A DNA stretch of 59,428 nucleotides, the filler included. It is 5 parts of 5 records of this genome, joined end to end, with 100 filler letters (N's around TTAATTAATTAA, not from the genome) between each part and the next. Parts side by side here need not be neighbours in the genome. Positions count along the whole stretch, not along the records: positions 40,590 to 45,957 come from SRR20825019_2441; 4 more parts are not named here. The stretch is one strand, 5' to 3'. Both the position numbers and the translations under genes were made by a program. Below, in pieces: positions 1 through 59,428 of this stretch. How positions within the stretch are numbered: position 1 is the first letter of the stretch; every line of letters begins with the position of its first letter. Under the pieces are notes generated by a model that saw nothing but the letters and a program-made list of their open reading frames with translations, did not search any database and was not told where the DNA came from.

Positions 1-250
1 CAACGTTTGGGTAAATGATCCGATGATGGTTGGCAACATTTTAGTGAGTGTTTACGAATCTCAAAGTGGACATCCAATGTCAAGAGCGAATTTAAAATTA
101 ATAGACCTTCAATCTGCTGGTTATTTGGCAGGAAACACTTTTTCTATTCCAATGGGGTTTTTAGATTCCTCGTTGAGTTATGAAATTAAGACACTGGTTC
201 AGAATTTTCAGATGGGCTATCTTCCTGAAATCACTATTAGTTACCCCTAA
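1..250 (+). CDS. Hypothetical protein, C-terminal fragment (5' truncated by window edge)
   Basis: Frame is open from position 2 to TAA at 248-250, 12 bp before the next gene. Confidence 0.55.
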   Translation, partial: NVWVNDPMMVGNILVSVYESQSGHPMSRANLKLIDLQSAGYLAGNTFSIPMGFLDSSLSYEIKTLVQNFQMGYLPEITISYP

Positions 251-262
251 CAGATATTCACT

Positions 263-1984
263 ATGAATCAACTTCTATCCGTATTTGGCGGCATATTGTT
301 TGTTGTTGCTTCCGTTTGTTTCCAATTTGCTCAAGCTCAAGCGACAACCGTTTCCATTTATGCTTCTCATGATGCACAAATTTCTTCAAAATATCCTACT
401 AATAATTATAGCGAAGGTACAGTACTGAATGTTAATTTTTCTTCTTTAAATGGGATTCATCGTTCGGCCATTAATTTTGACCTGAGTTCTATCCCTACTG
501 ATGCTCAGGTTTCTTCCGCCAAGATTTATTTCTTGCCAAACGACGCTTCATTTCCCAATGGAACATATTATGATCAAGTGCTTGAACGAATTGACGGTGA
601 ATGGATTGAATCGGAGATCACTTTTTCAAATGCACCACCTCTCTCTGAAGGAGGGATTGATGTATCAATCGGTACTGGAGGATGGAGAACATTTGATGTT
701 ACAAATGATGTGAGAAACATGATCGCTGAAACGTACCCTAGTAATGGTTGGATGTGTAGATTAGCCAACGAAGTGGAACCTAGTGGATATCAATATTATT
801 CAACCGAAAATGGAGACACGTCTAAAAAACCATATTTATCGGTAAGTTACTTTATGCCAATTGAAATTGGTTCTGCAAGTATTACCCATGCTTCCAATGT
901 TTCTTCAACAAATGGAGAAATTACACCATCAATAACTGGAGGATCTGGCAGTTTTACCTATGAGTGGATTAATGGAGCTACTGGAAGTCCAATTTCAACA
1001 AGCCTAACTCTTTCTGGAGTAGGTTACGGATGGTATGGATTGCATATAACGGATACCAATTCAACCTTTGAGAAATACATTGGATTCCTTATTGGGGTTG
1101 AATGCGGAACTGCAACGATTGACTTTAAGCCAGGGCCAGAGTATGTTGACGATGCCCTCTTATACAATCTGACTAAAAATGGTATTGTCAATGGTAACAA
1201 CAATTTTGGTTACGCTCAGATATATTCAAATGAAAACTGGTTTGACGAAGCTTGGTTTAATCTAAAGAATCTTCTAAAATTTAATCTTTGGTTAGACAGT
1301 GATGCGCAAGTCGATAAAGCAGACTTATACCTCTATGCCTTTGAGCATTATCCTAGAGACAGATCTAACATTAGTGAGTTGCGTTATGTGATTAATCCTT
1401 GGGAGGAAAACCTGGTAACCTATAATAATGCTCCAAGCTATAATTCATCTCCACTAAAAGTAATCCCCGAAACATCAGCTTCAACGGAAACAAGAGTGTT
1501 GGATATCTCTGATTTCTGGGACCTTTGGAAGTTAAACAATTCGGAGAATTATGGTATGATGATGCAACTTCAATCATATACCGATGTTCGTACTAGAATG
1601 AGGTTTCATTCTTCCGATGCGACAACTCCAGCTAACAGGCCTTGGATTCAGTTTGAGATAAACTTAGAACAACAAGATGTTTGTCAACATATTTATGCAA
1701 AGATTGAACGAAATCTCAGAGGTGTAAAATATGATGTTTATGATAGTAAGCTTTATTTCTATTATGATAATGAATATGAAAATCAAGAAACTAATTTAAC
1801 GTATAAAATATTCAGTTCAACGGATCGTGTTTCACCTGTTCAAAATGGAACACAAAGCCCCGCAAATTTGAAATATGGAGATAATCGCTATCAGCTTGAC
1901 GTTAGTAGTCTATCCGCTGGAAGTTATGTTCTGGAGGTAGAGAATGATAAAAAAGAGAAGTTTTACTTGAGATTTATTAAATAA
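263..1984 (+). CDS. Secreted protein with two DNRLRE-like domains, an SprB-like linker and a T9SS-type C-terminal sorting domain
   Basis: Signal peptide; two copies of the DA.i...N..NY/FG...FDLS...W.E..ITY/F.N.P...G...SSE/D....P.L pattern; C-terminus LDVSSLSAGSYVLEV...F. Confidence 0.7.
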   Translation: MNQLLSVFGGILFVVASVCFQFAQAQATTVSIYASHDAQISSKYPTNNYSEGTVLNVNFSSLNGIHRSAINFDLSSIPTDAQVSSAKIYFLPNDASFPNGTYYDQVLERIDGEWIESEITFSNAPPLSEGGIDVSIGTGGWRTFDVTNDVRNMIAETYPSNGWMCRLANEVEPSGYQYYSTENGDTSKKPYLSVSYFMPIEIGSASITHASNVSSTNGEITPSITGGSGSFTYEWINGATGSPISTSLTLSGVGYGWYGLHITDTNSTFEKYIGFLIGVECGTATIDFKPGPEYVDDALLYNLTKNGIVNGNNNFGYAQIYSNENWFDEAWFNLKNLLKFNLWLDSDAQVDKADLYLYAFEHYPRDRSNISELRYVINPWEENLVTYNNAPSYNSSPLKVIPETSASTETRVLDISDFWDLWKLNNSENYGMMMQLQSYTDVRTRMRFHSSDATTPANRPWIQFEINLEQQDVCQHIYAKIERNLRGVKYDVYDSKLYFYYDNEYENQETNLTYKIFSSTDRVSPVQNGTQSPANLKYGDNRYQLDVSSLSAGSYVLEVENDKKEKFYLRFIK

Positions 1985-2469
1985 TGAAAGGCAAAATAAA
2001 CATTGCAGTCGGTTTATTGTCCATACTTGTTCTCTTGTCGTGCAACGATCAGGAATCTACAAAGAATGTATTCATGGACAATGTGAAAGTATTTGAGGGG
2101 TTTGAGATGAAGAAAGATTATGATCGAAAGATGGATGGCTCGTTGTCTAAAGAAATTAAGGCAATGGATTCTTTAGAGGTTTCAATAAATAGCTTGTACC
2201 AATTGGGTGATTCAATGAATGTGCTGAGATTAAAAAAGGATTATTACTTAATTCAGCAGCAATATGAAGCTAAGTTTGAATCATTGTCTACCCAGTACAC
2301 AACAGAAGTAAATGATAGATTGAACGAATACATTGAGCAATTTGCAAAGGCGAAGAGCTACGACATTATTTTAGGTTCCGGAGGACAGGGAAATGTTATG
2401 TATGTTAAGGATGAACTAGACATTACAGATGAACTAATCACATTTATTAATCAGAAATACGTTAAATGA
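1984..2469 (+). CDS. OmpH/Skp-family lipoprotein
   Basis: Lipobox LLSC; FMDNVKVF start, coiled-coil middle, and YDIILG...MYV..ELDITDELI end typical of OmpH. Confidence 0.75.
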   Translation: MKGKINIAVGLLSILVLLSCNDQESTKNVFMDNVKVFEGFEMKKDYDRKMDGSLSKEIKAMDSLEVSINSLYQLGDSMNVLRLKKDYYLIQQQYEAKFESLSTQYTTEVNDRLNEYIEQFAKAKSYDIILGSGGQGNVMYVKDELDITDELITFINQKYVK

Positions 2470-3074
2470 TTCGTGGCTCCTATACGATGATTTTAATCTG
2501 TGCGGTCTTTCTGGGCTGTTCAGAATCTGAACAAAATTCTGATACTATCGGTTATGGTTACAAGCCTGATGACAATTCTTCAGGGAATGTTAAGACCGAT
2601 TTTACGAAGGACAAAATAGCTGGGTCTCAAAAAAAGATAATTGGAGGGTATTCATTCGGTTGTAAAGAAGTCACAGCCATTGATTACTTGACCAGAATAG
2701 GGAAAACACCTTCTTTGGAGGATCAAAGTGATCTTGAAAAGGAGAGTGTTGTTATGCTTGAAATAGAGGCTAAAAAAGGAGAGCTTGATATTTTTGAAAG
2801 CAAAGGTTTAAAAATGAGTCCTGATGATGTTACTCAATATCTTTTGGGGGAAATAATGGAGGATTTTTTGATTCTTCAAGGAACAAAAACAATCCGTGCT
2901 CAAGGTGTTTCGTGCGAAGGGAAAATAGGCTCGGGAAATAAACTGAGAGTAACTTTTTTTGTGTCAGATTTGGACTTATCAAAGAGCTATACCATTGAAT
3001 ACTATGATCGAATTTTTGGAAAGGGATTGATCAAAATGAAAAACACACACAACGAATTAATCAGTAAACTATGA
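2466..3074 (+). CDS. Hypothetical lipoprotein
   Basis: Lipobox FLGC; ATGA overlaps with both neighbours. Confidence 0.7.
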   Translation: MIRGSYTMILICAVFLGCSESEQNSDTIGYGYKPDDNSSGNVKTDFTKDKIAGSQKKIIGGYSFGCKEVTAIDYLTRIGKTPSLEDQSDLEKESVVMLEIEAKKGELDIFESKGLKMSPDDVTQYLLGEIMEDFLILQGTKTIRAQGVSCEGKIGSGNKLRVTFFVSDLDLSKSYTIEYYDRIFGKGLIKMKNTHNELISKL

Positions 3075-6000
3075 TTCGGAAAATTAGGAATACACGAACG
3101 TTTAAAGGTCTTAGCCTGACGCTCGCACTGAGTATCTTTTTTCAAATTATTGCTCCTACAATGTCTTGGGCATTAACGGGTGGACCCGCACAACCAGAAT
3201 TTAGCTCTTTCACCCCTATTGGAACTTCTGATATGGTGGATTTATCTTCTGGAGATATGAGTTACAATATTCCGTTGATGGACGTTGGAGGATACCCTAT
3301 CAACATAGCTTATCAGGCTGGAATAGGAATGGATGACGAAGCTTCTTGGGTTGGACTTGGATGGAATTTATCAGTGGGGCAAATCAATCACAACGTTCGG
3401 GGGATTTCAGATGATTTCAATGGCGATGAAATCCAATATGAAAATTACATGAAACCAAACTTAACCGTTGGAGCGAATATTAAAGTAGAATCTGCTGCGT
3501 TTGGAGTTCCAATTGACCTTGGAGTTGCAACATCGGTGGATACTGCAGGTAAGTCTACAGACGATAATGTGAACTTTGGACTATCTTTTACTTACAATAG
3601 CTACAATGGTTTTACGGTTAAACGTAGCGTAGGTGTCACTACTGATTTGAGTCAAAATGTGAGTGTTGGCTTCAATGCTGAAAGTGGGCCTGACGGTCTG
3701 ACATTAAGTCCAAATGTATCTTTGCATTCAAAGGATAAAGCATCTAAAAGACGGAATAATGATAGATCCGCCAACTTTGGTGTGTCAATGAATTCTCGTC
3801 AAGGTCTGGTTTCGACAAGTTTGAGTGTAAGAGGAAAAAAACAGGCTGATAAATTACGAGATAATGGAAAGAGATACGCTGGACACTCTCCTTCACTGGG
3901 GTCTTCCATAGGTTTTACGGATCAATTATATACCCCAGCTAATCGGGTAGGAATGATGACTCAAACCCTTACTTTTAACGGAGCATTTCTTGGAGGTGAA
4001 TTTCTAGGAATCGAAGGACAAACTCAAATAGGTGCTTATGCCACGCTTATGACCGTAGCTAAAAAAGAGCAAGATAAAAAAGCGCCTAGCTACGGATATA
4101 ATAATACACACAATGCAGGGATAGATGGAATTCTAGATTTTAACCGCGAAAAAGATGGTGCGGTAAGTCAGAACACGACTAATTTACCCATTACAAATTA
4201 CACGTATGATATCCACTCTGTGCAAGGTCAAGGAGTTTCAGGGATGTACAGAGCATTTAGAAGCCAAGTTGGATACGTTTATGATGCGCGTGTAGTAGAT
4301 GTTTCTGCGACTGGATCTCTAGGATTGGAACAAACGGGAGGAAATCTTGTACATACTGGAGTTGATTTTGAAGGAACGGGTGTGGTGAGTTATTCAGGGA
4401 AATGGCAAAAAAACAATAATATTCTCCCATGGATGAATTCTGATGCGGTAAATGAAAATCCTGATTACGAGAAAGTGAGTTACAAGAATGTTGGAGATCT
4501 AAGTTCAGATCGTGATTTTCCTAGTATGTTCTATCCAAAACAAGGCGATTATCAACCGACTCGGGTAGGTTTTACAAGCTCAAAACCTATTAATTTTAAT
4601 CGCTCGGCACAAAGCGGATTCAAGAAGAAGATCAACGGAGAAGGTAATGAAGATTATATGCCTGTTATTGGGGCTATTCATCGGGAAAATCGCCAATTAA
4701 GAAACCAGGCAATTGTTAACTTATCAATTAAGGAATTGCTTGCAGGAATCGGATATGGTCCATGTGTAAATCGCGGTGTTGCTGCTGAGTATACTCTTCC
4801 AACCCAAGCTAAAACGCATCATATTGGAGAAGTGCAAATTATAAGAAACGATGGAGCGCGGTATATTTATGGAATCCCCGCCTATAATACTACGAAGAGA
4901 GAGGCTACTTTTTCCGTAGCAGCGAATGGGAATTGTACAACGGGTATCGTAGACTATAATTCTACTCTGTTAAACAACCCCAAAGCACTGCCCAATGATC
5001 AATTTTTAGAACGAATCACAACACCGGGTTACGCTCACGCGCACCTTCTTACTTCAATTCTTTCCACTGATTACGTGGATAGAACAAATAATGGGCCTTC
5101 AACTGATGATTTTGGTTCGTACACCAAGTTCAGCTATAAAAAATACTCAGAACTAAGCGGAAATTCTGTCTACAACTGGCGAGTTCCTTATGAAGGCGCA
5201 ACATATAATGAAGGTTTAAAGAGTGACGATCAGGATGATAGAGGGAATTATGTCTATGGTGAAAAAGAGATTTTGCTCATAAACATGATCTCCACAAAAA
5301 CGCACATTGCTACTTTTCACTACTCCCCACGAAAAGATGCTCACGGAGTAAATGGAGAAGCAGGAGGGTACAGCGCGAGTATGGTTTCTTACAAATTGGA
5401 TAAAGTAAAGTTGTATTCTATTGAAGAGTTTTATGATAAAGACAATAATGGGAATCAAATTTTGGCTCTCAATCCTACTCCAATAAAAACGGTACATTTT
5501 GAGTATGATTATTCCCTTTGTACTGGTGTTCCGAATAATGAAGTAGTGGGAGCGAGCGTTGCTGTTTCACCAGAAAATCAAGGTGGAAAATTAACTCTTA
5601 AACGACTCTATTTTACTTATAGAAACTCTAAAATGGGTCAATACACTGATTATAAGTTTGAGTATAATGGTCTCAACCCTCAATACAATATTAAGGGATA
5701 TGATTATTGGGGGAATTACAAACCAAACTCAAATGGTTGTTCAAATACTGATCTAGTTAACGCAAGTGAATATCCATTCACAGAGCAAGACAAAACAACG
5801 CAAGATGCATATTCCTCGGCTTGGAGTTTGACGGATATTCATTTACCTTCAGGAGGTAAGATTTCAGTCACTTATGAATCAGATGATTACGGTCATGTTC
5901 AGGATAAGAAAACCATGCGCATGTTTAAAGTGGTTGGTGCTGGTGATGACAGGAACCCAGATGGAGACATTGACCCACAGCTTAATTCGGAAGAGCTTTT

Positions 6001-8800
6001 CGGTAATCAACTAATTAATGGTCCAAAACGCTATTTATATGTCCAAGTAGATGATGATGCTGGTCTGACAGCGGGAGACTACATAAAAACGCTCAAAGAG
6101 AATCCCATTTATTTCCGTTTTCTGATGAACATGACTCCATTAGGAAATAGCGAAAATCAACTTAATCAAGGGAAATATGATTATGTGACAGGTTATTTAG
6201 AATATGAGGAAGTTAATAGCTCCAATGGTTATAATGGTCCTGAATTTTTAACAACAATCGGTACTGGATCTCAAGCCATGAAGGTACTGAGTATTCCAAT
6301 CCGCGTTGTGGATAAAGAAGGAGGTCTTCTTGGGAGTGCAGGATTAACCAATAAAGTACATCCCATTTCTAAGGCAACTTGGCATTTTGGGCGAAAGTAT
6401 CTGAATAAGCATGTTTATAGTAATTTACCCAATGGAGATATCAGTACACCCAGCAATCCAGTTATAGGACAGGTAGGTCAATTAGTCGTCGACCTTCTCA
6501 ATCCACAGACAATTAATAACATGTTGGAAATCTTTACTGGTCCAAATGCTACTTTGGAGAACAAAAATATAGGAAGACGATTTATCAAAGAGAAGTCGTG
6601 GGTTCGACTCGATAATCCTAGGTCTTATAAGCTTGGAGGTGGATGCCGAGTAGCAACAGTTAAAATGAGTGACGTTTGGGAGGAAATGACGACAGGTCAG
6701 GGGAATTACCAAACAATGAACTACGGACAACGCTACAATTACACATTGGCAGATAATAGTACGACAAGCGGAGTTGCGACTTATGAGCCCGTTGGGAATA
6801 AAGAAAATCCGTTTGTACAACCTGTTTTTTCTGAGGAGAAGAAATTACTTGCTCCAGATGAGGAAAATTTTGTGGAAATGCCCTTTGGTGAATCTTTCTT
6901 TCCGTCACCACAAGTCACATATTCCAGAGTAACTGTATCAAATCTTTTAGCGGGAGACACCCCGCCATCAGGAGCTGGTTTTAGTACTCCACAAGTGAAA
7001 AAACTACACAGGACAGGGAAAGTTGTAAGTGAGTTTTATACGTCCAAAGATTATCCAACGATTGTTGATCAAACAATCATGGAGGCGCGAGAAGATAAAT
7101 TGGATGCACTTGCCAATATCCTTAAAATAAACGTGAAAAGGCATTTTACGGCCACTCAAGGATATGTTGTTCATCTAAATGATATGAACGGAAAACAAAA
7201 GGCACAATGGGTGTATGCTGAAGGGCAAAGTGCACCTATCTCTGGGGTTGAATATAAGTACGATAACGATGCTACACCGGGTCAGTTTAATGCGGCAAAT
7301 CCACCAGTTAGAAATAAAGGACGACTCCTAAATGAAGTGGTTGTTATTCGACCGGATGGAAGCGTAGGAAAGGGAACAATAGGTGTGGAAGTAGACATGG
7401 TGAATGATTTCCGTGAAAACAAGACTATTTCCATAACGGCGGGGGTCAACATGAACTTGGCAACATTCTTTGTAGGTGTTGGGATATTGGCTGCGCCGAT
7501 ACCACTTCCCGATTTTAGTAATTCAGAGGATCAATTTAGGTCAGCGAGTACCACAAAAGTGATCAATACCTTTGGAATTTTGAAAGAAACAATTGCCCAT
7601 GATGCTGGAGCCTCAGTATCTACACGAAATTTAGCGTGGGATGAGAGAACAGGGGAAGTGCTTCTTACAGAAACGGTTGATGAATTCAGTGATCGTTATT
7701 ACACACTTAATTATCCTGCCCACTGGTATTACGATGGAATGGGACAAGCGGCTGAAAATATTGAGTATGAGTCTGCGACTTCTAATTTAGGCGGCGGGAA
7801 TTACAATGTTTCGAACGTTGGTTCTGCTTCGGCAGAAGCGTATTTACTGCCTGGAGATGAAGTCTATTTCAAGCCTCCCTCTGCTTCCGTTCCATCAATC
7901 TATGTGATGGGTTGGATTACTGAGGTAAACGGAAATACTATTTCGATTATTGATCAAGATGGAAATGCTCTATCTTCTGCTCCCTACAACCGAATCAAGG
8001 TAGTCCGTTCTGGAAAACGCAATTTGCAGTCAGCGGGAATTATGAATGTTACACTTATGCGTAACCCTTTGATTGATCCAAATACAGGGAATCTTGTGGC
8101 TTCACTATCTTCTAACTTCCTTATTGCGTCTCAGGGAGATTGGGAGCAGTGGCGAATCATTAACGCTGGGGCTGTTGATTACTCGGAAGAGTGGTTTGTA
8201 GGCTGTGAATGTGGAGTTACGGGATCTGGAATAACTAACCCTTATCGAATTAATGAGAAAGGAATTTGGAGAACCCGATCGTCAAGAACATATCTAACAG
8301 GAAGAAATAATGCGACACTCACCACTGCAAAGCAAGAGGGCTTCTTTATGAGTTTTGCACCAATGTATCGTAATCAAAACAATGCTTGGGCAAAGAATTT
8401 CACAGGATGGACCTACGTTGCCGAAGTTACACAGTTTAGTCCTTATGGATTCGAACTTGAAAATGTCGATGCGCTTAATCGTTATTCAGCGGCACAATAT
8501 GGCTACAATAACACTTTCCCTATGGCAGTTGGAGCAAATACACGTTATCAGGAAATTGGATTCGATGGATTTGAAGACTACAATTTTGATGGCTGCGAAT
8601 ATAGTGAGCACTTTAAATTTCCTGTGGGAAGTGATCCTGGAAAAGTATTGAAACCAACTTTAGGTGTTTCTCATACAGGTAAATATAGTATGAGAGTTGG
8701 ACCGAATACCCGTCGAACAATGGAAAAGAAATTGGATTGTGCACCACTTCCTGGAGGAGAGAATAGTGGAGAAAATCCCAATGGAGGGCAAAATCAATAA
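3071..8800 (+). CDS. Large secreted YD-repeat/TcB-like protein (1909 aa)
   Basis: N-terminal VDLSSGDMSYNIPL...Y.AGI...ASWVGLGWNL motif typical of Bacteroidota YD/RHS-associated and SpvB/TcB-like N-termini; YDYWGNY, L..I.LPSGG.I...YESD and GGG.RV motifs. Confidence 0.65.
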   Translation: MIRKIRNTRTFKGLSLTLALSIFFQIIAPTMSWALTGGPAQPEFSSFTPIGTSDMVDLSSGDMSYNIPLMDVGGYPINIAYQAGIGMDDEASWVGLGWNLSVGQINHNVRGISDDFNGDEIQYENYMKPNLTVGANIKVESAAFGVPIDLGVATSVDTAGKSTDDNVNFGLSFTYNSYNGFTVKRSVGVTTDLSQNVSVGFNAESGPDGLTLSPNVSLHSKDKASKRRNNDRSANFGVSMNSRQGLVSTSLSVRGKKQADKLRDNGKRYAGHSPSLGSSIGFTDQLYTPANRVGMMTQTLTFNGAFLGGEFLGIEGQTQIGAYATLMTVAKKEQDKKAPSYGYNNTHNAGIDGILDFNREKDGAVSQNTTNLPITNYTYDIHSVQGQGVSGMYRAFRSQVGYVYDARVVDVSATGSLGLEQTGGNLVHTGVDFEGTGVVSYSGKWQKNNNILPWMNSDAVNENPDYEKVSYKNVGDLSSDRDFPSMFYPKQGDYQPTRVGFTSSKPINFNRSAQSGFKKKINGEGNEDYMPVIGAIHRENRQLRNQAIVNLSIKELLAGIGYGPCVNRGVAAEYTLPTQAKTHHIGEVQIIRNDGARYIYGIPAYNTTKREATFSVAANGNCTTGIVDYNSTLLNNPKALPNDQFLERITTPGYAHAHLLTSILSTDYVDRTNNGPSTDDFGSYTKFSYKKYSELSGNSVYNWRVPYEGATYNEGLKSDDQDDRGNYVYGEKEILLINMISTKTHIATFHYSPRKDAHGVNGEAGGYSASMVSYKLDKVKLYSIEEFYDKDNNGNQILALNPTPIKTVHFEYDYSLCTGVPNNEVVGASVAVSPENQGGKLTLKRLYFTYRNSKMGQYTDYKFEYNGLNPQYNIKGYDYWGNYKPNSNGCSNTDLVNASEYPFTEQDKTTQDAYSSAWSLTDIHLPSGGKISVTYESDDYGHVQDKKTMRMFKVVGAGDDRNPDGDIDPQLNSEELFGNQLINGPKRYLYVQVDDDAGLTAGDYIKTLKENPIYFRFLMNMTPLGNSENQLNQGKYDYVTGYLEYEEVNSSNGYNGPEFLTTIGTGSQAMKVLSIPIRVVDKEGGLLGSAGLTNKVHPISKATWHFGRKYLNKHVYSNLPNGDISTPSNPVIGQVGQLVVDLLNPQTINNMLEIFTGPNATLENKNIGRRFIKEKSWVRLDNPRSYKLGGGCRVATVKMSDVWEEMTTGQGNYQTMNYGQRYNYTLADNSTTSGVATYEPVGNKENPFVQPVFSEEKKLLAPDEENFVEMPFGESFFPSPQVTYSRVTVSNLLAGDTPPSGAGFSTPQVKKLHRTGKVVSEFYTSKDYPTIVDQTIMEAREDKLDALANILKINVKRHFTATQGYVVHLNDMNGKQKAQWVYAEGQSAPISGVEYKYDNDATPGQFNAANPPVRNKGRLLNEVVVIRPDGSVGKGTIGVEVDMVNDFRENKTISITAGVNMNLATFFVGVGILAAPIPLPDFSNSEDQFRSASTTKVINTFGILKETIAHDAGASVSTRNLAWDERTGEVLLTETVDEFSDRYYTLNYPAHWYYDGMGQAAENIEYESATSNLGGGNYNVSNVGSASAEAYLLPGDEVYFKPPSASVPSIYVMGWITEVNGNTISIIDQDGNALSSAPYNRIKVVRSGKRNLQSAGIMNVTLMRNPLIDPNTGNLVASLSSNFLIASQGDWEQWRIINAGAVDYSEEWFVGCECGVTGSGITNPYRINEKGIWRTRSSRTYLTGRNNATLTTAKQEGFFMSFAPMYRNQNNAWAKNFTGWTYVAEVTQFSPYGFELENVDALNRYSAAQYGYNNTFPMAVGANTRYQEIGFDGFEDYNFDGCEYSEHFKFPVGSDPGKVLKPTLGVSHTGKYSMRVGPNTRRTMEKKLDCAPLPGGENSGENPNGGQNQ

Positions 8801-8818
8801 TTTAACTAACGTGGTCAG

Positions 8819-9928
8819 ATGAAAAATTGGAGTATACTAATAACGATGATTACATTGATTTCCTTTTACGGAAGATCATTTAATCCCTGTGATGGCTCTT
8901 TTGACTGCCAAACGGGTACATACACGTTTAACACGAACAACTCAAACTTAGTTAGTTTGACATGGAACTTTGGTGATGGCACAACACAAGCTGCGACTAT
9001 CACAGGAGGTCAGGATGACCCAGTTACGCATAATTTTCTAGTGTCTGGTAATTATTTGGTAATAGCCAATTACACCGATACAAATGGTCGCGTATCTGCC
9101 GATACTTGTATATATCAGTATTACTATGGAGTAGATCATTTCGGGCCTGTTTCCTTTAGTTATTCTGTCGATCCAAATGGGCTTTATACCTTTGTTTACA
9201 CAGGTGCGAGTTTTACATCTGTAAGTGGATTCAATCATAATTTAACGTTAAATTTTGGTGATGGATCATCTAACTTCACACTATCGAATACGTCTATTAG
9301 TAATGGTGCGACGATAACAACGCATACTTATCTTGGAGTATCTTCTGCACTGAATGTTACTTTAACACATAGCGTTATTTTCAATGTTGACGATCAGTAT
9401 TCTTGCTCGTATGTAGTTGAAATCCCAATATCATTCGTTCCAGATCCCTGTTGTTCGAACTTTGCACCTATTCCGACAGAACGATATTGGATCAGTGCAT
9501 GGGTGAGAGAGGATCATGTTTCTCAGGTTAAAAACTATACTAATACAAAGATTGAGGTAGAGTTTATCGGCGGACCGCCTTCCTTTGTAAACTTCACTCC
9601 AACGGGTAATATTATTGATGGTTGGCAGCGCATAGTTGGCGATTTTGTTGTTCCATCTGGATCAACTGATTTAAGGCTTCATCTAGTGAATGAGAGCACA
9701 ACAATTCAAGCTTTTTTTGATGATGTAAGAGTTCATCCGTTCAATGCGAGCATGAAGTCGTATGTCTACGATCCAGAAACTTTATGGTTGACGGCAGAGT
9801 TAGATGATAATAATTATGCGACATTCTATGAGTATGATAAAGAAGGACAATTAATCCGAATAAAGAAAGAAACGGCGCGCGGAATAATGACCATTCAAGA
9901 ATCTCGATCAAGTAATCCTAAGAATTAA
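8819..9928 (+). CDS. PKD-domain protein with C-terminal YD-protein tail
   Basis: WNFGDG and LNFGDG PKD motifs; C-terminal DDVRVHP.NA.MKSYVYDP...D.NN.ATFYEYD..GQL. Confidence 0.7.
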   Translation: MKNWSILITMITLISFYGRSFNPCDGSFDCQTGTYTFNTNNSNLVSLTWNFGDGTTQAATITGGQDDPVTHNFLVSGNYLVIANYTDTNGRVSADTCIYQYYYGVDHFGPVSFSYSVDPNGLYTFVYTGASFTSVSGFNHNLTLNFGDGSSNFTLSNTSISNGATITTHTYLGVSSALNVTLTHSVIFNVDDQYSCSYVVEIPISFVPDPCCSNFAPIPTERYWISAWVREDHVSQVKNYTNTKIEVEFIGGPPSFVNFTPTGNIIDGWQRIVGDFVVPSGSTDLRLHLVNESTTIQAFFDDVRVHPFNASMKSYVYDPETLWLTAELDDNNYATFYEYDKEGQLIRIKKETARGIMTIQESRSSNPKN

Positions 9929-9930
9929 TC

Positions 9931-10623
9931 ATGAGAAGCATTTTATTCATATTTCTTTTTGCTAGTTGTTCTTTACGGGCGGCTGATTTGAAAACAGTTC
10001 TTCAAAAAGTGCAAGAAGTTTATGCTGAGAAAAGCATGAGTTATTCGACAAGCTATTCTCTTTTCAAGGGACATAAGAGCACTACTGTTCATTCATCTTA
10101 TCAGGGAGAGGTATATTCTTACGACAAATTACTCTATCAGAAAATAGGTCCAAGTGAATTTATTTATGGTGACAATTATTTTTTGCATATCAGTCATGAC
10201 GAAAAAGCTGTTGCAATCGCTCCAGCTCAAAAGGCAATGCAACAACAGGTCGATTTGAGTCAAGTACTCAAGGAATGTAAGAGTTCAGAGTTGATAGATC
10301 AAGGAACGTATTACAAACTTGTATTTACCATGAAGCCAACTAGCGGGATTCCTTGTTCGGTAATCATGATGCGGGTAAACAAGACTAACTACACATTACA
10401 ACAGATGGATTTATTTTATTCCTACTTCGAAGATTATTCGGAAGTATTTGGAAAGCGTGAGATGCATCAGCCGCATTTAAGAATCGAGTTTAGAGACATG
10501 AATTTATCACCAAAGGAGCGAAAAACACTTTTCATTCTTTCGACATATTTGAAACAAACGAATTCACTTATAACACCGATTGGGATATGTTCGGGTTATG
10601 AGTTCATTGATCAACGGATTTAA
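9931..10623 (+). CDS. LolA-like secreted hypothetical protein
   Basis: Signal peptide, N-terminal helix followed by beta-strand pattern resembling the LolA fold; about 230 aa. Confidence 0.5.
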   Translation: MRSILFIFLFASCSLRAADLKTVLQKVQEVYAEKSMSYSTSYSLFKGHKSTTVHSSYQGEVYSYDKLLYQKIGPSEFIYGDNYFLHISHDEKAVAIAPAQKAMQQQVDLSQVLKECKSSELIDQGTYYKLVFTMKPTSGIPCSVIMMRVNKTNYTLQQMDLFYSYFEDYSEVFGKREMHQPHLRIEFRDMNLSPKERKTLFILSTYLKQTNSLITPIGICSGYEFIDQRI

Positions 10624-10632
10624 AGAAATACT

Positions 10633-13600
10633 ATGAAAAAAATCATTGGACTTTTATTTATTCTAGTAAGCGTTTTTAGCTATTCGGCAGAAGTAGAATG
10701 GAGCAAGCGACTTGAAGGTGCTGATATCATTGGAGGATCGTTAAACATTGTCGATGGAGATTATGGAGCGTCAAATTTTATTGATGTTACTACTTTTTCA
10801 TATATCCGTCTGGGGCTCAATGAGCGAGTTATGGGAGACTACCTTGCAATTGCAGGAACCAACACTATTTCGGTAGATCTTTCTATAATGGCTTATGATA
10901 ATCTTGGAAATCCAATAACACCAGCTGTCTCAACGACTATTGAAATGGAATATTCCTATCAGGCAAATGCTTACTTAATGGATGCTTCCGATTTTAGAAT
11001 GCCAGGTGTGCATCGATTTAATTTAACTGTGACAAATGTAAAACTCAACGGAAATCCAGTCTCGACAATTGGAAATTACACGTATCTGCAAGCCGGAGTT
11101 TACGCTGAGCGTTATTACCAATTAGATTTACTTACTACTCCACAGGTAAGCCCACAGATGGTTTCGTATCAAACTGGATCGGCAGTGGCTGTTGGGACAA
11201 CAATTACTACTTCTACAACTGATGAAATTTATTTGAATTGGGAGTACATTGATGGTGCTGAGGAATATGAACTGGAATGGACTTGGGTTGATAATTATTC
11301 AGATCCAGTAAACGGACCTTTTATTACACCTCCATTTTTAGTCCTCACAGAAGCGGAATTTAAAACAAACAGCGCAAGGATTAGAACAGGTGATCAATTT
11401 TACCGTATTCCGCAAATTTTCGCCAAAGGTTACCTTGTGTATAGAGTAAGAGCGGTTGGAAGATGGTTAGATGCACCCAACAAAGATTTGTTCGGAGCAT
11501 GGAGTTCAGGAGTTGGAGCTAACTCTGTTGTAGACTGGACTTATGTTCAGATTTCACATCACCATGAAGCAAAGAAAAATTGGCAATATCAGTCGACATT
11601 CGCGGAAGATGGAAAGAAAAAAGAAGTTACCCAGTATTTTGACGGAAGTCTTAGAGGAAGACAAACAGTAACAAGAATTAATAGCGATAATCAATCTGTT
11701 GTAGGTGAGACCATCTATGATAATGAAGGAAGAGGCGTTGTTCAAATATTACCTGTTCCGCAAGATAATCCAGCGATTAAATTCTATCCTTCAATTAATG
11801 AATCAGGAGTTATTCCGAACACTCCGTATAGTCATTTTGATTTTGACTGGGAGGAAAATGTGGCAACCTGTGAACCTGCTCCAGCCAACACATTATCTGA
11901 TTCTAAAGGAGCTGCAAAGTATTATTCTCCAGCGGGGTATAATGCTAGTTCTGATCAAGAGTGGCAACAGTATGTCCCTTCTTCTAATGGTTATGCCTTC
12001 ACACAGGTTGAATACACCCCTGATAATACAGGGAGAATTCGAAACCAAAGTGGGGTTGGTCCAGATCATGCTATTGCTTCGGGGCATGAAACATACTATT
12101 ATTATACGCAGCCTTATCAGCAAGAATTAGATCGTCTCTTCGGATATAAAGTAGGTTACAAATCTCGTTATAAGAAGAACATGGTCGTTGATGCAAACGG
12201 TCAGGTCAGTGTTTCTTATTTAGATGCTCAGGGCAGAGTAATAGCGACTGCGTTGGCTGGTGATAACGTGACATCTTTTGATGATCTATCCTCAGAAAGT
12301 GATAATTCATTTCACAAAACAATAAAGACGGATATACTTAATAATGGGAATCCATACATTTCCGCGCCAAGTCCTACCACCCCGTGGTCTTCTGACGATC
12401 AATTGGATGACAATGATCTTAGATCAACAGGAAGATTTGGAAACTTGAGCGATGAACTTGCTTTTGAAACCCAAATTGCAGTTCCTCAAACGACCGACTT
12501 CGAATTCAGTTACGATATTAGAACAAGTAACTATTCGGAAGAATGCGATCTTGAAGGGGCTCTTACTCAGGGAGTGAATTTCCCTTATGTATACAGTCTT
12601 GACATCAACCTTTTGGATGATTGTGCAAGTGATAAATTGGATGGACTCACAACTATTTTTGATCAGTTGACAGTTGATAATTTATCGACCAATTTCCCTT
12701 TGAATTCTATGGTGAATCCAAATCCAGGAACGCAACTCGGTCAAGGATCTTATACGTTGAGTAAATCCCTTCGAGTAAACCAAACGGCTCTTGAGGCATA
12801 TAAAGTACAATATTTAAGCGCCTCAAATGCATGTATTCTAACTTGGAATGACTTTAATCCTGGCCCGTTCTCAACAGATGGATGTATCACCAGTTGCAAG
12901 GAATGTGCAGAGTCTTTAGGAGCGGATGCCTCGGAATACATCGTTTTTGTAGCTCAAGATCTAAATGTCGACCCTACCACTTTTACAACAGGTGAAGTTT
13001 CAGCTTACACTGCTGAATACCTCGCGAAAGTTGCCGAATGTTATGAGCCATGCAAAGCAACTTCAACGTGCGATGTATATGATCAACTTATTCGAATGGA
13101 TGTTACTCCGAACGGACAGTATGGTAACCCTACAAGTGGAACACCAACACAAGTTTCCATTTTTAGTTCAGGCTACTGGAGAAACCTGGATTTTGTAAAC
13201 AACGTAAATGTATACATGGATGAAAACGGGGATACTGCCAAAGTTGAAGCTTATGTTACAACGTATCCTCATCCTACGGATCTAGGTAATTTCCAGTATC
13301 AAATCACTCCAAACGGTCAGCCAGTTCAAATGGTAAAGCCATGGCAATTAGTTCCTGCGGATTTTATTTTAATGTTTGAACCCAGTTGGACAGAAGCATT
13401 GATGCCTTTTCATCCTGAATATCCACTATACGAATATGCTTCAGAAATTTGTGCAGTGGAGCATACCTATGCGGGTAATCCTAACAACACCAAGTTAACT
13501 AGTGAAGCCTTCGATAATGTATTGAGAGAACAAATCATGGATTTGAGCTTGGCGATAACGAACAACTATGCCATTGATTTTACTGCGGGAACTCCTTTGT

Positions 13601-16600
13601 TCAGCCAAGATCCCTATTTTCTTTTATCTTATTCGATTCACCCATCCTACGGAACATCAGGTGACCTTAATCAGATAAAATCGGCGCTTATGATTGAAGC
13701 GCTTACGGTCAACTTCAAGGGGCAAGGGATGACCATGATGCAGTATGCTATTAAAACAGTCAAATACGGAAATGATCTTACGGTAACAGTTCCGTCTGAA
13801 ACATGGGCAAACGTTTTAACTGGAGCACCCTATTTCACACCGGCTCAACAAAATGCCATTTGGGCAACTTACAAAAGCTACTACCTTTCATACAAAGCTG
13901 AGATAAATCAGCTATTAATGGATTTCTATGGTTTTGGACTCAACTATAATGGTGGAGGATCATCTCAGGCAGCTGGTATTTTTAACGGATGCATTGGCGA
14001 TGGTAATTTCTTGTCTGCAGGAATCTTACCTTCATTTAGTTTTAGCACGGCCAATTTTGGAGATCTTTTCAATCTGTGGATCGAATTATGGAATATAGGA
14101 GCAACTAATCCGACTACTTTTCCCGTTACATTTTGTAATTCTAATTTTAATACTAAAGAGCTCAGATTTTACAGAGTTGATGCTCTTTCAAATCCTGCAT
14201 CCTCGGTTGTGTCAAGCGCAACACAGCTTTCCCAAGACGCTGATTTTGTTCAGTTTCAGCAAACAGGATTGTGTCCTCTTACGGTAGATATGGAACGTCT
14301 GGTAGGCGACCTCCTTGTGAACCATCAAGCAGATTTATTGGCTACCGGTCCCTTTTCTCAGTCAACTGTAATGACATTTGTTCCCGATTTGTATGAAGCA
14401 TTCACTGGGGTTTCTCTTTTCAATAGTCTTCCTTCTCCTCCTAATTCGGCGACACTAGACAATGTGGAAATGGATGGTGTTTTCACTGCGACAACCCTTA
14501 CTATTAATCTTAACCTGGACAATGCGTTTAATACGTCGGTAGGGCAATTACTAATTTCGCAACCTATTAGATACCCTTTCAATCAATCACCAAGCACACT
14601 TTCATGGTTAAATTATGGTAGCGTATGGACCATCACAAATGTACATGGAAGTTACCTAACAGGAAGTGGCAATGAAGTGCAACTGCTTGTTTCGGTAGAC
14701 AACCCGAGTACTCCTACTGTTGAAAATGTTGAATACATCATCTCTTATACGCTCTCAGGCACAGCAACTGTCAATTTTAATAATTGTGCTTCGTTGCAAC
14801 AACCAGCAAACGATCCAGATTGCCAACAGGAAGAAGAGTTCGAGGGAGCTATGCTTAACCTATTGCAAGAGTTGATTGCTCAAGGTCAAATCGGAAATAG
14901 CTCGGTAGACTTAACTTTATCTCCATATAATGTTTCGTATGGACAATCTATCCTAGCATCCAAACTTGGCTTGAATGCAACATGGAATGGAAGTAGTGGA
15001 ACAATTTCCACGGCAAACTCAACATTTTACATTGGAACATCCTTTTCAAGCAATGTAGTATTTGTTACCGGATTTGATATGAATCCAACTAATTCCTCAG
15101 TTCAAATAAATTGGATGACTGGAACAACGGGAAATTACCAAAATACCTTAGCTACGTATACTTATTCTTATACAAATACTATTATTGGTGCGCCACCATT
15201 GAGATTCGAATGCCCTTGTGACGAAACAATTGTCGCAAAGGATCTTCCTGACTTCGTAGAAGACATCGTTCATCAACAAACAAATGGTGCTACTCATACT
15301 TATTTAACGAACATTGCCGCATATTTAGGAATTCAGAATCCATTGATTTACAATTGGAATCAAACCAGTAATGAAATTTTCTTTGAAATCTACGATGCAT
15401 CGGCGTGTACTACTAATGAAAATGGTACTGAGTGTGAAGGACCATCTTGTATCGTTCGATTGTTTATAGATCAGGCAAATGTTGGAGCAACGAATACTGC
15501 AGGACTAGCAACGTATTCAGGTAATAATCAATTTGCGTTCGATTTTAATAGTATTTCCGCATCGGTCCTTATTGAGTGCCTGGATATAGAACCATGTGAA
15601 GAATGCGTAGTTGCGCCACTCGAGCCAGTTAGCTGTCAAGATGCTTATGAAAGCTACAAAGATCGAATGGAAACCTTGTACGGAGCACCGTTTTCGACAC
15701 AATTGGAACAGGATATTTTTGAGAGTGAGCATTTAATTAACGAGCAAACGTTTTGTGGATCTTCTTATGCATATATTACGGATGCTTATTTAAATTACTT
15801 AACTGATTTATCGATCAGCTCTCCATTAGCAGCCAATTATTTGACTATTAATGAATTCGGAACAACTCCACTCGGATACTCGAACGCTCTGTTAAATCCT
15901 GCAGTAGATGCTTACGTTCTTTCTCCTGTGAGTAATCCTGCCTTTACTGGATACTTACCTTGGTCTCAGTTTGTTGTGGATATATACTTGATTAATAATC
16001 CGACGATTTGTCCTGCACATTCTCCTGCTCCATATATTTCAGTTCCTATTGAAGAAAACCCATGTGATCAGTGGGAAAACAATATTATTGGAATAAATGC
16101 GATCAATCAATACAACATTTATCTCCAACAAATGGGAGATGCCTTTGAGCAGGCATATATTGAGGGCGCTATGGCTTCGGTTAAAGAAAGTTTTTATGAA
16201 AAACATTTAGATAAAGAGTATCATTATACGTTGTACACTTATGATAGAGCAGGTAACTTAATTGCAACTGTTCCACCGAAAGGAGTGAATCGCCTAGAGT
16301 ATGATTCGAATGGGAGTCCTATTTCTAATGTTAGTGGACAAACTTCTGCCGAACAAACTGATATCCTCAGTTACCGGGAGAATAGCCTTCCGGGAGCTAC
16401 TGATCTTGGACCTATTTCCGCTCGATTGGCACCTGAACATTCATTTGAAACCGAATACAGATATAATTCACTCAATCAACTAGTTTATCAGCATACACCT
16501 GATGGTGGTGAAAGCAGATTCGCCTATGACGCACTTGGAAGACTCGTAATGAGTCAGAACGCCAAGCAGAAAGGTGCCAACCAATACAGCTATACAAAGT

Positions 16601-19600
16601 ATGATGTTCTAGGGAGAGTTTCTGAAGTTGGTGAGTTGACTTATGTAGGTACATCTGGGATCAACGAGAATGGACGTTTTTATGCCGGGGCAATTGAATT
16701 TCAAGGCGTTAACAGCTTGTCGTTTCCTGATAACCTCTCCATGAATCGAGAAGAAGTGACACGTACAATTTATGATGAGCTCAACGGAGTCTCAACAATG
16801 TATATGACAGGAACACCAGCAACAGCAACATCTATTCAAATTCGGGATCTCTTTGGAGTAAACTATTCTTATGACAACACGAGAAATAGAATTGTGGGTG
16901 TGATCTATCAAGAGACCTTGAATCAATCTTTAAGCGTATATGAAAGTGCTTCGTTCTATGACTATGATGTACATGGAAATGTGAAACATCTAATCCAAGT
17001 CCACAATGCTCCAGAATTAATTGCACTAAATCACCATATAAAACATGTGGAGTACACGTACGATTTGGTGAGTGGAAATGTCAATAAAGTGATTTATCAA
17101 AAAGAGCAACAAGATCAGTTCATGCATCGCTATTTATACGATTCAGATAACAGAATAACGATTGCTGAAACGTCTAAAGACGGTGTGGTTTGGGAAAAAG
17201 ATGCCAAGTATTTCTATTATGCTCATGGACCTTTGGCACGAACTGAAATCGGTCAGAAAAAAGTTCAGGCAAACGATTATGCGTATACAATACAGGGTTG
17301 GCTTAAAACCGTAAATGGAGAAAAAGTGAACGAAACTACCATGATGGGGCAGGATGGGCTTCAAGCTTCTGTGAATGGCCAGATTGCTAGAGACGCGCAC
17401 GGTTTTAGTTTGAGTTATTTTGACAACGATTACGCTTCTGCAAATACTGCAATGCTCAATTATACGGCATCACTTTCTAACCAAGCAACGAGTTTGTACA
17501 ATGGGAATATCCGTAGAATGGAAACAGCACTTTCAGATGTGGATGAGAAGGCCTTGTTAACTCATCAAACAAGTTACGGTTACGATCAGCTGAACCGAAT
17601 TAAGTCCATGGAAGGATATTATCCAGAAATTGGGTCGGTTTCCAATTATGCATCCTCCTATAGTTTTGATGAAAACGGAAACCTAAAAACGCTAAAGCGC
17701 TATGCAGACATCGCTGGAACAAGTGTGCTGATGGATGACTTTGACTACAAATATGAAGAAACCATCAATACAGGACAGAATAATCAATTAAGTTGGGTCA
17801 ATGATCAAGCAGGTGTTTCGCAATTTGCTAATGCAGACATAGATATGAGCATGGTGGCAGGAAATTATGAATACGATGCCATTGGACAATTGACAGGGGA
17901 TGCTGATGAAAAAATCACCAACATTAAATGGAAAGTGACCAATAAAGTAGAAGAAGTTGAAAAAGTGGATGGTAACATAACCACGCTGATTCATTTTGAC
18001 TACGATCCTATGGGGAACAGAATTGCCAAACACATTAAAACGATCACAAACAATCCAGTGAACCAAACGGCAACAATGGAAACCATATCCACTTTTTACG
18101 TACTTGATGCTCAAGGAAATTGCATGAGCATCTATGAAACTAATTCAGAAAGTGGTACATTAGCTTTAACCGAGCGAAATATGTACGGATCATCACGAGT
18201 TGGCATAGAACAAGTAAATGAGTTAATGGCATTCAACGAAATTGAATTGTCAGGCTTGGTTAATTTGTCCAATGTCACGATTGTAGCGGAAGTATGTACC
18301 CAAGTTGGGTGGAATTTTAGTGATGGAGCGGTCACCTCAGCTCATCAATCTACCGACTTTGATTCGGACGGAGACCAAGATTTGGTGATTTCATCGAATA
18401 ACCCTGCGAGTTATTATGCGGCTCACTTTACTTTTAATACCATTCCTGGTCAAACCTACATCGTTAATTACTCGTTGTTGGATCAAACGGGTACATCCTC
18501 TCACGAACTCGTTTATTCATGTGACAATACAGGTGTCTTAAGTAGTAATTTGAGGTATTTGGCAGGCAGTTATACTTTTAGTTTTGTGGCGACCAATTCT
18601 ACTTCTCGTCTCAAATGGTATAATGGAAAAGAAAGCCCGAGTGCACAAATAGTAATCTCTGATCTGATTATTCAAGGTCCTGGTGATTTATTTGGTACAG
18701 GAAGTAGCAGTGCAGTTCAAGAACCATACATTGCCTCTAATATTGTTGGAGACAAGCGCTACGAGCTTTCAAATCACCTTGGAAACGTTCTAGAGGTAAT
18801 TACTGATCGTAAATTACCTGAGCCCATTGGAACTTCAGGAAATGAAACTGTAAATTACTATACTGCAGATGTTGTTGCATTTAACGATTACTACCCCTAC
18901 GGGATGTTGTTACCTTACAGTTGTAGAGAGGTGATAGTTCAGCCGACAGAACAGGTAATTGTTCCAACCTACCAAAACATGACGTATAGCGGTCAAACAC
19001 TATCGGAAGTAAATTCTGATGGAGACTTACAAAATATTTCAGGCACTGATGGTGCGGGAAGTTCATTAGAAACTGTTGAGGAAGGAGAATTTATTCGTTG
19101 GGAAGGCAGTGCAGTCATCTCTGAAAACAGAAGTTTTGTAGGATTATCATACACAGATGTTAGTGTATCTTATCTGACCATCGACTATTGTTGGTATGTA
19201 TATCCCAATGGATATGCATATATTCTTGAAAATGGAACATCCGTCCCGGGAATCGCTATTCCTTACTCTGGAGGCGACGTTTTTGAAGTAATCAGAGATA
19301 ATGGAGATATAGTCTATAAAATGAATGGTGTTACTTACCAAACAAGTACTGATCAAAATGTTAATGCCTCCATGGTGGTGGACATCACCATCTCAGATAT
19401 TTCAGGTGTAGATGTCATAATTAAAAATCTACGCATACATAAGTTAGTGCAAGCTGAAACTATAACCGTCTGCTACGGAAACGGAAGCGTGGGGGATTAC
19501 AGGTATGGATTCCAAGGACAAGAGAAAGATAATGAAATAAAGAACATTGAAGGAAGTTCTGTAAACTACAAATACAGAATGCATGACCCTAGAGTGGGAA

Positions 19601-20361
19601 GGTTCTTTGCGGTTGATCCATTGGCAGCGAAGTATCCGCATAACAGTCCGTATGCGTTTAGTGAAAATAGATTGTTGGACGCCATAGAACTCGAAGGATT
19701 GGAAGCATTCTTTATACATGGAACATCTGATGGTCCATCAATGTGGACCAGAGACAAGGAAGTTAAGTCCAATATGAAAGCACTTTTGGGGCTTACAAAT
19801 TCTAAAACGATGGATTCCAATTTTTCATGGGAAGACAAAACTGAATGGTATCAAATTGCTAAGTCAGGGACAGCTTATCCGTTGAATACTAGCGATGATA
19901 GAAAAATAGCTGCAAAAAATCTAATGAATTATGTAATTAAAAATCGAAAAGAAGGAGAAGAAATAACTTTAATTGGGATGAGTCACGGCGGAAATGTCGC
20001 AATACAGGCTGCGGAAATGTTGTATGAAAAACATGGTATAAAAGTTAATATCATAACAGTAAATACTCCCTCATATCATTCAGGTTGTGAAGACCCTGAA
20101 GGTAAAAATGGAATTAATGATATGATAAGTTTTTGGGATGAAAAAGATAACGTTGCTGGTGGATGGTCAGTACTTACTGATATGTTTAGAATTAGCCACG
20201 ACAATTATGATGAGGATGCGCAAACGAAAACAACTAATGTTGAAATAAAATCTAATCAACCTACAGGCGAAAAAGCTCATAATTCAATCTATTATGATGC
20301 CGATATTATCGAAGAAACGATTAAAAGTGAAAATGTTGAAAAATTAGAACCAGTAAATTGA
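10633..20361 (+). CDS. Giant RHS repeat-associated core protein (FN3-like and DUF6443-like N-terminal region, Cys-rich middle, C-terminal alpha/beta-hydrolase toxin domain)
   Basis: TQYFDGSLRGRQT; YD repeats; YELSNHLGNV, DYYPYGM, YRYGFQGQEKD, GRFFAVDPLA..YP..SPY.F..N.....ELEGL; C-terminal FIHGT and GMSHGG. Confidence 0.85.
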   Translation: MKKIIGLLFILVSVFSYSAEVEWSKRLEGADIIGGSLNIVDGDYGASNFIDVTTFSYIRLGLNERVMGDYLAIAGTNTISVDLSIMAYDNLGNPITPAVSTTIEMEYSYQANAYLMDASDFRMPGVHRFNLTVTNVKLNGNPVSTIGNYTYLQAGVYAERYYQLDLLTTPQVSPQMVSYQTGSAVAVGTTITTSTTDEIYLNWEYIDGAEEYELEWTWVDNYSDPVNGPFITPPFLVLTEAEFKTNSARIRTGDQFYRIPQIFAKGYLVYRVRAVGRWLDAPNKDLFGAWSSGVGANSVVDWTYVQISHHHEAKKNWQYQSTFAEDGKKKEVTQYFDGSLRGRQTVTRINSDNQSVVGETIYDNEGRGVVQILPVPQDNPAIKFYPSINESGVIPNTPYSHFDFDWEENVATCEPAPANTLSDSKGAAKYYSPAGYNASSDQEWQQYVPSSNGYAFTQVEYTPDNTGRIRNQSGVGPDHAIASGHETYYYYTQPYQQELDRLFGYKVGYKSRYKKNMVVDANGQVSVSYLDAQGRVIATALAGDNVTSFDDLSSESDNSFHKTIKTDILNNGNPYISAPSPTTPWSSDDQLDDNDLRSTGRFGNLSDELAFETQIAVPQTTDFEFSYDIRTSNYSEECDLEGALTQGVNFPYVYSLDINLLDDCASDKLDGLTTIFDQLTVDNLSTNFPLNSMVNPNPGTQLGQGSYTLSKSLRVNQTALEAYKVQYLSASNACILTWNDFNPGPFSTDGCITSCKECAESLGADASEYIVFVAQDLNVDPTTFTTGEVSAYTAEYLAKVAECYEPCKATSTCDVYDQLIRMDVTPNGQYGNPTSGTPTQVSIFSSGYWRNLDFVNNVNVYMDENGDTAKVEAYVTTYPHPTDLGNFQYQITPNGQPVQMVKPWQLVPADFILMFEPSWTEALMPFHPEYPLYEYASEICAVEHTYAGNPNNTKLTSEAFDNVLREQIMDLSLAITNNYAIDFTAGTPLFSQDPYFLLSYSIHPSYGTSGDLNQIKSALMIEALTVNFKGQGMTMMQYAIKTVKYGNDLTVTVPSETWANVLTGAPYFTPAQQNAIWATYKSYYLSYKAEINQLLMDFYGFGLNYNGGGSSQAAGIFNGCIGDGNFLSAGILPSFSFSTANFGDLFNLWIELWNIGATNPTTFPVTFCNSNFNTKELRFYRVDALSNPASSVVSSATQLSQDADFVQFQQTGLCPLTVDMERLVGDLLVNHQADLLATGPFSQSTVMTFVPDLYEAFTGVSLFNSLPSPPNSATLDNVEMDGVFTATTLTINLNLDNAFNTSVGQLLISQPIRYPFNQSPSTLSWLNYGSVWTITNVHGSYLTGSGNEVQLLVSVDNPSTPTVENVEYIISYTLSGTATVNFNNCASLQQPANDPDCQQEEEFEGAMLNLLQELIAQGQIGNSSVDLTLSPYNVSYGQSILASKLGLNATWNGSSGTISTANSTFYIGTSFSSNVVFVTGFDMNPTNSSVQINWMTGTTGNYQNTLATYTYSYTNTIIGAPPLRFECPCDETIVAKDLPDFVEDIVHQQTNGATHTYLTNIAAYLGIQNPLIYNWNQTSNEIFFEIYDASACTTNENGTECEGPSCIVRLFIDQANVGATNTAGLATYSGNNQFAFDFNSISASVLIECLDIEPCEECVVAPLEPVSCQDAYESYKDRMETLYGAPFSTQLEQDIFESEHLINEQTFCGSSYAYITDAYLNYLTDLSISSPLAANYLTINEFGTTPLGYSNALLNPAVDAYVLSPVSNPAFTGYLPWSQFVVDIYLINNPTICPAHSPAPYISVPIEENPCDQWENNIIGINAINQYNIYLQQMGDAFEQAYIEGAMASVKESFYEKHLDKEYHYTLYTYDRAGNLIATVPPKGVNRLEYDSNGSPISNVSGQTSAEQTDILSYRENSLPGATDLGPISARLAPEHSFETEYRYNSLNQLVYQHTPDGGESRFAYDALGRLVMSQNAKQKGANQYSYTKYDVLGRVSEVGELTYVGTSGINENGRFYAGAIEFQGVNSLSFPDNLSMNREEVTRTIYDELNGVSTMYMTGTPATATSIQIRDLFGVNYSYDNTRNRIVGVIYQETLNQSLSVYESASFYDYDVHGNVKHLIQVHNAPELIALNHHIKHVEYTYDLVSGNVNKVIYQKEQQDQFMHRYLYDSDNRITIAETSKDGVVWEKDAKYFYYAHGPLARTEIGQKKVQANDYAYTIQGWLKTVNGEKVNETTMMGQDGLQASVNGQIARDAHGFSLSYFDNDYASANTAMLNYTASLSNQATSLYNGNIRRMETALSDVDEKALLTHQTSYGYDQLNRIKSMEGYYPEIGSVSNYASSYSFDENGNLKTLKRYADIAGTSVLMDDFDYKYEETINTGQNNQLSWVNDQAGVSQFANADIDMSMVAGNYEYDAIGQLTGDADEKITNIKWKVTNKVEEVEKVDGNITTLIHFDYDPMGNRIAKHIKTITNNPVNQTATMETISTFYVLDAQGNCMSIYETNSESGTLALTERNMYGSSRVGIEQVNELMAFNEIELSGLVNLSNVTIVAEVCTQVGWNFSDGAVTSAHQSTDFDSDGDQDLVISSNNPASYYAAHFTFNTIPGQTYIVNYSLLDQTGTSSHELVYSCDNTGVLSSNLRYLAGSYTFSFVATNSTSRLKWYNGKESPSAQIVISDLIIQGPGDLFGTGSSSAVQEPYIASNIVGDKRYELSNHLGNVLEVITDRKLPEPIGTSGNETVNYYTADVVAFNDYYPYGMLLPYSCREVIVQPTEQVIVPTYQNMTYSGQTLSEVNSDGDLQNISGTDGAGSSLETVEEGEFIRWEGSAVISENRSFVGLSYTDVSVSYLTIDYCWYVYPNGYAYILENGTSVPGIAIPYSGGDVFEVIRDNGDIVYKMNGVTYQTSTDQNVNASMVVDITISDISGVDVIIKNLRIHKLVQAETITVCYGNGSVGDYRYGFQGQEKDNEIKNIEGSSVNYKYRMHDPRVGRFFAVDPLAAKYPHNSPYAFSENRLLDAIELEGLEAFFIHGTSDGPSMWTRDKEVKSNMKALLGLTNSKTMDSNFSWEDKTEWYQIAKSGTAYPLNTSDDRKIAAKNLMNYVIKNRKEGEEITLIGMSHGGNVAIQAAEMLYEKHGIKVNIITVNTPSYHSGCEDPEGKNGINDMISFWDEKDNVAGGWSVLTDMFRISHDNYDEDAQTKTTNVEIKSNQPTGEKAHNSIYYDADIIEETIKSENVEKLEPVN

Positions 20362-20642
20362 AACTTCGCTTTATTCTACCATTAGTTACTCTATTTTTAT
20401 TTAGTGTTTTACACTATTTATTAATTGATAAATATCCGAACAACAGTTGGAGCGGATCAATAATTTTCTATTTAATTTTTCTGCCAAGTTCTTTAATTAT
20501 TTCAAGTCTAATTTCGGAAATCAAGAGCAAAATATTTAAAACAGTTTTAATTTTTTCCTTTTACCTCGTTTTTTGTTATTTGTTTTTATTGTTATATCCA
20601 ACAATCGAAGAAATGAATGTATTTGGTATTTTATTTAATTGA
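20358..20642 (+). CDS. Small multi-TM protein, putative immunity protein
   Basis: TTG start overlapping the RHS stop; three hydrophobic segments; very AT-rich. Confidence 0.5.
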   Translation: MKLRFILPLVTLFLFSVLHYLLIDKYPNNSWSGSIIFYLIFLPSSLIISSLISEIKSKIFKTVLIFSFYLVFCYLFLLLYPTIEEMNVFGILFN

Positions 20643-20788
20643 AAAAGTCTGACAACTAGGAAGGAAATTAAGTTATTTGCTCACTCCTCGCTTTCTCGTC
20701 GTCGAGGTAATGGATAGTGTACCGTCAGGCAAAAAATGAAGAGTTAAAAAGTTAACTGTCTAAAAATAAGTTCTTTGAAATTTTGAAA

Positions 20789-20888
20789 NNNNNNNNNNNN
20801 NNNNNNNNNNNNNNNNNNNNNNNNNNNNNNNNTTAATTAATTAANNNNNNNNNNNNNNNNNNNNNNNNNNNNNNNNNNNNNNNNNNNN
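20789..20888. other. Artificial contig spacer
   Basis: 44 N + TTAATTAATTAA + 44 N; abrupt GC change across it. Confidence 0.98.
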
Positions 20889-21883
20889 TCTTCTTCCTTT
20901 TGAATCCAGTCACCAAGGAAATCGAGCGCATCGTTTAACAGGCTGTCCATTTCATCAAGATCACGCAAAACAGTTTCGCGCAGTTCATCATTTTCAATGA
21001 ATTCGGCGCGAAGGCGCAACCGCGTGCTGGGTGTGCGCAGATCGTGTGAAATCGCTGCTAACATCCGGGTCCGATCGCCCAGCATCCGTGCAATACGTTC
21101 GCGCAAATCGTTATAGGCAGCGGCCATTGAACGGGCTTCGGTCGGTCCGCGTTCTTCGACCGGCAGACCATCAACTTCATCGCCATGATCAATGATCGCG
21201 TTCGTCAGCCTCTTAAACGGTCCGGCCAACAAATCAGCAAGGGCGGCAAAGACGGCAAGAACCGCAACCACACCCAACAAGAACATCAAAAACACAAGTG
21301 AGGGTGATGAATAGTTTGCCCATAATTCATCATGGCGCACCAAAACCCGCTTACCCGACGGCATCGTGATTTCGATCTGGGCTTCAAGCCCCAAACGGGC
21401 AATTTCACGCGACAATTCGGCGAAAAACAGACTGGGGTTTTCGGCCGCCTCAATGACCGCACGCTGTTCGGAACTCAGACGCCCCCGTACGAAATGGACC
21501 TTGACCGATATCGGCCAGCCGGTATTGACCAAGCGAACCGGCAGGGCAATATGCTGTGCCGGGCGCGAAAAAAGCAGCAAGGTCCCGAAATCATCTGGCG
21601 GCAGCAATCGCAATGCCATGCCATCGCGTGCGGCAATGTCGACAATATTGGCTTCAAATTCGGGATTTTCGGCAATCCGCAACAATTCGCGAATGGTAAA
21701 GCCCAGTGTATAGGCCCGACTGATCCGCTCATCACGTTCAATGACGTAATAGGATGCCATGGCACTCAGGACGGCGATAATCACCCCGCCCAGCATCATC
21801 AGCGAAAAGATACGACCACCCAAAGTGCGCGGTTTATAGCGACGAAGATAGTTGCTGAAATCTGCAAACATGCCCGCCATCAA
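20889..21883 (-). CDS. Sensor histidine kinase (HAMP + HisKA), 3' truncated
   Basis: Two TM segments, HAMP, and H-box LAAISHDLRTP. Confidence 0.9.
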
Positions 21884-21889
21884 CCGACC

Positions 21890-22624
21890 TTAAATCGTTT
21901 GGGTATCTGCGCAGAATTGATAGCCAATGCCGCGCACAGTTTTGATCAGTTTGGGATTTTTGGCATCTTTTTCGATCTTGCGGCGCAGGCGGCTGATCTG
22001 AATGTCAATGCTGCGATCAAATGGAAGCGAGCTTTGCCCGCGCACAATATCAACAAGCTGTTCACGCGAAATCGCCCGCTTGTTGTTTTTCACCAGTGCC
22101 AAAAGCAGCGAAAATTCCCCGGTTGAAAGATGTACCGCAACATTATCGGCATCCCGTAATTCACGTGATCCGATATCAAGCGTCCAATCGCCAAAGATAA
22201 CTTTCTGTGTTGGGACAACTTCATTATCAACCGGGCCAACCGAGCCCGTTTCAAACCGGCGAAACACCGCCCGGATACGGGCCAGCAATTCACGCGGGTT
22301 AAACGGCTTGGTCAGGTAATCATCCGCCCCCAGTTCCAGACCAAGAATACGGTCGGTATCTTCGCCAACGGCGGTCAGCATGACAATCGGCACCTTGGAT
22401 GTGCGGCGCACATCACGGCACAGCGCAAAGCCATCTTCACCAGGAAGCATGATATCAAGAATGACAAGATCGATCTTCCAATCGCGCAAGGCACGGTGCA
22501 TTTCGTTCCCATCCGAAACGGTGGTGATGCGATAACCGTGCTGCAGCAGGAATTTCTTCAAAAGCTTCTGGATTTCCTGATCGTCATCAACAACCAGAAT
22601 ATGTGGTTCACGTCGCGTCGTCAG
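21890..22624 (-). CDS. OmpR-family response regulator (probable CTG start at 22624)
   Basis: HILVVDDD (upstream of the called ORF start), LDIMLPG, GADDYLTKPF, and winged-helix RSIDIQISRLRRK/TVRGIGY. Confidence 0.9.
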   Translation of the reverse strand: MTTRREPHILVVDDDQEIQKLLKKFLLQHGYRITTVSDGNEMHRALRDWKIDLVILDIMLPGEDGFALCRDVRRTSKVPIVMLTAVGEDTDRILGLELGADDYLTKPFNPRELLARIRAVFRRFETGSVGPVDNEVVPTQKVIFGDWTLDIGSRELRDADNVAVHLSTGEFSLLLALVKNNKRAISREQLVDIVRGQSSLPFDRSIDIQISRLRRKIEKDAKNPKLIKTVRGIGYQFCADTQTI

Positions 22625-22731
22625 TGTCCCGAACTCCCCTATTTATCAACCGGCCATGTTCCTGACCGTCGGCGGAGTTTAGTCGATATTGCCAACGGAT
22701 TGAACCATTTTACCATTTCACGAATGTAAAA

Positions 22732-22756
22732 GAAAAAGCCGGGCAAAACCCGGCTT
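22732..22756 (-). terminator. Rho-independent terminator
   Basis: AAGCCGGG/CCCGGCTT hairpin with T-tract on the minus strand, after the 22790 stop. Confidence 0.75.
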
Positions 22757-22789
22757 CCTCAGATCGAAATATGGCGCGTTATTCTACGC

Positions 22790-24385
22790 TTATTTCAGGT
22801 CATAAACCTTGGTACTTCCCGACACTTCGGAAGCAACCACCAGCATCGCATTGCCCGTCGGGCTGTCTGATGCATTTACAAACTGCATGCCTTCCGGGGC
22901 CAGCTCACCTGCCGTGTCATGTTCCGGGCTTCCCGAGAACCGGCGATCGCTGTGATAGGTGACAAATTGCGGGTTGGACGGGTTGGTCAGATCATAGACC
23001 ATAATGCCCCCCTGACGCTCCAACCCGATAAAGGCATATGGCGTGCCGTTGACATAGCCTGCTGCGATGCCTTCTGGTTCAGGGCCTTTGTCATCGGATC
23101 GGTTGTCACGGCTGTAGTTTTCCGTGTCAGACGCGTTAAAGACATTGCCGTAATTCGATGCCAGAAACTGTTCAAACGCATCACCACTGTCAAAGACCAT
23201 GCTGCCATCAGCATCAAGCACCGAGAATGACCGCGCGCCATAGCTATAAATCACGTCAACATCGCCGTCACCATCTGTGTCACCCTGTGCAGTAGTGGTT
23301 TTCAAACGACCAAGATTTTCATCTTTCTGAAGGCTGCTTGCCGTCGGGAACGCTACCGGATCAAGGGTCAGTTTACCAACGCGGGTTTCTTCGCTGTAAC
23401 CGTCATAATCACGTGAATCGCCTTCATTAGCGATCAGGATCCAATCCTTGCCACCGATTTCAATCGCCTCAATCGTATCAGGCATATACATGCCCATAAC
23501 CGGCCATGTGCGGACATTGACTTTTCCGTCCTTGTCGCTGGCGTCAAAGGCATGAACCGAATGATCCTTGAAACCAAGACCGGCAATACGTTTTACGGTC
23601 GCGGTTTCAATATCAATGATCGCAATGGCATTGTTTTCCTGCAAAGACACATAGGCGGTTTTGCTGTCTTTGGAGACGGCGATATATTCCGGCTCCACAT
23701 CCTGTGCAACGCTTGACGTGCCCGGATTTGATGTCCGCATTCCGTATGGAAGTTCACCGTCATTCAAGAAGGCAAAATCAACGGTGCGAACATCACGGTC
23801 CGTCAGATCATCCACCCCGCCTGCCAGTGAAATGATCGAAACACTGCCTTCCGGGTCATTGGTGAAATCACCATTCGGTTCACCTTCATTGGCGACCAGA
23901 ACATATTTTCCATCCGGGGAAAATTTGATCATGTCGGGCAATGCTCCGACGCTAACAGCCGAAATGAAATTACCGTCCGTGTCAAAAAACACAGCCTGCC
24001 CGGCAGCCTGCTTGTCCGCATTTTCAACGGCCACTGCTACAACACCGTTATGGATCGCGACGCTATTGGCACCCTTGCCCCAGGTTGAAAGTTCCACCGT
24101 ACCGATTTTGGTCAGCTCGGACGGGTTCGACATATCAAGAATATCGATGACCTTGTCTGCACCATTCACGACAAAGATGCGTTTTGAAACAGGATCAAAT
24201 GCCGGAATTTCAGCCGCACTTTCATCAAGCATTCCGGTGCGATATTCGCCCATCGGAACAATCGTCAATGAATGGGCACCGGCATTGGCGATACCTTCAG
24301 CCATCATGGCTTGGTTGTCAGCCGTGCCTGCACAGGCACTTAGAAGTACGGAAACGGCAGCAGTAGCCAAAAGTGAAGAACGCAT
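22790..24385 (-). CDS. Choice-of-anchor I family alkaline-phosphatase-like lipoprotein
   Basis: Lipobox LSAC; AAEI, VANEGEP, EPEYI, LQENNA, YGARSFS and RSDDKGPEPEG motifs; start reassigned to MRSSL. Confidence 0.85.
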   Translation of the reverse strand: MRSSLLATAAVSVLLSACAGTADNQAMMAEGIANAGAHSLTIVPMGEYRTGMLDESAAEIPAFDPVSKRIFVVNGADKVIDILDMSNPSELTKIGTVELSTWGKGANSVAIHNGVVAVAVENADKQAAGQAVFFDTDGNFISAVSVGALPDMIKFSPDGKYVLVANEGEPNGDFTNDPEGSVSIISLAGGVDDLTDRDVRTVDFAFLNDGELPYGMRTSNPGTSSVAQDVEPEYIAVSKDSKTAYVSLQENNAIAIIDIETATVKRIAGLGFKDHSVHAFDASDKDGKVNVRTWPVMGMYMPDTIEAIEIGGKDWILIANEGDSRDYDGYSEETRVGKLTLDPVAFPTASSLQKDENLGRLKTTTAQGDTDGDGDVDVIYSYGARSFSVLDADGSMVFDSGDAFEQFLASNYGNVFNASDTENYSRDNRSDDKGPEPEGIAAGYVNGTPYAFIGLERQGGIMVYDLTNPSNPQFVTYHSDRRFSGSPEHDTAGELAPEGMQFVNASDSPTGNAMLVVASEVSGSTKVYDLK

Positions 24386-24437
24386 AATTTCCCCCAAGAT
24401 CAATGTTTCATCAAAGCAGAGAACTTGCTGATTTGTT

Positions 24438-24488
24438 GTAACTGTTTGATGACCAGGGGGTGACAGTTTCATAAATATCTTGTGGCAC
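24438..24488 (-). promoter_or_regulatory. Putative PhoB (Pho) box array
   Basis: Heptamers GTGCCAC, TATTTAT, CTGTCAC, TGGTCAT, CAGTTAC at exact 11-bp spacing (consensus CTGTCAT). Confidence 0.6.
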
Positions 24489-24564
24489 TGACTGCTCCAA
24501 CCGGGACTTCTGGACGTAACAATTAACAGAACACCATCGCATCACGTCCCAATCGAAACAGGAA

Positions 24565-25596
24565 ATGCCCATGCCCCCGATCAAAATCGCTGTCATCGGT
24601 GCTGGAATGGCGGGTTTAAAAGCCGCCAGCACGCTCCACAAGATCAGTATGGATATTACGGTCTTTGAGAAAAGCCGTGGCCTTGGCGGACGATTGGCAT
24701 CACGCCGGACGGAATTCGAGCATTTCAATCATGGGGCGCAATATATCACGGCCCGTCATCCGGGTTTTAATACCTTCCTGCAACAGGCCATCGACCATAA
24801 AACCGCACAGGAATGGCAACCTAATCTCCATCGCGGAACCCCACCCGATGCCGCGCCATCAGATGCGCCCACACATGCTGGCAACCTTGCGCTCGACCCG
24901 TGGTATCAGGGCGTGCCGCAAATGAACAAGCTGATCCGCCCATTGGTCGAACCATTTGAAATTCAGAAACAACACCGCATCACATCCATCGAACCGCTGA
25001 CGCCACAAACCTTCATGCTTCATGATGATCTTGACGGGGAATTCGGTCCGTTCGATGGGGTGATTGTCACCGCACCGGCCCCGCAAACTGCGGAACTTTT
25101 ACGCCCGCTTTCATCGCGCTTTGATCCGATTGGTGATGTTGTCATCGCCCCATGCTGGAGCGTGATGGTAGCCTTTAAAAAGCCCCTGCCCACCGCGTTT
25201 GATGCAATGCTTTATCCATCACCGGAAATAAGCTGGGCGGCACGCAGCACGCAAAACAACGACATTTTCCATCGTCGCACGCCGGACCACTGGGTCTTGC
25301 ATGCCAGTCCGAACTGGTCGCGGGATCATCTCGAAGATGACAAGGACCGCGTGATCGAAAAACTGCTAAGTGCGCTTCGCACAGCAAGTGGCATCAAGCT
25401 GCCTGATCTTCAAACCGTTCAAGCCCATCGCTGGCGCTATGCCCGGACCGAAATCCCGCTTGGTAGAAGCCACCTGAATGGCATGAATGGCCGCGTCATT
25501 GCGGCAGGCGACTGGTGCCTTGGCGCACGGGTCGAAGCCGCATGGCGAAGTGGTCAGTCGGCTGCACATGCCATGATTGAAACTTTAATCGGATAA
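24565..25596 (+). CDS. Renalase-like NAD(P)/FAD-dependent oxidoreductase
   Basis: GAGMAG, EKSRGLGGRLASRR, HGAQY, HRWRYA and GDWCLG motifs. Confidence 0.9.
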   Translation: MPMPPIKIAVIGAGMAGLKAASTLHKISMDITVFEKSRGLGGRLASRRTEFEHFNHGAQYITARHPGFNTFLQQAIDHKTAQEWQPNLHRGTPPDAAPSDAPTHAGNLALDPWYQGVPQMNKLIRPLVEPFEIQKQHRITSIEPLTPQTFMLHDDLDGEFGPFDGVIVTAPAPQTAELLRPLSSRFDPIGDVVIAPCWSVMVAFKKPLPTAFDAMLYPSPEISWAARSTQNNDIFHRRTPDHWVLHASPNWSRDHLEDDKDRVIEKLLSALRTASGIKLPDLQTVQAHRWRYARTEIPLGRSHLNGMNGRVIAAGDWCLGARVEAAWRSGQSAAHAMIETLIG

Positions 25597-25621
25597 CCCG
25601 CATTTCATCAGAAAACATGCC

Positions 25622-25816
25622 ATGCCCCGCAATGCCAATGGATATCGCCACAACAAGTCGGATCTTCCAGAAAAGACCTGTGTTGTTTGTAAACGCCCGT
25701 TTTCATGCCGCCGCAAATGGAAGGATTGTTGGGAAAGTGTGCGCTATTGTTCGGATAAATGCCGCAAAGACCGTAATGCAGCCAACCTAGCAACATCACA
25801 GCACTCACCACCGTGA
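25622..25816 (+). CDS. DUF2256 family protein
   Basis: LPEKTCVVCKRPF..RRKW..CWE.VRYCSDKCR. Confidence 0.85.
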   Translation: MPRNANGYRHNKSDLPEKTCVVCKRPFSCRRKWKDCWESVRYCSDKCRKDRNAANLATSQHSPP

Positions 25817-25940
25817 TGTTTGTCGTTACAAAATGGGCGGTATCAGCTATAGCCAATACCGCCCTTCTTGGAAACATTGTTTGTGTGTGTGGCCTGATCC
25901 GCCAACCCTAGCCGCGCAGGGACTGCATCCGCTTGATCAG

Positions 25941-26040
25941 NNNNNNNNNNNNNNNNNNNNNNNNNNNNNNNNNNNNNNNNNNNNTTAATTAATTAANNNN
26001 NNNNNNNNNNNNNNNNNNNNNNNNNNNNNNNNNNNNNNNN
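25941..26040. other. Artificial contig spacer
   Basis: 44 N + TTAATTAATTAA + 44 N. Confidence 0.98.
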
Positions 26041-26779
26041 TCACCACAATACGGCTGTCTTCATAAGGGGCTATGGATTCCAGGCCCACCACCGAGAAGC
26101 CCCAGAAGTTGCCTTGCCGGGGCCAGGCGTTTTCCAGCCCGAGGGCATTCAGGGCACTCTGGTAAAGGCCGTTGGGGGCATAAATACGCACGTGGCGGGC
26201 GTCCATGAAATTAACCAGTGCAACCGGCCGGTCTGTCAGTCCCGCCGCTTCCAGCCGGCGGCGTTGCGTTTCCAGAGTGGTGTCAATATCCGCCAGAATC
26301 GATTCGGCGCGAGCCTCGCGGCCCAGCATCTCGCCGAGGGTGGTCAGCATGTCACTGGCTTTCTCGAAGGGTTGACTGCCCTCTTTGTACACACTGATAA
26401 CGTAAGTGGGGGCGATACGCTCCAGCAGTTTTGCGGCGGGCGCCATTTCGGCACTGGTAACAATCAGATCCGGTTTGAGTTCGGCAATGGCTTCGAGGCT
26501 GGGGGCGACGCGGGTGCCGATGTTGGCAACCTCCTCTGGAAGCTGCGGCTCATTCACCCACACGTCATAGCCATCGCGGTCAGCGACGCCCACGGGCGTC
26601 ACGCCCAGCAACAGCAAGGCTTCTGTGGCGGCCCAGTTGAGGGCAACAATCCGCTCAGGTTGCTCGTCCAGGGTGAGGGTGCCGCCTTCATGCTGCCAGG
26701 TGCCGGCGCTGGCGGGCAGCGACAGAGCACCAATGAACACCATGGCAATCAGGGTTTTAGCCACACGCTCAGTGGACAT
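26041..26779 (-). CDS. Iron-siderophore ABC transporter substrate-binding protein (FhuD-like), 3' truncated
   Basis: PERIVAL.W...E.LL.LG..PVGVAD and PSLEAIAELKPDLI. Confidence 0.85.
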
Positions 26780-27542
26780 ACGAGACCCACTGGCCCGGCG
26801 CCCGCTCCATCACCCCCATTGGTACGCCGTAAATGGATTCCAGGATTCCCGAGTCCATGATGTCGCGTGGGCTGCCATCTGCAATCAACCGGCCGCCTTT
26901 GAGGGCCACCAAGCGGTCGCAGAAGCGGGCGGCCAGGTCGACATCGTGCAGTACCACAATCACCGTCAGTTCCCGTTCTTCGGCCAGGCGGTGCACCAGG
27001 CGCAGGGTTTCCACCTGGTGTTTGACGTCCAGGGCGGAAATCGGCTCGTCCAGCAGCAGGCAGCGAGTTTGTTGCGCCAGCAGCATGGCAATCCAGGCGC
27101 GCTGGCGTTCGCCGCCGGAGAGCGTGTCCACAGAGCGGTGCTGGAAGTGGTCGAGCCCGGTATCGTGTATGGCCTGGTCGATGAACTGGTGGTCTTCGCC
27201 GGTATAGCGGCCTAAAGGCCCGCGCCAGGGATAACGCCCCAGGGCAACCAGTTCCCGTACGGTGAGGCCGTCCGTGCCCGGTGGATGTTGGGGGAGGTAA
27301 CCGACCGTACGGGCGAATTCCCGCGCGCCGGTGGTCCGGAATGAGCTGCCAAGAAGGCTTGCATTGCCCGAAGAAGGCGACATCTGGCGGGCCAGCACTT
27401 TCAATAACGTGGACTTGCCGGAGCCATTGTGACCGAGCAGGGCAGTGACCTCGCCTTCACGAAACTCGATGTTGATGTCGTCAAGGATCGCAGCGTCACC
27501 AATGTGCACGCCCAGGCTGGATACTTCAAAGAACGCAGACAT
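26769..27542 (-). CDS. Iron-siderophore ABC transporter ATP-binding protein (FhuC-like)
   Basis: GHNGSGKST, LSGGERQRAWIAMLLAQ, LLLDEP and VLHD. Confidence 0.88.
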   Translation of the reverse strand: MSAFFEVSSLGVHIGDAAILDDINIEFREGEVTALLGHNGSGKSTLLKVLARQMSPSSGNASLLGSSFRTTGAREFARTVGYLPQHPPGTDGLTVRELVALGRYPWRGPLGRYTGEDHQFIDQAIHDTGLDHFQHRSVDTLSGGERQRAWIAMLLAQQTRCLLLDEPISALDVKHQVETLRLVHRLAEERELTVIVVLHDVDLAARFCDRLVALKGGRLIADGSPRDIMDSGILESIYGVPMGVMERAPGQWVSYVH

Positions 27543-27574
27543 GCAGGCTCCCATGGATCTGAGGGCCTGCAGAA

Positions 27575-27599
27575 TAATCTAAATGCGAATTACTATCAA
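27575..27599. promoter_or_regulatory. Putative Fur box
   Basis: TAAATGCGAATTACTATCA resembles the Fur consensus and lies just upstream of the siderophore ABC operon. Confidence 0.6.
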
Positions 27600-27627
27600 T
27601 GTGTGCCTGGCAATGTATGGCGTGCTG

Positions 27628-29418
27628 TCAGGCCTGACCGGTCTGCACGCGCCATTGTGCGGAATAGGGGCCGTTATTCTCCAGCAGTTCCTCATGGCGG
27701 CCGGACTCCAGAATGCGCCCACCGGCTACCACCGCAATGGTATCCGCATCCACTATGGTGGACAGCCGATGCGCGATCATGATCACCGTGCGATTGTGGC
27801 CGATCCGCTTGAGTGAACGCTGGATAGCCGCCTCGGTCTCGTTGTCCACGGCACTGGTGGCTTCGTCGAGCACCAGGATGGGCGGGTCTTTCAGCAGTGC
27901 ACGGGCCAGTGACAGACGCTGGCGCTGGCCACCGGAAAGCCGCACCCCGCGTTCGCCCACGGCGGTGGCAAGCCCCTCGGGCAGCGCCTCAATGAAGGAC
28001 CAGGCCTCGGCCGTCTTGGCGGCTTCGATAATCTGTTCGTCACTGGCGCCGGGGGAGCCGTAGGCAAGATTCTCGCGGATGCTGCCCTCGAACAGGTACA
28101 CGTCCTGGCTGACCAGGCCGATGGCCTCCCGCAGGGACTTCAGGCTGACGGACTGGATGGGCTGGCCGTCGATGCGGATCTGGCCGCCCGTGGGGTCGTA
28201 GAAACGCAACAACAGCTTGATCAGTGTGGACTTACCGGAACCGGTCGCCCCGACCAGCGCCAGGGTGTTGCCGGCTGGTACCGCTACCGAAATGTCGTCG
28301 ATACCGGCACCGCTGGACGGGTAGTGGAAGCTCACGCCCTCGAAGGTGACTTCGCCCTTCACCGGCTGTTCCAGCGTTTTGCCGGATTCATCCCGAACGT
28401 GAACCGGCTCAGCCAGCAGGTCCAGGATGCGGCGGGTGCTGGCCATGGCCCGTTCAAACAGGTCGATTACTTCCGCAAGGCCGGTCAGAGGCCACAGCAA
28501 ACGTTGGGTCAGGAACACCAGCACGCCGTAAGCACCGACGTTCAGAGAGCCTTCCAGCGCCATCATGCCGCCCACGGTAAAGGTGGCCAGGAAACCTGCC
28601 AGGATCGCCATGCGGATCACCGGAATAAACGCGGAGCTGATGCGAATGGCCCGGCGGTTTGCGTCCACATAGGCTTCACTGCTGGCTTTCAGCCGCTCCG
28701 CTTCCCGGTTTTCGGCTGTGAAACTCTTGATGGTGGCAATGCCGCCCAGGTTGTTGGCCAACCGGCTCGACAGGTCACCGACCTTCTCGCGCACGTCGGC
28801 GTACAGCGGGCCAGCCTTGCGCTGGAAGTAGAACGCGCCCCAGATAATCAGCGGAATGGGAGTAAACGCCAGCAGGGCAATGAGTGGCGACAACACGAAA
28901 AACACAGCGCCCACGGCAACGACCGTCACCACGACCTGAATCATGGCGTTGGCGCCGCCATCCAGGAAACGCTCCAGCTGGTTGACGTCGTCGTTCATGG
29001 TGGCGACCAGTTGCCCTGAGCTGCGGGCTTCAAAGAAGCTCATGTCCAGCTTCTGGGCATGCTCGTAGGCGTCTTGCCGCAGGTCGGACTGCAGGCGTTG
29101 AGCCAGGTTGCGCCAGAGGATCTGGAACAGGTACTCGAATATCGATTCGCCGGCCCAGATAAAGAAGGTCAGCACAGCCAGGATGGTGATCTGCTCCTGA
29201 GCGGTCTCAAAGCCGAGGCCCGCCACAAAGCTTTCTTCCTTGTTTACCACCACGTCGATGGCGATACCAATCAGGATCTCCGGCGCGATATCGAACAGTT
29301 TGTTGATGATGGAGCAGGTGGTGGCGGCAATGATCTGGCGGCGATAGCCGCGAGCGTATTTCAGCAGTCGGCCCAGGGCGGCAAAGCTGCTGGTGGTGTG
29401 GGGGGAAGACTCTGTCAT
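27628..29418 (-). CDS. ABC transporter fused permease/ATP-binding protein (MsbA-like exporter)
   Basis: TM domain plus GATGSGKST, LSGGQRQR and LDEATSAVD; start reassigned to MTESS. Confidence 0.9.
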   Translation of the reverse strand: MTESSPHTTSSFAALGRLLKYARGYRRQIIAATTCSIINKLFDIAPEILIGIAIDVVVNKEESFVAGLGFETAQEQITILAVLTFFIWAGESIFEYLFQILWRNLAQRLQSDLRQDAYEHAQKLDMSFFEARSSGQLVATMNDDVNQLERFLDGGANAMIQVVVTVVAVGAVFFVLSPLIALLAFTPIPLIIWGAFYFQRKAGPLYADVREKVGDLSSRLANNLGGIATIKSFTAENREAERLKASSEAYVDANRRAIRISSAFIPVIRMAILAGFLATFTVGGMMALEGSLNVGAYGVLVFLTQRLLWPLTGLAEVIDLFERAMASTRRILDLLAEPVHVRDESGKTLEQPVKGEVTFEGVSFHYPSSGAGIDDISVAVPAGNTLALVGATGSGKSTLIKLLLRFYDPTGGQIRIDGQPIQSVSLKSLREAIGLVSQDVYLFEGSIRENLAYGSPGASDEQIIEAAKTAEAWSFIEALPEGLATAVGERGVRLSGGQRQRLSLARALLKDPPILVLDEATSAVDNETEAAIQRSLKRIGHNRTVIMIAHRLSTIVDADTIAVVAGGRILESGRHEELLENNGPYSAQWRVQTGQA

Positions 29419-29488
29419 GGTTCGCTCCGCTTGCGCCAGAAAGCGGCAAGCGTAGCGGATTTGTCGAGAATTTAAAATGGAATCATTA

Positions 29489-29941
29489 TCACCTACTGGC
29501 GTTCTGTTGCAGCCAGCGGTCAAGCTTGTCGGCGAATTCCTTGCGGTCGGTCTGGCTGAAGGGCGCCGGGCCACCGGTGACCTGGCCAGCATTGCGCATT
29601 TCTTCCATGAAGTTGCGCATAGCCAGGCGCTGGCGGATATTCTCTTTGGTGAAAGCCTGGCCGCGCGGGTTGAACACGTCCGCGCCTTTTTCGATGGCTT
29701 CGGCAGCCAGGGGGATGTCCTGGGTGATCACCAGATCGCCTGTCTCCATCTGGTCAATGATGTCGTTGTCGGCCACGTCGAAACCCTGGGGTACCTGCCG
29801 GCGTTTGATGTAAGGGCTCGGGGGCAGGTTAATGGCGTGGTTGGCGATGAAGGTGGTATCGACCTGCCAGCGGGTGGCGGCGCGGCAGAGGATTTCCCGA
29901 ATGGGCACGGGGCAGGCGTCGGCGTCGACCCAGATTGGCAT
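29489..29941 (-). CDS. yaiI: YaiI/YqxD family protein
   Basis: IWVDADACP, FDVADN.I and LVITQDIPLA motifs. Confidence 0.9.
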   Translation of the reverse strand: MPIWVDADACPVPIREILCRAATRWQVDTTFIANHAINLPPSPYIKRRQVPQGFDVADNDIIDQMETGDLVITQDIPLAAEAIEKGADVFNPRGQAFTKENIRQRLAMRNFMEEMRNAGQVTGGPAPFSQTDRKEFADKLDRWLQQNASR

Positions 29942-30065
29942 GTTTGGTTCCTTTGTTGGTTCGGTGCTTGGTGAAGTTTACCTTTTGATGATGTGAGCCT
30001 GGTAGGTTTGGGGTGCGTATTAATTACGTGGTTGCATGCTTTGCGGGTGGAGGATCGACAAACTT

Positions 30066-30650
30066 ATGAAAACTCACAGTGTTCTTACTGCACTTCTTGT
30101 GTTTTCGCTGGGGCTGATTTCCCTTTTTGCAGGAACTGCGTACGCCGATGAATCAGAGGCCTGGGAGGCTCTCCGGGAAGGCCGGGCGGTTTTGATGTTG
30201 CGACACGCCCTGGCACCGGGAACAGGCGACCCCGCGAACTTTGATGTCGACGATTGCAGCACGCAGCGAAACCTGAATGCCGAAGGGCGCGAGCAGGCGC
30301 TGGCTTGGAAGGTCTATTTGGCGGAGCATGGCGTTGAGGAGGCCAGGGTCTTCAGCAGTCAGTGGTGCCGCTGCCTCGATACCGCGCGGGGAATGGATGT
30401 GGGGCCGGTGAAGGAGATGATGTCGCTGAACTCGTTTTTCCAGAACCGTAGCAACTCAGACATGCATACCCAGCAGACCATCGCCATTGTGAATGAAATG
30501 GAGCCAGGCCTGCCAGTGGTGCTGGTATCCCATCAGGTAAATATTACGGCACTGACCGGCATATACCCATCGTCGAACGAGGGAGTGGTTATGGCACTGC
30601 CGTTGTCAGAAAACCCGACGATACTGGCGCGTGTGTCGCCGGGGAGTTAG
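30066..30650 (+). CDS. Secreted histidine phosphatase family protein
   Basis: Signal peptide; LRHA, QRNL, SSQWCRC.DTA and LVSHQVNI. Confidence 0.85.
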   Translation: MKTHSVLTALLVFSLGLISLFAGTAYADESEAWEALREGRAVLMLRHALAPGTGDPANFDVDDCSTQRNLNAEGREQALAWKVYLAEHGVEEARVFSSQWCRCLDTARGMDVGPVKEMMSLNSFFQNRSNSDMHTQQTIAIVNEMEPGLPVVLVSHQVNITALTGIYPSSNEGVVMALPLSENPTILARVSPGS

Positions 30651-30688
30651 GCGCTCAAATCCAGGGCTCGATGTTCCCTATCTATCGG

Positions 30689-31693
30689 TCAACCGGCCTT
30701 CAGGCGTGGGAGGTCGTACACCTCCTGCCCGCTCAGGTGAAGGTATTTCTGGATCACCAGCAGTGCAATGGTCTGTTCCATCTGCTGATCGAAAAACTTC
30801 TCTACATACCGGTTGGCGTTGGCAATGATGGCCTCTGCCTGTTCAGGGTGATTCTGGTAATAGCGTACTTTTTCCGGCAGGTCAGAGTGGTCATCGGCCA
30901 GTTCTACATAGTGATAACCGGGCACCAGTGAGCCTTCCATGAACCAGGTTTCAAAGCGGGGCCGGCGCATCAGGCACAGGGAATTGGAGGCCATGATCCA
31001 CTTCAGGTTCGTCGCCACATCAATGCCTTCCACGCTCACCACAAACTGGTGCTGCAGCTGTTCCTCAATGCTCATGAAGTCCTTGTGGTAGGGCTGGGGT
31101 GCGGGTTCCTTATGTTGGGTGCAGCCAATATCGCAGAGGGGGTGGTCATTAAAGCGGGTAGCAAATTCGATGCGGTGCTGGCGGTTGGACTTGCCGCGCC
31201 ACACCGCCAGGGGCTTCTTTTGGCGGAAAGGTGTCGGGTCCTCTACAAACTGGTAATGCCGAACCGAGTTGAGTTTGAGCAATACTGAGTTACGGTTGGA
31301 GGCATCACGACGTACCGGGCGGCTTTTCACGAAACGGGGTTCGTTCGGGATTTCGGTTACATCACCGAACTGGTAGTCCACTTTTCGGTTCCGGGGGAAA
31401 CACTGGATCAGATTGCGAAAATCGAAGCAGTAGGCGCTGCTTTTGCCGGCGAAGGTAAAGTCGCCGGCGGGTTCGGCGGTTGCTGGTAGCGTGAACGGGT
31501 TTGAAAGGCGATTGTAGTACGCAACCCTTGCGTCAATCGCCGCTCTGCGTTCGCCCGTCATCGCCTCGTATTCCGACATCAGCAGGTCGCACTGCCATTG
31601 CCAGTAGGCTCGAGGAACCAGGGAGCGCACCGCGTTTCCGGAGTAGTAACCCAGTTTTTGCAGGTTCTTGGAAAAATTGTCACCGACTCGCAT
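30689..31693 (-). CDS. Glycosyltransferase family 90 / LpsA-like protein
   Basis: VWRG, VEGIDVATNLKW.MASNS and ETWFMEG.L.P..HYV. Confidence 0.8.
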   Translation of the reverse strand: MRVGDNFSKNLQKLGYYSGNAVRSLVPRAYWQWQCDLLMSEYEAMTGERRAAIDARVAYYNRLSNPFTLPATAEPAGDFTFAGKSSAYCFDFRNLIQCFPRNRKVDYQFGDVTEIPNEPRFVKSRPVRRDASNRNSVLLKLNSVRHYQFVEDPTPFRQKKPLAVWRGKSNRQHRIEFATRFNDHPLCDIGCTQHKEPAPQPYHKDFMSIEEQLQHQFVVSVEGIDVATNLKWIMASNSLCLMRRPRFETWFMEGSLVPGYHYVELADDHSDLPEKVRYYQNHPEQAEAIIANANRYVEKFFDQQMEQTIALLVIQKYLHLSGQEVYDLPRLKAG

Positions 31694-31798
31694 TGTTGTC
31701 ACCAGACGTTGGTTGAGGCGCGCCTTCCGCAGCACGCAAGGGCCCGAAGTAGGTCAGGTAGACACCACTAAAACAGCAAAGTGTGTCAGGAGGATTAA

Positions 31799-33769
31799 AT
31801 GAATGAGCGATCTTCAAAGCCCCTGTCGCCGGTGTTGGCCGGGCCTGTTCTCCGGCATACCTCTCTCAACCGGCTTACGCTCTGGCTGGTCGGCTCCTGT
31901 GCGCTCGCCCTGAGATTGCGCCTGTACCTGCAAGATGCGGATGAGCCATGGATGGACCGGGTACTGACAGAGAAGGACGTCACCAGGGTGCGATTCGGCG
32001 CCTCCGCCTACCTCTATCTGATCGACGTTGGATTGAACGACCCGTTGCCAGCCAACACGCGCATCGGTTACGACCTGGGCGTTTCGGACGACACCGTGGA
32101 TTCGGTCGGGAGCGACGAGCGATGGATACGGGAATGGGCGCCACACCTGTGCCTGCCGGGCGCCGAGCGGCCTGACTTCGTGATCCGGGAGCGATTGGAC
32201 CGGATCGCCCATGGTTCCTGCCGGCGGCCCCATTCCGCCGCTGCCGACGGTATGGTGAGAGTGGATCAATCGTTACTGGAAGCTGAAGGCGATATCACAG
32301 AGCGGCCAGCATTGTTGTTGATGACCGGCGATCAGATATACGCGGACGATGTCGCTGGCCCCATGCTGCGGGCCATACACCAACTGATTGACCGCCTGGG
32401 CTTGTACGAGGAAACGCTCACCGGCGGTTCGGTCAGCGACAGCAAAACCCTGCGGGAAAACGCAGACACCTACTTTCACAGGGAAAAGCTGCTCCCGGAT
32501 GTGCGTAGCAATGAAGCGCTGATCGAGCGATTCTTCGGCGGTGTGCGAAAACCGGTGTTCACCACCGCCAATGCCCACAACCACCTGATTTCCCTCAGCG
32601 AAGTGATGGCCATGTACCTCTTGGTGTGGTCGCCTGTGTGCTGGGAACTGGTCGAACGGGACCAGCCTGCGCTGGCTTCCAAGGATGCCGCCGTTTTTCA
32701 GGACCAGCAGGCCGCCATCGATGACTTCGTCGCTGGCCTGCCACAAGTTTCCCGGGCGCTGGCACACTTGCCTACCTACATGATCTTTGACGATCACGAC
32801 GTGACCGACGACTGGAACCTGTCTGCCCTTTGGGAAACCACCACCTATGAACACCCGTTTTCCCGGCGCATCGTTGGCAATGCCCTGGTGGCCTACCTGT
32901 TGTGCCAGGGCTGGGGCAACAACCCTGACGTCTTCGATGACATCATGCCGGCCATCAAGGAACTGGCCGCCTCCGCAGAGCAGGGTGGCGTGTTTAATCA
33001 CGCCGGGCAGGACCAACTGATTGATGATCTGCTGCAGTTTCAGCAATGGCACTACTCCCTGCAGACGTCACCTAAAGTGGTGGTGCTGGATACCCGCACC
33101 CGCCGATGGCGAAGCGAGCTCAATCGGGCGCGGCCTTCCGGCCTGCTGGACTGGGAAGCGCTGACCGAATTCCAGCAGGATGTGATGGGCGAAGACGCTG
33201 TCATTGTGGTGTCGCCTGCGCCCATGTTTGGTGTAAAACTGATTGAAGCCATCCAGAGTGTGTTCACCTTCTTCGGCAAACCCTTGGTGGTGGACGCTGA
33301 AAATTGGATGGCCCACCGGGGTGCTGCCAACGTTCTGCTCAATATCTTCGGCCACTCCCGCACACCGGAAACCTTCGTGATTCTCTCGGGTGACGTACAT
33401 TACTCATTCGTCTACGATGTTCGACTGCGGCACAGGCCGGAACGGCCCAGAATCTGGCAAATTACCAGCAGCGGCCTCAAGAACGAATTCCCCCACACCC
33501 TTATGGAGTGGCTGGATAGGATCAATCGCTGGTTGTACGCGCCCTGGTCCCCGCTGAACTGGTTTACCAAGCGCCGGCGCATGCGAGTGAGCCCCAGGCT
33601 GCCCGAGGGGCGTGATGCTGGCGAACGGCTATGGAACAACGCCGGTATCGGCTTGGTAGAGCTGGATGGAACCGGTGCGCCAACCAATATCCAGCAACTG
33701 AATTCGCGCTCTGGCGGCACACGTTTCCTGAAACCGGAACGCCACGGCCCCGACGACCATTCCCACTAA
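31799..33769 (+). CDS. PhoD-like alkaline phosphatase D family protein
   Basis: HGSCRRPH, GDQIYADD, MIFDDHDVTDDWN and LSGDVHYS. Confidence 0.85.
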   Translation: MNERSSKPLSPVLAGPVLRHTSLNRLTLWLVGSCALALRLRLYLQDADEPWMDRVLTEKDVTRVRFGASAYLYLIDVGLNDPLPANTRIGYDLGVSDDTVDSVGSDERWIREWAPHLCLPGAERPDFVIRERLDRIAHGSCRRPHSAAADGMVRVDQSLLEAEGDITERPALLLMTGDQIYADDVAGPMLRAIHQLIDRLGLYEETLTGGSVSDSKTLRENADTYFHREKLLPDVRSNEALIERFFGGVRKPVFTTANAHNHLISLSEVMAMYLLVWSPVCWELVERDQPALASKDAAVFQDQQAAIDDFVAGLPQVSRALAHLPTYMIFDDHDVTDDWNLSALWETTTYEHPFSRRIVGNALVAYLLCQGWGNNPDVFDDIMPAIKELAASAEQGGVFNHAGQDQLIDDLLQFQQWHYSLQTSPKVVVLDTRTRRWRSELNRARPSGLLDWEALTEFQQDVMGEDAVIVVSPAPMFGVKLIEAIQSVFTFFGKPLVVDAENWMAHRGAANVLLNIFGHSRTPETFVILSGDVHYSFVYDVRLRHRPERPRIWQITSSGLKNEFPHTLMEWLDRINRWLYAPWSPLNWFTKRRRMRVSPRLPEGRDAGERLWNNAGIGLVELDGTGAPTNIQQLNSRSGGTRFLKPERHGPDDHSH

Positions 33770-33796
33770 AACAACCATTGAAAAGGCAGAAACACC

Positions 33797-34300
33797 GTGA
33801 ACCCACTCAAAAAACTGGCCGCCAGCGCCCTGATCGCCTGCAGCACCCTGATCGCCACACCCGCACTTGCTCACGACTATTCCAACGAAAACGTCACCAT
33901 CGACCACCCCTGGAGTCGCCCAACACCCCCGGGTGTGCCCGTGGGCGTTGGCTACATGGCCATCACCAACCACAGCGATAAAGACATCACCTTCACCAGC
34001 GCCACCACACCCAGGGCGAAGAACGTCTCCATTCACGAAAGCGCGATGAAAGACGGCACCATGACCATGCGCCCGCTGAAAGACGGACTGACCATCCCCG
34101 CCGGCGACACCGTGGAATTGAAACCCCACAGCTATCACCTGATGCTGGAAAAGCTGGAGGCGCCTTTGAAAGAAGGGGAGAGCATACCGCTGACGGTGAG
34201 CTTTGAGGGCGCCGAAACCATGGAGGTTGAACTGAAGGTTGTGCCGCTGGATGGGGAGATGAAGATGCAAGGGGATGGGATGGATCATTCCGGGCATTGA
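33797..34300 (+). CDS. Copper chaperone PCu(A)C
   Basis: Signal peptide; HE....M.M and L.P..YHLML motifs; His/Met tail. Confidence 0.9.
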   Translation: MNPLKKLAASALIACSTLIATPALAHDYSNENVTIDHPWSRPTPPGVPVGVGYMAITNHSDKDITFTSATTPRAKNVSIHESAMKDGTMTMRPLKDGLTIPAGDTVELKPHSYHLMLEKLEAPLKEGESIPLTVSFEGAETMEVELKVVPLDGEMKMQGDGMDHSGH

Positions 34301-34315
34301 CCGATGGGGGCTGGA

Positions 34316-34487
34316 GTTATACGAACGCGTTCGTATAACGCCGAATCCAGTACCTTGGGTGCGCCATTTAAGTTTATGAACTATATTGGGTTTTTGGGGC
34401 AATATTCGGGAAGGTATGTGGAGTTATGCGAATGCTGGATATACGCCCGGATTTTTGCGAACGAGTTCGTATAACACGCTGTTATGC
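34316..34487 (+). other. Integron attI-like region with four GTTATRCGAA motifs
   Basis: 24-bp perfect palindrome 34316-34339; GTTATGCGAA 34423-34432; TTCGTATAAC-acgct-GTTATGC 34466-34487. GTTATGC complements the GCATAAC that starts attC1. Confidence 0.65.
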
Positions 34488-34505
34488 TTTAAAGCGGAGT
34501 TTGAA

Positions 34506-34892
34506 ATGAAGTCTTTCCTGTTCGCGGTTTTGCTTTTGATCTCCGGTCATGCATTTGCTGCTGATACCTATGCATTTTGCCAAGCGCAGATTGATCAAAT
34601 GCGAGAGCTGACTTCCTACCCAATAGAAAATTTGAATGCGTACAAGGGGATGCTCGCAAAAACCACCTCTTTAGAGGAGCTGGGGGAGCTGACCGGCAAA
34701 GACTATGCTCAATTCGTTCCAATGGCCCAGAAGCATCAAGGGATCACTCGAGCCGAGGCGGAAGTTAAAACGCTGGAATTATTCAAGACCATAGAGATAA
34801 ATGCGTTGAGCCGGGCTATTAAATTCCACGGCCTTTCGGATGAGCAAACATGGAGCACGCTTTTTGATAGATGCGTTTCGGAAAATCAATAG
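34506..34892 (+). CDS. Cassette 1: secreted hypothetical protein (128 aa)
   Basis: GGAG SD, signal peptide MKSFLFAVLLLISGHAFA; stop overlaps attC1. Confidence 0.8.
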   Translation: MKSFLFAVLLLISGHAFAADTYAFCQAQIDQMRELTSYPIENLNAYKGMLAKTTSLEELGELTGKDYAQFVPMAQKHQGITRAEAEVKTLELFKTIEINALSRAIKFHGLSDEQTWSTLFDRCVSENQ

Positions 34893-34990
34893 CATAACCA
34901 ACTGTTGTAGTTCGTTCCAGGCCTATCGGCCGTCCACCGGACGCCTACTACGCTGCGCTCCGTAAGCGCCGCTAAACCAGGGCGTTAGGC
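34892..34990 (+). mobile_element. attC site 1
   Basis: GCATAAC ... imperfect inverted repeat ... GTTAGGC, 99 bp. Confidence 0.85.
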
Positions 34991-35032
34991 TTTAGATTGT
35001 AAAAGGGCTTTGCAATATTATTGAGGATAGAA

Positions 35033-36037
35033 ATGCTAGGAGAGTTGATTTCAGAGTTGCGGCTTCAGGCAGCTGATCGCATTAGAAACCCTTTACTTGG
35101 ACCATTCACTGCTGCTTGGATGGTTTCAAACTGGAAGCTTCTAGCGGTACTTATCGGAAGCAGTGCAACTGTTGAGCAGCGGATTAGCATTATTGAACAG
35201 AACTATCTAAATATTAATAACCTATTGATTGCTCCACTTCTATTCGCAATCTTCTATGCGCTCGTTTTGCCTTGGATAAACTTTGCAATCCAAAAACTCC
35301 AAGAAGTAGCAAACCTGCACAGGAGAAAGCACAAGCTAGAGGTTGATACTGATTTTTTAGTGGCCTCTGTTGCGAGAGCTGAAGCTCAGGCAAACCTGAA
35401 TAGAATTTTAACCAAAGACCAGTTGGCCCGTGAGCAGCAGGACGAGATCAATCAGCTGAAGAACGAGTTAACCGAAATGCAGAACCTTGCACAAACTCGT
35501 ATCGCTGAGAAAGAGGCCGAACTGGAAAAGAGAAAACAGGAGTATGAGAAGAGAGCGTATCGAGACACTTCAGAGGCAGAGAAAGAGAAACAAAAAATCG
35601 AAGCTCTCAGAGATCAGTTACAGAGTGAGCGGGACAAAGCGAGATATGAAAGTGAGCGTGTGAGAGCGGAACTAGAGCATAAGCAGCGAGAGATAGAAAA
35701 GAGCCTTAGTGATGGTTTTGCCTATCAATTGGCTGAGAGTAACGCTGATTTTGAGAGCCTCCTAATGTCGAAGAGGTTCAGACTTTTTTACAACCCAAGC
35801 ATGGGGTTGGATCAATCCAAGAATATTAGGTTCGGGCCTGGTGGCAAAATCAGTGAGGGAGGGAATGACAACGAGAATACATGGAGAATTGTAAATGGAA
35901 AGCTTGAGCTAGTTCAGGCCGATGGGCATGTACACAGTCGATTTTTCTATCTTCCAGATAGCCAGATGTTTATACACACAGGCGACAACGATACTAAGTC
36001 GATTCGTGGCCAATATATAATTCCAGATGGGAAGTAG
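35033..36037 (+). CDS. Cassette 2: membrane-anchored coiled-coil protein with a C-terminal beta domain
   Basis: GAGGA SD before ATG 35033; two TM segments followed by a long E/K/R-rich coiled coil. Confidence 0.8.
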   Translation: MLGELISELRLQAADRIRNPLLGPFTAAWMVSNWKLLAVLIGSSATVEQRISIIEQNYLNINNLLIAPLLFAIFYALVLPWINFAIQKLQEVANLHRRKHKLEVDTDFLVASVARAEAQANLNRILTKDQLAREQQDEINQLKNELTEMQNLAQTRIAEKEAELEKRKQEYEKRAYRDTSEAEKEKQKIEALRDQLQSERDKARYESERVRAELEHKQREIEKSLSDGFAYQLAESNADFESLLMSKRFRLFYNPSMGLDQSKNIRFGPGGKISEGGNDNENTWRIVNGKLELVQADGHVHSRFFYLPDSQMFIHTGDNDTKSIRGQYIIPDGK

Positions 36038-36119
36038 GCCTAGCAATGCCAATCAGTGCGAACCATTTTTCATTCCGCTTTGCTCCATTACAAATGGTTG
36101 CCTGTTGGCGGCATTAAAA
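36038..36119 (+). mobile_element. attC site 2 (degenerate core sites)
   Basis: GCCTAGC (expected GCCTAAC) ... AACCATTT/AAATGGTT stem ... ATTAAAA (expected GTTAAAA). Confidence 0.7.
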
Positions 36120-36135
36120 CTTAAGGGGCGGGAAC

Positions 36136-36259
36136 TTGGCTCTCGACCTTTCATAAAAAACTTAATCCAGATGCCCTACAAAAAGACTTTGATGTTTATA
36201 CCAAAAAACCAGTTCTACCTGACTGTATTCAGAGTATCGAGGTGGTGTCTGGGTATTAG
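36136..36259 (+). pseudogene. Cassette 3: internally deleted gene remnant
   Basis: SD + TTG start at 36136 is out of frame with a 44-codon frame that ends in TAG immediately before attC3. Confidence 0.45.
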
Positions 36260-36321
36260 TTTTAACAAATGCGGTCAAGGGAAGCTCCTGACGTCGCGCC
36301 CCTGCCGCTGGCGTTTTAGGG
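36260..36321 (+). mobile_element. attC site 3 (59-be-sized)
   Basis: TTTTAAC ... GCGGtCAAGGG/CCCCTGCCGC stem ... GTT(TT)AGGG. Confidence 0.75.
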
Positions 36322-36340
36322 TATAAGTTGAGGAAATTCT

Positions 36341-37126
36341 GTGACTCGGCCTATCAGTACTCCCGAAGAGAAAATCGCTGGCTCAGAGCTTCTTTCTCAC
36401 CTGGCCGCAATTGGCAGGTCGGTAACACCTATTGAGCGAGAAATACCGGATAGGCCAGATTTGTGCTTCCTTCTTGATCAGTTTCGTGTTGGCTGTGAAT
36501 GCGTACAGGTTCCGCCTGCTCGAGTATTTAAATACCTACATACACGATTCAAGCAACTAGAAAAATCAGACGCGGCGGCAGTTCGAATTATCTGGCCTCA
36601 GGAGCAGCATTTCTGGATTAAAGAAGCCATCGAGTCGAAGAACAAGAAGATTGGAGCGTACAAGAAAAATTGTAATGCAGATAAGATCTGGTTGCTCATT
36701 CATGATCCCCTAGCCCAGAACATAAACCTAGTTCGGTCTGACAATGATGAAATTATGCACCTAATTAAATATTCTGCGAATAGACATTCACATGGCTTTG
36801 ACGAGGTCTATTTTTTCTCAAAATTTTCGGGTGTGACCAAGATCTTCCCAGTGAGTGATGCCTGGGCGTCTGTGAACTTTAATTTCTCTGATGGCTATCC
36901 TACTTCTGGCTTTGTGCAGGGAAGAGGAAAATATACTACCACAGCCCATGGAGCGGAGCCGAGAGTTTACGATTATGGCATCGTGACGCCAGAAATAATC
37001 GAAGTTCCGCCGCAAGATCCGGAATTCAGAAAACATCGGCCGAGCTATAAACTACAGAATTACCGACTTACGATAGTTACGGGGGCGACCAGTGCCGAAG
37101 CTAAATTCGACCCCGTTGATGAGTAG
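36341..37126 (+). CDS. Cassette 4: hypothetical protein, PD-(D/E)XK nuclease-like
   Basis: GAGG SD + GTG; PDRPD...GCECVQ...KNKK...Y...WLLI; followed by CCCTAAC, which matches GTTAGGG. Confidence 0.7.
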   Translation: MTRPISTPEEKIAGSELLSHLAAIGRSVTPIEREIPDRPDLCFLLDQFRVGCECVQVPPARVFKYLHTRFKQLEKSDAAAVRIIWPQEQHFWIKEAIESKNKKIGAYKKNCNADKIWLLIHDPLAQNINLVRSDNDEIMHLIKYSANRHSHGFDEVYFFSKFSGVTKIFPVSDAWASVNFNFSDGYPTSGFVQGRGKYTTTAHGAEPRVYDYGIVTPEIIEVPPQDPEFRKHRPSYKLQNYRLTIVTGATSAEAKFDPVDE

Positions 37127-37458
37127 CCCTAACCCATATGAGCCTTCTATGAATCAATAGGCAATAGTCATTTTTTTGGCCGCGCCAGCGGCCAACCCAA
37201 ACCGTGAGCGAGAACGCCTTCTTCGTCAGTCTTGTGGGGCTTCAGGTACTCACAGCAAACACACATAGGGGCTCTCTTGCGTCGCTTTAGGCCACGGCCC
37301 GGCCGGTCGTTCCAACGGGGGTAGAGGCACCAGCTATTAAGCCTTCAATCCCATTCCGAGGGCGTGCATACCGCAAAAAATAGGGCTTTTGAGCCTAGCC
37401 AACCTTTGGGTTAACATTTGGCAGTCGTACGGAACTCAAGGAAAGGAGAGCAGGACAC

Positions 37459-37791
37459 ATGGAATGTCCAACCATTTCCGGACTTCGGCTGGACTCCGAA
37501 GATCTGGAGGCTATCGAAGCCATTCGAAATGCGCAGCGCAATGGGAATATGCTGGAAATCATGTTGCCGGCAGGTGTTCTAACCACTATTTTCCTCGGCA
37601 ACAACTCCGCACAGGCTGCGTACAATATCCACTCCACGGATTGGGCTCAGTTTGCAGAAGCAATGACCCACATTTCACCGATGGTCAAAAAAAGAATTGT
37701 GACCATCTCCCAGATGCAACGTTTACGCGCTGGCTTGTCCTACGAGCAGACTCAATTCTGGCGGGCAGTCGAGGCGGGGTGTCAGCCATGA
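37459..37791 (+). CDS. Hypothetical protein
   Basis: AGGA SD; 110-aa ORF with ATGA overlap into the next gene. Confidence 0.7.
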   Translation: MECPTISGLRLDSEDLEAIEAIRNAQRNGNMLEIMLPAGVLTTIFLGNNSAQAAYNIHSTDWAQFAEAMTHISPMVKKRIVTISQMQRLRAGLSYEQTQFWRAVEAGCQP

Positions 37792-38297
37792 GAATGGGTA
37801 AAGCAGCTATTGTTCTGTGTTTAAGTTGGCTTTCCGCATCATGTCAGGCCGGGGATGCGTCTATCTCTCAGCAGTATATCGAGTCAAATATAGAGCGATT
37901 GGAAGCGGCGATCGTGAGGTGTGATTCAAAGGCTGCTGAAAACGGCATGCCGGATTCAGACGTTTTCGATCTACTCCGGCAGTACGAGTATGAAGAAGTG
38001 CGAGTCTTTCTTATTACCCGAAGTGCGGCGATGGCGAATGAGTGCCAAAATCCCCACCTGACTGATTTGGCATACACAATCGGCATGCTAGAGGCATCTA
38101 CTGCCTACGCTGAGGTCGAGGATTTGATTTCCAGCGTGAAACCCCTGATGTATGGAAAGGAAACGTGGGCGCTCAAGGAAAGGTATCTTCAGTTGCCTGA
38201 CGACATGAGGAAAAATCTCGAGTCGATACCGTACTTCCAGAAGCCTTTTCGTGATATTCCGATAATCGAAAGGCTGGAATCTGCGAATGGGCTGTAA
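37788..38297 (+). CDS. Secreted/lipoprotein hypothetical protein
   Basis: Start reassigned to MRMGKAAIVLCLSWLSASC; overlaps the previous stop. Confidence 0.65.
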   Translation: MRMGKAAIVLCLSWLSASCQAGDASISQQYIESNIERLEAAIVRCDSKAAENGMPDSDVFDLLRQYEYEEVRVFLITRSAAMANECQNPHLTDLAYTIGMLEASTAYAEVEDLISSVKPLMYGKETWALKERYLQLPDDMRKNLESIPYFQKPFRDIPIIERLESANGL

Positions 38298-38369
38298 AAA
38301 TTCGCTGTACATGGATGGCTGATACGCCGCTCCGTTCTGTAAAAACCATCGGTGAGCTTCGCATTAACG
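38292..38369 (+). mobile_element. Decayed attC-like relic
   Basis: TAAAAATTCGCTGTAC.TGGATGG ... CCATCGGTGAGCTTCGCATTAAC retains the attC layout, but both core sites are mutated. Confidence 0.45.
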
Positions 38370-38385
38370 TCCACGGAAGACCAGA

Positions 38386-38844
38386 GTGAAATTCGAAGTA
38401 TCGAGCAAGCTTGAAATCAGTCCAGATGAGGTCAGCGAGCTTCTCACCATGAGAGGAGTAAACTCGGAGCTGAGCCCTCTTATACGCATGACCGCGTCTC
38501 CCCAATGGGCTAACCGACCGATCTTCGAGTGGCCTACGGGGCGAGTGCTTTTTTCGAGCTGGATACTGCTTTTTGGGATCATCCCGATCGACAGGCACAC
38601 GTTCTTTTTCCAGAGCATGGATCGTCAACGGGGTTTTGCGGAGACGTCCTACTCTTTAACCAACAAGTTGTGGCATCACTGTAGGGACATTGATTGTAGT
38701 AGGGCAAACTGTCTGGTTACCGATACTGTTGAGTTCCAATGCAGAGTGCCCCTACTGACATACCTTCTCGCGCCAGCTTACCGGTTCGTCTTTCGGCACC
38801 GTCACAAGGTGCTAAGGTCATGCTATGGGGGCAGTGCAGCTTAA
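38386..38844 (+). CDS. SRPBCC-like hypothetical protein
   Basis: GVNSELSPLIRMT, WILLFGIIPIDRH and FVFRHRH motifs; ends at GCTTAAC. Confidence 0.65.
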   Translation: MKFEVSSKLEISPDEVSELLTMRGVNSELSPLIRMTASPQWANRPIFEWPTGRVLFSSWILLFGIIPIDRHTFFFQSMDRQRGFAETSYSLTNKLWHHCRDIDCSRANCLVTDTVEFQCRVPLLTYLLAPAYRFVFRHRHKVLRSCYGGSAA

Positions 38845-38929
38845 CCAGTCAACTAACTGTAGTTCCGCCGGTGCTGCAGGAAAGGGATAAAGCCCCATTT
38901 CGGCGTTTTGAATCAGGGAGTAGCCATCG

Positions 38930-39352
38930 ATGGAGTGGCGCAAGAACGAATACCTTATCACCGACGACAAATCCCGGGTGCAACTGGATGTTGTCCACCG
39001 CTTGCTTGCCGCAACCTATTGGGGGAGCCGCCGTCCCAGAGAAATTGTGGACAGTATGGTTGCTGGTTCCATTTGCTTCAGTCTTTACTGTGGTTCCAGG
39101 CAGATTGGTTTCGGGCGAGCCGTCACCGACAGCGCTACGTTTACCTGGGTAGCGGATATTGTCGTTGAGCCTGAGTTTCGGGGTGCGGGACTGGGGCAGT
39201 GGATTGTGGAATGTTTGGTTGCGCATCCGGCCATCAAGGGCACTCAAATGGTATTGCAAACCCGTGATGCTCAAGGGTTGTATGAGAAGTTTGGCTTTTC
39301 TGGGAACAGTGCTCTCATGAGCACCACAACGTTACTGGTTTATAGAGAGTGA
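38930..39352 (+). CDS. GNAT family N-acetyltransferase
   Basis: QIGFGRAVTD, DIVVEPEFRGAGLG and LYEKFGF. Confidence 0.9.
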   Translation: MEWRKNEYLITDDKSRVQLDVVHRLLAATYWGSRRPREIVDSMVAGSICFSLYCGSRQIGFGRAVTDSATFTWVADIVVEPEFRGAGLGQWIVECLVAHPAIKGTQMVLQTRDAQGLYEKFGFSGNSALMSTTTLLVYRE

Positions 39353-39672
39353 TTGAAATCACGGTAGCCTCGGCACTGATCGTCCTGTACTTGGTCTTGA
39401 ATCGTGAGGATGTCTACGAGGTGCAGGTTGCCTATGCATCAGCTTTCATGGTGATTTATCTGGCGATCTATTTGTACGTTCCCCCCAAACTGGGGATAAC
39501 GGCTACTCATTTGGGCCATATTTTCGGGTTTGTCCCGGCGGTCTCCTTTGGGGCAATTCTGTTCCCGGAATTGAATGCTCGATTTCCGGTCGGAGTTACC
39601 AGGTTCTGTGGATGGCTTGGGTTGGTGGTGGTTTTCTCAATCCTTTGCGTTTTGAAGGTCTTTGTTTGGTGA
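39349..39672 (+). CDS. Small integral membrane protein
   Basis: Four hydrophobic segments; GTGA overlap with the GNAT stop. Confidence 0.6.
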   Translation: MIEITVASALIVLYLVLNREDVYEVQVAYASAFMVIYLAIYLYVPPKLGITATHLGHIFGFVPAVSFGAILFPELNARFPVGVTRFCGWLGLVVVFSILCVLKVFVW

Positions 39673-39804
39673 GCATTAGCCTTACTGGTGCTCTGTCACC
39701 AAGTTTGTAAGTGTTTGTATGGGTATATGGTGAAACCACGATGTACTTCGCAGTTGTAACTATGAAACGGCTTTTGCGGCCGTTTATGGCGGGTGTTCGA
39801 TGAA

Positions 39805-40395
39805 ATGACGATTTCCATCCCTGGTATAAGAAACAAACATGGCGCCACAACTGCGGATGTGGTTGCAGAGCAGATTGCGCTTTGCAAAGCGAACCTTTTT
39901 ACAATTGAGAAGGTTGCTTTTTTTCGCAGGCCCAGAGAAAAGCGAGACGAAATCAATCGCAGGTTGAGAGGGTGTCATGATTTCATGGGTATGGCTGGTT
40001 CTCGAAAATTCGGCTGTCTCTATCGCGAAGTGGGTCTAAATCCTGAGATCCCAGTAGTCTGCGAACACGCTATTCCGGTATCAGCAATGGTGTCCTTATA
40101 CGAGGCAGGAATTCCCTTTGAGGAGTTAGTATTCTTCCCAGTAGCTCGAATTGCCAGAACCTCAGATCAAAAGTTTGGCCGCCTAGGCCTCACAAAATCT
40201 GGGCATGACCTTGAGCGGCCGTTCTTGCGCTACCATACCGCCGGAATAGAGGTTGAAACCCACTTCGGTGAAAAGATTTCCTGTAAGGACTGGAGCATTG
40301 AAGATCATTGGAACTTGGTAGATGAAACGCCGGAACTCTCAAACATTCGACAAGAAGTGATGGATAAGCTCTCAGTCGATCAATGTACGGTGTGA
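39805..40395 (+). CDS. Hypothetical protein with an EHxIP (HNH-like) motif
   Basis: About 200-aa ORF with CEHAIPV and PFLRY..AGIEV; start uncertain (39793 or 39805). Confidence 0.6.
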   Translation: MTISIPGIRNKHGATTADVVAEQIALCKANLFTIEKVAFFRRPREKRDEINRRLRGCHDFMGMAGSRKFGCLYREVGLNPEIPVVCEHAIPVSAMVSLYEAGIPFEELVFFPVARIARTSDQKFGRLGLTKSGHDLERPFLRYHTAGIEVETHFGEKISCKDWSIEDHWNLVDETPELSNIRQEVMDKLSVDQCTV

Positions 40396-40489
40396 AAGCT
40401 ACGTTACATTTTACGGCTCCGATCTTGAGGTTTATACGGCAGAGCCGTATATTCTGGTAATGCTATTCATCGAAACCTCAACGTTCACC

Positions 40490-40589
40490 NNNNNNNNNNN
40501 NNNNNNNNNNNNNNNNNNNNNNNNNNNNNNNNNTTAATTAATTAANNNNNNNNNNNNNNNNNNNNNNNNNNNNNNNNNNNNNNNNNNNN
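40490..40589. other. Artificial contig spacer
   Basis: 44 N + TTAATTAATTAA + 44 N. Confidence 0.98.
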
Positions 40590-41861
40590 CTGAAACTGGC
40601 GATGGAGGACTGGGCGGCGCCCATCATCGTCACTACCAATGTGCAATTGTTCGAAAGCCTGTTTGCGTCGCGGACATCGCGGGCGCGCAAGCTGCACAAT
40701 ATCGCCGGAAGCATCATCATTCTGGATGAGGCGCAGACCTTGCCGCGGCACTATCTCTTTCCGGTCATGCGGATGCTGGAGGCGCTGGCCGAACAGTATG
40801 GCTGCACCATCATCCTGTGCACGGCGACACAGCCGGCGCTTGGCGTGCGTCCGGATTTCCCGCAAGGGCTGGCGCTTGCAGGCCGCGAATTGGCGCCCGA
40901 TCCGCATGGGCTGGCGGGCAGGCTGGCGCGCGCGACCATCCGCCATGGCGGGACGATGGACAATGACGCGCTGGTTGCGGCGCTGGACGAAAACGAACAG
41001 ACGCTGGTGATTGTCAACAGTCGCCGCCATGCGCTCGAACTCTTCAGGGACGCCGAGGCGGCGCGGCTTTCCGGCCTCGTTCATCTTTCGACGCGGCTCT
41101 GCGCGGCGCACCGGCGTGAGATCCTTGGCCGTGTGAAGGCGCGGCTGAAGGCGGGCGGCACATGCCGGGTGATCGCAACCTCTCTGGTGGAGGCGGGTGT
41201 CGATATCGATTTCCCGCTTGTCTTGCGCGCCGAGGCCGGGCTGGACCAGATCGTGCAGGCGGCCGGGCGCTGCAACCGCGAGGGTGGGCGTAGGCGTGAA
41301 GAGAGCGTCGTCACGGTCTTCGATCCACCGGATTACGCACCGCCAACCGAGATCAAGGGCATGATCGGCGATATGAAACGGATGATCGACAGGCATGACG
41401 ATCTTCTGTCGCTGCCGGCGATTGAGGACTATTTCCGCGAGGTCTACTGGCGAAAGGGCGAAAAAGGGCTTGACGGCAAGGGCATTCTCGACCGGTTCAA
41501 GGTCACCCTTTCGGGCACGGATTTCGCCTATCGGTCGGTGGCGGAGGATTTCCGCATGATCGAGAGCGGCATGGAACCGGTGGTCATCCCTTATGACGAC
41601 AAGGCGCGTCAGGCTGTCGCGGATCTCGGCGTCGAGAACATTTCCTCTGGTCGACTCGCCAGAGTGTTGCAATCTTACATTGTTCAGGTGCCGCCGAAGG
41701 CGCGGGCGCTGCTTGTGACCAATGGTCATGCGCGTTTCGAGCGGCCGGACCTGCGTGGAGATCAGTTCGTGGTGCTGAAAACCGCATCGCTCTACGGGCC
41801 TGAACTGGGGCTGTTGTGGGAGGATGGGGGCTATCTGGCGGCGGAGAACATGATCTGTTGA
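40590..41861 (+). CDS. cas3: Type I-C Cas3 helicase, 5' truncated
   Basis: EDW.APIIVTTNVQLFESLF, LDEAQ, CTATQP, ATSLVEAGVDIDF and QAAGRCNREG. Confidence 0.95.
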   Translation: MKLAMEDWAAPIIVTTNVQLFESLFASRTSRARKLHNIAGSIIILDEAQTLPRHYLFPVMRMLEALAEQYGCTIILCTATQPALGVRPDFPQGLALAGRELAPDPHGLAGRLARATIRHGGTMDNDALVAALDENEQTLVIVNSRRHALELFRDAEAARLSGLVHLSTRLCAAHRREILGRVKARLKAGGTCRVIATSLVEAGVDIDFPLVLRAEAGLDQIVQAAGRCNREGGRRREESVVTVFDPPDYAPPTEIKGMIGDMKRMIDRHDDLLSLPAIEDYFREVYWRKGEKGLDGKGILDRFKVTLSGTDFAYRSVAEDFRMIESGMEPVVIPYDDKARQAVADLGVENISSGRLARVLQSYIVQVPPKARALLVTNGHARFERPDLRGDQFVVLKTASLYGPELGLLWEDGGYLAAENMIC

Positions 41862-41886
41862 CATAAAAATACTAGGAAGATATTGA
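41858..41886 (+). promoter_or_regulatory. Sigma70-type promoter overlapping the cas3 stop; also the protospacer-like target of the mini-array
   Basis: TTGACA (41858-41863)-N17-TATTGA (41881-41886); minus strand reads TTC + CTAGTATTTTTATGTCA. Confidence 0.75.
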
Positions 41887-41935
41887 AGGCGAAGTTATTG
41901 CCCCCATCTTTAGTGCACGAGCACAGGAGGTGGTA

Positions 41936-42031
41936 ATGCGACCGTTGAAACCCGAAGATTTCTCTTGGCAAGATTGGTTGCCAATTCTGTTGGCGTTTGT
42001 GGTCAAGTTTTTGATCGCGCTCTTGGGGTAA
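41936..42031 (+). CDS. Unannotated 31-aa hydrophobic peptide MRPLKPEDFSWQDWLPILLAFVVKFLIALLG, candidate CRISPR-repressed toxin
   Basis: SD AGGAGGT at 41925-41931, ATG 41936, TAA 42029-42031; single TM-like C-terminal helix. Confidence 0.7.
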   Translation: MRPLKPEDFSWQDWLPILLAFVVKFLIALLG

Positions 42032-42036
42032 TCAAT

Positions 42037-42119
42037 GTCGTCCAGTGCCTGCTGGATGTGGATCGAAACCTAGTGTTTTTTTGTCATGAGTATGTCCCTT
42101 CCTTCTTGGGAGGGGCATA
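42037..42119 (+). CRISPR. Single-spacer degenerate mini-CRISPR (crRNA-like regulatory RNA, CreA/CreR-like)
   Basis: R1 42037-42069 GTCGTCCAGTGCCTGCTGGATGTGGATCGAAAC (I-C-type ends, 7-bp stem); 24-nt spacer 42070-42093; degenerate hairpin R2 GTCCCTTCC-TTCTT-GGGAGGGGC from 42094. Confidence 0.85.
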
Positions 42120-42149
42120 GTCATTTCGATGTTGGAAGGGGAGGGGCGA

Positions 42150-42848
42150 TTGGCTTATGGAATTAGACTGAAGGTCTGGGGCGACTATGCGTGTTTTACG
42201 CGGCCCGAGATGAAGGTCGAGCGCGTTTCCTATGACGTGATGACGCCATCGGCGGCGCGCGGCATCCTGGAGGCGATCCACTGGAAGCCGGCGATCCGCT
42301 GGGTCATCGACGCCGTTCACGTGCTGGAGCCGATCCGGTTTCAGTCGATCCGCCGCAACGAGGTTGGCCACAAGGCGCCGGCCGGCAAGATCAAATCGGC
42401 GATGAAGCGCGGTGATCTGGAGGGGCTCAACCTCCTGGTCGACGAGGATCGCCAGCAGCGCGCGGCAACCGTGCTGGTAAGACCCGCCTATGTCATCGAC
42501 GCCCATTTCGAAATGACGGAAAAGGCAGGGCCGGACGACAATGAGGGCAAGCATCTCGACACGTTCAGCCGCCGTGCCCGCAAGGGGCAATGCTTCAACC
42601 AGCCCTGCCTGGGGACGCGCGAGTTCTCCGCCGCGTTTGAACTGATCGAACCGGATGATCTGATACCGCAAGCCGCCGCCGAACATCGTACCGCCAGCCT
42701 CGGTTTCGGCGCGGCGCGCGATCTGGGCTTCATGCTCTATGATATCGATCACGGTGCGGAAGGCCGCCCTTCGCTGTTCTTTCGGGCCTTGCTGAAAGAC
42801 GGCGTGGTCAAGGTGCCGCCGGCGAATTCTCCGGAGGTCAGGCGATGA
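42150..42848 (+). CDS. cas5: Type I-C Cas5 (Cas5d)
   Basis: WGDYACFTRPEMKVERVSYDVMTPSAARGILEAIHWKP; TTG start after GGAGGGG SD. Confidence 0.95.
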   Translation: MAYGIRLKVWGDYACFTRPEMKVERVSYDVMTPSAARGILEAIHWKPAIRWVIDAVHVLEPIRFQSIRRNEVGHKAPAGKIKSAMKRGDLEGLNLLVDEDRQQRAATVLVRPAYVIDAHFEMTEKAGPDDNEGKHLDTFSRRARKGQCFNQPCLGTREFSAAFELIEPDDLIPQAAAEHRTASLGFGAARDLGFMLYDIDHGAEGRPSLFFRALLKDGVVKVPPANSPEVRR

Positions 42849-44713
42849 CCATTCTCGCTTCGCTTGTGAATGCCTACGACCGGCTGTCGGACGCGCCGCC
42901 GATCGGCTTTTCATCGGAAAAGATCGGTTTCGTCATCGCGTTGAATGAAGATGGCAGCGTTGCCAGTGTCAGCGATCTCAGGGAAGGCGAGGGCAAAAGG
43001 ATGCGCGCCCGGCAGATGCTGGTGCCGCAACCGGTGAAGCGGACAGCGGGCGTCGCGCCCAATTTCCTCTGGGACAAGACATCTTATGTTCTGGGCGTGA
43101 CCGCCGGCGAGGGCAAGCGCACGGCCGATGAGCACGCGGCTTTTGTCGAACGGCATCTGACCGACCTTGGCGGCACTGATGATGCCGGGCTCAGAGCATT
43201 GCTGTCCTTTCTGCAATCCTGGACGCCCGAACGTTTTGGCGAGCAGGGCTGGCCGGAGGACGTGAAGGACCAGAACGTCATTTTTGCGCTGGAGAGCGAT
43301 CGGCTCGCCCATATCTATCTCCATGACCGGCCGGCGGCAAAGGCGCTGTGGGCTCGCCTCTCGACAGCGGGCGATGCCGGTGACCAGATTTGCCTGGTAA
43401 CGGGCGATAAAATGCCGCCTGCCCGGCTTCATCCCTCAATCAAGGGAGTGTGGGGCGCGCAATCTTCCGGCGCGGCACTCGTCTCCTTCAATCTCGACGC
43501 CTTCACCTCCTACGGCCATGAACAGGGCGCCAATGCCCCCGTTTCAGAAATCGCCGCCTTCAAATACACCACGGTCCTCAACCGCTTTCTCGAACGCGAC
43601 AGCGGCCACCGGGTGCAGATCGGCGATACCTCCACGGTGTTCTGGGCTGATGCGCGTGACATGAAACGGGCGGAGGAGGCGGAAGGATGGGCGGCCTATA
43701 TGCTTGATGCGTCACCGACCTCCGACGATGACAAGGCCGGCAACCGGCAAATCGAAATCAAACTCAAGCGTCTGGCCAAAGGTGAACATCTAAGCGTGAT
43801 CGAACCAGAGCTTGCCAAGGACGTTCGCTTTTATGTGCTTGCCCTGTCTCCCAACGCAGCACGCCTATCCGTGCGGTTTTACTTCAAGGATAGTTTTGGT
43901 GTGGTCGCCGATAACTACGCTGACTATCTGCGCGATATCGCTTTGGAGCCCTGGCCGGAGGGTCGAATTCGGCCTTCTATTTCCCGCGCTGTTCTGCGAA
44001 CAGCACCGGCGAGAATTGACAGGACCGGAAAGGTCACTTTTGACCGGGAGCAGATTTCCGCTTTGCTTTCTGGGGAGTTGCTCAGAGCCATTTTGACGGG
44101 AGGGCGGTTTCCGGCTGCTCTTCTTGGTCTGCTGCTGATGCGCGTTCGTAGCGATCACGTTCTAGACAGTGTGCGAATTGCTCTGATCAAAGCTGTCATC
44201 ATTCGTATGATGCGGCTTGAAAAACGTCTGCCGCCCGGTTTCGACGGCGATCCCAACAAGGAGTATCTGATGCGTTCCGACCCGGACGATCCCAATCCCG
44301 CCCGCCGTGCCGGGCGCCTGTTTGCCGTGATCGAACGAGCGCAGCTTACCGCGCTCGGCGATGACATCAATGCTACCGTCAAGGACAAGTTTCTGAGTTC
44401 GGCTGCCGCCACGCCCGGTCAGGTCTTTCCTGGCATCCTGAAGAATGCGCAAAATCATATCAAGCGCCTTCGCAACGGTCATTCCGATGCGAAATGGATA
44501 AAGGACAGTCGTCACGCCAAGAAAATGGCGGCGATACTCGACAGGGATATCGGCAAGCTTGTCGCGAGTTTCAATGACAGTTTTCCCGAGCAACATTCGA
44601 ACGAAGAGCAAGGGCTTTTTTTCATCGGCTATTATCAGGAGCGCTTCGGCAAGGGTTCCAGCGATGAACCGACGGACGAGATCGCCGCTTTCGAAACCGA
44701 TACGCAGGAGTGA
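42845..44713 (+). CDS. cas8c: Type I-C Cas8c/Csd1
   Basis: PNFLWDKTSYVLG, CLVTG...ARLHPSIKGV, LVSFN..AF.SYG..QG.NAPVS and LSPNAARLSVRF. Confidence 0.95.
   Translation: MTILASLVNAYDRLSDAPPIGFSSEKIGFVIALNEDGSVASVSDLREGEGKRMRARQMLVPQPVKRTAGVAPNFLWDKTSYVLGVTAGEGKRTADEHAAFVERHLTDLGGTDDAGLRALLSFLQSWTPERFGEQGWPEDVKDQNVIFALESDRLAHIYLHDRPAAKALWARLSTAGDAGDQICLVTGDKMPPARLHPSIKGVWGAQSSGAALVSFNLDAFTSYGHEQGANAPVSEIAAFKYTTVLNRFLERDSGHRVQIGDTSTVFWADARDMKRAEEAEGWAAYMLDASPTSDDDKAGNRQIEIKLKRLAKGEHLSVIEPELAKDVRFYVLALSPNAARLSVRFYFKDSFGVVADNYADYLRDIALEPWPEGRIRPSISRAVLRTAPARIDRTGKVTFDREQISALLSGELLRAILTGGRFPAALLGLLLMRVRSDHVLDSVRIALIKAVIIRMMRLEKRLPPGFDGDPNKEYLMRSDPDDPNPARRAGRLFAVIERAQLTALGDDINATVKDKFLSSAAATPGQVFPGILKNAQNHIKRLRNGHSDAKWIKDSRHAKKMAAILDRDIGKLVASFNDSFPEQHSNEEQGLFFIGYYQERFGKGSSDEPTDEIAAFETDTQE
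44270..44713 (+). CDS. cas11: Cas11c small subunit, internal in-frame start within cas8c
   Basis: AAGGAG at 44258-44263 followed by in-frame ATG 44270; GRLFAVIE.AQ and F.IGYYQ motifs. Confidence 0.7.
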   Translation: MRSDPDDPNPARRAGRLFAVIERAQLTALGDDINATVKDKFLSSAAATPGQVFPGILKNAQNHIKRLRNGHSDAKWIKDSRHAKKMAAILDRDIGKLVASFNDSFPEQHSNEEQGLFFIGYYQERFGKGSSDEPTDEIAAFETDTQE

Positions 44714-44718
44714 GAAAA

Positions 44719-45594
44719 ATGGACCCTATCCAAGGCCGATATGACTTCGTCTACCTTTTCGATATCGTCAACGGCAACCCGAACGGCGACCCGGATAACG
44801 GCAACATGCCCCGTGTCGAGATCAACAGCCAGAAAGGGCTTGTGACGGATGTTTGCCTGAAGCGCAAGATCCGAAACTATGTGGATCTGGTCAAGCAGCG
44901 GGAACCGCCTTACGCCATTTACATGCAGGAAAAGGCGGTCCTGAATAATCAAAACCGGCTTGCCTATGAGGCGCTTGATATAAAACCGGAAACAAAAAAA
45001 CTACCGAAAGACGAACAGCAGGCTCGCGATATCACGGCTTGGATGTGCCGCAATTTTTACGACGTCCGTACCTTTGGTGCGGTGATGACCACAGAAGTGA
45101 ATTCCGGGCAGGTTCGCGGCCCCGTTCAACTGGGGTTTTCGCAGTCGATTGATCCTATTTTGCCACAGGAAATCACGATTACCCGTTCTTCCGTTACCAA
45201 TGAGCGTGACGCCGAAAAAGAACGGACCATGGGGCGGAAATATATCATTCCCTACGGTCTCTATCGCTGCCACGGTTTCATCTCCGCCAGTCTTGCAGGT
45301 GACAGCAAAAAGGGAACCGGTTTTGGTCAGGATGATCTCGATCTGCTCTTTGATGCGCTGATAAACATGTTCGAGAATGACCGTTCGGCCGCTCGAATGG
45401 AAATGAATGCACAGTCGCTCATAGTCTTTAAGCACAGCAATGCACTGGGTAATGCTCCGGCACAGAAGCTTTTTAAGCGGGTGAAGGTCGAAAAGAGACC
45501 CGAGGTGAAGGTTGCTAGTTCTTTCTCCGACTACATCGTCGAGATCGACCGCGACAATCTGCCGGACGGTGTCGAGATCATCGAGAAGCTCTGA
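44719..45594 (+). CDS. cas7: Type I-C Cas7/Csd2
   Basis: NGNPNGDPDNGNMPR, TDVCLKRKIRNYV and DVRTFGAVM. Confidence 0.95.
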   Translation: MDPIQGRYDFVYLFDIVNGNPNGDPDNGNMPRVEINSQKGLVTDVCLKRKIRNYVDLVKQREPPYAIYMQEKAVLNNQNRLAYEALDIKPETKKLPKDEQQARDITAWMCRNFYDVRTFGAVMTTEVNSGQVRGPVQLGFSQSIDPILPQEITITRSSVTNERDAEKERTMGRKYIIPYGLYRCHGFISASLAGDSKKGTGFGQDDLDLLFDALINMFENDRSAARMEMNAQSLIVFKHSNALGNAPAQKLFKRVKVEKRPEVKVASSFSDYIVEIDRDNLPDGVEIIEKL

Positions 45595-45597
45595 GCC

Positions 45598-45957
45598 ATG
45601 GCGGGGGCGGTGGGAGCGGGAGCGGACATGGGAGCAGGCGAGCCCATGCCCATTTCAGCGCTTCAGCATGCGGTCTACTGCCTGAGGCAGGCCGCCCTCA
45701 TCCATCTGGAGCGGGTCTGGGTGGATAACCGGTTTACGGCGGAGGGCGATGTGCTGCACGCGGTGGCAGACAAGGGCGGCAAGCGCAAGGCGAGGGGGCT
45801 TCGCCGGGTGATGGCGTTGCCGGTGGCCAGCCGGCGGCTCAATATTTCGGGCATTGCCGATATGGTGGAGTTTCAACTCTCCCCCGATGGCCGCGAAACC
45901 GCCTTTCCGGTGGAATACAAACGCGGTAAGGCCAAGCTTCACCGCGCCGACGAGGTG
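45598..45957 (+). CDS. cas4: Cas4, 3' truncated
   Basis: ISALQH..YC.RQAALIHLE.VW.DN and ADMVEF...PVEYKRGK. Confidence 0.92.
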
Positions 45958-46057
45958 NNNNNNNNNNNNNNNNNNNNNNNNNNNNNNNNNNNNNNNNNNN
46001 NTTAATTAATTAANNNNNNNNNNNNNNNNNNNNNNNNNNNNNNNNNNNNNNNNNNNN
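45958..46057. other. Artificial contig spacer
   Basis: 44 N + TTAATTAATTAA + 44 N. Confidence 0.98.
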
Positions 46058-46104
46058 CCCTTCTCCCCTTGTGGGAGAAGGTGCCCGCAGGGCGGATGAG
46101 GGGT
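46058..46104. repeat. Rhizobiales-type intergenic palindromic (REP/RIME-like) element
   Basis: CCTTCTCCC-CTTGT-GGGAGAAGG...GGCGGATGAGGGG at the contig end. Confidence 0.65.
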
Positions 46105-46108
46105 GTCT

Positions 46109-47146
46109 TTATGCAATCGGCGGATAAGCGTGTTCCCCGCCTTGCCAGTCGCGCACCGTAAAACACCCGTCCGACCCGGTGATCGACACCGCGCCGATAT
46201 CGGCCTTGCCATATCCGCCTGGAATATCGAGCACATAGACCGGCTGGCACAGGCCCGAAATCCGCCCGCGCAGCGCCTGCACGAGCCTTTGCCCTGCCTC
46301 GACACTCACGCGGAAATGCCCTGTGCCCGGCGCCAGGTCGGGGTGGTGCAGATAATAGGGCTTGATCCGGTTTTCGACGAAGCCGCGCATCAGGCTGGCA
46401 AGCGTCTCGACATCGTCATTGACGCCCTTGAGCAGAACGCTCTGGCTGATCAGCGCGATATTGCCTGCGAGCAATCGGTCAAACCCAGCCTTCGCCGCCG
46501 CCGTCAGTTCGCGCGGATGATTGGCATGCACCGCCAGATAGGTTGTCTTGCCGCTCGCGGTCAGTGCAGCCACCATCTCGTCATCAATCCGCTCCGGTTC
46601 CACCACCGGCACCCGCGTGTGAAAGCGGACGATTTTGACATGCTCGATGCCCGCCAGCCGCTCCATCAGGTCACGCAACCGGCGCGGCGACAACACCAGC
46701 GGATCACCTCCGGTCAGGATCACTTCCCAGATTTCGTGATGCGCCGCGATATAGCCAATGGCCGCATCCAGCTCTGCCGGACTCAGCGTCCCCAGCCCCT
46801 GCGGCCCCACCATTTCGCGTCGAAAGCAGAACCGGCAATAGACCGGGCACACATGCACGGCCTTGAGCAAGACCCGGTCGGGATAGCGATGCACGATCCC
46901 TTCCAGCGGCGAATGGGCAAGATCACCAATCGGATCGGCCCGCTCCTCCGGCATCGTGGTCAACTCGTCGGCCGTGGGCACGAACTGCCGCGCAATCGGA
47001 TCGTCCGCATCGTTCGGATCGATCAGGTCCAGCACCGCCGGAGTAATGCCGATGGCATATTTTTCGCCAACCTTGTCGAGCGCGGCGTCCGGCGCAACAA
47101 GCCTGGCGGCCTTCAGGTCCGTGACTGATTTGAGCGCCCCGCTCAT
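46109..47146 (-). CDS. epmB: Lysine 2,3-aminomutase-like radical SAM protein for EF-P modification
   Basis: HRYPDRVLL..VHVCPVYCRFCFRR and TGGDPL; adjacent to epmA and efp. Confidence 0.88.
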   Translation of the reverse strand: MSGALKSVTDLKAARLVAPDAALDKVGEKYAIGITPAVLDLIDPNDADDPIARQFVPTADELTTMPEERADPIGDLAHSPLEGIVHRYPDRVLLKAVHVCPVYCRFCFRREMVGPQGLGTLSPAELDAAIGYIAAHHEIWEVILTGGDPLVLSPRRLRDLMERLAGIEHVKIVRFHTRVPVVEPERIDDEMVAALTASGKTTYLAVHANHPRELTAAAKAGFDRLLAGNIALISQSVLLKGVNDDVETLASLMRGFVENRIKPYYLHHPDLAPGTGHFRVSVEAGQRLVQALRGRISGLCQPVYVLDIPGGYGKADIGAVSITGSDGCFTVRDWQGGEHAYPPIA

Positions 47147-48192
47147 TCTGCCACCGGTGCCCACAGCACCGCCTCGATTCGCTGCGCGCCGGTGGCCAGC
47201 ATCACCAGCCGGTCAAAGCCCAGGGCAACCCCGCTGGCCTCGGGCATGAACGCAAGCGCGGCCAGGAAATCCTCCTCGATCGGATATCGCTCTCCATAGA
47301 GACGCTGCTTTTCGGCCATTTCCGCCTCGAACCGCGATCGCTGCTCAACGGCATCGGTCAATTCGCCAAAGCCATTGGCCAGCTCGACCCCGCACGCATA
47401 AACCTCGAAACGTTCCGACACCCGCGCATCCCCCGGCACCCGCCGCGCCAGCGCCGCCTCGCAGGCAGGATAACGGTCGAGCACCGTCACGCGCCCATTG
47501 CCCAGCTCCGGTTCAATCTTCTCCACCAGCACATGCGTAAACAGATAACTCCAGCGCCGATCCTCCGGCAAAGCCATGCCCACCCGCAGCACCTGCTCGG
47601 CCAGCGCCGCATCATCGGGCACCCCATCGCCATCCATGGTCGCCAACAGGTCGATGCCCGCAAAGCGCTCAAACGCCTCGGCCACACTGATCCGCTCCGC
47701 CTCGGCAAGCGGATCGCACACCCGGTCGCGAAATGTGAAGCCTGATATTCCCGTCACCTCTGCCGCCAGCCGAATGATCGCGAGTGTATCGGCAATGATC
47801 GCCTCATAGGGCGCGCCCGCCCGATACCATTCGAGCATGGTGAATTCGGGATGGTGTAGCGCGCTGCGCTCGCGATTGCGCCAGACATGCTGCAGGCTTG
47901 CAATCCTGGTCTCCCCGGCCGCCAGCAGCTTCTTCATGGTGAATTCGGGAGAGGTATGCAGATACATCGTCTGCCCCACCCCATCATTGCCGATCATCTG
48001 CGTGCCAAAGGCATGCAGATGCGTCTCGTTGCCGGGCGAGCGCTGCAGCCCCGGCGGATCGACAACCAGGAAGTCCCGTTCGGCCAGCCAGCCGCGCACT
48101 TTGGCCTCGATGCGCGACCGGGCCAGCAGCGCCGGCCGCCGGTCGGCATGGCGGTCGGGATGCCACCAGGGCGATGTCTGGAATTCCGTCAT
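47143..48192 (-). CDS. epmA: EF-P lysine aminoacylase
   Basis: [42 protein letters not shown] and GVALGFDRL. Confidence 0.93.
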
Positions 48193-48323
48193 TGAAGGGT
48201 TTCTTGCCGTCCGGTCTGGCGAAAGGGCGCGGAATAGGGTATCGGGCGCACCACATATGCATATTCCGGCGCCCGGACGGCCCTGCCTCTAGCCCGCGCC
48301 AACGATACGAACAAGGAAGAAAT

Positions 48324-48893
48324 ATGGTCAAGGTCATCGCCTCGTCGCTGCGCAAAGGCAATGTCGTCGAGCAGGACGGCAATCTGCACGTCGTGCTGAC
48401 GGCGGAAAACGTCCACCCCGGCAAGGGTAATTCGATCACCAACGTCAACATGCGCCGCATCACCGACGGCGTGAAGGTCGTTGGTCGCTGGCGCACCGTC
48501 GAAATGGTCGAAAAGGCCGACGTGGACGATCGCGAATACGACTATCTGTATTCCGATGGCGAGGGACACCACTTCATGGAGCCCCAGACCTATGAGCAGA
48601 TCACCGTCCCCGACGACGTGATTGGCGATCAAAAGGCCTATCTCTCCGATGGCATGAAGGTGCATCTGATGACCCATGAGGGCATCGCGCTCTCCATGGA
48701 GCTGCCGCAGCGCCTGACATTCGAAATCGTCGAGACCGAGCCCGTGGTGAAGGGGCAGACCGCCTCTTCCTCCTATAAGCCCGCCGTCCTCAACAATGGC
48801 CTGCGCGTCATGGTCCCGCCCCATATCGGCACCGGCACCCGCATCGTCATCCTCACCGAAGACAACACCTACGTCGAACGCGCGAAGGACTGA
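48324..48893 (+). CDS. efp: Elongation factor P
   Basis: PGKG loop and VKGQTA..SYKPA...G..V.VP; start reassigned to MVKVIAS. Confidence 0.95.
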
Positions 48894-48960
48894 AGTCCGG
48901 CGCCGCTGCGCGGCGTCAAAACCCTCCAGTGGAGGGTTTTGAGGACTTCAGGCCCGGAGA
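48891..48960. repeat. Nested palindromic intergenic element
   Basis: TGAAGTCC...GGACTTCA enclosing CGCCGC/GCGGCG and TCAAAACCCTCCA-G-TGGAGGGTTTTGA. Confidence 0.6.
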
Positions 48961-49000
48961 CCTATGGTCGAAGGGCCCAGCTCATCAACAAGCACAATAC

Positions 49001-49032
49001 AAAACGGACCCCTGAGGGCCCGTTTTCTTTTT
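49001..49032 (+). terminator. Probable terminator between convergent efp and ferritin-like genes
   Basis: AAACGGACCC/GGGCCCGTTTT hairpin followed by T-tract. Confidence 0.55.
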
Positions 49033-49033
49033 C

Positions 49034-49525
49034 CTACGCTGCGGCCTTCAAGTTCACCGAACTCTTGGCCAATTTGGTCAGCTTCTCGTCGGTTGCTTCT
49101 TCTTCCTTGAGCGTTTCAAGGAACAATTCGAGCGCTTCGGTGTGCCCAAGCTGCTTGGCCCACGTCGCCAGTGTGCCATAACGGGCAATCTCATAGTGCT
49201 CGACCGCCTGGGCCGCCGAGACCAGCCCGGCATCAAGCGCCTGGGTCCCCTTGAACTCGTCCATAATCTCCTTGCCCTCCTCGATAATGCCGAGAATGGC
49301 ATCGCAGGTCTTGCCGCGCGGGTTCTTGCCGAGCAGTTCGAAGACTTTTTCAAGCCGTTCGACATGCACCTCAGTTTCCGCCTGGTGCTGCTCGAACCCG
49401 GCCTTCAGGTCAGGCGACACGGCGGCCTTCGCCATCTTGGGCAAGGCCTTCAGAATGTGCCGTTCGGCGAAATAGATGTCTTTGAGCGTATCGAAAAACA
49501 GGTCGTCCAGTTGCTTTTCAGCCAT
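49034..49525 (-). CDS. YciE/YciF (DUF892) ferritin-like protein
   Basis: LKDIYFAE...KALPKM and AAQAVEHYEIARYGTL. Confidence 0.9.
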   Translation of the reverse strand: MAEKQLDDLFFDTLKDIYFAERHILKALPKMAKAAVSPDLKAGFEQHQAETEVHVERLEKVFELLGKNPRGKTCDAILGIIEEGKEIMDEFKGTQALDAGLVSAAQAVEHYEIARYGTLATWAKQLGHTEALELFLETLKEEEATDEKLTKLAKSSVNLKAAA

Positions 49526-49624
49526 TTGTCTTCAGCTCCAGTTCGTATTGGAATGATGACGCTGGCTCTGCAACGGCGCCACCGAACCGAAGTTCCGGCG
49601 CCGCCCGATCACATCTGAAATGCC

Positions 49625-50596
49625 CTAGACCCCGAAGCGCTTGCTCAGCCACGCCATCTGCTGACGATCTTGAAACGGCCCGCCGCCTTCGTGATTGTTG
49701 AACTCATAATCGATGATGGTCTTGTCGGTCCCCGCAAAGGCCTTGAATGCCCCGTAAACGGTCGAGGGCGGGCAGATGTCGTCCATCAGCGCCACCGAGA
49801 ACAGCGCCGCCGCCTGGCTTTGGCGCGCAAAATTGACGCCGTCGAAATAGCGCAGCATCTCGAACACGCTGTCCGTCTTGTCCCGATGCTGCGCCAGGAA
49901 CCGCACGATCTCGCCATAGGGATCGCGCCCGGCCACGCGCACCGCGCGGGGAAAATCGCAGAGGAAAGGAACGTCCGGCATCACCGCCTTGACCCTTGCG
50001 TCGATCCCCGCCACCGCCAGCGCGATGCCGCCACCCTGCGAGCCGCCGCAGACCGCAACGCGATCAGCATCCACGAAATCCTGCCCGATCAGCGCATCAA
50101 TGGCGCGCACGCCATCGGTGAACAGCCGGCGATAATAATAGTCATCGCGATTAAGGATACCCTTGGTCATGACCCCAGGAATCTGGCTGGTCGACCCGAT
50201 CGGGTCCGGCGTGGCGCCGGTGCTCCAGCCCGAACCCTGCCCACGGGTATCCATGCGGAAATAGGCAAATCCAGAAGCCGCCCAATGCAGCAACTCATGC
50301 GGAAAGCCTCGCCCCCCGCCATAGCCGACATATTGTGCCACCAGCGGCAGGCGCCCGTCGCGCTGCTTCGGCAGAACCAGCCAACCCTTGACCGGATGCC
50401 CGCCAAAACCGGGAAAGGTCACATCGAACACCTCGACCAGCTTGAGCGTGGTCTGCGCTGGCACCATCTCCACGGCCCCGCCAGCCTGACGCGCCTCCGT
50501 CAGCGTCTCGTCCCAGAACGCAGCAAAATCGCCCGGCAGATCCACTGCGCTTTCATAAAGGTCAAGGGCGGGATGTACGAGGTCGGGAAAGGGCAT
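49625..50596 (-). CDS. Acetylxylan esterase / cephalosporin C deacetylase (CE7)
   Basis: RGQ motif, GGSQGGG nucleophile, DDICPPST and HEGG. Confidence 0.9.
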   Translation of the reverse strand: MPFPDLVHPALDLYESAVDLPGDFAAFWDETLTEARQAGGAVEMVPAQTTLKLVEVFDVTFPGFGGHPVKGWLVLPKQRDGRLPLVAQYVGYGGGRGFPHELLHWAASGFAYFRMDTRGQGSGWSTGATPDPIGSTSQIPGVMTKGILNRDDYYYRRLFTDGVRAIDALIGQDFVDADRVAVCGGSQGGGIALAVAGIDARVKAVMPDVPFLCDFPRAVRVAGRDPYGEIVRFLAQHRDKTDSVFEMLRYFDGVNFARQSQAAALFSVALMDDICPPSTVYGAFKAFAGTDKTIIDYEFNNHEGGGPFQDRQQMAWLSKRFGV

Positions 50597-50682
50597 GATG
50601 CTTCCAAAGGGCTGAAGATAACCCCGGCAATCTGCCCGCTGCGCGCCGAATTATCCAGCCCGCCGAAGCGCATATGCAGATC

Positions 50683-51183
50683 TTACTGTGCCCGGAACAA
50701 GCTACGGTGATAGCCAACCATGGCCCGCTGCGGCCAGAGCGATACATTGTCCGGCAGCACCATGTTGCGCCCATGCGCCTCGCTGGCCTCCACCGGCTCG
50801 GAGACGATTTCGGGATGCGAGGTATAGGCGCGGTAGGCGTCGCTGATCAGCAGATGCCCCTTGCCCAGCAGGCCCGCTACCACGCCGTCCACCACAACGG
50901 CATTGCCCGGCGCCATGCGCCCGCCATGGCCGAGCGGCTGGAACAGGAACACTTCAAGACTGTGGTTGGCTTCTTCGGACGAATAGGCCTTGCCCGTCAC
51001 GGCACAGCGATAGTTGTATATTTCCAGCATAAACTGACGGAATGATACGGCATCGTCCAGCGCAAAGCCGCGTTGAACGCCTTCGGCAAAGCCAATTGAA
51101 CGGTCTCGATCCGCCACCGGTATTCCCCCATTAGGGAAAACACTAGGCGAAATTATTCGAGTGACAATGGGCATTTTGCCCAC
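50683..51183 (-). CDS. Degenerate HNH-endonuclease-like protein
   Basis: FRQFML..Y.YRCAVTG and P..HGG...GN.....YHR; catalytic His residues missing. Confidence 0.5.
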   Translation of the reverse strand: MGKMPIVTRIISPSVFPNGGIPVADRDRSIGFAEGVQRGFALDDAVSFRQFMLEIYNYRCAVTGKAYSSEEANHSLEVFLFQPLGHGGRMAPGNAVVVDGVVAGLLGKGHLLISDAYRAYTSHPEIVSEPVEASEAHGRNMVLPDNVSLWPQRAMVGYHRSLFRAQ

Positions 51184-51209
51184 TGTCGCAGTGTTATCGA
51201 TGACAGGTG

Positions 51210-52160
51210 CTATCGCCCCACCGTTTCGCGATAATGCTTAAGGACTTTTCCGGCATCAACGCCCGTGCAGATGGTCTGAGCCGGCCGGTTTGCCCAATCA
51301 GGATGCCCGCCCTTGCGGGACTCAGGCATCTGGATCGTCTGGCCAACCGCCACCCCGTCGCGCACCACGAGAATCGGCCCCCGGCGGGTTTCGAACCACT
51401 CCGGATGCAAGGCATAGGTCACCGCCAGGAGGTCGTGCCCCACCACGCCGGAAAGCCCCATCATTTCCTTGTAGAAGCGGGCATAGTGCTCGCACATCTG
51501 GGCCAGCAGGGCGCCATTCTCGCCCACTTCGCGCGACAATGCCTCAAGATAGGCAGTGTCCAGAATGATGTCATGGGTCACATCGAGCCCCACCACCACG
51601 ACGGGCCAGTCCGCCGCGAAAATCTCGTCTGCGGCGACCGGGTCGCCATGGATATTGGCTTCCGCCGCCGGCGTGATATTGCCGCTCCGGCCCTGATAGC
51701 CAAACGCGCCACCCATGATGACCACCTGCTTGGCAAGCTTGGCCACCTCCGGCTCGGCGCGCAGCGCCAGGGCCAGATTGGTCATGCGGCCGACAGCGAT
51801 GATGGTAACTTCGCCCGGATGGGCCTTGAGCATATCGATGATGAACTGGCTGGCCTCGCCGGGCGCCAACCCGCTTTCGTCCACGGCCGGAATCTCGATC
51901 TCGCCCAGCCCGTTGACGCCATGCACGATAACCGGCTCGGCCTTCTCCACGCCATCCAGGGTCTTGCCCGCCCCCTGCACCACCGGCGCTGACAGTCCGA
52001 ACCGTTCCTTGAGAAACAGGGCATTGCGGGTGGTCGTGGCCAGGTCGGCATTGCCGACCACCGTCGTGATGCCCAGCAGATCAATTTCCGGTAGCTTGCT
52101 CAGATAAAGCAGCGCCATGGCATCGTCGATGCCGGGATCGGTGTCAAATATGACCTTCAT
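51210..52160 (-). CDS. Nucleoside hydrolase (IU-NH family)
   Basis: DTDPGIDDAMA, HG.NGLG, AEANIHGDP and HDLLA. Confidence 0.93.
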   Translation of the reverse strand: MKVIFDTDPGIDDAMALLYLSKLPEIDLLGITTVVGNADLATTTRNALFLKERFGLSAPVVQGAGKTLDGVEKAEPVIVHGVNGLGEIEIPAVDESGLAPGEASQFIIDMLKAHPGEVTIIAVGRMTNLALALRAEPEVAKLAKQVVIMGGAFGYQGRSGNITPAAEANIHGDPVAADEIFAADWPVVVVGLDVTHDIILDTAYLEALSREVGENGALLAQMCEHYARFYKEMMGLSGVVGHDLLAVTYALHPEWFETRRGPILVVRDGVAVGQTIQMPESRKGGHPDWANRPAQTICTGVDAGKVLKHYRETVGR

Positions 52161-52205
52161 TTGCTTTTCTTCTCATCTCATATGTGGGCGCTGCCATAGC
52201 GATTT

Positions 52206-52221
52206 TTGACCTTCTGGTCAA
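52206..52221. promoter_or_regulatory. RutR-like operator 1
   Basis: TTGACCTTCTGGTCAA vs consensus TTGACCAnnTGGTCAA; upstream of the nucleoside hydrolase. Confidence 0.65.
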
Positions 52222-52379
52222 AGGCGACTGGCAGATGGCTGATTTGCAACCATCTGGGCCGAAGCCGTCCGGGCACCCGGTTACGGCTATGTGCCTCGCC
52301 CCACTACCAAGTGCCTTCTTGCGAGCATGCGCCGGCGCCATCATATTTCGGTTACTATTCGTAACTAGAGGCACGAAAG

Positions 52380-53276
52380 ATGACCGATTATGGACATGAC
52401 CTGCTGTTCGGCACCTTTGCCAGCCCAACGGCACAGCAGGCCGACCAGGTTGTGGCCCTGGCCATGGAGGCCGAAGCGGCGGGGCTGGATCTGGTCACCT
52501 ATCAGGACCACCCTTACAATCCAGGCTTCCTGGATGTTTACGCGCTGATGAGCTTCGTGGCGGCCAGGACCAGCCGCATCAGGCTTTCGGCCAATGTGAC
52601 CAATTTGCCGTTGCGGCCGCCCGCAGTGCTGGCCAAGGCAGCAGCCAGCATCGATATTCTCTCAGCGGGCCGGTTCGAGCTTGGCCTGGGAGCCGGTGGG
52701 TTTGCCGACGCTATCAAGTCCATGGGCGGCCCCGCGCTCACCGCTGGCGAGCGGGTCTCGGCAACCGAAGAAGCCATCGATTTCATGCGTGGCGTCTGGA
52801 CGGGTGACGGCCAGATGTTCAAGCATCGCGGCACCCATTATGACATCGCCAGTGTCCGGGCAGGCCCCGCACCGGCCCATGACATCGGCATCTGGCTCGG
52901 CGCCTACAAGCCGCGCATTTTCGGCCTCACCGGCGCCAAGGGTGATGGCTGGCTGCCCACCTTTGAATATATCCAGTCGCCGGACATTACCGAATCCAAC
53001 CGCCTGATCGACGAAGGCGCCCGCAAGGCAGGTCGCGATCCGCGCGCCGTGCGGCGCCTGCTCAATATCATGAAGGTCGGCATCGGCCCTGCCAACCAGG
53101 GTTTCCTCAATGGTCCGGCCAGCCAGTGGATCGAGCAATTGACCGGGTTCGTGCTTGAACACGGGTTCTCGGCCTTTCTCATTGGCGGCGATGATCCGCG
53201 CCTCATGCACATCCTGGGGGAAGAGATCGCGCCTGCCGTGCGTGAAGCGGTGGCAAAAGCGCGTCTCGCGTCTTGA
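52380..53276 (+). CDS. LLM-class flavin/F420-dependent oxidoreductase
   Basis: QDHPY, NV.NLPLRPPAVLAKAAAS.D.LS.GRFELGLGAG and IWLGAYKPR. Confidence 0.88.
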   Translation: MTDYGHDLLFGTFASPTAQQADQVVALAMEAEAAGLDLVTYQDHPYNPGFLDVYALMSFVAARTSRIRLSANVTNLPLRPPAVLAKAAASIDILSAGRFELGLGAGGFADAIKSMGGPALTAGERVSATEEAIDFMRGVWTGDGQMFKHRGTHYDIASVRAGPAPAHDIGIWLGAYKPRIFGLTGAKGDGWLPTFEYIQSPDITESNRLIDEGARKAGRDPRAVRRLLNIMKVGIGPANQGFLNGPASQWIEQLTGFVLEHGFSAFLIGGDDPRLMHILGEEIAPAVREAVAKARLAS

Positions 53277-53331
53277 ACCGGTCATCGTCCCCTGCAAGTT
53301 TGGCGTGATCGCCCTTGACGAACGCCGAATT

Positions 53332-53347
53332 TTGACCAAACGATCAA
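53332..53347. promoter_or_regulatory. RutR-like operator 2
   Basis: TTGACCAAACGATCAA between TTGACG (53315-53320) and the fgd start. Confidence 0.6.
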
Positions 53348-53371
53348 ATATTGGGATTTTGGGAGAAGACC

Positions 53372-54373
53372 ATGCGCTTCGGTTACAAGGCATCGGCGGA
53401 ACAATTCGGACCAAACGAGCTTTTGCGCTTCTCCGTCGAGGCTGAGCAGGCCGGTTTTGACTCGGTTTTCGTGTCCGATCATTTCCAGCCCTGGAAGCAC
53501 ACGGACGGGCACGCGCCCTTCGCGCCGGGCTGGATGTCCGCCGTGCTGGCCCGCACCGAAAAGATCACACTGGGCACGTCCGTGCTCACCCCGACCTTTC
53601 GCCTGCATCCGAGCGTCGTCGCCCACGCCTTTGGCACCATGGGCGCCATGTTTCCCGGCCGCGTCATCCTTGGCGTCGGCACCGGCGAGGGCCTCAACGA
53701 GGTTCCCGCCACCGGCATGGTCTGGCCCGAACTCAAGGAGCGCTCCGCCCGCCTGCGCGAAGCCGTCCGCCTGATCCGCCAGCTTTGGTCGGAAGATCGC
53801 GTGAGCTTTGAAGGCGAATACTACACGACCGTCAACGCCACGATCTATGACAAGCCGGCAGGACCGGTGCCGATCTATATCGCTGCAGGCGGCCCTCTTA
53901 ACGCCAAATATGCAGGTCGCGCAGGCGACGGTTTCATCTGCACCTCGGGCAAGGGCGCCGACCTTTATGTCGACCAGCTTTTGCCCAATGTGGCCGCAGG
54001 TCGGGCCGAAAGCCCGCTTAAGGACAAGCCGTTCGAACGCATGATCGAAGTGAAGGTCTCGTTTGACACCGATGCCGCCCGCGCCCTTGAGGACACCCGC
54101 AACTGGGCTGCCCTTTCGCTCTCGGCCGAGGAAAAACACTCGGTCAAGGATTCAGAGGAAATGGAACGCCTGGCCGATGCGCTTCCCATCGAGCGCGTCG
54201 CCAAACGATGGATCGTCTCCTCCGACCCCGACGAGCATGTTGCGCAGATCAAGACCTACATTGACTACGGCTTCGACCATCTGGTGTTCCACGCACCCGG
54301 CACCGACCAGAGCCGGTTCCTCGAACTCTATGCGAAAGAGATTCTGCCAAGGCTGCGAAAGTTGATCGGATGA
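53372..54373 (+). CDS. fgd: F420-dependent glucose-6-phosphate dehydrogenase
   Basis: [51 protein letters not shown] and LVFHAPG. Confidence 0.88.
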
Positions 54374-55182
54374 CCCCACGCTTTTCTGTCTGGGGCATCA
54401 CCGGCATCCCGGAAATCGCCCCCAATGATGACCTCGTCGCCCTCATCGCCGAGGCGATTGCGGCACAGGCTGCCATCGACCCCAATCTGGCGTTGCAGTC
54501 GGGCGATATCCTCGTCGTCACCTCAAAGATCGTGTCCAAGGCCGAGGGCATGCAGGTGCCTGCCGCCGAGCGTGAACAGGCCATCGCTGCCGACACGGTG
54601 CGCGTGGTTGCCGAACGCGTGCACCCCGGGGGCACCTTCCGCATCGTCGAGACCCGCCAGGGCCTGGTCATGGCCGCCGCTGGCATCGACATGTCCAACG
54701 TCCCCGAAGGCACAGCGCTGCGTCTGCCCACAGATCCCGATGCATCCGCGCAGTTGCTCTGCCAGGGGCTGCGCGCGCGCCTTGGCGTGGACATTGGCGT
54801 CATTGTCACTGACACCATTGGCCGCGCCTGGCGCATCGGCCAGACCGACATGGCCATCGGCGCCGCCGGTGTGCAACTGACTGACGATTTGCGTGGCGAA
54901 AACGACGCCAACGGCCGGCCCCTGCATGTCACTCAGGCCGTCATAGTCGACGAAATCGCCGGTGCCGCCGATCTGGTCAAGGGCAAGACCACAGGCATCC
55001 CTGTCGCCGTCATGCGCGGGCTTGGCCGCTTCGTCACGCCCCTCGATGCGCCCGGCGCTCGCACCCTGACCCGTACGGGCGATGACGACATGTTCCGCTT
55101 CGGCTCTGCCGAGGCCTATCGCCTTGGCTATGAAGCGGCCCTGGCGGAACTCAATTCGCGCAAAAAGCAGAAGCAGGACTGA
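54370..55182 (+). CDS. cofE: Coenzyme F420-0:L-glutamate ligase
   Basis: [37 protein letters not shown] and [13 protein letters not shown]. Confidence 0.9.
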
Positions 55183-55184
55183 CC

Positions 55185-56123
55185 ATGCGTCACCTCGGCC
55201 GCCTTTCGTTCATCTTGACCCTCCTGGCCCTCCCCGCCCAGGCCGCCGCCTATCCCCTGACGCTCGACAATTGCGGCCATGCGGTCACGATCGACGCGGC
55301 GCCGGAACGGGTTGTCACGATCAAGTCCACCGCCACCGAAATGCTGCTTTCACTGGGCCTTGGCGATCAGATCGTCGGCGTCGGTTTCCAGGATGGGCCC
55401 TTGCCGCCACATCTGGCACTGGCCGGCGCGGGCCTGCCCGTGCTCTCCGACAAGCTGCCCAGCCAGGAAGTCGTGCTCGAGGTCGAACCCGACTTCATCT
55501 ATGGCGGCTGGGAAAGCAATTTCGCTGCTGACGGCGCCGGTGAACGCCCCACTCTCGCCGGTCTGGGCGTTGCCACCTATGTCGCTCCGGCCGCCTGCCG
55601 GTCGATCAAGCCGCCCAAGCTGACCTTCCAGCAACTCTTTGACCAGATTGACGAATTGGGCACGATCTTCGACGCTCAAGACGCCGCCACCCGCCTCGTC
55701 GCCGAACAGCAGGCCGCGCTCAATGCTATCGCGCCCGATCCGCGCGGCCTGACCGCGCTCTGGTATTCCTCCGGCACCAAGACCCCCTATGTGGGCGCCG
55801 GCAGCAATGCGCCGGCCATGATCATGGAGGCCCTTGGCCTTCAAAATATCTATACCGACATCGACGAAGGCTGGACCTCGGCCTCTTGGGAAGCCATCGT
55901 CGACGCCAATCCCGATGTCATTGTGCTGGTCGACGCCGCCTGGAACTCCGCCGAGCAGAAAAAGACCCTGCTGGCGGAAAACCCGATCACCAGCCAGCTC
56001 GACGCGGTCATCAACCAGCGCTACCTGATCATTCCGTTTCCCGCCTCGGAAGCGGGTATCCGCAACGTCCCGGCGACCGCTGACATGGCCGTGCAGCTGG
56101 CCAAGCTGACATTTGGGGAATGA
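55185..56123 (+). CDS. Putative F420-0 ABC transporter substrate-binding protein
   Basis: YPLTLDNCG, PDFIYGGWESNF and TPYVGAG; located directly after cofE. Confidence 0.8.
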   Translation: MRHLGRLSFILTLLALPAQAAAYPLTLDNCGHAVTIDAAPERVVTIKSTATEMLLSLGLGDQIVGVGFQDGPLPPHLALAGAGLPVLSDKLPSQEVVLEVEPDFIYGGWESNFAADGAGERPTLAGLGVATYVAPAACRSIKPPKLTFQQLFDQIDELGTIFDAQDAATRLVAEQQAALNAIAPDPRGLTALWYSSGTKTPYVGAGSNAPAMIMEALGLQNIYTDIDEGWTSASWEAIVDANPDVIVLVDAAWNSAEQKKTLLAENPITSQLDAVINQRYLIIPFPASEAGIRNVPATADMAVQLAKLTFGE

Positions 56124-57130
56124 CGATCACGCATCGTCTCTCCCTGCCGGCCCTCGCCGTCCTCCTCATCGCCAGCGCTGTGGCGGCGGTCACCTTCGGT
56201 CCGGCCGACATCACCCCGGGCGAGGTCTGGTCGGTCATCGCGCACCATCTCGGCCTTCTTCCCGAAAGCCCGGTTTCGCGGCTGCGCGATGCGATTGTCT
56301 GGGAACTGCGTCTGCCCCGCGTACTGACGGCGCTGGGCGTAGGTGCAGGCCTGGCACTGTCCGGCGCCGTGATGCAGGCGCTCACGCGCAATCCCCTCGC
56401 CGATCCCTATCTCCTGGGTCTGTCGTCCGGTGCTGCACTGGGCGCGGTGCTGTTCCTTCTGCTGGGCCTCACCCTCCTCATGCCGCTCGGCGCCTTTTTC
56501 GGCAGCCTCGGCGCGCTGGCACTCGCCCTTCTCATCGCCCAGCTCCTTGGTGGCGCCACCCCCAGCCGCGCCATTCTGTCCGGCATCTGCATCGCGGCTC
56601 TGGCCTCGGCGGCGACGTCCTTTCTCATCTTCTGGTCGGCCACGGGCGACAGCTATCGCGAAATTCTGAGCTGGTTGATGGGTTCGCTGTCGGGCTCGAT
56701 ATGGTCAGACGCGACCCTGGTTTATCTGGCGCTGGCCGCGTGTCTGCCGATCATCTTGGCCAATGGCCGGGCGCTCGACGCCTTCGCCTTTGGCGATACC
56801 GCAGCTGCAAGCCTGGGTATCGATGTGCCGCGACTGCGCTGGATCTTGTTGGGTGCGACGGCTCTGTTGACCGGCATCATGGTGGCGATTGGCGGCGCCA
56901 TTGGTTTCGTTGGCCTCGTCGTGCCCCACGCCGTGCGCCTCGCTGTCGGGTCAGCGCACCGCAAATTGCTGCCCCATGTCATGCTGGCAGGCGCCATCTT
57001 CATGCTCTGGACCGACACCGCCGCGCGAACCCTGTTCGATCCGCGCGAATTGCCCGTGGGCATCATCACCGCGCTGATCGGCGCACCGGTGTTCCTAGCC
57101 GTCCTGCTGCGCTACCGGAGGATCACATGA
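56120..57130 (+). CDS. Putative F420-0 ABC transporter permease (FecCD family)
   Basis: LRLPRV, RNPLADPYLLG.SSGA and IGFVGLVVPH. Confidence 0.85.
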   Translation: MTITHRLSLPALAVLLIASAVAAVTFGPADITPGEVWSVIAHHLGLLPESPVSRLRDAIVWELRLPRVLTALGVGAGLALSGAVMQALTRNPLADPYLLGLSSGAALGAVLFLLLGLTLLMPLGAFFGSLGALALALLIAQLLGGATPSRAILSGICIAALASAATSFLIFWSATGDSYREILSWLMGSLSGSIWSDATLVYLALAACLPIILANGRALDAFAFGDTAAASLGIDVPRLRWILLGATALLTGIMVAIGGAIGFVGLVVPHAVRLAVGSAHRKLLPHVMLAGAIFMLWTDTAARTLFDPRELPVGIITALIGAPVFLAVLLRYRRIT

Positions 57131-57930
57131 GCCTCTCGGTTGCTCGATTGTCGGTCGAGAAATCCGGCACGCCCATCCTGACCGATGTGGGCTTCTCCGC
57201 ACCGGCTGGCCGCATCACCGGGCTGATCGGCCCCAATGGCGCGGGCAAGTCCACCTTGCTTGCCGCCCTGCTTGGCCTCGTGCCGGCCCAGGGCAGCATC
57301 ACCTTCCAGGCCAACGATCTGCCCCCCATGCGCCGGCGTGACCGGGCACGGCTCCTGGCCTTTGTGGAACAATCGACTGCCACCGAAGAGCGCCTCAGCG
57401 TGCGCGATGTCGTCGCTCTGGGGCGGATACCATACGAGGCCGCATGGCAATCAGAGCCCAGCCCGGAAGACGAGGCGATCATCGCCCAGGCCCTGGCCGA
57501 CACCGGCACCACAGGCTTTGCGGCAAGACGGTTCACCACACTCTCCGGCGGCGAACAACAGCGCGTGCATGTTGCACGGGCCCTGGCCCAGCAGCCGCGC
57601 CTGCTGCTCCTCGACGAACCGACAAGTCACCTCGACATTCGCGCCCAGCTTGAGCTTCTGGCCCTGCTCCGCCAGAAGGCCGGGGCCGGCATGACCATAT
57701 TTGTGGCCCTGCACGATCTCAATCTTGCCGCCCGATTCTGCGACCATCTGGTCGTGCTGGCCAATGGACGATTGGCCGTCGAGGGTCCGCCTGCCGATAT
57801 CCTGACCCCTGAACTGCTGCGTTCGGTTTACGGCGTCGCCGCCCGGCTGGTGTCCGACAATGCCAATGGCCACCCCCTGATCATCTATGACGAAGCAATT
57901 GCGGAGCCCCAGGCACAAATACCCGATTGA
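57127..57930 (+). CDS. Putative F420-0 ABC transporter ATP-binding protein
   Basis: GPNGAGKST, LSGGEQQR and LDEPTSHLD; start reassigned to MSLSV overlapping the permease stop. Confidence 0.88.
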   Translation: MSLSVARLSVEKSGTPILTDVGFSAPAGRITGLIGPNGAGKSTLLAALLGLVPAQGSITFQANDLPPMRRRDRARLLAFVEQSTATEERLSVRDVVALGRIPYEAAWQSEPSPEDEAIIAQALADTGTTGFAARRFTTLSGGEQQRVHVARALAQQPRLLLLDEPTSHLDIRAQLELLALLRQKAGAGMTIFVALHDLNLAARFCDHLVVLANGRLAVEGPPADILTPELLRSVYGVAARLVSDNANGHPLIIYDEAIAEPQAQIPD

Positions 57931-57956
57931 CAATCGTGCCTCAGGCACTTCAAAAT

Positions 57957-57972
57957 TTGATCGACTGGTCAA
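57957..57972. promoter_or_regulatory. RutR-like operator 3
   Basis: TTGATCGACTGGTCAA within AAATTTGA...TCAAATTT, downstream of TTGACA (57927-57932). Confidence 0.65.
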
Positions 57973-58005
57973 ATTTCCAGATCAATGGGATCGCAGAGGG
58001 ACACA

Positions 58006-59007
58006 ATGGAATTCGGCATCACCTTCAAGGGCTTTATCGAGCACGAGCGCGCCCGCTATCTGGTTCGCGCCGCCGAATATGCCGGCTTCTCCTATTGCTG
58101 GTTCTACGACAGCCACATTCTCTGGCGCGATTGCTACGCCGCCATCGCCATGTGCATGGAACACACCACCGACATGCGGTTCGGGCCGCTGGTCACCAAT
58201 CCCGATGTGCGCGACTGGTCGGTCGCTGCTTCCATTTTTGGCTCGCTCTCGAAGCAGTCCGGCGGGCGCTTCGATCTCGCCGTCGGGCGTGGCGACTCTT
58301 CCATGCGCGTCATGGGCAAGAAGCCCGCGACCCTCAAGCGCGTTGCCGAATTCATCGACAAGACCAAGGCCATGGTGCGCGGCGAGGAAGTCACCTATGG
58401 CGAAATCCCCGCACCGGTGAAATTCCCCTGGGCGGTCGGGCACGAAATGCCGAGCTGGATTGCGGCCTATGGCCCGCTGGCCCTGAAGACCGCTGGCGAG
58501 CACGCCGAGGGCGTCGTGTTGCAGATAGCCGATCCGGGCCTGTGCAAATGGTTCACCGACCAATGCATCGATGCAGGCAAGGCGGCCGGCAAGGACATGT
58601 CCGGCTTCCGCTCCATGGCCGCTGCACCGGCCTATTTCGGTGAGAAAAAACGCGCCATCGAGCATGTGAAGTGGTTCCCGGCCATGGTCGGCAATCATGT
58701 CGCGGACATTGTCGAGAAATACGGCGCCGATAGCGACAAGGTACCATCGAGCCTGACCAGCTATATCGAAAAGCGCCGTGGCTACGATTACTCCAAGCAC
58801 GGCCAGGCCGATAACCCCTATCTCGATTTCATCACCGATGATGTGGTGGAAAGCTTCTGCGTACTCGGCGAACCCGAGGACCATATCAAGAAGCTGCATG
58901 AACTGGAGGCTGCGGGGGTCACCCAGTTCAACATCTATCTCGACAGCGGCGATGAGGAGGAAATCATCGCCAATTATGGAAGGCACGTCATTCCTGCCTT
59001 CCGCTGA
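58006..59007 (+). CDS. LLM-class F420-dependent oxidoreductase, TIGR03842/CPS_4043-like
   Basis: W.YDSHILW, GPLVTNP..RDWSV.AS.F, GRGDS..RV.GKKP, WFP.MVGNHVAD.V..YG and R.GYDY..HG.A.NP. Confidence 0.8.
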   Translation: MEFGITFKGFIEHERARYLVRAAEYAGFSYCWFYDSHILWRDCYAAIAMCMEHTTDMRFGPLVTNPDVRDWSVAASIFGSLSKQSGGRFDLAVGRGDSSMRVMGKKPATLKRVAEFIDKTKAMVRGEEVTYGEIPAPVKFPWAVGHEMPSWIAAYGPLALKTAGEHAEGVVLQIADPGLCKWFTDQCIDAGKAAGKDMSGFRSMAAAPAYFGEKKRAIEHVKWFPAMVGNHVADIVEKYGADSDKVPSSLTSYIEKRRGYDYSKHGQADNPYLDFITDDVVESFCVLGEPEDHIKKLHELEAAGVTQFNIYLDSGDEEEIIANYGRHVIPAFR

Positions 59008-59014
59008 ACTCTCG

Positions 59015-59048
59015 AAGGGCGCGCCGCACGGTGCGCCTTTTTTGTTTT
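59015..59048 (+). terminator. Rho-independent terminator
   Basis: GGCGCGCCG/CGGTGCGCC stem followed by TTTTTTGTTTT. Confidence 0.75.
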
Positions 59049-59187
59049 GGCATCAAAGCCTTGTCGCGACCTGGGAAGCGCAGGCAATCAGGCAAGGATG
59101 CTGTGACCACTTCCACAAGCACCTCTGTGACGTCTAGATGACGCCAGGGAGGCGACAATGAACAAACAACCAAAACGGGGAACGAAA

Positions 59188-59428
59188 ATGGGATATCTCA
59201 ATCGCCGAACTCTGATCGCGGCACTCGGGCTGACCACCGCGCTGAGCCTCACCGGCACCTCCTGGGCCCAGGATGTGCCAAAGGTCGCGGCCATCTGGAC
59301 CGTGCCGGTCGAGCAGCAATGGGCCAGCCGCCTGCATAACGCTCTGGTCGCTGCCGAAGAGGCCGGCGAGATCGACTACGTCTATTCAGAAAACATCACC
59401 AATACCGATTATGAGCGCGTCATGCGCG
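59188..59428 (+). CDS. BMP-family (nucleoside-type) ABC substrate-binding protein, 3' truncated
   Basis: Not in the ORF track; translates MGYLNRRTLIAALG...KVAAIWTVPVEQQWASRLH.AL...EIDYVYSEN.TNTDYERVMR. Confidence 0.8.
   Translation, partial: MGYLNRRTLIAALGLTTALSLTGTSWAQDVPKVAAIWTVPVEQQWASRLHNALVAAEEAGEIDYVYSENITNTDYERVMR

Follow-up and report, generated by a model that had tools for sequence, protein, structure and literature searches.

The stretch of about 280 nt that separates cas3 from cas5c in the type I-C CRISPR-Cas locus described here is a self-contained cassette, composed of a candidate promoter, a small open reading frame (ORF), a degenerate repeat, a guide with a 17-nt seed and a 3′ hairpin. 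The overall explanation that we consider quite probable is that the guide, together with Cascade, represses the small-peptide gene carried by the cassette. Guide and target coevolve with a 6-nt periodicity across related modules, and the match between them in this locus is not a product of chance. The principle of repression by such elements is already published, while the cargo, a 31-codon ORF for a largely hydrophobic peptide, looks new.

The window, i.e., the whole stretch of DNA that was analysed (59,428 bases), consists of five contigs with N-linkers between them. Its type I-C piece is a single contig of 5,368 bp (40590-45957), flanked by linkers at 40490-40589 and 45958-46057. All its cas genes lie on the plus strand: the 3′ part of cas3, encoding the C-terminal half of the helicase (40602..41861; NCBIfam cas3_core and Pfam Cas3-like_C_2), cas5c (42150..42848; TIGR01876, 2e-52, full profile), cas8c (42845..44713; TIGR01863, 1.2e-141), cas7c (44710..45594; TIGR02589, 2.8e-111) and the 5′ part of cas4 (45598..45957; TIGR00372), which stops where the contig itself ends, at 45957. 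The start of cas5c was set at the TTG at 42150 by alignment with the starts of two relatives (L001 and L007). Cas5c, Cas8c and Cas7c give full-length profile matches, so that the genes of the cognate Cascade are intact. Reading the cut cas3, the cut cas4 and the lack of cas1, cas2 and an array as a degraded locus was rejected, because the window is made of joined contigs, the cut genes stop at contig ends, and a public contig, which matches the stretch with 0 differences, extends 1,115 bases further upstream into cas3. Both genes are incomplete because the contig ends there, and cas3 is probably not truncated in the cell. An array search found no CRISPR array in the window, which is uninformative since the I-C contig ends inside cas4, and an Rfam search of positions 41000-43000 (E up to 10) returned no relevant family. 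The four public sequencing runs that contain the stretch consist of DNA contigs, with no RNA run among them.

The RNA elements of the cassette lie directly upstream of cas5c. The original prediction had placed a 33-nt I-C-like repeat at 42037-42069 on the plus strand, and this degenerate repeat (psi-R) is confirmed by its stem, its handle and its likeness to the array repeats of relatives. The stem comprises 8 bp (42039-42046 paired with 42051-42058, loop 42047-42050) and ends directly before an 11-nt 5′ handle (42059-42069). Handle and stem geometry equal those of true array repeats in relatives, and over its last 12 bases psi-R does not differ at all from the consensus of the genuine I-C arrays present in 57 of 81 related sequences. 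In related psi-Rs, a stem of at least 5 bp ends 0-1 nt before the handle in 24 of 31 cases, with differing stem sequences. Downstream of the guide, a 12-bp hairpin (42091..42119, plus strand, loop 42103-42107) folds with a z-score of -4.39, and none of 200 shuffles folds as well. This element had been described as a degenerate hairpin repeat: the hairpin stands, but its likeness to a repeat is no better than that of shuffled sequences (the alignment scores 2, shuffles 2.2 on average), and a second degenerate repeat at 42091-42119 is unsupported. A 49-nt RNA counted from 42059 would finish inside the loop of this hairpin.

The guide (42070..42093, plus strand), whose target-matching seed spans 42070-42086, has its target on the minus strand (41858..41878), made of a TTC PAM (41878-41876) and protospacer positions 1-18 (41875-41858). 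Guide and target match at positions 1-5, 7-11 and 13-17 and are mismatched at positions 6, 12 and 18. The earlier claim of a TTC-flanked 15/17 match with mismatches only at positions 6 and 12 was borne out: among the 12 TTC-flanked sites of a 379-nt region, 0 of 100,000 guide shuffles reached a score of 15 (highest, 13), and the pair is the best non-self match in the 59,428-base window, with 15 matched non-sixth positions, against 10 for the next best seed. The site covers the cas3 stop codon (41859-41861) and, as had also been proposed, five of the six bases (41859-41863) of a TTGACA box. This box (41858-41863) was read as the -35 element of a candidate promoter (41858..41886, plus strand), followed by a 17-nt spacer that holds the PAM and by a -10-like hexamer at 41881-41886. 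The -10 hexamer is weak, and a promoter consensus scan of 41500-42400 gave 0 promoter-like sites and did not flag the TTGACA candidate. In class A relatives, the target likewise lies, by eye, over or abutting a -35-like box. The coordinates first given for the repeat unit, target and PAM all hold on re-reading the sequence.

Covariation of spacer and promoter in related I-C loci had been set beforehand as a test of the prediction, and its outcome is clearly positive, with 25 modules. Among 149 sequences that include both the end of cas3 and cas5, the length of the intergenic region is bimodal, below 150 nt in 101 and at least 150 nt in 48, and a handle-like motif is present in 31 of the 48 long regions. 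A module was counted as matching when at least 11 of 15 guide positions fitted a TTC-flanked site within the region of that module, positions 6 and 12 being left out of the selection score. By this rule, 25 of the 31 handle-bearing modules match their own site, compared with 16 of 930 cross-locus pairings; the guides differ among these 25 modules, yet each fits its own site. Matching by guide position reaches 96-100% at positions 1-5 and 88-100% at positions 7-11, falls to 16% at position 6 and 24% at position 12, drops from 88% to 60% over positions 13-17, and amounts to 16-40% at positions 18-24. When the search was made blind to the PAM, TTC still flanked 25 of the 28 best matches. In 24 of the 25 modules, the protospacer is on the strand that runs against the cas3-to-cas5 direction, irrespective of the orientation of the module. 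Six of the 31 handle-bearing modules score below 11/15 under the strict rule: one is explained by a TTT PAM (15/15), and in the other five the target appears, by eye, to lack one nucleotide opposite guide position 6. At the level of sequence, the interpretation originally offered, i.e., that a Cascade-loaded guide silences the local promoter, is supported.

The earlier prediction had overlooked a small ORF lying between the target and promoter on one side and the repeat on the other. Its 31 codons and stop (41936..42031, plus strand, from translation) are preceded by a strong ribosome-binding site, a Shine-Dalgarno sequence at 41925..41930 (plus strand, from sequence reading), 5 nt before the ATG, and it is the probable cargo, a toxin-like peptide. 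As read from the translation, the peptide has a polar N-terminal third, and nearly all of its last 17-18 residues are hydrophobic. Two terminator-like matches inside the ORF are within chance. Alignment places a similar ORF of 26-33 residues at the equivalent position in seven relatives. The peptides of class A share only 17-42% identity with that of the window, and the three class A members of the same length, three sequences only, give a pS of 0.83 against a pN of 0.40, which points to an ORF probably kept as a peptide in relatives. A profile of the peptide gives a single match in each of four member genomes, 0 in the closest relative, which lacks the cassette, and 0 in 400 further sampled genomes of the bacterial class, only 18 of which carry Cas5c. 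Pfam (E up to 10) and PADLOC searches assigned no family to the 31-residue peptide, and a protein atlas search returned only a weak lead (score 0.75). From its composition, conservation and position, the peptide is taken to be a membrane-acting toxin or an abortive-infection effector.

The cassette behaves as a unit. It is wholly absent from the closest relatives, with which homology ends in the last cas3 codons and restarts at the cas5 ribosome-binding site. On a quick tree of Cas5c the module classes are scattered, class A (16 rows) showing 14 changes, at least nine of which are forced by well-supported branches. This patchy, cassette-like spread suggests that guard cassettes move between CRISPR loci. 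The small ORFs found in the cas3-cas5 slot are of three unrelated kinds, namely those of class A, those of class B, whose modules are inverted and make up 14 of the 25 counted modules, and larger membrane-like ORFs. The peptides found in the slot include a hydrophobic family of 26-33 residues, to which the window's ORF belongs, and an arginine-headed family of 26-32 residues in inverted orientation. Two relatives (L166 and L168) have cargo-less modules, in which promoter, repeat unit and hairpin stand directly before cas5 with no ORF between.

Because such cargo-less modules exist, a purely cas-regulating role is possible, in which guide and Cascade would throttle only the promoter that feeds cas5c-cas8c-cas7c, the ORF being a harmless leader or unexpressed. 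Consistently, terminator prediction gives nothing from 42119 to 42150, i.e., before cas5c; the constant strand of the protospacer relative to the cas direction (24 of 25) suits control of cas-direction transcription; and creA-like elements near cas promoters have been reported in I-C systems (10.1101/2023.03.10.532045). This account is nevertheless rather unlikely, as the ORF has a strong ribosome-binding site and appears to be kept as a peptide in relatives, as three unrelated kinds of small ORF share the slot, which is expected of a cargo slot, and as cassette-less loci, with cas5 10-100 nt past cas3, evidently need no such promoter. Autoregulation and repression of the peptide gene are mutually compatible.

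It is very improbable that the cassette is a decaying relic, once a functional unit and now a fossil without present function. Some relatives do show signs of decay, such as a short broken ORF with only 11/15 matches in L005, an early stop in the ORFs of L113 and L122 and a shifted frame in L002, and the context of the window is incomplete. In the window, however, all parts are intact, including the 15/15 paired positions, the TTC PAM, the 8-bp stem, the perfect handle and the open ORF with its ribosome-binding site, and cas5c, cas8c and cas7c are full-length. Least credible of all is an ordinary inverted repeat that is not CRISPR-guided (arms that pair over a long range in RNA read through from cas3, a binding site for a protein, or the termini of a small mobile element): the 17-nt arms are indeed reverse-complementary, lie about 195 nt apart and flank a cassette gained or lost as a unit, and in the window guide position 6 could pair G-U at the RNA level. 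Such a repeat, however, predicts neither the chance-level matching at positions 6 and 12 from the handle amid neighbours at 88-100%, nor the TTC beside position 1 in 25 of 28 PAM-blind matches, nor a conserved handle and stem of I-C type immediately ahead of one of the arms. In the 14 class B modules, moreover, guide and site are repeated in the same orientation on one strand and so cannot pair within one transcript.

Altogether, the reading that we favour, repression of the peptide gene by guide and Cascade, can be laid out as follows. Cas5c would cleave the transcript downstream of the repeat stem, so that the resulting crRNA-like RNA, about 49 nt long, would retain the 11-nt handle; this RNA would be taken up by Cas5c-Cas8c-Cas7c (Cascade). 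The loaded complex would then find and occupy the TTC-flanked site over the -35 box of its own cassette. Because pairing stops after position 17, Cas3 would not be licensed to cut, and the peptide gene would be repressed at the level of transcription. The Cascade genes would probably be damped in their expression too, because cas5c has no evident terminator ahead of it and the R-loop would stand in the path of cas3 read-through. If Cascade were lost or blocked by an anti-CRISPR, the peptide would be made. We infer RNA processing, Cascade binding and repression without cleavage from published I-C, I-B and I-F systems.

The present analysis adds to this picture a natural series of 25 independent guide/target pairs, in which sequence alone reveals that Cascade pairing has a period of 6 nt and that the working seed measures about 17 nt, as well as two families of very small peptides as candidate regulated cargo. 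If these peptides are toxins, they would be the smallest protein cargos known for CRISPR-guarding modules, easily tested and reusable as Cascade-dependent kill switches. A broader proposal, which we regard as possible rather than probable, is that alphaproteobacterial I-C loci exchange tiny mobile guard cassettes at their cas3-cas5c gap, and that in these cassettes Cascade and a crRNA-like RNA restrain very small peptide toxins of at least two unrelated families. These would be the first peptide toxins of type I toxin size under transcriptional control by Cascade, and the cassettes would make Cascade addictive, punish anti-CRISPR attack and tune Cascade levels via read-through.

Hok, TisB and Fst are small hydrophobic membrane toxins of type I toxin-antitoxin systems. 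Like the members of this peptide class, described in PMC12737573, the window's peptide has about 30 residues and, as read from the translation, one hydrophobic segment of helix length. Their antitoxin is an antisense RNA acting on the mRNA, whereas the control proposed here is transcriptional and exerted through Cascade; the window's peptide also differs in having no sequence family match in the searches above. CRISPR-regulated toxin-antitoxin systems (CreTA) have been described for type I-B in haloarchaea and type I-F in Acinetobacter and Pseudomonas (PMC8501985, PMC10097628, 10.64898/2026.06.02.729485). They share with the present cassette a guide, borne by a degenerate repeat, with limited complementarity to the toxin promoter, and a repression by Cascade without cleavage, here proposed, such that losing Cascade would free the toxin. 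The CreT toxins described in these sources are small RNAs that act via a few rare codons or by RNA targeting; in contrast, the cargo considered here is a 31-codon ORF, with relatives apparently conserved as peptides, in subtype I-C. A protein cargo is known from CrePA, in which CreA represses the protein toxin CreP (103 aa, KilA-C domain), encoded between cas3 and csy1 in the I-F system of Acinetobacter baylyi (10.1101/2024.01.05.574328). CrePA resembles the present case in placing a protein rather than an RNA beside cas3 under repression by guide and effector, with firing proposed when anti-CRISPRs block the effector. Unlike CreP, the window's peptide has 31 residues, is membrane-like, belongs to subtype I-C and shows no KilA-C domain, as no Pfam family was found at E up to 10.

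The Cas-regulating RNAs (CreR) are described for types I-B, I-E and V-A, with creA-like elements also seen by hand in I-C (10.1101/2023.03.10.532045). As in these, the promoter targeted by the guide of a degenerate mini-CRISPR very probably drives the effector genes too, so that autorepression would result. CreR is defined in that preprint as lacking a partner toxin gene, whereas in the window target and repeat are separated by an ORF that has a ribosome-binding site; cargo-less units do occur in two of its relatives. Full-text literature searches found no small-peptide cargo in modules of this kind, and the supplementary listings of the solitary repeat unit (SRU) and CreR preprints may hold similar loci. 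The closest likeness is to the SRUs of type I-C, whose crRNA-like RNAs repress Nezha, Gabija and eight "CRISIS" defence systems located between cas3 and cas5c. For these, experiments have shown that the repeat unit precedes cas5c, that the target, flanked by TTC, follows cas3 and is mismatched at positions 6 and 12, and that the crRNA-like RNAs, 49-50 nt long, carry an 11-nt handle and finish in the loop of a 3′ hairpin (10.1101/2024.12.27.630466). That a degenerate repeat turns Cascade into a promoter-specific repressor was thus already published for I-C, in this very slot. The window shares with SRU and CreA-like elements a handle and stem before cas5c, a partial, PAM-flanked guide to a promoter, a 3′ hairpin and intact Cascade genes. 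It agrees with the SRUs in subtype and slot, after cas3 and directly before cas5c, in the single repeat-like unit with its stem and 11-nt handle, in the partial match to a TTC-flanked site at the cargo promoter, where positions 6 and 12 as well as the PAM-distal end are mismatched, and in the hairpin loop some 49 nt from the start of the handle. It differs in its hosts, which are alphaproteobacteria, whereas those of the SRUs are mainly Neisseria, and in its cargo, a single ORF for a 31-codon hydrophobic peptide in place of multi-gene or enzyme defence systems. Relative to the I-C SRU and crRNA-like RNA modules, only this cargo looks new.

Between cas3 and cas5c, a 33-nt repeat-like unit (42037-42069, plus strand) has the same last 12 bases as the repeat consensus of genuine I-C arrays, built from repeats recovered in 57 of 81 related sequences. 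Its stem differs in sequence from those repeats with pairing kept, forming 8 bp (42039-42046/42051-42058) that end directly before an 11-nt 5′ handle (42059-42069). The guide, which runs from 42070 on the plus strand, matches the minus strand at 41875-41859, next to a TTC at 41878-41876; positions 1-5, 7-11 and 13-17 match, while 6, 12 and 18 do not. The target overlaps five bases of a TTGACA box (41858-41863) plus the cas3 stop codon. The original prediction of a mini-CRISPR aimed at the local promoter, including its placement of repeat, spacer match, TTC and -35 overlap and its restriction of mismatches to positions 6 and 12 of a 17-nt match, is confirmed on re-reading the region. Nowhere else in the 59,428 bases does the guide have a non-self match as good, the next best seed scoring 10, and none of 100,000 guide shuffles reached 15/15 (highest 13, against 12 TTC-flanked sites in a 379-nt region). 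The guide is followed by a 12-bp hairpin (42091-42119, plus strand; z = -4.39; 0 of 200 shuffles folded equally well). It had been described as a degenerate hairpin repeat; the hairpin stands, but in a shuffle comparison it resembles the repeat no more than expected by chance, and the element is therefore named a hairpin rather than a second repeat.

To test the pairing, the original prediction had proposed covariation of spacer and promoter in related loci. Searches with Cas5c from the window gathered 80 genome and 80 metagenome loci, nearly all alphaproteobacterial, and the cas3 end and cas5 could both be placed in 149 sequences (148 loci and the window). The gap between them is bimodal, below 150 nt in 101 and at least 150 nt in 48, of which 47 measure 250-450 nt; 31 of the 48 long gaps carry the handle motif with at most two mismatches. 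The 18 bases after each handle were compared with the best TTC-flanked site of the same region, leaving out every sixth position and so scoring 15. Scores of at least 11 were reached by 25 of the 31 modules (15 in four, 14 in ten, 13 in four, 12 in five, 11 in two; the others score 8 twice, 7, 6 and 5 twice), versus 16 of 930 pairings of guides with other loci's regions. Because the guides differ widely between loci and each has its own match, guide and site have changed together; the predicted covariation is there. Matching across the 25 modules is 96-100% at guide positions 1-5, 16% at position 6, 88-100% at 7-11, 24% at 12, 88% falling to 60% at 13-17, and 16-40% at 18-24. Every sixth base of a Cascade guide is flipped out. 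Positions 6 and 12 lay outside the selection score, so their chance-level matching beside near-perfect neighbours is an unbiased sign of this flip, which is also cited in a preprint on I-C solitary repeat units (10.1101/2024.12.27.630466). A PAM-blind search placed TTC next to 25 of 28 best matches. In a second, even sample of the class, 19 of 401 genomes have Cas5c, and six of these (five without the chosen centre) carry a unit whose guide matches a TTC-flanked site at 12-14 of 15 positions.

The six low scorers reduce to five distinct modules, L112 being identical to L073. One of them, L127, uses TTT as PAM and then scores 15/15. By eye, the target of L070, L073 (= L112) and L113 (= L122), counted as three independent modules, seems one base short opposite guide position 6; with a one-base gap, again aligned by eye, the other seed positions match at 15, 14 and 13 of 15, respectively. 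A genuine gap would mean that I-C Cascade accepts targets lacking one base opposite a flipped-out guide position. L005 looks decayed in both ORF and match (11/15, ORF broken), the ORF of L113 and L122 stops early, and L002 has a frame shift.

Absent from the original prediction is a 31-codon ORF (41936-42031, plus strand) between target and repeat unit, with a strong ribosome-binding site 5 nt upstream of its ATG and a product that is hydrophobic at nearly all of its last 17-18 residues. Seven relatives have an ORF of the same make-up in the same place (class A; 26-33 residues, a proline-rich polar head leading into a hydrophobic segment that includes one basic residue), 17-42% identical to the window's peptide, L127 being the closest; three same-length members give pS 0.83 versus pN 0.40. 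The class A profile finds one match per genome in the four member genomes searched, as expected by construction, none in the closest cassette-less genome and none in 400 further genomes, only 18 of which have I-C; no Pfam or PADLOC family corresponds to the peptide. Inverted modules carry a second family (class B; 26-32 residues, rich in arginine at the head, with hydrophobic and acidic residues alternating in the tail), located in the cas3-cas5 gaps of L014, L019, L020, L034, L047, L050, L057, L060, L070, L079, L082, L093 and L103, where the ORF precedes the repeat unit and the guide's TTC-flanked site sits between ORF and cas5. Since pS is 0.77 and pN 0.23 across six members, the class B ORF is clearly kept as a peptide; it matches no known family. 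More distant loci (L149, L154, L155) have ORFs of 50-62 residues with a hydrophobic segment. In about ten loci (L012, L030, L037, L046, L048, L055, L100, L101, L102, L123) the same gap, with no handle-like motif, is occupied by another conserved ORF, roughly 100-111 residues long and broken in L046, which has no Pfam or PADLOC family.

Counting the window, 11 of the 25 modules point in the cas5 direction and 14 are inverted. Protospacer and PAM lie on the strand opposite the cas3-to-cas5 direction in 24 of 25, so the strand paired by the guide is the coding strand for transcription in the cas direction. Where a module runs in the cas5 direction, its target overlaps or abuts a -35-like box, by eye, 42-68 nt upstream of the ATG of the small ORF (57 nt in the window). 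The window's -10 is weak, and a promoter consensus scan flagged no promoter at its cassette. In four same-direction modules (L002, 3328-3434; L049, 5708-5839; L073, 5896-5997; L129, 505-599), repeat unit and guide lie inside a long-range inverted repeat whose 11-33-nt arms are separated by 41-104 nt; in the window and L131 a local hairpin follows the guide instead.

In the two nearest Cas5c relatives, cas3 and cas5 are only 27 and 37 nt apart; homology to them stops in the last cas3 codons and restarts at the cas5 ribosome-binding site, leaving about 280 nt extra in the window. A quick Cas5c tree (148 rows) shows the module classes dispersed: the 16 rows of class A require 14 changes, at least nine forced by well-supported branches, and the 15 of class B 13 changes, at least six so forced. 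Different modules also stand beside near-identical Cas5c proteins, e.g., L047 versus L101. The metagenomes containing the window's contig (runs X1 and X4) hold a second, diverged I-C locus with 350 other bases in place of the window's 310 (41826-42137), a replacement that again points to the gap as a swap site. L166 and L168 have gaps of about 200 nt with promoter, repeat unit and hairpin and no ORF; a TTC-flanked target directly precedes a good -35/-10 pair, followed by the repeat unit, a G+C-rich hairpin and cas5. These cargo-less units look like true Cas-regulating (CreR-type) I-C elements.

The I-C piece is a single contig (40590-45957) with full-length cas5c, cas8c and cas7c, and a public metagenome contig contains it with 0 differences, extending 1,115 bases further upstream. 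A reading as a degraded system (cut cas3, cut cas4, no cas1, cas2 or array) was dropped, as the window consists of five contigs with N-linkers; because the I-C piece is one contig among five joined, nothing can be said on its decay. The linkers (20789-20888, 25941-26040, 40490-40589, 45958-46057) each comprise 44 N, a 12-base all-frame stop motif and 44 N, and G+C content varies between the contigs. The neighbouring GNAT acetyltransferase, epmA and epmB belong to other contigs and may lie away from the I-C piece in the cell. The first contig has two very long ORFs (3071-8800, 1,909 residues; 10633-20361, 3,242 residues).

The cassette comprises target, small ORF, repeat unit, guide and hairpin, and its guide and site coevolve. 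By analogy with published systems, Cas5c would most likely cleave the transcript after the repeat stem, and Cascade would most likely load the RNA starting at 42059. Counted from there, 49 nt end in the hairpin loop, the size reported for I-C crRNA-like RNAs (10.1101/2024.12.27.630466). Loaded Cascade would then most likely occupy the TTC-flanked target overlying the -35 box, blocking the cassette promoter and probably cas3 read-through as well; Cas3 would not cut the target because pairing stops at 17. The regulatory interpretation is supported in this form, and from size, make-up, conservation and position we infer that the peptide may be toxic.

The closest known system is that of the I-C solitary repeat units (10.1101/2024.12.27.630466). 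Their targets have TTC or TTA as PAM, their guides mismatch at 6 and 12, and the units have an 11-nt handle and a 3′ hairpin; the defence systems they repress, Nezha, Gabija and eight more, are insertions between cas3 and cas5c. The toxins of CreTA are RNAs, that of CrePA is a 103-residue KilA-C protein in subtype I-F, and CreR is without cargo; the CreR preprint mentions hand-found I-C elements (10.1101/2023.03.10.532045), and a census preprint gives mini-arrays in 7% of 1,206 I-C loci. Literature searches returned no text on small-peptide cargo in I-C. The regulator belongs to an already known sort, its mechanism being no surprise for specialists, and the small-peptide cargo sets it apart as a variant. 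The natural covariation series is useful and easily tested, as are the two tiny candidate toxins.

Follow-up and report, generated by a model that had tools for sequence, protein, structure and literature searches.

Does one regulatory switch govern a small peptide gene, a CRISPR-like guide and the Cascade genes of a type I-C CRISPR-Cas locus, and does that switch have a single promoter? A preliminary description of this DNA had proposed that it does, with one promoter driving all of them in a feedback loop. The window (the whole stretch of DNA that was analysed, 59,428 nucleotides) consists of small contigs placed end to end, with N linkers between them. The cas contig occupies positions 40590-45957 and lacks the 5' end of cas3, cas1, cas2, the CRISPR array and the 3' part of cas4. 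The host is a Hyphomicrobiales-like alphaproteobacterium. The locus is of type I-C, and between cas3 and cas5 it carries a module composed of a predicted promoter, a gene for a 31-residue peptide and a lone CRISPR-like guide. The order on the contig is cas3, peptide ORF, PsiR1-PsiS-hairpin, cas5c, cas8c, cas7 and cas4, and everything from the peptide to cas4 is co-directional, as originally described, with all genes including cas3 on the plus strand. The cas genes, identified with NCBIfam models, are the following.

40590..41861, plus strand: cas3, C-terminal 423 codons and TGA (cas3_core, E 4e-19); the 5' part is cut by the contig start, where an N linker ends at 40589
42150..42848, plus strand: cas5c, the type I-C pre-crRNA endonuclease, with a TTG start and GGAGG 5 nt upstream (Cas5c, E 2e-52; relatives begin M-x-Y-G)
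42845..44713, plus strand: cas8c (Csd1, E 1e-141)
44710..45594, plus strand: cas7 (Csd2, E 3e-111)
45598..45957, plus strand: cas4, first 120 codons (cas4, E 4e-13); cut by the contig end, with an N linker from 45958

An ATG at 42129 was considered as the cas5c start and judged less likely than the TTG at 42150, which gives M-A-Y-G as in relatives. Contigs from four DNA-type runs that aligned to the locus are strain variants only, and Rfam gave no match at E <=1 in 41700-42300. The elements of the module itself were predicted as follows.

41858..41886, plus strand: predicted sigma-70-type promoter TTGACA-N17-TATTGA, from sequence; its -35 box overlaps the cas3 stop codon
41842..41878, minus strand: guide target, from the guide match, with a TTC PAM at 41878-41876 and the protospacer from 41875 downwards
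41893..41935, plus strand: predicted 5' leader with an anti-Shine-Dalgarno hairpin, from folding, in which CCCCCAUCUUU pairs with AGGAGGUGG
41936..42031, plus strand: 31-aa peptide ORF MRPLKPEDFSWQDWLPILLAFVVKFLIALLG, with a strong Shine-Dalgarno sequence, AGGAGG (41925-41930), 5 nt upstream of the ATG and the stop at 42029-42031
42037..42069, plus strand: PsiR1, a repeat-like unit composed of GTCG, a 7-bp hairpin and the 11-nt 5' handle TGGATCGAAAC (42059-42069), from folding; single copy in the window
42070..42090, plus strand: PsiS, a spacer-like guide of 21 unpaired nt, from folding and target match
42091..42119, plus strand: PsiR2, a degenerate second repeat forming a 3' hairpin of 12 bp with its loop at 42103-42107, from folding

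The -35 box TTGACA (41858-41863) does overlap the cas3 TGA (41859-41861), as the preliminary description had it, and a 17-nt spacer separates it from the -10 box TATTGA (41881-41886). Measured against TTGACA-N16-18-TATAAT, only two plus-strand sites on the 5.4-kb contig score 9 of 12, this one among them. The predicted -10 box agrees with the consensus at three of six positions and lacks the final T, a feature already pointed out and confirmed in the sequence; a strict scan that required T at the last -10 position returned no plus-strand promoter in 41000-48500. The same T is absent from four of the seven predicted -10 boxes of related loci (those of L044 and L094, like the rest of their promoter-like sites, read by eye). 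Between the promoter and cas5 there is a single 8/12 site, TTGAAA-N18-CAAGAT (41945-41974), inside the peptide ORF, a weak candidate that could supply the guide and cas5 separately. The terminator scan of the window found no terminator after cas3 and listed two weak terminator-like sites within the peptide ORF. The leader fold has an energy of -16.6 kcal/mol, with a mean unpaired probability of 0.15 for the Shine-Dalgarno region. The anti-Shine-Dalgarno hairpin is not kept in the other loci, where leaders are 21-26 nt long.

The N-terminal third of the peptide is polar, with a Kyte-Doolittle mean of -1.28 over residues 1-12; its C-terminal part, residues 13-31, is hydrophobic (+2.06), helix-like and includes one Lys. 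A profile built from six such peptides recovered 17 short relatives among 1.84 billion representatives, in which W and K are nearly invariant. Judging by these 17 related short proteins, the peptide ORF is a real gene. No NCBIfam, Pfam (E up to 1) or PADLOC family matched it, and a Vpu match of one relative (E 0.42) was discarded as meaningless. Run over 401 genomes of one order, the profile matched four genomes, one of them new. A degenerate DNA pattern found 65 loci in metagenomes, two of which are real (L089 and L094), and the L089 peptide is the same as that of L073. Many larger ORFs among the other pattern matches look like sensor-domain genes that chance to encode VWIET. The peptide is a candidate membrane toxin.

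PsiR1 is a real repeat unit, as judged from the handle and GTCG end that it shares with the repeats of related arrays: the CRISPR repeats of related loci, e.g. GTCGCCCCTCACACAGGGGCGTGGATCGAAAC, share its last 12 nt and its first 4 nt exactly. Cas5c is expected to cut in PsiR1 just before 42059. The predicted guide RNA, from 42059 to the PsiR2 loop, would be 45-49 nt long, which fits the 48-50 nt given in the available text on type I-C crlRNAs, which end in a 3' hairpin loop (10.1101/2024.12.27.630466). Guide positions 1-17 pair with the target apart from positions 6 and 12; a third mismatch falls at position 18, giving 15/18 identities and 15/15 at the pairing positions. The next best site on the contig reaches 12/18; the best score among 20,000 shuffles was 12, with none above it. 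The matched part of the target, 41858-41875, takes in the -35 box together with half of the spacer that separates it from the -10 box. The PsiR2 hairpin is followed by GTCATTTCG, with 4 T in 8 bases, one below the rule of the terminator scan, and is not listed as terminator-like. The missing U-tract reported previously is thus borne out; the hairpin is not a canonical terminator, and partial termination may occur.

The module recurs in eight further alphaproteobacterial loci, making nine distinct loci, including the window, with the peptide ORF, the repeat unit and cas5c. The guide sequences vary among the nine and their targets co-vary. In seven of nine loci a TTC-flanked target, 52-70 nt before the peptide ATG, matches the guide without gaps, with scores of 15, 15, 15, 14, 14, 13 and 11 of 15; in L073 and L094 the guide-target match requires one extra guide base at position 6. 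The promoter-like sites of the relatives place the -35 box 56-61 nt before the ATG, with a 17-nt spacer, overlapping or adjoining the PAM. The predicted promoter of the window lies 20 nt farther from the ATG than in these relatives, and neither scanning nor inspection by eye revealed anything convincing in the window in the relatives' register (-35 box about 58 nt before the ATG). In all nine loci the repeat unit comes soon after the peptide stop; where the ORF is intact (six loci), the handle ends 38-53 nt beyond that stop. Available upstream DNA of eight loci held no second TTC-PAM target upstream of cas3. The comparison marks the cas3-cas5c junction of alphaproteobacterial type I-C loci as a hot spot: small inserts of at least three kinds occur there, and in two of these kinds conserved, unnamed small ORFs come with guides of their own.

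Downstream of the peptide, the spacing is tight. The handle end and the cas5 start are 46-56 nt apart in six of nine loci; the distance is 80 nt in the window, whereas L042 has 119 nt and L049 has 204 nt. The guide abuts the cas5 ribosome-binding site in six of nine. The 46-56 nt gaps leave no room for a separate cas5 promoter. A relaxed scan of eight loci (L094 not among them) found no promoter-like site after the repeat unit, and inspection of eight folded regions by eye revealed no hairpin with a U-tract between guide and cas5. As no terminator or promoter-like site was seen between peptide gene, guide and cas5c, the RNAs that pass the target site most likely carry all of them. With the target on the predicted promoter and no promoter or terminator before cas5, bound Cascade would gate the peptide, the guide and the Cascade genes together. 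This, with the co-variation of the module in eight more loci, supports the shared switch of the preliminary description. Its single promoter found no such support: cas3 runs into the module without a terminator, and the cas3-cas5 gap is below 100 nt in 47 of 77 related loci (27 and 37 nt in the two loci with the most similar Cas3). The missing terminator and the short gaps in relatives point to read-through as a second source of cas5-cas7 mRNA, and this read-through from the cas3 promoter is likely a second input, gated by the same Cascade site.

We lean, by a modest degree, towards a CRISPR-supervised small-peptide module of the CreTA/CRISIS kind at the cas3-cas5c junction, in which one site gates the peptide, the guide and Cascade. 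Cas5c would cut the transcript at the two repeat hairpins, separating peptide, guide and cas RNAs if these are made as one transcript. Guide-loaded Cascade would sit on the promoter site, where Cas3 would not be recruited for cleavage because the guide match is only partial; it would keep RNA polymerase from starting at the local promoter and would also block polymerases that come in from cas3. The loop would probably have two promoters as input, the local one and that of cas3, with one operator. The outcome would be negative feedback on Cascade and the guide, while the peptide, the candidate membrane toxin, would be kept low. If Cascade were lost or inhibited, peptide, guide and Cascade mRNA would rise together. 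Strict co-transcription would mean peptide mRNA whenever there is Cascade mRNA, which sits badly with a toxin role unless translation of the peptide is kept low.

Three other arrangements would distribute transcription differently. An internal promoter in the peptide ORF or PsiR1 could supply guide and cas5-cas7 constitutively, as in a classical toxin-antitoxin pair in which Cascade controls the peptide only, with no autorepression via the local promoter. The 8/12 site in the ORF is a candidate for such a promoter, and a guide made apart from the promoter that it represses is a simpler antitoxin logic. However, that site has an 18-nt spacer and a poor -10 box. Among the eight loci scanned, no promoter-like site inside the ORF keeps its position from one locus to the next, and five of the eight have none at all between the peptide ATG and cas5. 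RNA polymerase entering from upstream would, moreover, still have to pass the site bound by Cascade, and we regard this arrangement as unlikely. It is less probable again that no local promoter works and that all RNA comes from the cas3 promoter, Cascade and its guide acting as a pure roadblock that uncouples cas3 from the downstream genes. The short cas3-cas5 gaps of related loci make the genes operonic by default, cas3 in the window has no terminator after it, and the strand with which the guide pairs is the non-template one. In that orientation, according to the available text on type I-E, Cascade blocks elongation (PMC4288209); the geometry is the same here, as we understand the convention of that source. 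Against a roadblock alone stand the TTGACA box, 17-nt spacer and TA-start -10 box, a combination found at only two sites on the contig, and the fixed distance of the relatives' promoter-like sites from the peptide ATG, next to the PAM. In addition, every tested type I-C unit of this kind in the accessible part of the published work lies at a mapped cargo promoter (10.1101/2024.12.27.630466).

Finally, peptide and guide could form a self-contained unit ending at the 42091-42119 hairpin, with cas5-cas7 left to leakage or another signal and Cascade levels largely independent of the guide. We consider this the least probable of the three. The strong 12-bp hairpin and the four T residues after it fit such an end, and in 12 related loci an equivalent unit of small ORF and guide lies on the strand opposite cas5, shares its terminal hairpin with cas3 and can therefore function by itself. 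On the other hand, the hairpin lacks a U-tract by the rule of the terminator scan, the 30 nt from hairpin to cas5 start leave no room for a promoter, and in the six loci where the guide abuts the cas5 ribosome-binding site, cas5 would be without a source of transcription.

It is already known that crRNA-like guides can act as regulators that restrain toxins, defence systems or cas genes; among the systems described, the type I-C CRISIS units and the Haloarcula CreA come nearest to this one. In the portion of the CRISIS preprint available, crRNA-like RNAs from type I-C solitary repeat units (SRUs) repress the promoter of cargo between cas3 and cas5c, and such units are recognized by a TTC- or TTA-flanked, PAM-proximal partial match just before the cargo, with mismatches allowed at positions 6 and 12 (10.1101/2024.12.27.630466). 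Both there and here, cargo follows cas3 and a repeat unit directly precedes cas5c, the RNA is about 48 nt with an 11-nt 5' handle and a 3' hairpin, and a TTC-flanked partial target with mismatches at positions 6 and 12 lies just ahead of the cargo at its promoter, which is a predicted one here. In contrast, CRISIS cargo is a multi-domain anti-phage defence system and ours one hydrophobic peptide of 31 aa, and our loci belong to Alphaproteobacteria whereas the CRISIS examples named in that portion are mostly from Neisseria. The same portion of the preprint (10.1101/2024.12.27.630466) holds no discussion of a cargo promoter that feeds the guide and Cascade genes.

In the type I-B CreTA of Haloarcula hispanica, CreA represses both PcreT and Pcas8, and it may also dampen transcription that reads through from Pcas6, according to the available text (10.1101/2023.03.10.532045). 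The likeness is one guide and one target site over a toxin (here a toxin candidate) and the Cascade genes. Two divergent promoters flank the target there, whereas here the layout is tandem, on a single strand behind one site; the CreTA toxin acts as a small RNA by sequestering a rare tRNA, whereas the cargo here is a conserved peptide. Like a CreTA antitoxin, the guide belongs to a degenerate mini-CRISPR and partially matches a predicted promoter. The cargo departs from a CreT-type toxin (a small RNA with a Shine-Dalgarno sequence, a mini-ORF of only a few rare or proline codons, and a hairpin that stabilises it) in its 31 codons and its conservation at the protein level, with 17 cluster representatives. 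In Pseudomonas aeruginosa, the accessible text describes a proline-codon CreT whose growth-arresting product is silenced by a promoter-targeting guide (10.64898/2026.06.02.729485). That CreT is a 15-nt mini-ORF, whereas the ORFs here have 31-33 codons and are conserved as proteins. Two consecutive proline codons occur in many members of the peptide family and are absent from the window copy; we rejected an RNA toxin based on proline or rare codons, given this absence and the conservation of the ORF as protein.

Other relatives of the arrangement differ in their cargo or in their means of control. CreR RNAs (Cas-regulating crRNA-like RNAs), as far as they are described in the text available (10.1101/2023.03.10.532045), come from degenerate mini-CRISPRs that target the promoter region upstream of effector genes and cause Cascade autorepression. 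The guide target here lies on the only good promoter-like site (a predicted promoter) upstream of cas5c, and nothing separates the two, but read-through from cas3 is likely as well. CreR loci in that text, unlike these, have no toxin or cargo gene between target and guide. In CrePA of Acinetobacter type I-F, the available description is of a KilA-N protein toxin silenced by a promoter-targeting guide, whereas the Pfam search (E up to 1) found no KilA-N domain in our peptide. The toxins of type I toxin-antitoxin systems such as Hok, TisB and Fst are small hydrophobic membrane peptides (PMC12737573) that arrest growth when overexpressed and are controlled by an antisense RNA. The peptide resembles them in its length of about 30 residues and its one hydrophobic, helix-like part, and the window leader is predicted to sequester the ribosome-binding site. 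It has no sequence similarity to any family tested, and its control would be transcriptional, by Cascade, rather than by antisense RNA.

A more ambitious reading is tentative, and we hold it to be rather doubtful. One polycistronic RNA would carry a membrane-toxin peptide, its antitoxin guide and the Cascade genes, and would be cut at its two repeat hairpins, by the Cas5c that it encodes, into a hairpin-capped toxin mRNA, a guide and a cas mRNA, each with its own fate. The operator at the cas3 stop would then serve at once as addiction module, Cascade autoregulator and anti-CRISPR sensor, and the peptides would be a new, unnamed family of CRISPR-supervised toxins, of at least 17 clusters, in Alphaproteobacteria. 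In the literature searched, neither the compact tandem layout nor the peptide family is described. Should the toxin candidate, the guide and the Cascade genes be carried on a single gated transcript, the locus would be the most compact version of such control so far. If true, it would offer a simple test bed for the coupling of CRISPR effector level to a self-destruct signal upon anti-CRISPR attack.

The module lies on a 5,368-base contig (40590-45957) that starts within cas3 and ends within cas4. The window is made up of several small contigs with linkers between them (at 20789-20888, 25941-26040, 40490-40589 and 45958-46057, each 44 N, TTAATTAATTAA and 44 N), and the truncation of the cas3 5' end and the cas4 3' end is due to assembly, not biology. 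NCBIfam models identify the C-terminal part of cas3, cas5c, cas8c, cas7 and the 5' part of cas4, all on the + strand. The best relatives of Cas5c are alphaproteobacterial, mostly Hyphomicrobiales (top, Martelella alba, 87%). No CRISPR array was identified in the window. All features named in the preliminary description were found in the sequence:

41858-41863, + strand: TTGACA of the sequence-predicted promoter, followed by a 17-nt spacer and TATTGA
41936, + strand: ATG of the peptide ORF (31 codons), with AGGAGG 5 nt before it
42037-42069: repeat-like unit, 33 nt, occurring once in the window
42091-42119: 3' hairpin of 12 bp, followed by GTCATTTCG
42150, + strand: TTG, most likely the cas5c start codon, giving M-A-Y-G as in relatives, 30 nt past the hairpin

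The repeat-like unit retains GTCG at its 5' end, contains a 7-bp hairpin and ends in GTGGATCGAAAC, identical to the ends of CRISPR repeats in related loci. The first 18 nt of the guide match the minus strand of 41875-41858 at 15 positions, and the mismatches (6, 12 and 18) are at bases left unpaired in Cascade, the CRISPR surveillance complex. The target is flanked by TTC, the type I-C PAM, and its matched part spans most of the promoter spacer together with the -35 box. Shuffling the 300 nt upstream 20,000 times gave a maximum TTC-flanked score of 12/15, versus 15 observed. A guide RNA running from the start of the handle at 42059 into the hairpin loop would be 45-49 nt long and so fits the crRNA-like RNAs of type I-C units, which in the CRISIS preprint passages are 48-50 nt long and end in a 3' hairpin loop (10.1101/2024.12.27.630466). 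The minimum free energy fold of 42032-42160 pairs the handle with the cas5 start codon region. Contigs of a related strain (run X3) carry T to C at 41864, the non-pairing protospacer position 12; this is seen in a single contig and could be an error.

A profile built from six peptides of loci with the window's layout (class A, below) was searched against 1.84 billion representatives and retrieved 17 short sequences of 31-54 aa at E up to 0.001. Their consensus, MRLPPxxDxEFWSxxxAIxxxGxVK, has a nearly invariant W and K, and the window's peptide is a divergent member. The family has no name and no match in Pfam, NCBIfam or PADLOC. The C-terminal 19 residues of the window's peptide are strongly hydrophobic. 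Based on its size, shape and place in a module resembling CreTA (a toxin paired with a guide antitoxin, CreA), the peptide may be a membrane-active toxin. The predicted fold of the leader (41893-41940) pairs the Shine-Dalgarno sequence (-16.6 kcal/mol, unpaired probability 0.15); leaders of seven relatives are short (21-26 nt) and pair more weakly. In one contig from run X3 the G at 42025, within the final codons of the ORF, is missing, and the ORF would then run on into the repeat unit; again this rests on a single contig and is possibly an error. Within the ORF (41965-41995) are two overlapping, weak terminator-like hairpins with 7-bp stems, three G-C pairs and T-poor tails, and no counterparts were seen by eye in the ORF sequences of other loci.

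This layout is that of CRISIS, type I-C repeat units that repress cargo: as described in the preprint passages, cargo, repeat unit and cas5c follow one another, and a partial target with a TTC flank precedes the cargo (10.1101/2024.12.27.630466). In the full texts searched we found no type I-C unit whose cargo is described as a small hydrophobic peptide, though the CRISIS supplementary data may list such loci. For type I-F, the passages seen describe toxins of two sorts: proteins (CreP, which carries a KilA-N domain) and mini-ORF RNAs.

Of the 80 loci nearest by Cas5c, cas3 lies upstream in 77, and their cas3-cas5 gaps form two groups (<100 nt in 47, 100-199 nt in 4, at least 200 nt in 26). 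The 26 long gaps fall mostly into three classes, with L026 and L064 left unassigned. In class A, as in the window, a small ORF and the repeat unit that follows it lie on the same strand as the cas genes. It includes L002, L005 (decayed), L042, L044, L049 and L073; L086 came from a profile search of 401 genomes, and L094 and L089 from a pattern scan of metagenomes. The L089 peptide is the same as that of L073, giving nine distinct loci with the window. Seven of the nine have a gapless TTC-flanked guide match (11-15/15) lying 52-70 nt before the peptide ATG. Guides vary by locus and targets vary along with them; of all the evidence, this co-variation argues most strongly for a functional pairing. 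L073/L089 and L094, two independent loci, carry one extra guide base exactly at position 6 relative to the target, so that a 5-nt seed is followed by a bulge and by 7 (L073) or 11 (L094) matched bases, where the usual pattern is a position-6 mismatch. A long-range helix of 10-14 bp (GGCUCGCUCCC ... GGGAGCGAGCC) clamps the entire repeat unit in L044, L049, L073, L086 and L094, and also in L002 and L005. Its 5' arm directly follows the peptide stop and its 3' arm directly precedes the cas5 ribosome-binding site; the helix may serve in processing or insulation. In the window and L042 a local 3' hairpin takes its place.

Class B comprises 12 cas3-cas5 gaps (L014, L019, L020, L034, L047, L050, L051, L055, L056, L059, L070 and L079) with the ORF and repeat unit on the strand opposite to cas5. 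Their ORF (~26 aa, M[KR]RRRYALR...ELDLEP[IP], no Pfam match) is present in eight, with the repeat unit directly after it. TTC-flanked targets (11-15/15) are 23-162 nt before cas5 in 10 of the 12, and a hairpin after cas3 is common to the module and the cas3 end. This divergent arrangement resembles Haloarcula CreTA, where, in the passages seen, one guide represses the toxin and the Cascade genes via two divergent promoters and may also damp cas6 read-through (10.1101/2023.03.10.532045). Class C (six loci) encodes an ORF of ~100 aa, intact in L037, L048 and L061 and broken in L012, L030 and L046, with no Pfam match at E up to 0.1. Its motif, YK[IV]xWPNGKIY[VI]GSD, recalls GIY-YIG nucleases by eye, and no repeat unit was noticed.

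The -35 box overlaps the cas3 stop codon (TGA, 41859-41861), as previously described. Only two + strand sites on the contig, including this one, match TTGACA-N16-18-TATAAT at 9/12 positions. A strict scan requires a final T in the -10 box and for that reason returned no + strand promoter. The preliminary description held that alphaproteobacterial promoters commonly lack this T, consistent with its presence in 30-43% of promoters in the part of the source seen (PMC7703639). Predicted -10 boxes in seven related loci end in T in three and lack it in four (L044 and L094 read by eye). Compared with its relatives, the window has its promoter-like site 20 nt further upstream, and the target covers that site instead of abutting it.

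It had been proposed that one promoter drives peptide, guide and Cascade genes through one switch; we found no discussion of co-transcription or autorepression in the CRISIS preprint passages (10.1101/2024.12.27.630466). Where the ORF is intact (six loci), the handle ends 38-53 nt past the peptide stop, and therefore the repeat unit closely follows the stop; most simply, it would be transcribed through the ORF. The handle end is 46-56 nt from the cas5 start in six of nine loci (window, 80; L042, 119; L049, 204 nt). A relaxed promoter scan of eight loci identified no site downstream of the repeat unit and none that recurs within the ORF; in the window, the single 8/12 site between the cas3-end promoter and cas5c (41945-41974) is within the ORF. 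No hairpin with a U-tract is seen in eight folded regions, and GTCATTTCG fails the U-tract rule of the terminator scan, in agreement with the earlier observation at the 3' hairpin. Given these short distances and the lack of promoter-like sites and U-tract hairpins, cas5c is predicted to be transcribed through the repeat unit.

The claim of a sole promoter fares less well. There is no terminator after cas3, which ends on the promoter itself, and the cas3-cas5 gap is only 27 and 37 nt, ribosome-binding site included, in the two loci closest by Cas3. Thus, polymerases from cas3 should also enter the module. Inputs from the local promoter and from cas3 would both pass the Cascade-bound site, where the strand paired by the guide is the non-template one; in the passages seen, type I-E Cascade blocks elongation in this orientation (PMC4288209). 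The proposal of one switch therefore stands and that of one promoter falls. Judging from sequence, the module likely receives input from two promoters, and a single Cascade-gated site very probably controls the peptide, the guide and the Cascade genes.

Follow-up and report, generated by a model that had tools for sequence, protein, structure and literature searches.

Does the gap between cas3 and cas5c of a type I-C CRISPR-Cas locus hold a gene for a small membrane peptide that acts as a toxin and is kept silent by Cascade? Such a role had been proposed in an initial annotation, which placed a short open reading frame (ORF) between a promoter targeted by CRISPR and a mini-array. The window that we analysed, a stretch of 59,428 nucleotides, consists of several contigs joined by N44-TTAATTAATTAA-N44 linkers, and the type I-C contig occupies only positions 40590-45957 of it (Table 1). 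One of the linkers, at 40490-40589, directly precedes the cas3 part, and the Cas3 proteins of two related loci (L001 and L007) matched the window by tblastn only from 40590 on. The truncation of cas3 results from the contig end, which cuts the gene, and not from biology. Because several contigs are strung together in the window, the absence of cas1, cas2 and a CRISPR array, the cut cas3 and the neighbourhood of efp are likewise artefacts of assembly. A reading of the locus as a Cascade-only relic, deprived of the cas3 N-terminus, cas1, cas2 and the array, and neighboured by efp, epmA and epmB, was rejected in view of the contig linkers and the jumps in GC content. A putative end of a CRISPR repeat at 40470-40477 was also rejected, since GGATCGAAAC had 4 matches at up to one mismatch against 4.8 expected by chance.

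Table 1. Features of the type I-C contig around the small ORF (positions are those of the whole window).
Feature	Position	Strand	Description
3'-terminal part of cas3 (residues 362-783, approximately)	40590-41861	+	Pfam Cas3-like_C_2 and Helicase_C
Predicted target of the Cascade-crlRNA complex	41855-41878	-	PAM TTC at 41878-41876; protospacer from 41875 leftwards
TTGACA, -35-like hexamer inside the target, overlapping the cas3 stop codon	41858-41863	+	Perfect hexamer by sequence
Shine-Dalgarno sequence AGGAGGT	41925-41931	+	By sequence
31-codon ORF and TAA, MRPLKPEDFSWQDWLPILLAFVVKFLIALLG	41936-42031	+	Polar N-terminus, hydrophobic helix of residues 11-30 with Lys24
Repeat-like unit, 33-mer GTCGTCCAGTGCCTGCTGGATGTGGATCGAAAC	42037-42069	+	8-bp hairpin, 42039-42046/42051-42058
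11-nt 5'-handle TGGATCGAAAC	42059-42069	+	End of the repeat-like unit, after the 8-bp hairpin
Spacer-like sequence	42070-42103	+	Seed 42070-42086 complementary to the target
3' hairpin	42086-42124	+	Loop at about 42103-42107; z -2.99, in the centroid structure (RNA folding)
cas5c	42150-42848	+	PF09704, E 1.3e-45
cas8c (Csd1)	42845-44713	+	PF09709, E 4.5e-156
cas7c	44710-45594	+	PF05107, E 2.1e-103
Next operon gene, 5' part, cut by the contig end (cas4 position)	45598-45957	+	

The start codon of cas5c is probably the TTG at 42150; an in-frame ATG is also present at 42129, and in many relatives the alignment begins only at residue 8 of the ORF that starts there. The piece downstream of cas7c is kept at the same position in relatives, with 71-91% identity, and its 120-aa product had no Pfam match; given the order of genes in type I-C operons, it is probably cas4.

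The coordinates bear out the proposed arrangement of the small ORF. Its ATG is located 5 nt past the GGAGG core of the Shine-Dalgarno sequence, its TAA (42029-42031) is separated from the repeat-like unit by 5 nt, and the whole ORF lies in the gap between the cas3 end (41861) and the cas5c start (42150). An upstream GTG at 41930, found in the ORF listing, would give an alternative product of 33 aa. The exact peptide is absent from a collection of 15 billion proteins, which fits the description of the ORF as unannotated. Neither Pfam (at E<=1) nor NCBIfam or PADLOC contained a match to it, known toxin families included, its sole match in the ESM Atlas (0.75) was to an unnamed cluster, and no Rfam family was found within 41800-42200. 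The mean Kyte-Doolittle hydropathy over residues 15-31 of the peptide (17 residues) is 2.56, and AlphaFold2 modelled it as one helix of residues 11-30 with a mean pLDDT of 82. In these models, the peptide looks membrane-spanning, with a single hydrophobic helix. Being small (31 aa), hydrophobic and endowed with one predicted membrane helix, it has the traits of the toxins of type I toxin-antitoxin (TA) systems.

The repeat-like unit downstream of the ORF is solitary. No second copy of the 33-mer was found at up to 3 mismatches, nor were any direct repeats; a candidate second repeat at 42116-42148 was rejected, as it had only 14/33 identities by manual count and would leave a spacer of 46 nt. 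The term mini-array, which implies more than one repeat, had therefore to be given up: one recognisable repeat followed by a 3' hairpin makes a solitary repeat unit (SRU). The 3' hairpin is predicted to be the 3' end region of a crRNA-like RNA (crlRNA) of about 45-49 nt. In another type I-C locus bearing a homologue of the ORF (L050), the first 8 nt and the last 17 nt of the repeat-like unit are identical to those of the CRISPR repeat of the same genome.

The spacer-like sequence that follows the repeat-like unit matches a site at the end of cas3. Target positions 1-5, 7-11 and 13-17 pair with it, and the mismatches fall at positions 6, 12, 18, and from 19 onwards. The site has 16/20 matches, and 15/15 at the informative seed positions, next to a TTC PAM. 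In terms of the DNA, the sequence from 42070 onwards and 41859-41876 form an 18-nt inverted repeat with 89% identity. None of 300 shuffled spacers matched as well, and by this comparison the match between guide and target exceeds chance. The pattern of pairing, PAM-proximal and tolerant at the 6th and 12th positions, is typical of Cascade-guided repression. A similar match recurs in relatives: 12 of the 20 scored forward cassettes match at 12 or more of the 15 positions (shuffle p<=0.007), and in 11 of those 12 the PAM is TTC and in 11 the target lies on the minus strand just past the cas3 stop codon. The predicted target contains a TTGACA box, but a full promoter did not emerge from the strict sigma-70 scan, which gave 0 sites in 41700-42300, and the promoter is putative.

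Our preferred reading, to which we give slightly better than an even chance, is that the ORF encodes a small membrane peptide that is repressed by Cascade and acts like a type I toxin. The ORF would be a small cargo gene inserted in the cas3-cas5c gap and governed by the SRU. Transcription from the putative promoter at the cas3 stop codon, together with any read-through from cas3, would yield one RNA carrying the 31-aa ORF, the SRU and probably cas5c-cas8c-cas7c. Cas5c would cut this RNA past the repeat-like hairpin, releasing a crRNA-like RNA with an 11-nt handle, a spacer-like part of about 35 nt and a 3' hairpin. Once in Cascade, this RNA would pair at the TTC-flanked site that covers the -35 box, over the 17 nucleotides nearest to the PAM; this pairing would be too short for cleavage by Cas3 and would shut the promoter, and this negative feedback loop would hold the level of the peptide low. 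Loss or titration of Cascade, or its block by an anti-CRISPR, would open the promoter, and the peptide, with its polar N-terminus and one membrane helix with an embedded Lys, would accumulate and damage the membrane as type I toxins do. The resulting growth stop would mean addiction to Cascade or abortive infection. Toxicity, above all, is something that we only infer. It also speaks against this reading that the peptide seems to share a transcript with its own repressor and with the Cascade genes, so that the cell must tolerate it at a basal level.

The same circuit could serve mainly the autoregulation of cas genes. The SRU would then be an autoregulator of cas5c-cas8c-cas7c of the CreR type, and the ORF would encode no toxin but a harmless conserved membrane micro-protein, or form a leader, with a role, for example, in tuning translation or RNA processing, or in helping Cascade. 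The Cascade genes do lie downstream of the target, and the stretch from the SRU to cas5c has no predicted terminator. Furthermore, in the reverse-oriented cassettes (4 scored of 16) the strand of the target and the side of its PAM are kept relative to the cas operon, and the target is located just upstream of cas5c. Autorepression by CreR is also established for effectors of types I-B, I-E and V-A. However, autoregulation does not need the ORF, yet the slot bears conserved peptides of several unrelated families; the amino-acid sequence of the ORF is constrained; and published type I-C units with the same layout govern cargo genes. We consider it doubtful that autoregulation without a toxin is the main purpose of the locus.

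The constraint on the peptide became apparent from its relatives. Homologues in the same slot were found in other type I-C loci (L127, with 31 aa, L131, L045, L050, L077/L112, L129 and L042). Sequence similarity is weak: in the tBLASTn search of the cas3-cas5 gaps that the initial annotation had suggested, the peptide gave no match in the cas3-cas5c gaps of the first 80 loci at E<=10. The same-slot relatives were recognised by reading the gaps. With a threshold of E<=1e-3, a profile search retrieved 13 cluster representatives (best 5.3e-11), all of them unnamed proteins with lengths of 31-54 aa. In an ungapped comparison, the window ORF and that of L127 scored 62 (BLOSUM62) in the ORF frame and at most 28 in the five other frames, and 0 of 20000 shuffles reached this score, with segment-by-segment shuffling included. 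The differences between L050 and L077 at codon positions 1/2/3 number 10/8/24. The subfamily of the window peptide aligned by hhalign with the main family over the full length (probability 89.8%, E 1.8e-6); in a scan of 24532 segments with the main-family HMM, the window peptide reached no better than E 0.39, and the link between the two rests on hhalign and the shared slot. Purine runs resembling a Shine-Dalgarno sequence are also present upstream of the ORF in L045, L042, L131 and L129, and the order of target, small ORF, repeat unit and cas5c recurs in other type I-C loci. Judged by its conservation in these alignments, the ORF is a genuine gene, and it codes for a hydrophobic peptide with a single predicted helix.

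The family is rare. It was not found in 400 other sampled Alphaproteobacteria (0/400), its database clusters are small, with 1-2 members each, and in two genomes (G002 and G003) the copy in the cas gap is the only one. A profile of the window subfamily gave 18 matches at E<=0.05 in 401 Hyphomicrobiales genomes, which is about the number expected by chance, and the new loci had no match to cas3 or cas5c. Copies of the gene are disrupted in 5 of the 14 loci that bear the family. Codon 12, which encodes an invariant Trp, is TGA in L005, TAG in L104 and TGA in L113/L122, so that three lineages carry a stop there, and the copy of L002 is frameshifted. In a close relative (run X3), one nucleotide is deleted at 42025. 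The recurrent stops at codon 12, the frameshift and the patchy distribution hint at a cost of the peptide; the disrupted copies fit neutral decay of a useless ORF as well as counter-selection.

Could the harm come from translation of the ORF and not from its peptide product, as with the RNA toxins of the CreT type? Ribosomes might, for example, stall at N-terminal proline codons, or a tRNA might be sequestered. The N-terminus of most family members is MR(L/I)PP. A CreT of P. aeruginosa depends for its action on a strong Shine-Dalgarno sequence followed by two proline codons in a row, and the haloarchaeal CreT toxins use rare codons. However, the N-terminus of the window peptide (MRPLKP) has no consecutive prolines. 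The Arg and Pro codons differ among the family members (ATG CGA, CGC or CGG), which means that the residue is conserved and the codon is not. Moreover, the published proline toxin stops right after its two Pro codons, whereas the frame here continues for about 20 more codons, which specify a conserved helix with an invariant Trp and Lys/Arg. We regard a toxic RNA or toxic translation as highly improbable. It is likewise very improbable that the ORF has no function of its own and is a frame that arose by chance, or is decaying, within the leader of a repeat unit with a regulatory role, even though it is short, unannotated and absent in its exact form from the protein collection, is interrupted by a stop or frameshift in the disrupted family loci and has lost a nucleotide in the close relative, for its conservation is frame-specific and beyond the reach of shuffling, its database relatives are significant, and the same length, slot and Shine-Dalgarno sequence recur across distant taxa.

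Among the closest known counterparts of the locus, with its Cascade-repressed peptide as the preferred reading, are the type I-C CRISPR-supervised immune systems (CRISIS; bioRxiv 10.1101/2024.12.27.630466). According to that preprint, the cargo of CRISIS lies between cas3 and cas5c and is followed by an SRU, the crlRNAs end in the loop of a 3' hairpin, and the target has a TTC (or TTA) PAM, with mismatches either at positions 6/12 or far from the PAM. The locus in the window resembles CRISIS in the position of its cargo and of the SRU directly after the cargo and before cas5c, in the parts of the SRU (a hairpin, an 11-nt handle and a 3' hairpin), and in a spacer-like part that is partly complementary, with mismatches at 6/12, to a TTC-flanked site just upstream of the cargo. 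It differs in the cargo itself. The cargoes named in the accessible part of the same preprint are protein defence systems (Nezha, Gabija, a sole Sir2 of about 440 aa, a 2TM protein, TIR/caspase sets and others), whereas the cargo in the window is one unannotated 31-aa single-helix peptide. Our literature searches found no membrane peptide of about 30 aa as a cargo, and Supplementary Data 1 of the preprint may list such loci.

Proteinaceous toxins under CRISPR control are represented by CrePA of the Acinetobacter type I-F system, in which, according to the preprint (bioRxiv 10.1101/2024.01.05.574328), CreP is a 103-aa KilAC-domain toxin that blocks cell division and is de-repressed by anti-CRISPRs. 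Both loci have a protein-coding gene in the gap between cas3 and the effector genes, with a promoter (a putative one in the window) matched by an adjacent crRNA-like guide. CrePA uses a CC PAM, belongs to type I-F and has two repeats in its creA, whereas the locus in the window is of type I-C with one repeat; the products differ as well (a KilAC protein versus a membrane-helix peptide with no Pfam domain). CreTA modules with RNA toxins are described from I-B haloarchaea and from I-F systems of Acinetobacter and P. aeruginosa, with Cascade silencing them through a degenerate repeat unit, and with addiction or anti-anti-CRISPR activity as their logic. The likeness lies in a small cryptic element with a strong Shine-Dalgarno sequence beside cas genes and, in the preferred reading, in the silencing by Cascade and its logic. 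In contrast, CreT acts as an RNA or a mini-ORF of about 5 codons, via rare or proline codons, whereas the 31-codon frame in the window is conserved as amino acids, and in most of the modules creA is flanked by two degenerate repeats, whereas the window has only one repeat-like unit. CreR modules, in their accessible descriptions, also use a degenerate repeat unit to guide the effector to the promoter upstream of the effector genes in a negative feedback, but are presented there with no coding cargo between target and guide.

The toxins of type I TA systems, which a review describes as short hydrophobic peptides, offer a comparison for the product. Like LdrA-C of E. coli, the window peptide is about 30-35 aa long and has a single hydrophobic helix after a polar N-terminus. 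The main family and Ldr share a local F-W-(S/H)-D motif and a helix over 16 columns; the profile similarity to Ldr is weak, as the main family reached a probability of 27.7% by hhalign and the window subfamily one of 0.9%, and no match of the window peptide to Pfam Ldr_toxin (PF13940) was found by hmmscan. In contrast to type I TA systems, no antisense RNA antitoxin is evident, and the predicted control of the gene is transcriptional, by Cascade.

The proposal of a CRISPR-repressed peptide was supported in part, by the conservation of the gene and by the layout of guide, target and repeat, and needed correction in its wording of a mini-array. As the CRISIS architecture of type I-C systems and the proteinic CreP had already been described, the novelty lies in the peptide cargo and not in the concept. 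Should the peptide prove toxic, the locus would join the membrane-peptide toxins of type I TA systems with CRISPR-repressed toxins and supervised defence, and no smaller protein cargo under the control of Cascade would be known. Annotation-based gene callers and cargo surveys would then overlook a layer of CRISPR-linked addiction or abortive-infection modules. The module is compact, with about 290 bp, and therefore handy for direct tests of anti-anti-CRISPR biology; it might also serve type I-C tools as a kill-switch part.

The cas3-cas5c slot itself appears to receive cargo repeatedly. Among 161 gaps that we examined, 98 were short (<130 nt) and 56 were long, most of the long ones with a repeat unit and an unannotated small ORF. 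In the window, the GC content of the gap is 0.47, versus 0.63 in the flanking cas3 and cas5c. At least three unrelated families of small ORFs occupy the slot, in two orientations: the MRxPP..FW helix family, which includes the window ORF; hydrophobic ORFs of 50-62 aa; and a reverse-strand family, MRRRRYALRI..LDLEPI. Small hydrophobic ORFs unrelated to that of the window are found in the slot in L143, L149, L154 and L155. We tentatively suggest, while considering it unlikely, that the type I-C cas3-cas5c slot may host an uncharted class of CRISPR-supervised micro-peptide toxins, and that the recurrent TGA or TAG at Trp codon 12 may act as a leaky read-through attenuator rather than as a knockout. 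If this is true, peptides resembling type I toxins would often guard Cascade in Alphaproteobacteria.

The 31-codon ORF in the cas3-cas5c gap is flanked by cas3, cas5c, cas8c and cas7c, which identifies the locus as a type I-C effector operon (see the table below). An ORF listing extends the same 31-codon frame upstream to a GTG at 41930. For cas5c, a TTG at 42150 is the likelier start, because the Cas5c proteins of many relatives align only from residue 8 of the frame opened by the ATG at 42129. At least five contigs are strung together in the window; they differ strongly in composition and may stem from more than one organism. Four N44-TTAATTAATTAA-N44 linkers (20789-20888, 25941-26040, 40490-40589 and 45958-46057) coincide with jumps in GC content (about 0.39, 0.51, 0.60, 0.47, 0.58 and 0.62 along the window), and gene neighbourhood across these linkers is meaningless. 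Moreover, the Cas3 of relatives aligns to the window from 40590 on only (residues 362-783), and a frame 3' of cas7c, conserved in relatives, is cut at 45957, which together with the linkers delimits the I-C contig as 40590-45957. We rejected as assembly artefacts the truncation of cas3 (at the contig end) as a feature of the system, the absence of cas1, cas2 and an array as biology, and epmB-like, epmA-like and efp genes as real neighbours; no CRISPR array was found anywhere in the window. The GC content of the gap (41862-42149) and of the ORF is 0.47, as compared with 0.63 in the flanking cas3 and cas5c, a difference that would fit an inserted cassette.

Features of the cas3-cas5c gap and the flanking type I-C genes
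Feature	Position	Basis or remark
Shine-Dalgarno sequence, AGGAGGT	41925-41931	sequence
ORF, 31 codons, MRPLKPEDFSWQDWLPILLAFVVKFLIALLG	ATG 41936, TAA 42029-42031	sequence
Repeat-like unit, 33 nt, GTCGTCCAGTGCCTGCTGGATGTGGATCGAAAC	42037-42069	5 nt after ORF stop
cas3	end 41861	Cas3-like_C_2
cas5c		PF09704, E 1.3e-45
cas8c		PF09709, E 4.5e-156
cas7c		PF05107, E 2.1e-103

The initial annotation had described a Shine-Dalgarno sequence and an ORF lying between a targeted promoter and a mini-array, 5 nt before the latter. The coordinates bear out the arrangement and the spacing, but the mini-array reading was rejected, as no second repeat was found beside the unit, which is therefore a solitary repeat unit (SRU). 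It forms an 8-bp hairpin (42039-46 paired with 42051-58) followed by exactly 11 nt, UGGAUCGAAAC, and a strong hairpin lies downstream (42086-42124); a 121-nt fold of the region had a z score of -2.99, with 1 of 200 shuffles equally stable. The sequence 3' of this handle, CTAGTGTTTTTTTGTCA..., is the reverse complement of 41859-41875 (an inverted repeat of 18 nt, 89%). When the target is read as a minus-strand protospacer, TTC at 41878-41876 precedes it, and the spacer matches at positions 1-5, 7-11 and 13-17, with mismatches at 6, 12, 18 and 19; none of 300 shuffled spacers matched as well. Within the target site lies a perfect TTGACA (41858-41863), overlapping the cas3 stop codon. A strict sigma-70 scan of 41700-42300 returned no full promoter, so that the promoter at this site is putative. 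The predicted crRNA-like RNA (crlRNA) would span about 45-49 nt, from the handle start at 42059 to the loop at 42103-42107. In the genome carrying the related locus L050 (G003), the CRISPR repeat is GTCGCCCCCCGTGCGGGGGCGTGGATCGAAAC, and the L050 unit has its first 8 and last 17 nt in common with it, which indicates that such units are degenerate copies of the host repeat. In five of the 13 cassettes that were checked (L045, L077, L129, L002 and L126), an exact stem of 8-12 bp, e.g., GGCTCGCTCCC ... GGGAGCGAGCC, encloses the repeat and spacer as a whole, and the same was seen by eye in L050; in the window and in the related loci L127 and L131, a local hairpin on the 3' side takes its place.

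As far as the accessible text of the preprint on CRISPR-supervised immune systems goes (CRISIS, bioRxiv 10.1101/2024.12.27.630466), this anatomy is like that of type I-C CRISIS feature for feature. There, the cargo lies between cas3 and cas5c with an SRU directly 3' of it, Cas5c cuts after the hairpin to leave an 11-nt handle, the crlRNAs are 48-50 nt long and end in a 3' hairpin loop, and a partial match of the 16-bp type, with a TTC PAM and mismatches tolerated at positions 6 and 12, accompanies promoter repression of 4.8- to 60-fold. Because of this likeness, we interpret the unit as a guide for Cascade. Judged by every feature that a sequence can test, the circuit belongs to the I-C SRU/crlRNA cargo architecture.

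Searches anchored on Cas5c gave 80 loci from species-representative genomes and 80 from metagenomes. Among the 161 cas3-cas5c gaps, including that of the window, 98 were shorter than 130 nt, 56 were long, one was odd and six were unjudgeable (contig too short). Inspection by reading showed small ORFs in the same slot of long gaps, each followed by a ...GGAT(C/A/T)GAAAC unit. At least 12 of 15 informative seed positions matched, at a shuffle p of at most 0.007, in 12 of the 20 forward cassettes scored. The PAM was TTC in 11 of these 12 (TTT in L127), and the target was on the minus strand in all except L149 (plus strand), 11-43 nt past the start of the gap (in L050, 40 nt ahead of the gap). Below the threshold were L077/L112 and L113/L122, which by inspection have a 1-nt register shift relative to a TTC-flanked site, L005 (p 0.053), and L108, L126 and L136, the gaps of which are truncated or different.

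Other cargoes were also seen in these gaps. Unrelated hydrophobic ORFs of 50-62 aa precede the repeat unit in the same slot of L143, L149, L151, L154 and L155; TTC-flanked targets were scored in L149, L154 and L155, the unit has two repeats in L143 and L151, and the L151 ORF is apparently split across two frames. An opposite-strand type, its repeat unit reversed, was seen in 15 gaps (L013, L020, L021, L034, L048, L057, L060, L072, L082, L093, L103 and others); it has an Arg-rich, non-hydrophobic ORF of 26-32 aa, of the type MRRRRYALRI.VGPLKIEIELDLEPI, and a TTC-flanked target that lies close to cas5c, on the strand of the cassette itself. A conserved ORF of about 100 aa (..KI.WPNGKIYVGSD..), presumably GIY-YIG-like judging by its appearance, occupies the gap of L028, L033, L049, L055, L088, L101, L102 and L123, with degenerate copies in L012, L043 and L100; no convincing repeat unit was seen beside it in these gaps.

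The peptide most closely related to that of the window is the L127 peptide, MKIPDPNRPHWTEWVPMVLAAIAKLILLLIG, likewise of 31 aa; together with the same-slot peptide of L131, MRPDPWRAHEWLAVLLAILIKLLKWL, these form the window subfamily. The same-slot peptides of L045, L050, L077 (whose gap is identical to that of L112) and L129 are of the type MRLPP.KDREFW plus a helix, representing the main family, and L042 has a further small ORF in this slot. The tBLASTn check of such gaps proposed with the initial annotation gave no match to the peptide in the gaps of 80 loci, but reading the gaps did reveal these relatives. Conservation, on which the toxin proposal had been made to depend, was found: the ungapped BLOSUM62 score between the window and L127 was 62 in the ORF frame and at most 28 in each of the other five, and 62 was reached by none of 20000 shuffles, even with the polar and hydrophobic halves shuffled separately. 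Differences between L050 and L077 at codon positions 1/2/3 numbered 10/8/24. The frame and shuffle tests support a protein-coding ORF. Among 1.84 billion cluster representatives, a search with the profile returned 13 proteins at E<=1e-3 (31-54 aa, best 5.3e-11); the nine looked up are named only as hypothetical proteins and belong to clusters of 1-2 members. The window's own peptide was absent from a collection of 15 billion proteins. The initial annotation did not recognise the family, and Pfam, NCBIfam and PADLOC have none for this peptide. The window subfamily and the main family align over the full length of the former in hhalign (probability 89.8%, E 1.8e-6), as compared with E 0.39 for a plain HMM of the main family against the window peptide. 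The cas-gap copy is the sole match to the family profile in genomes G002 and G003, and 400 other sampled Alphaproteobacteria gave none. We are highly confident that the ORF is a real gene.

The aligned peptides begin with Met-Arg, one or two Pro, a charged stretch and Phe-Trp, the Trp being invariant in the main family, and continue with about 10 hydrophobic residues, Lys or Arg, and about 7 more hydrophobic residues. The mean Kyte-Doolittle value is 2.56 over residues 15-31, and AlphaFold2 (16-row alignment) predicts one helix at residues 11-30 (mean pLDDT 82; block means 64/87/96/77), in agreement with the single-helix peptide proposed initially.

Among public sequencing runs, X1 is identical over the stretch and is probably its source, and one X2 contig is identical over 41816-42600. 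Run X3 is 95-99% alike, with a 1-nt deletion at 42025, in the GGGG tract that immediately precedes the stop codon; as we read it, a different codon would take the place of the stop, and the C-terminus would extend into the repeat unit. Runs X1 and X4 have a second, diverged I-C locus (about 85% alike) with 350 unrelated letters in place of the whole gap (41826-42137, 310 nt), which suggests a slot exchangeable between close loci. Codon 12, that of the invariant Trp, is a stop in three independent lineages (TGA in L005, TAG in L104, TGA in L113/L122), with the downstream frame still open, and still hydrophobic in L104 and L005. The ORF is frameshifted in L002, so that 5 of the 14 loci with the family, or 4 of the 12 sequences that are distinct, are disrupted in all. 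The easiest route from TGG to a stop is a G-to-A change. As indirect hints of a cost, the codon-12 stops and the frameshift would fit repeated knockouts of a harmful gene, but equally plain decay; the stops could also be leaky, with low-level read-through.

Cascade might instead only regulate its own operon, as with the cas-autoregulating CreR RNA, the ORF encoding a non-toxic micro-protein. The target lies upstream of the Cascade genes, and in four reverse-oriented cassettes (4 of 16 scored) its strand and PAM side are unchanged with respect to the cas operon, but a conserved ORF is superfluous for autoregulation, and we find this explanation rather unlikely. A translation toxin resembling CreT, the RNA toxin of CreTA pairs, is suggested by the MR(L/I)PP start of most family members, as two Pro codons are required by a P. 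aeruginosa CreT according to the accessible part of the CreT preprint. However, the window peptide has no Pro-Pro, residues are kept while codons vary, and 20 further codons are conserved, which makes such a toxin improbable. A chance ORF is contradicted by the conservation tests and is the least credible explanation.

In the literature searched, including the accessible text on CRISIS, CrePA and P. aeruginosa CreT, Shmakov et al., NAR 2021, a phage crlRNA preprint and a Dec 2025 review, we found neither a membrane peptide of about 30 aa as CRISPR-repressed cargo nor CreT/CreP in type I-C. CrePA, as described there, differs in being a type I-F system with a KilAC protein of 103 aa (bioRxiv 10.1101/2024.01.05.574328), and typical CreTA in that its toxin is an RNA and its repeats usually number two, not one. 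The peptide has no Pfam match to the Ldr family and is not a member; in hhalign, Ldr gave 27.7% over 16 columns with the main family and 0.9% with the window subfamily.

We propose that the SRU RNA would guide Cascade to shut the promoter, plus any cas3 read-through, feeding the ORF; we consider such Cascade-guided control likely. As no terminator is predicted between the SRU and cas5c, the guide and the Cascade genes are probably transcribed from the same promoter as well, which would close a negative feedback loop, and this loop would open if Cascade were lost or inhibited. Judging by its size and single hydrophobic helix, the de-repressed peptide might act like type I toxins, which the accessible part of the Dec 2025 review describes as short hydrophobic peptides with a depolarising or permeabilising effect on the membrane. 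We lean, by a little, towards the whole model, including the predicted toxicity. Taken together, the observation of the initial annotation is confirmed and its interpretation partly supported. CRISIS Supplementary Data 1 may already list such small-peptide loci; measured against the accessible literature, the circuit is a known one, and its cargo appears to be new in kind, very small and from an unnamed peptide family.
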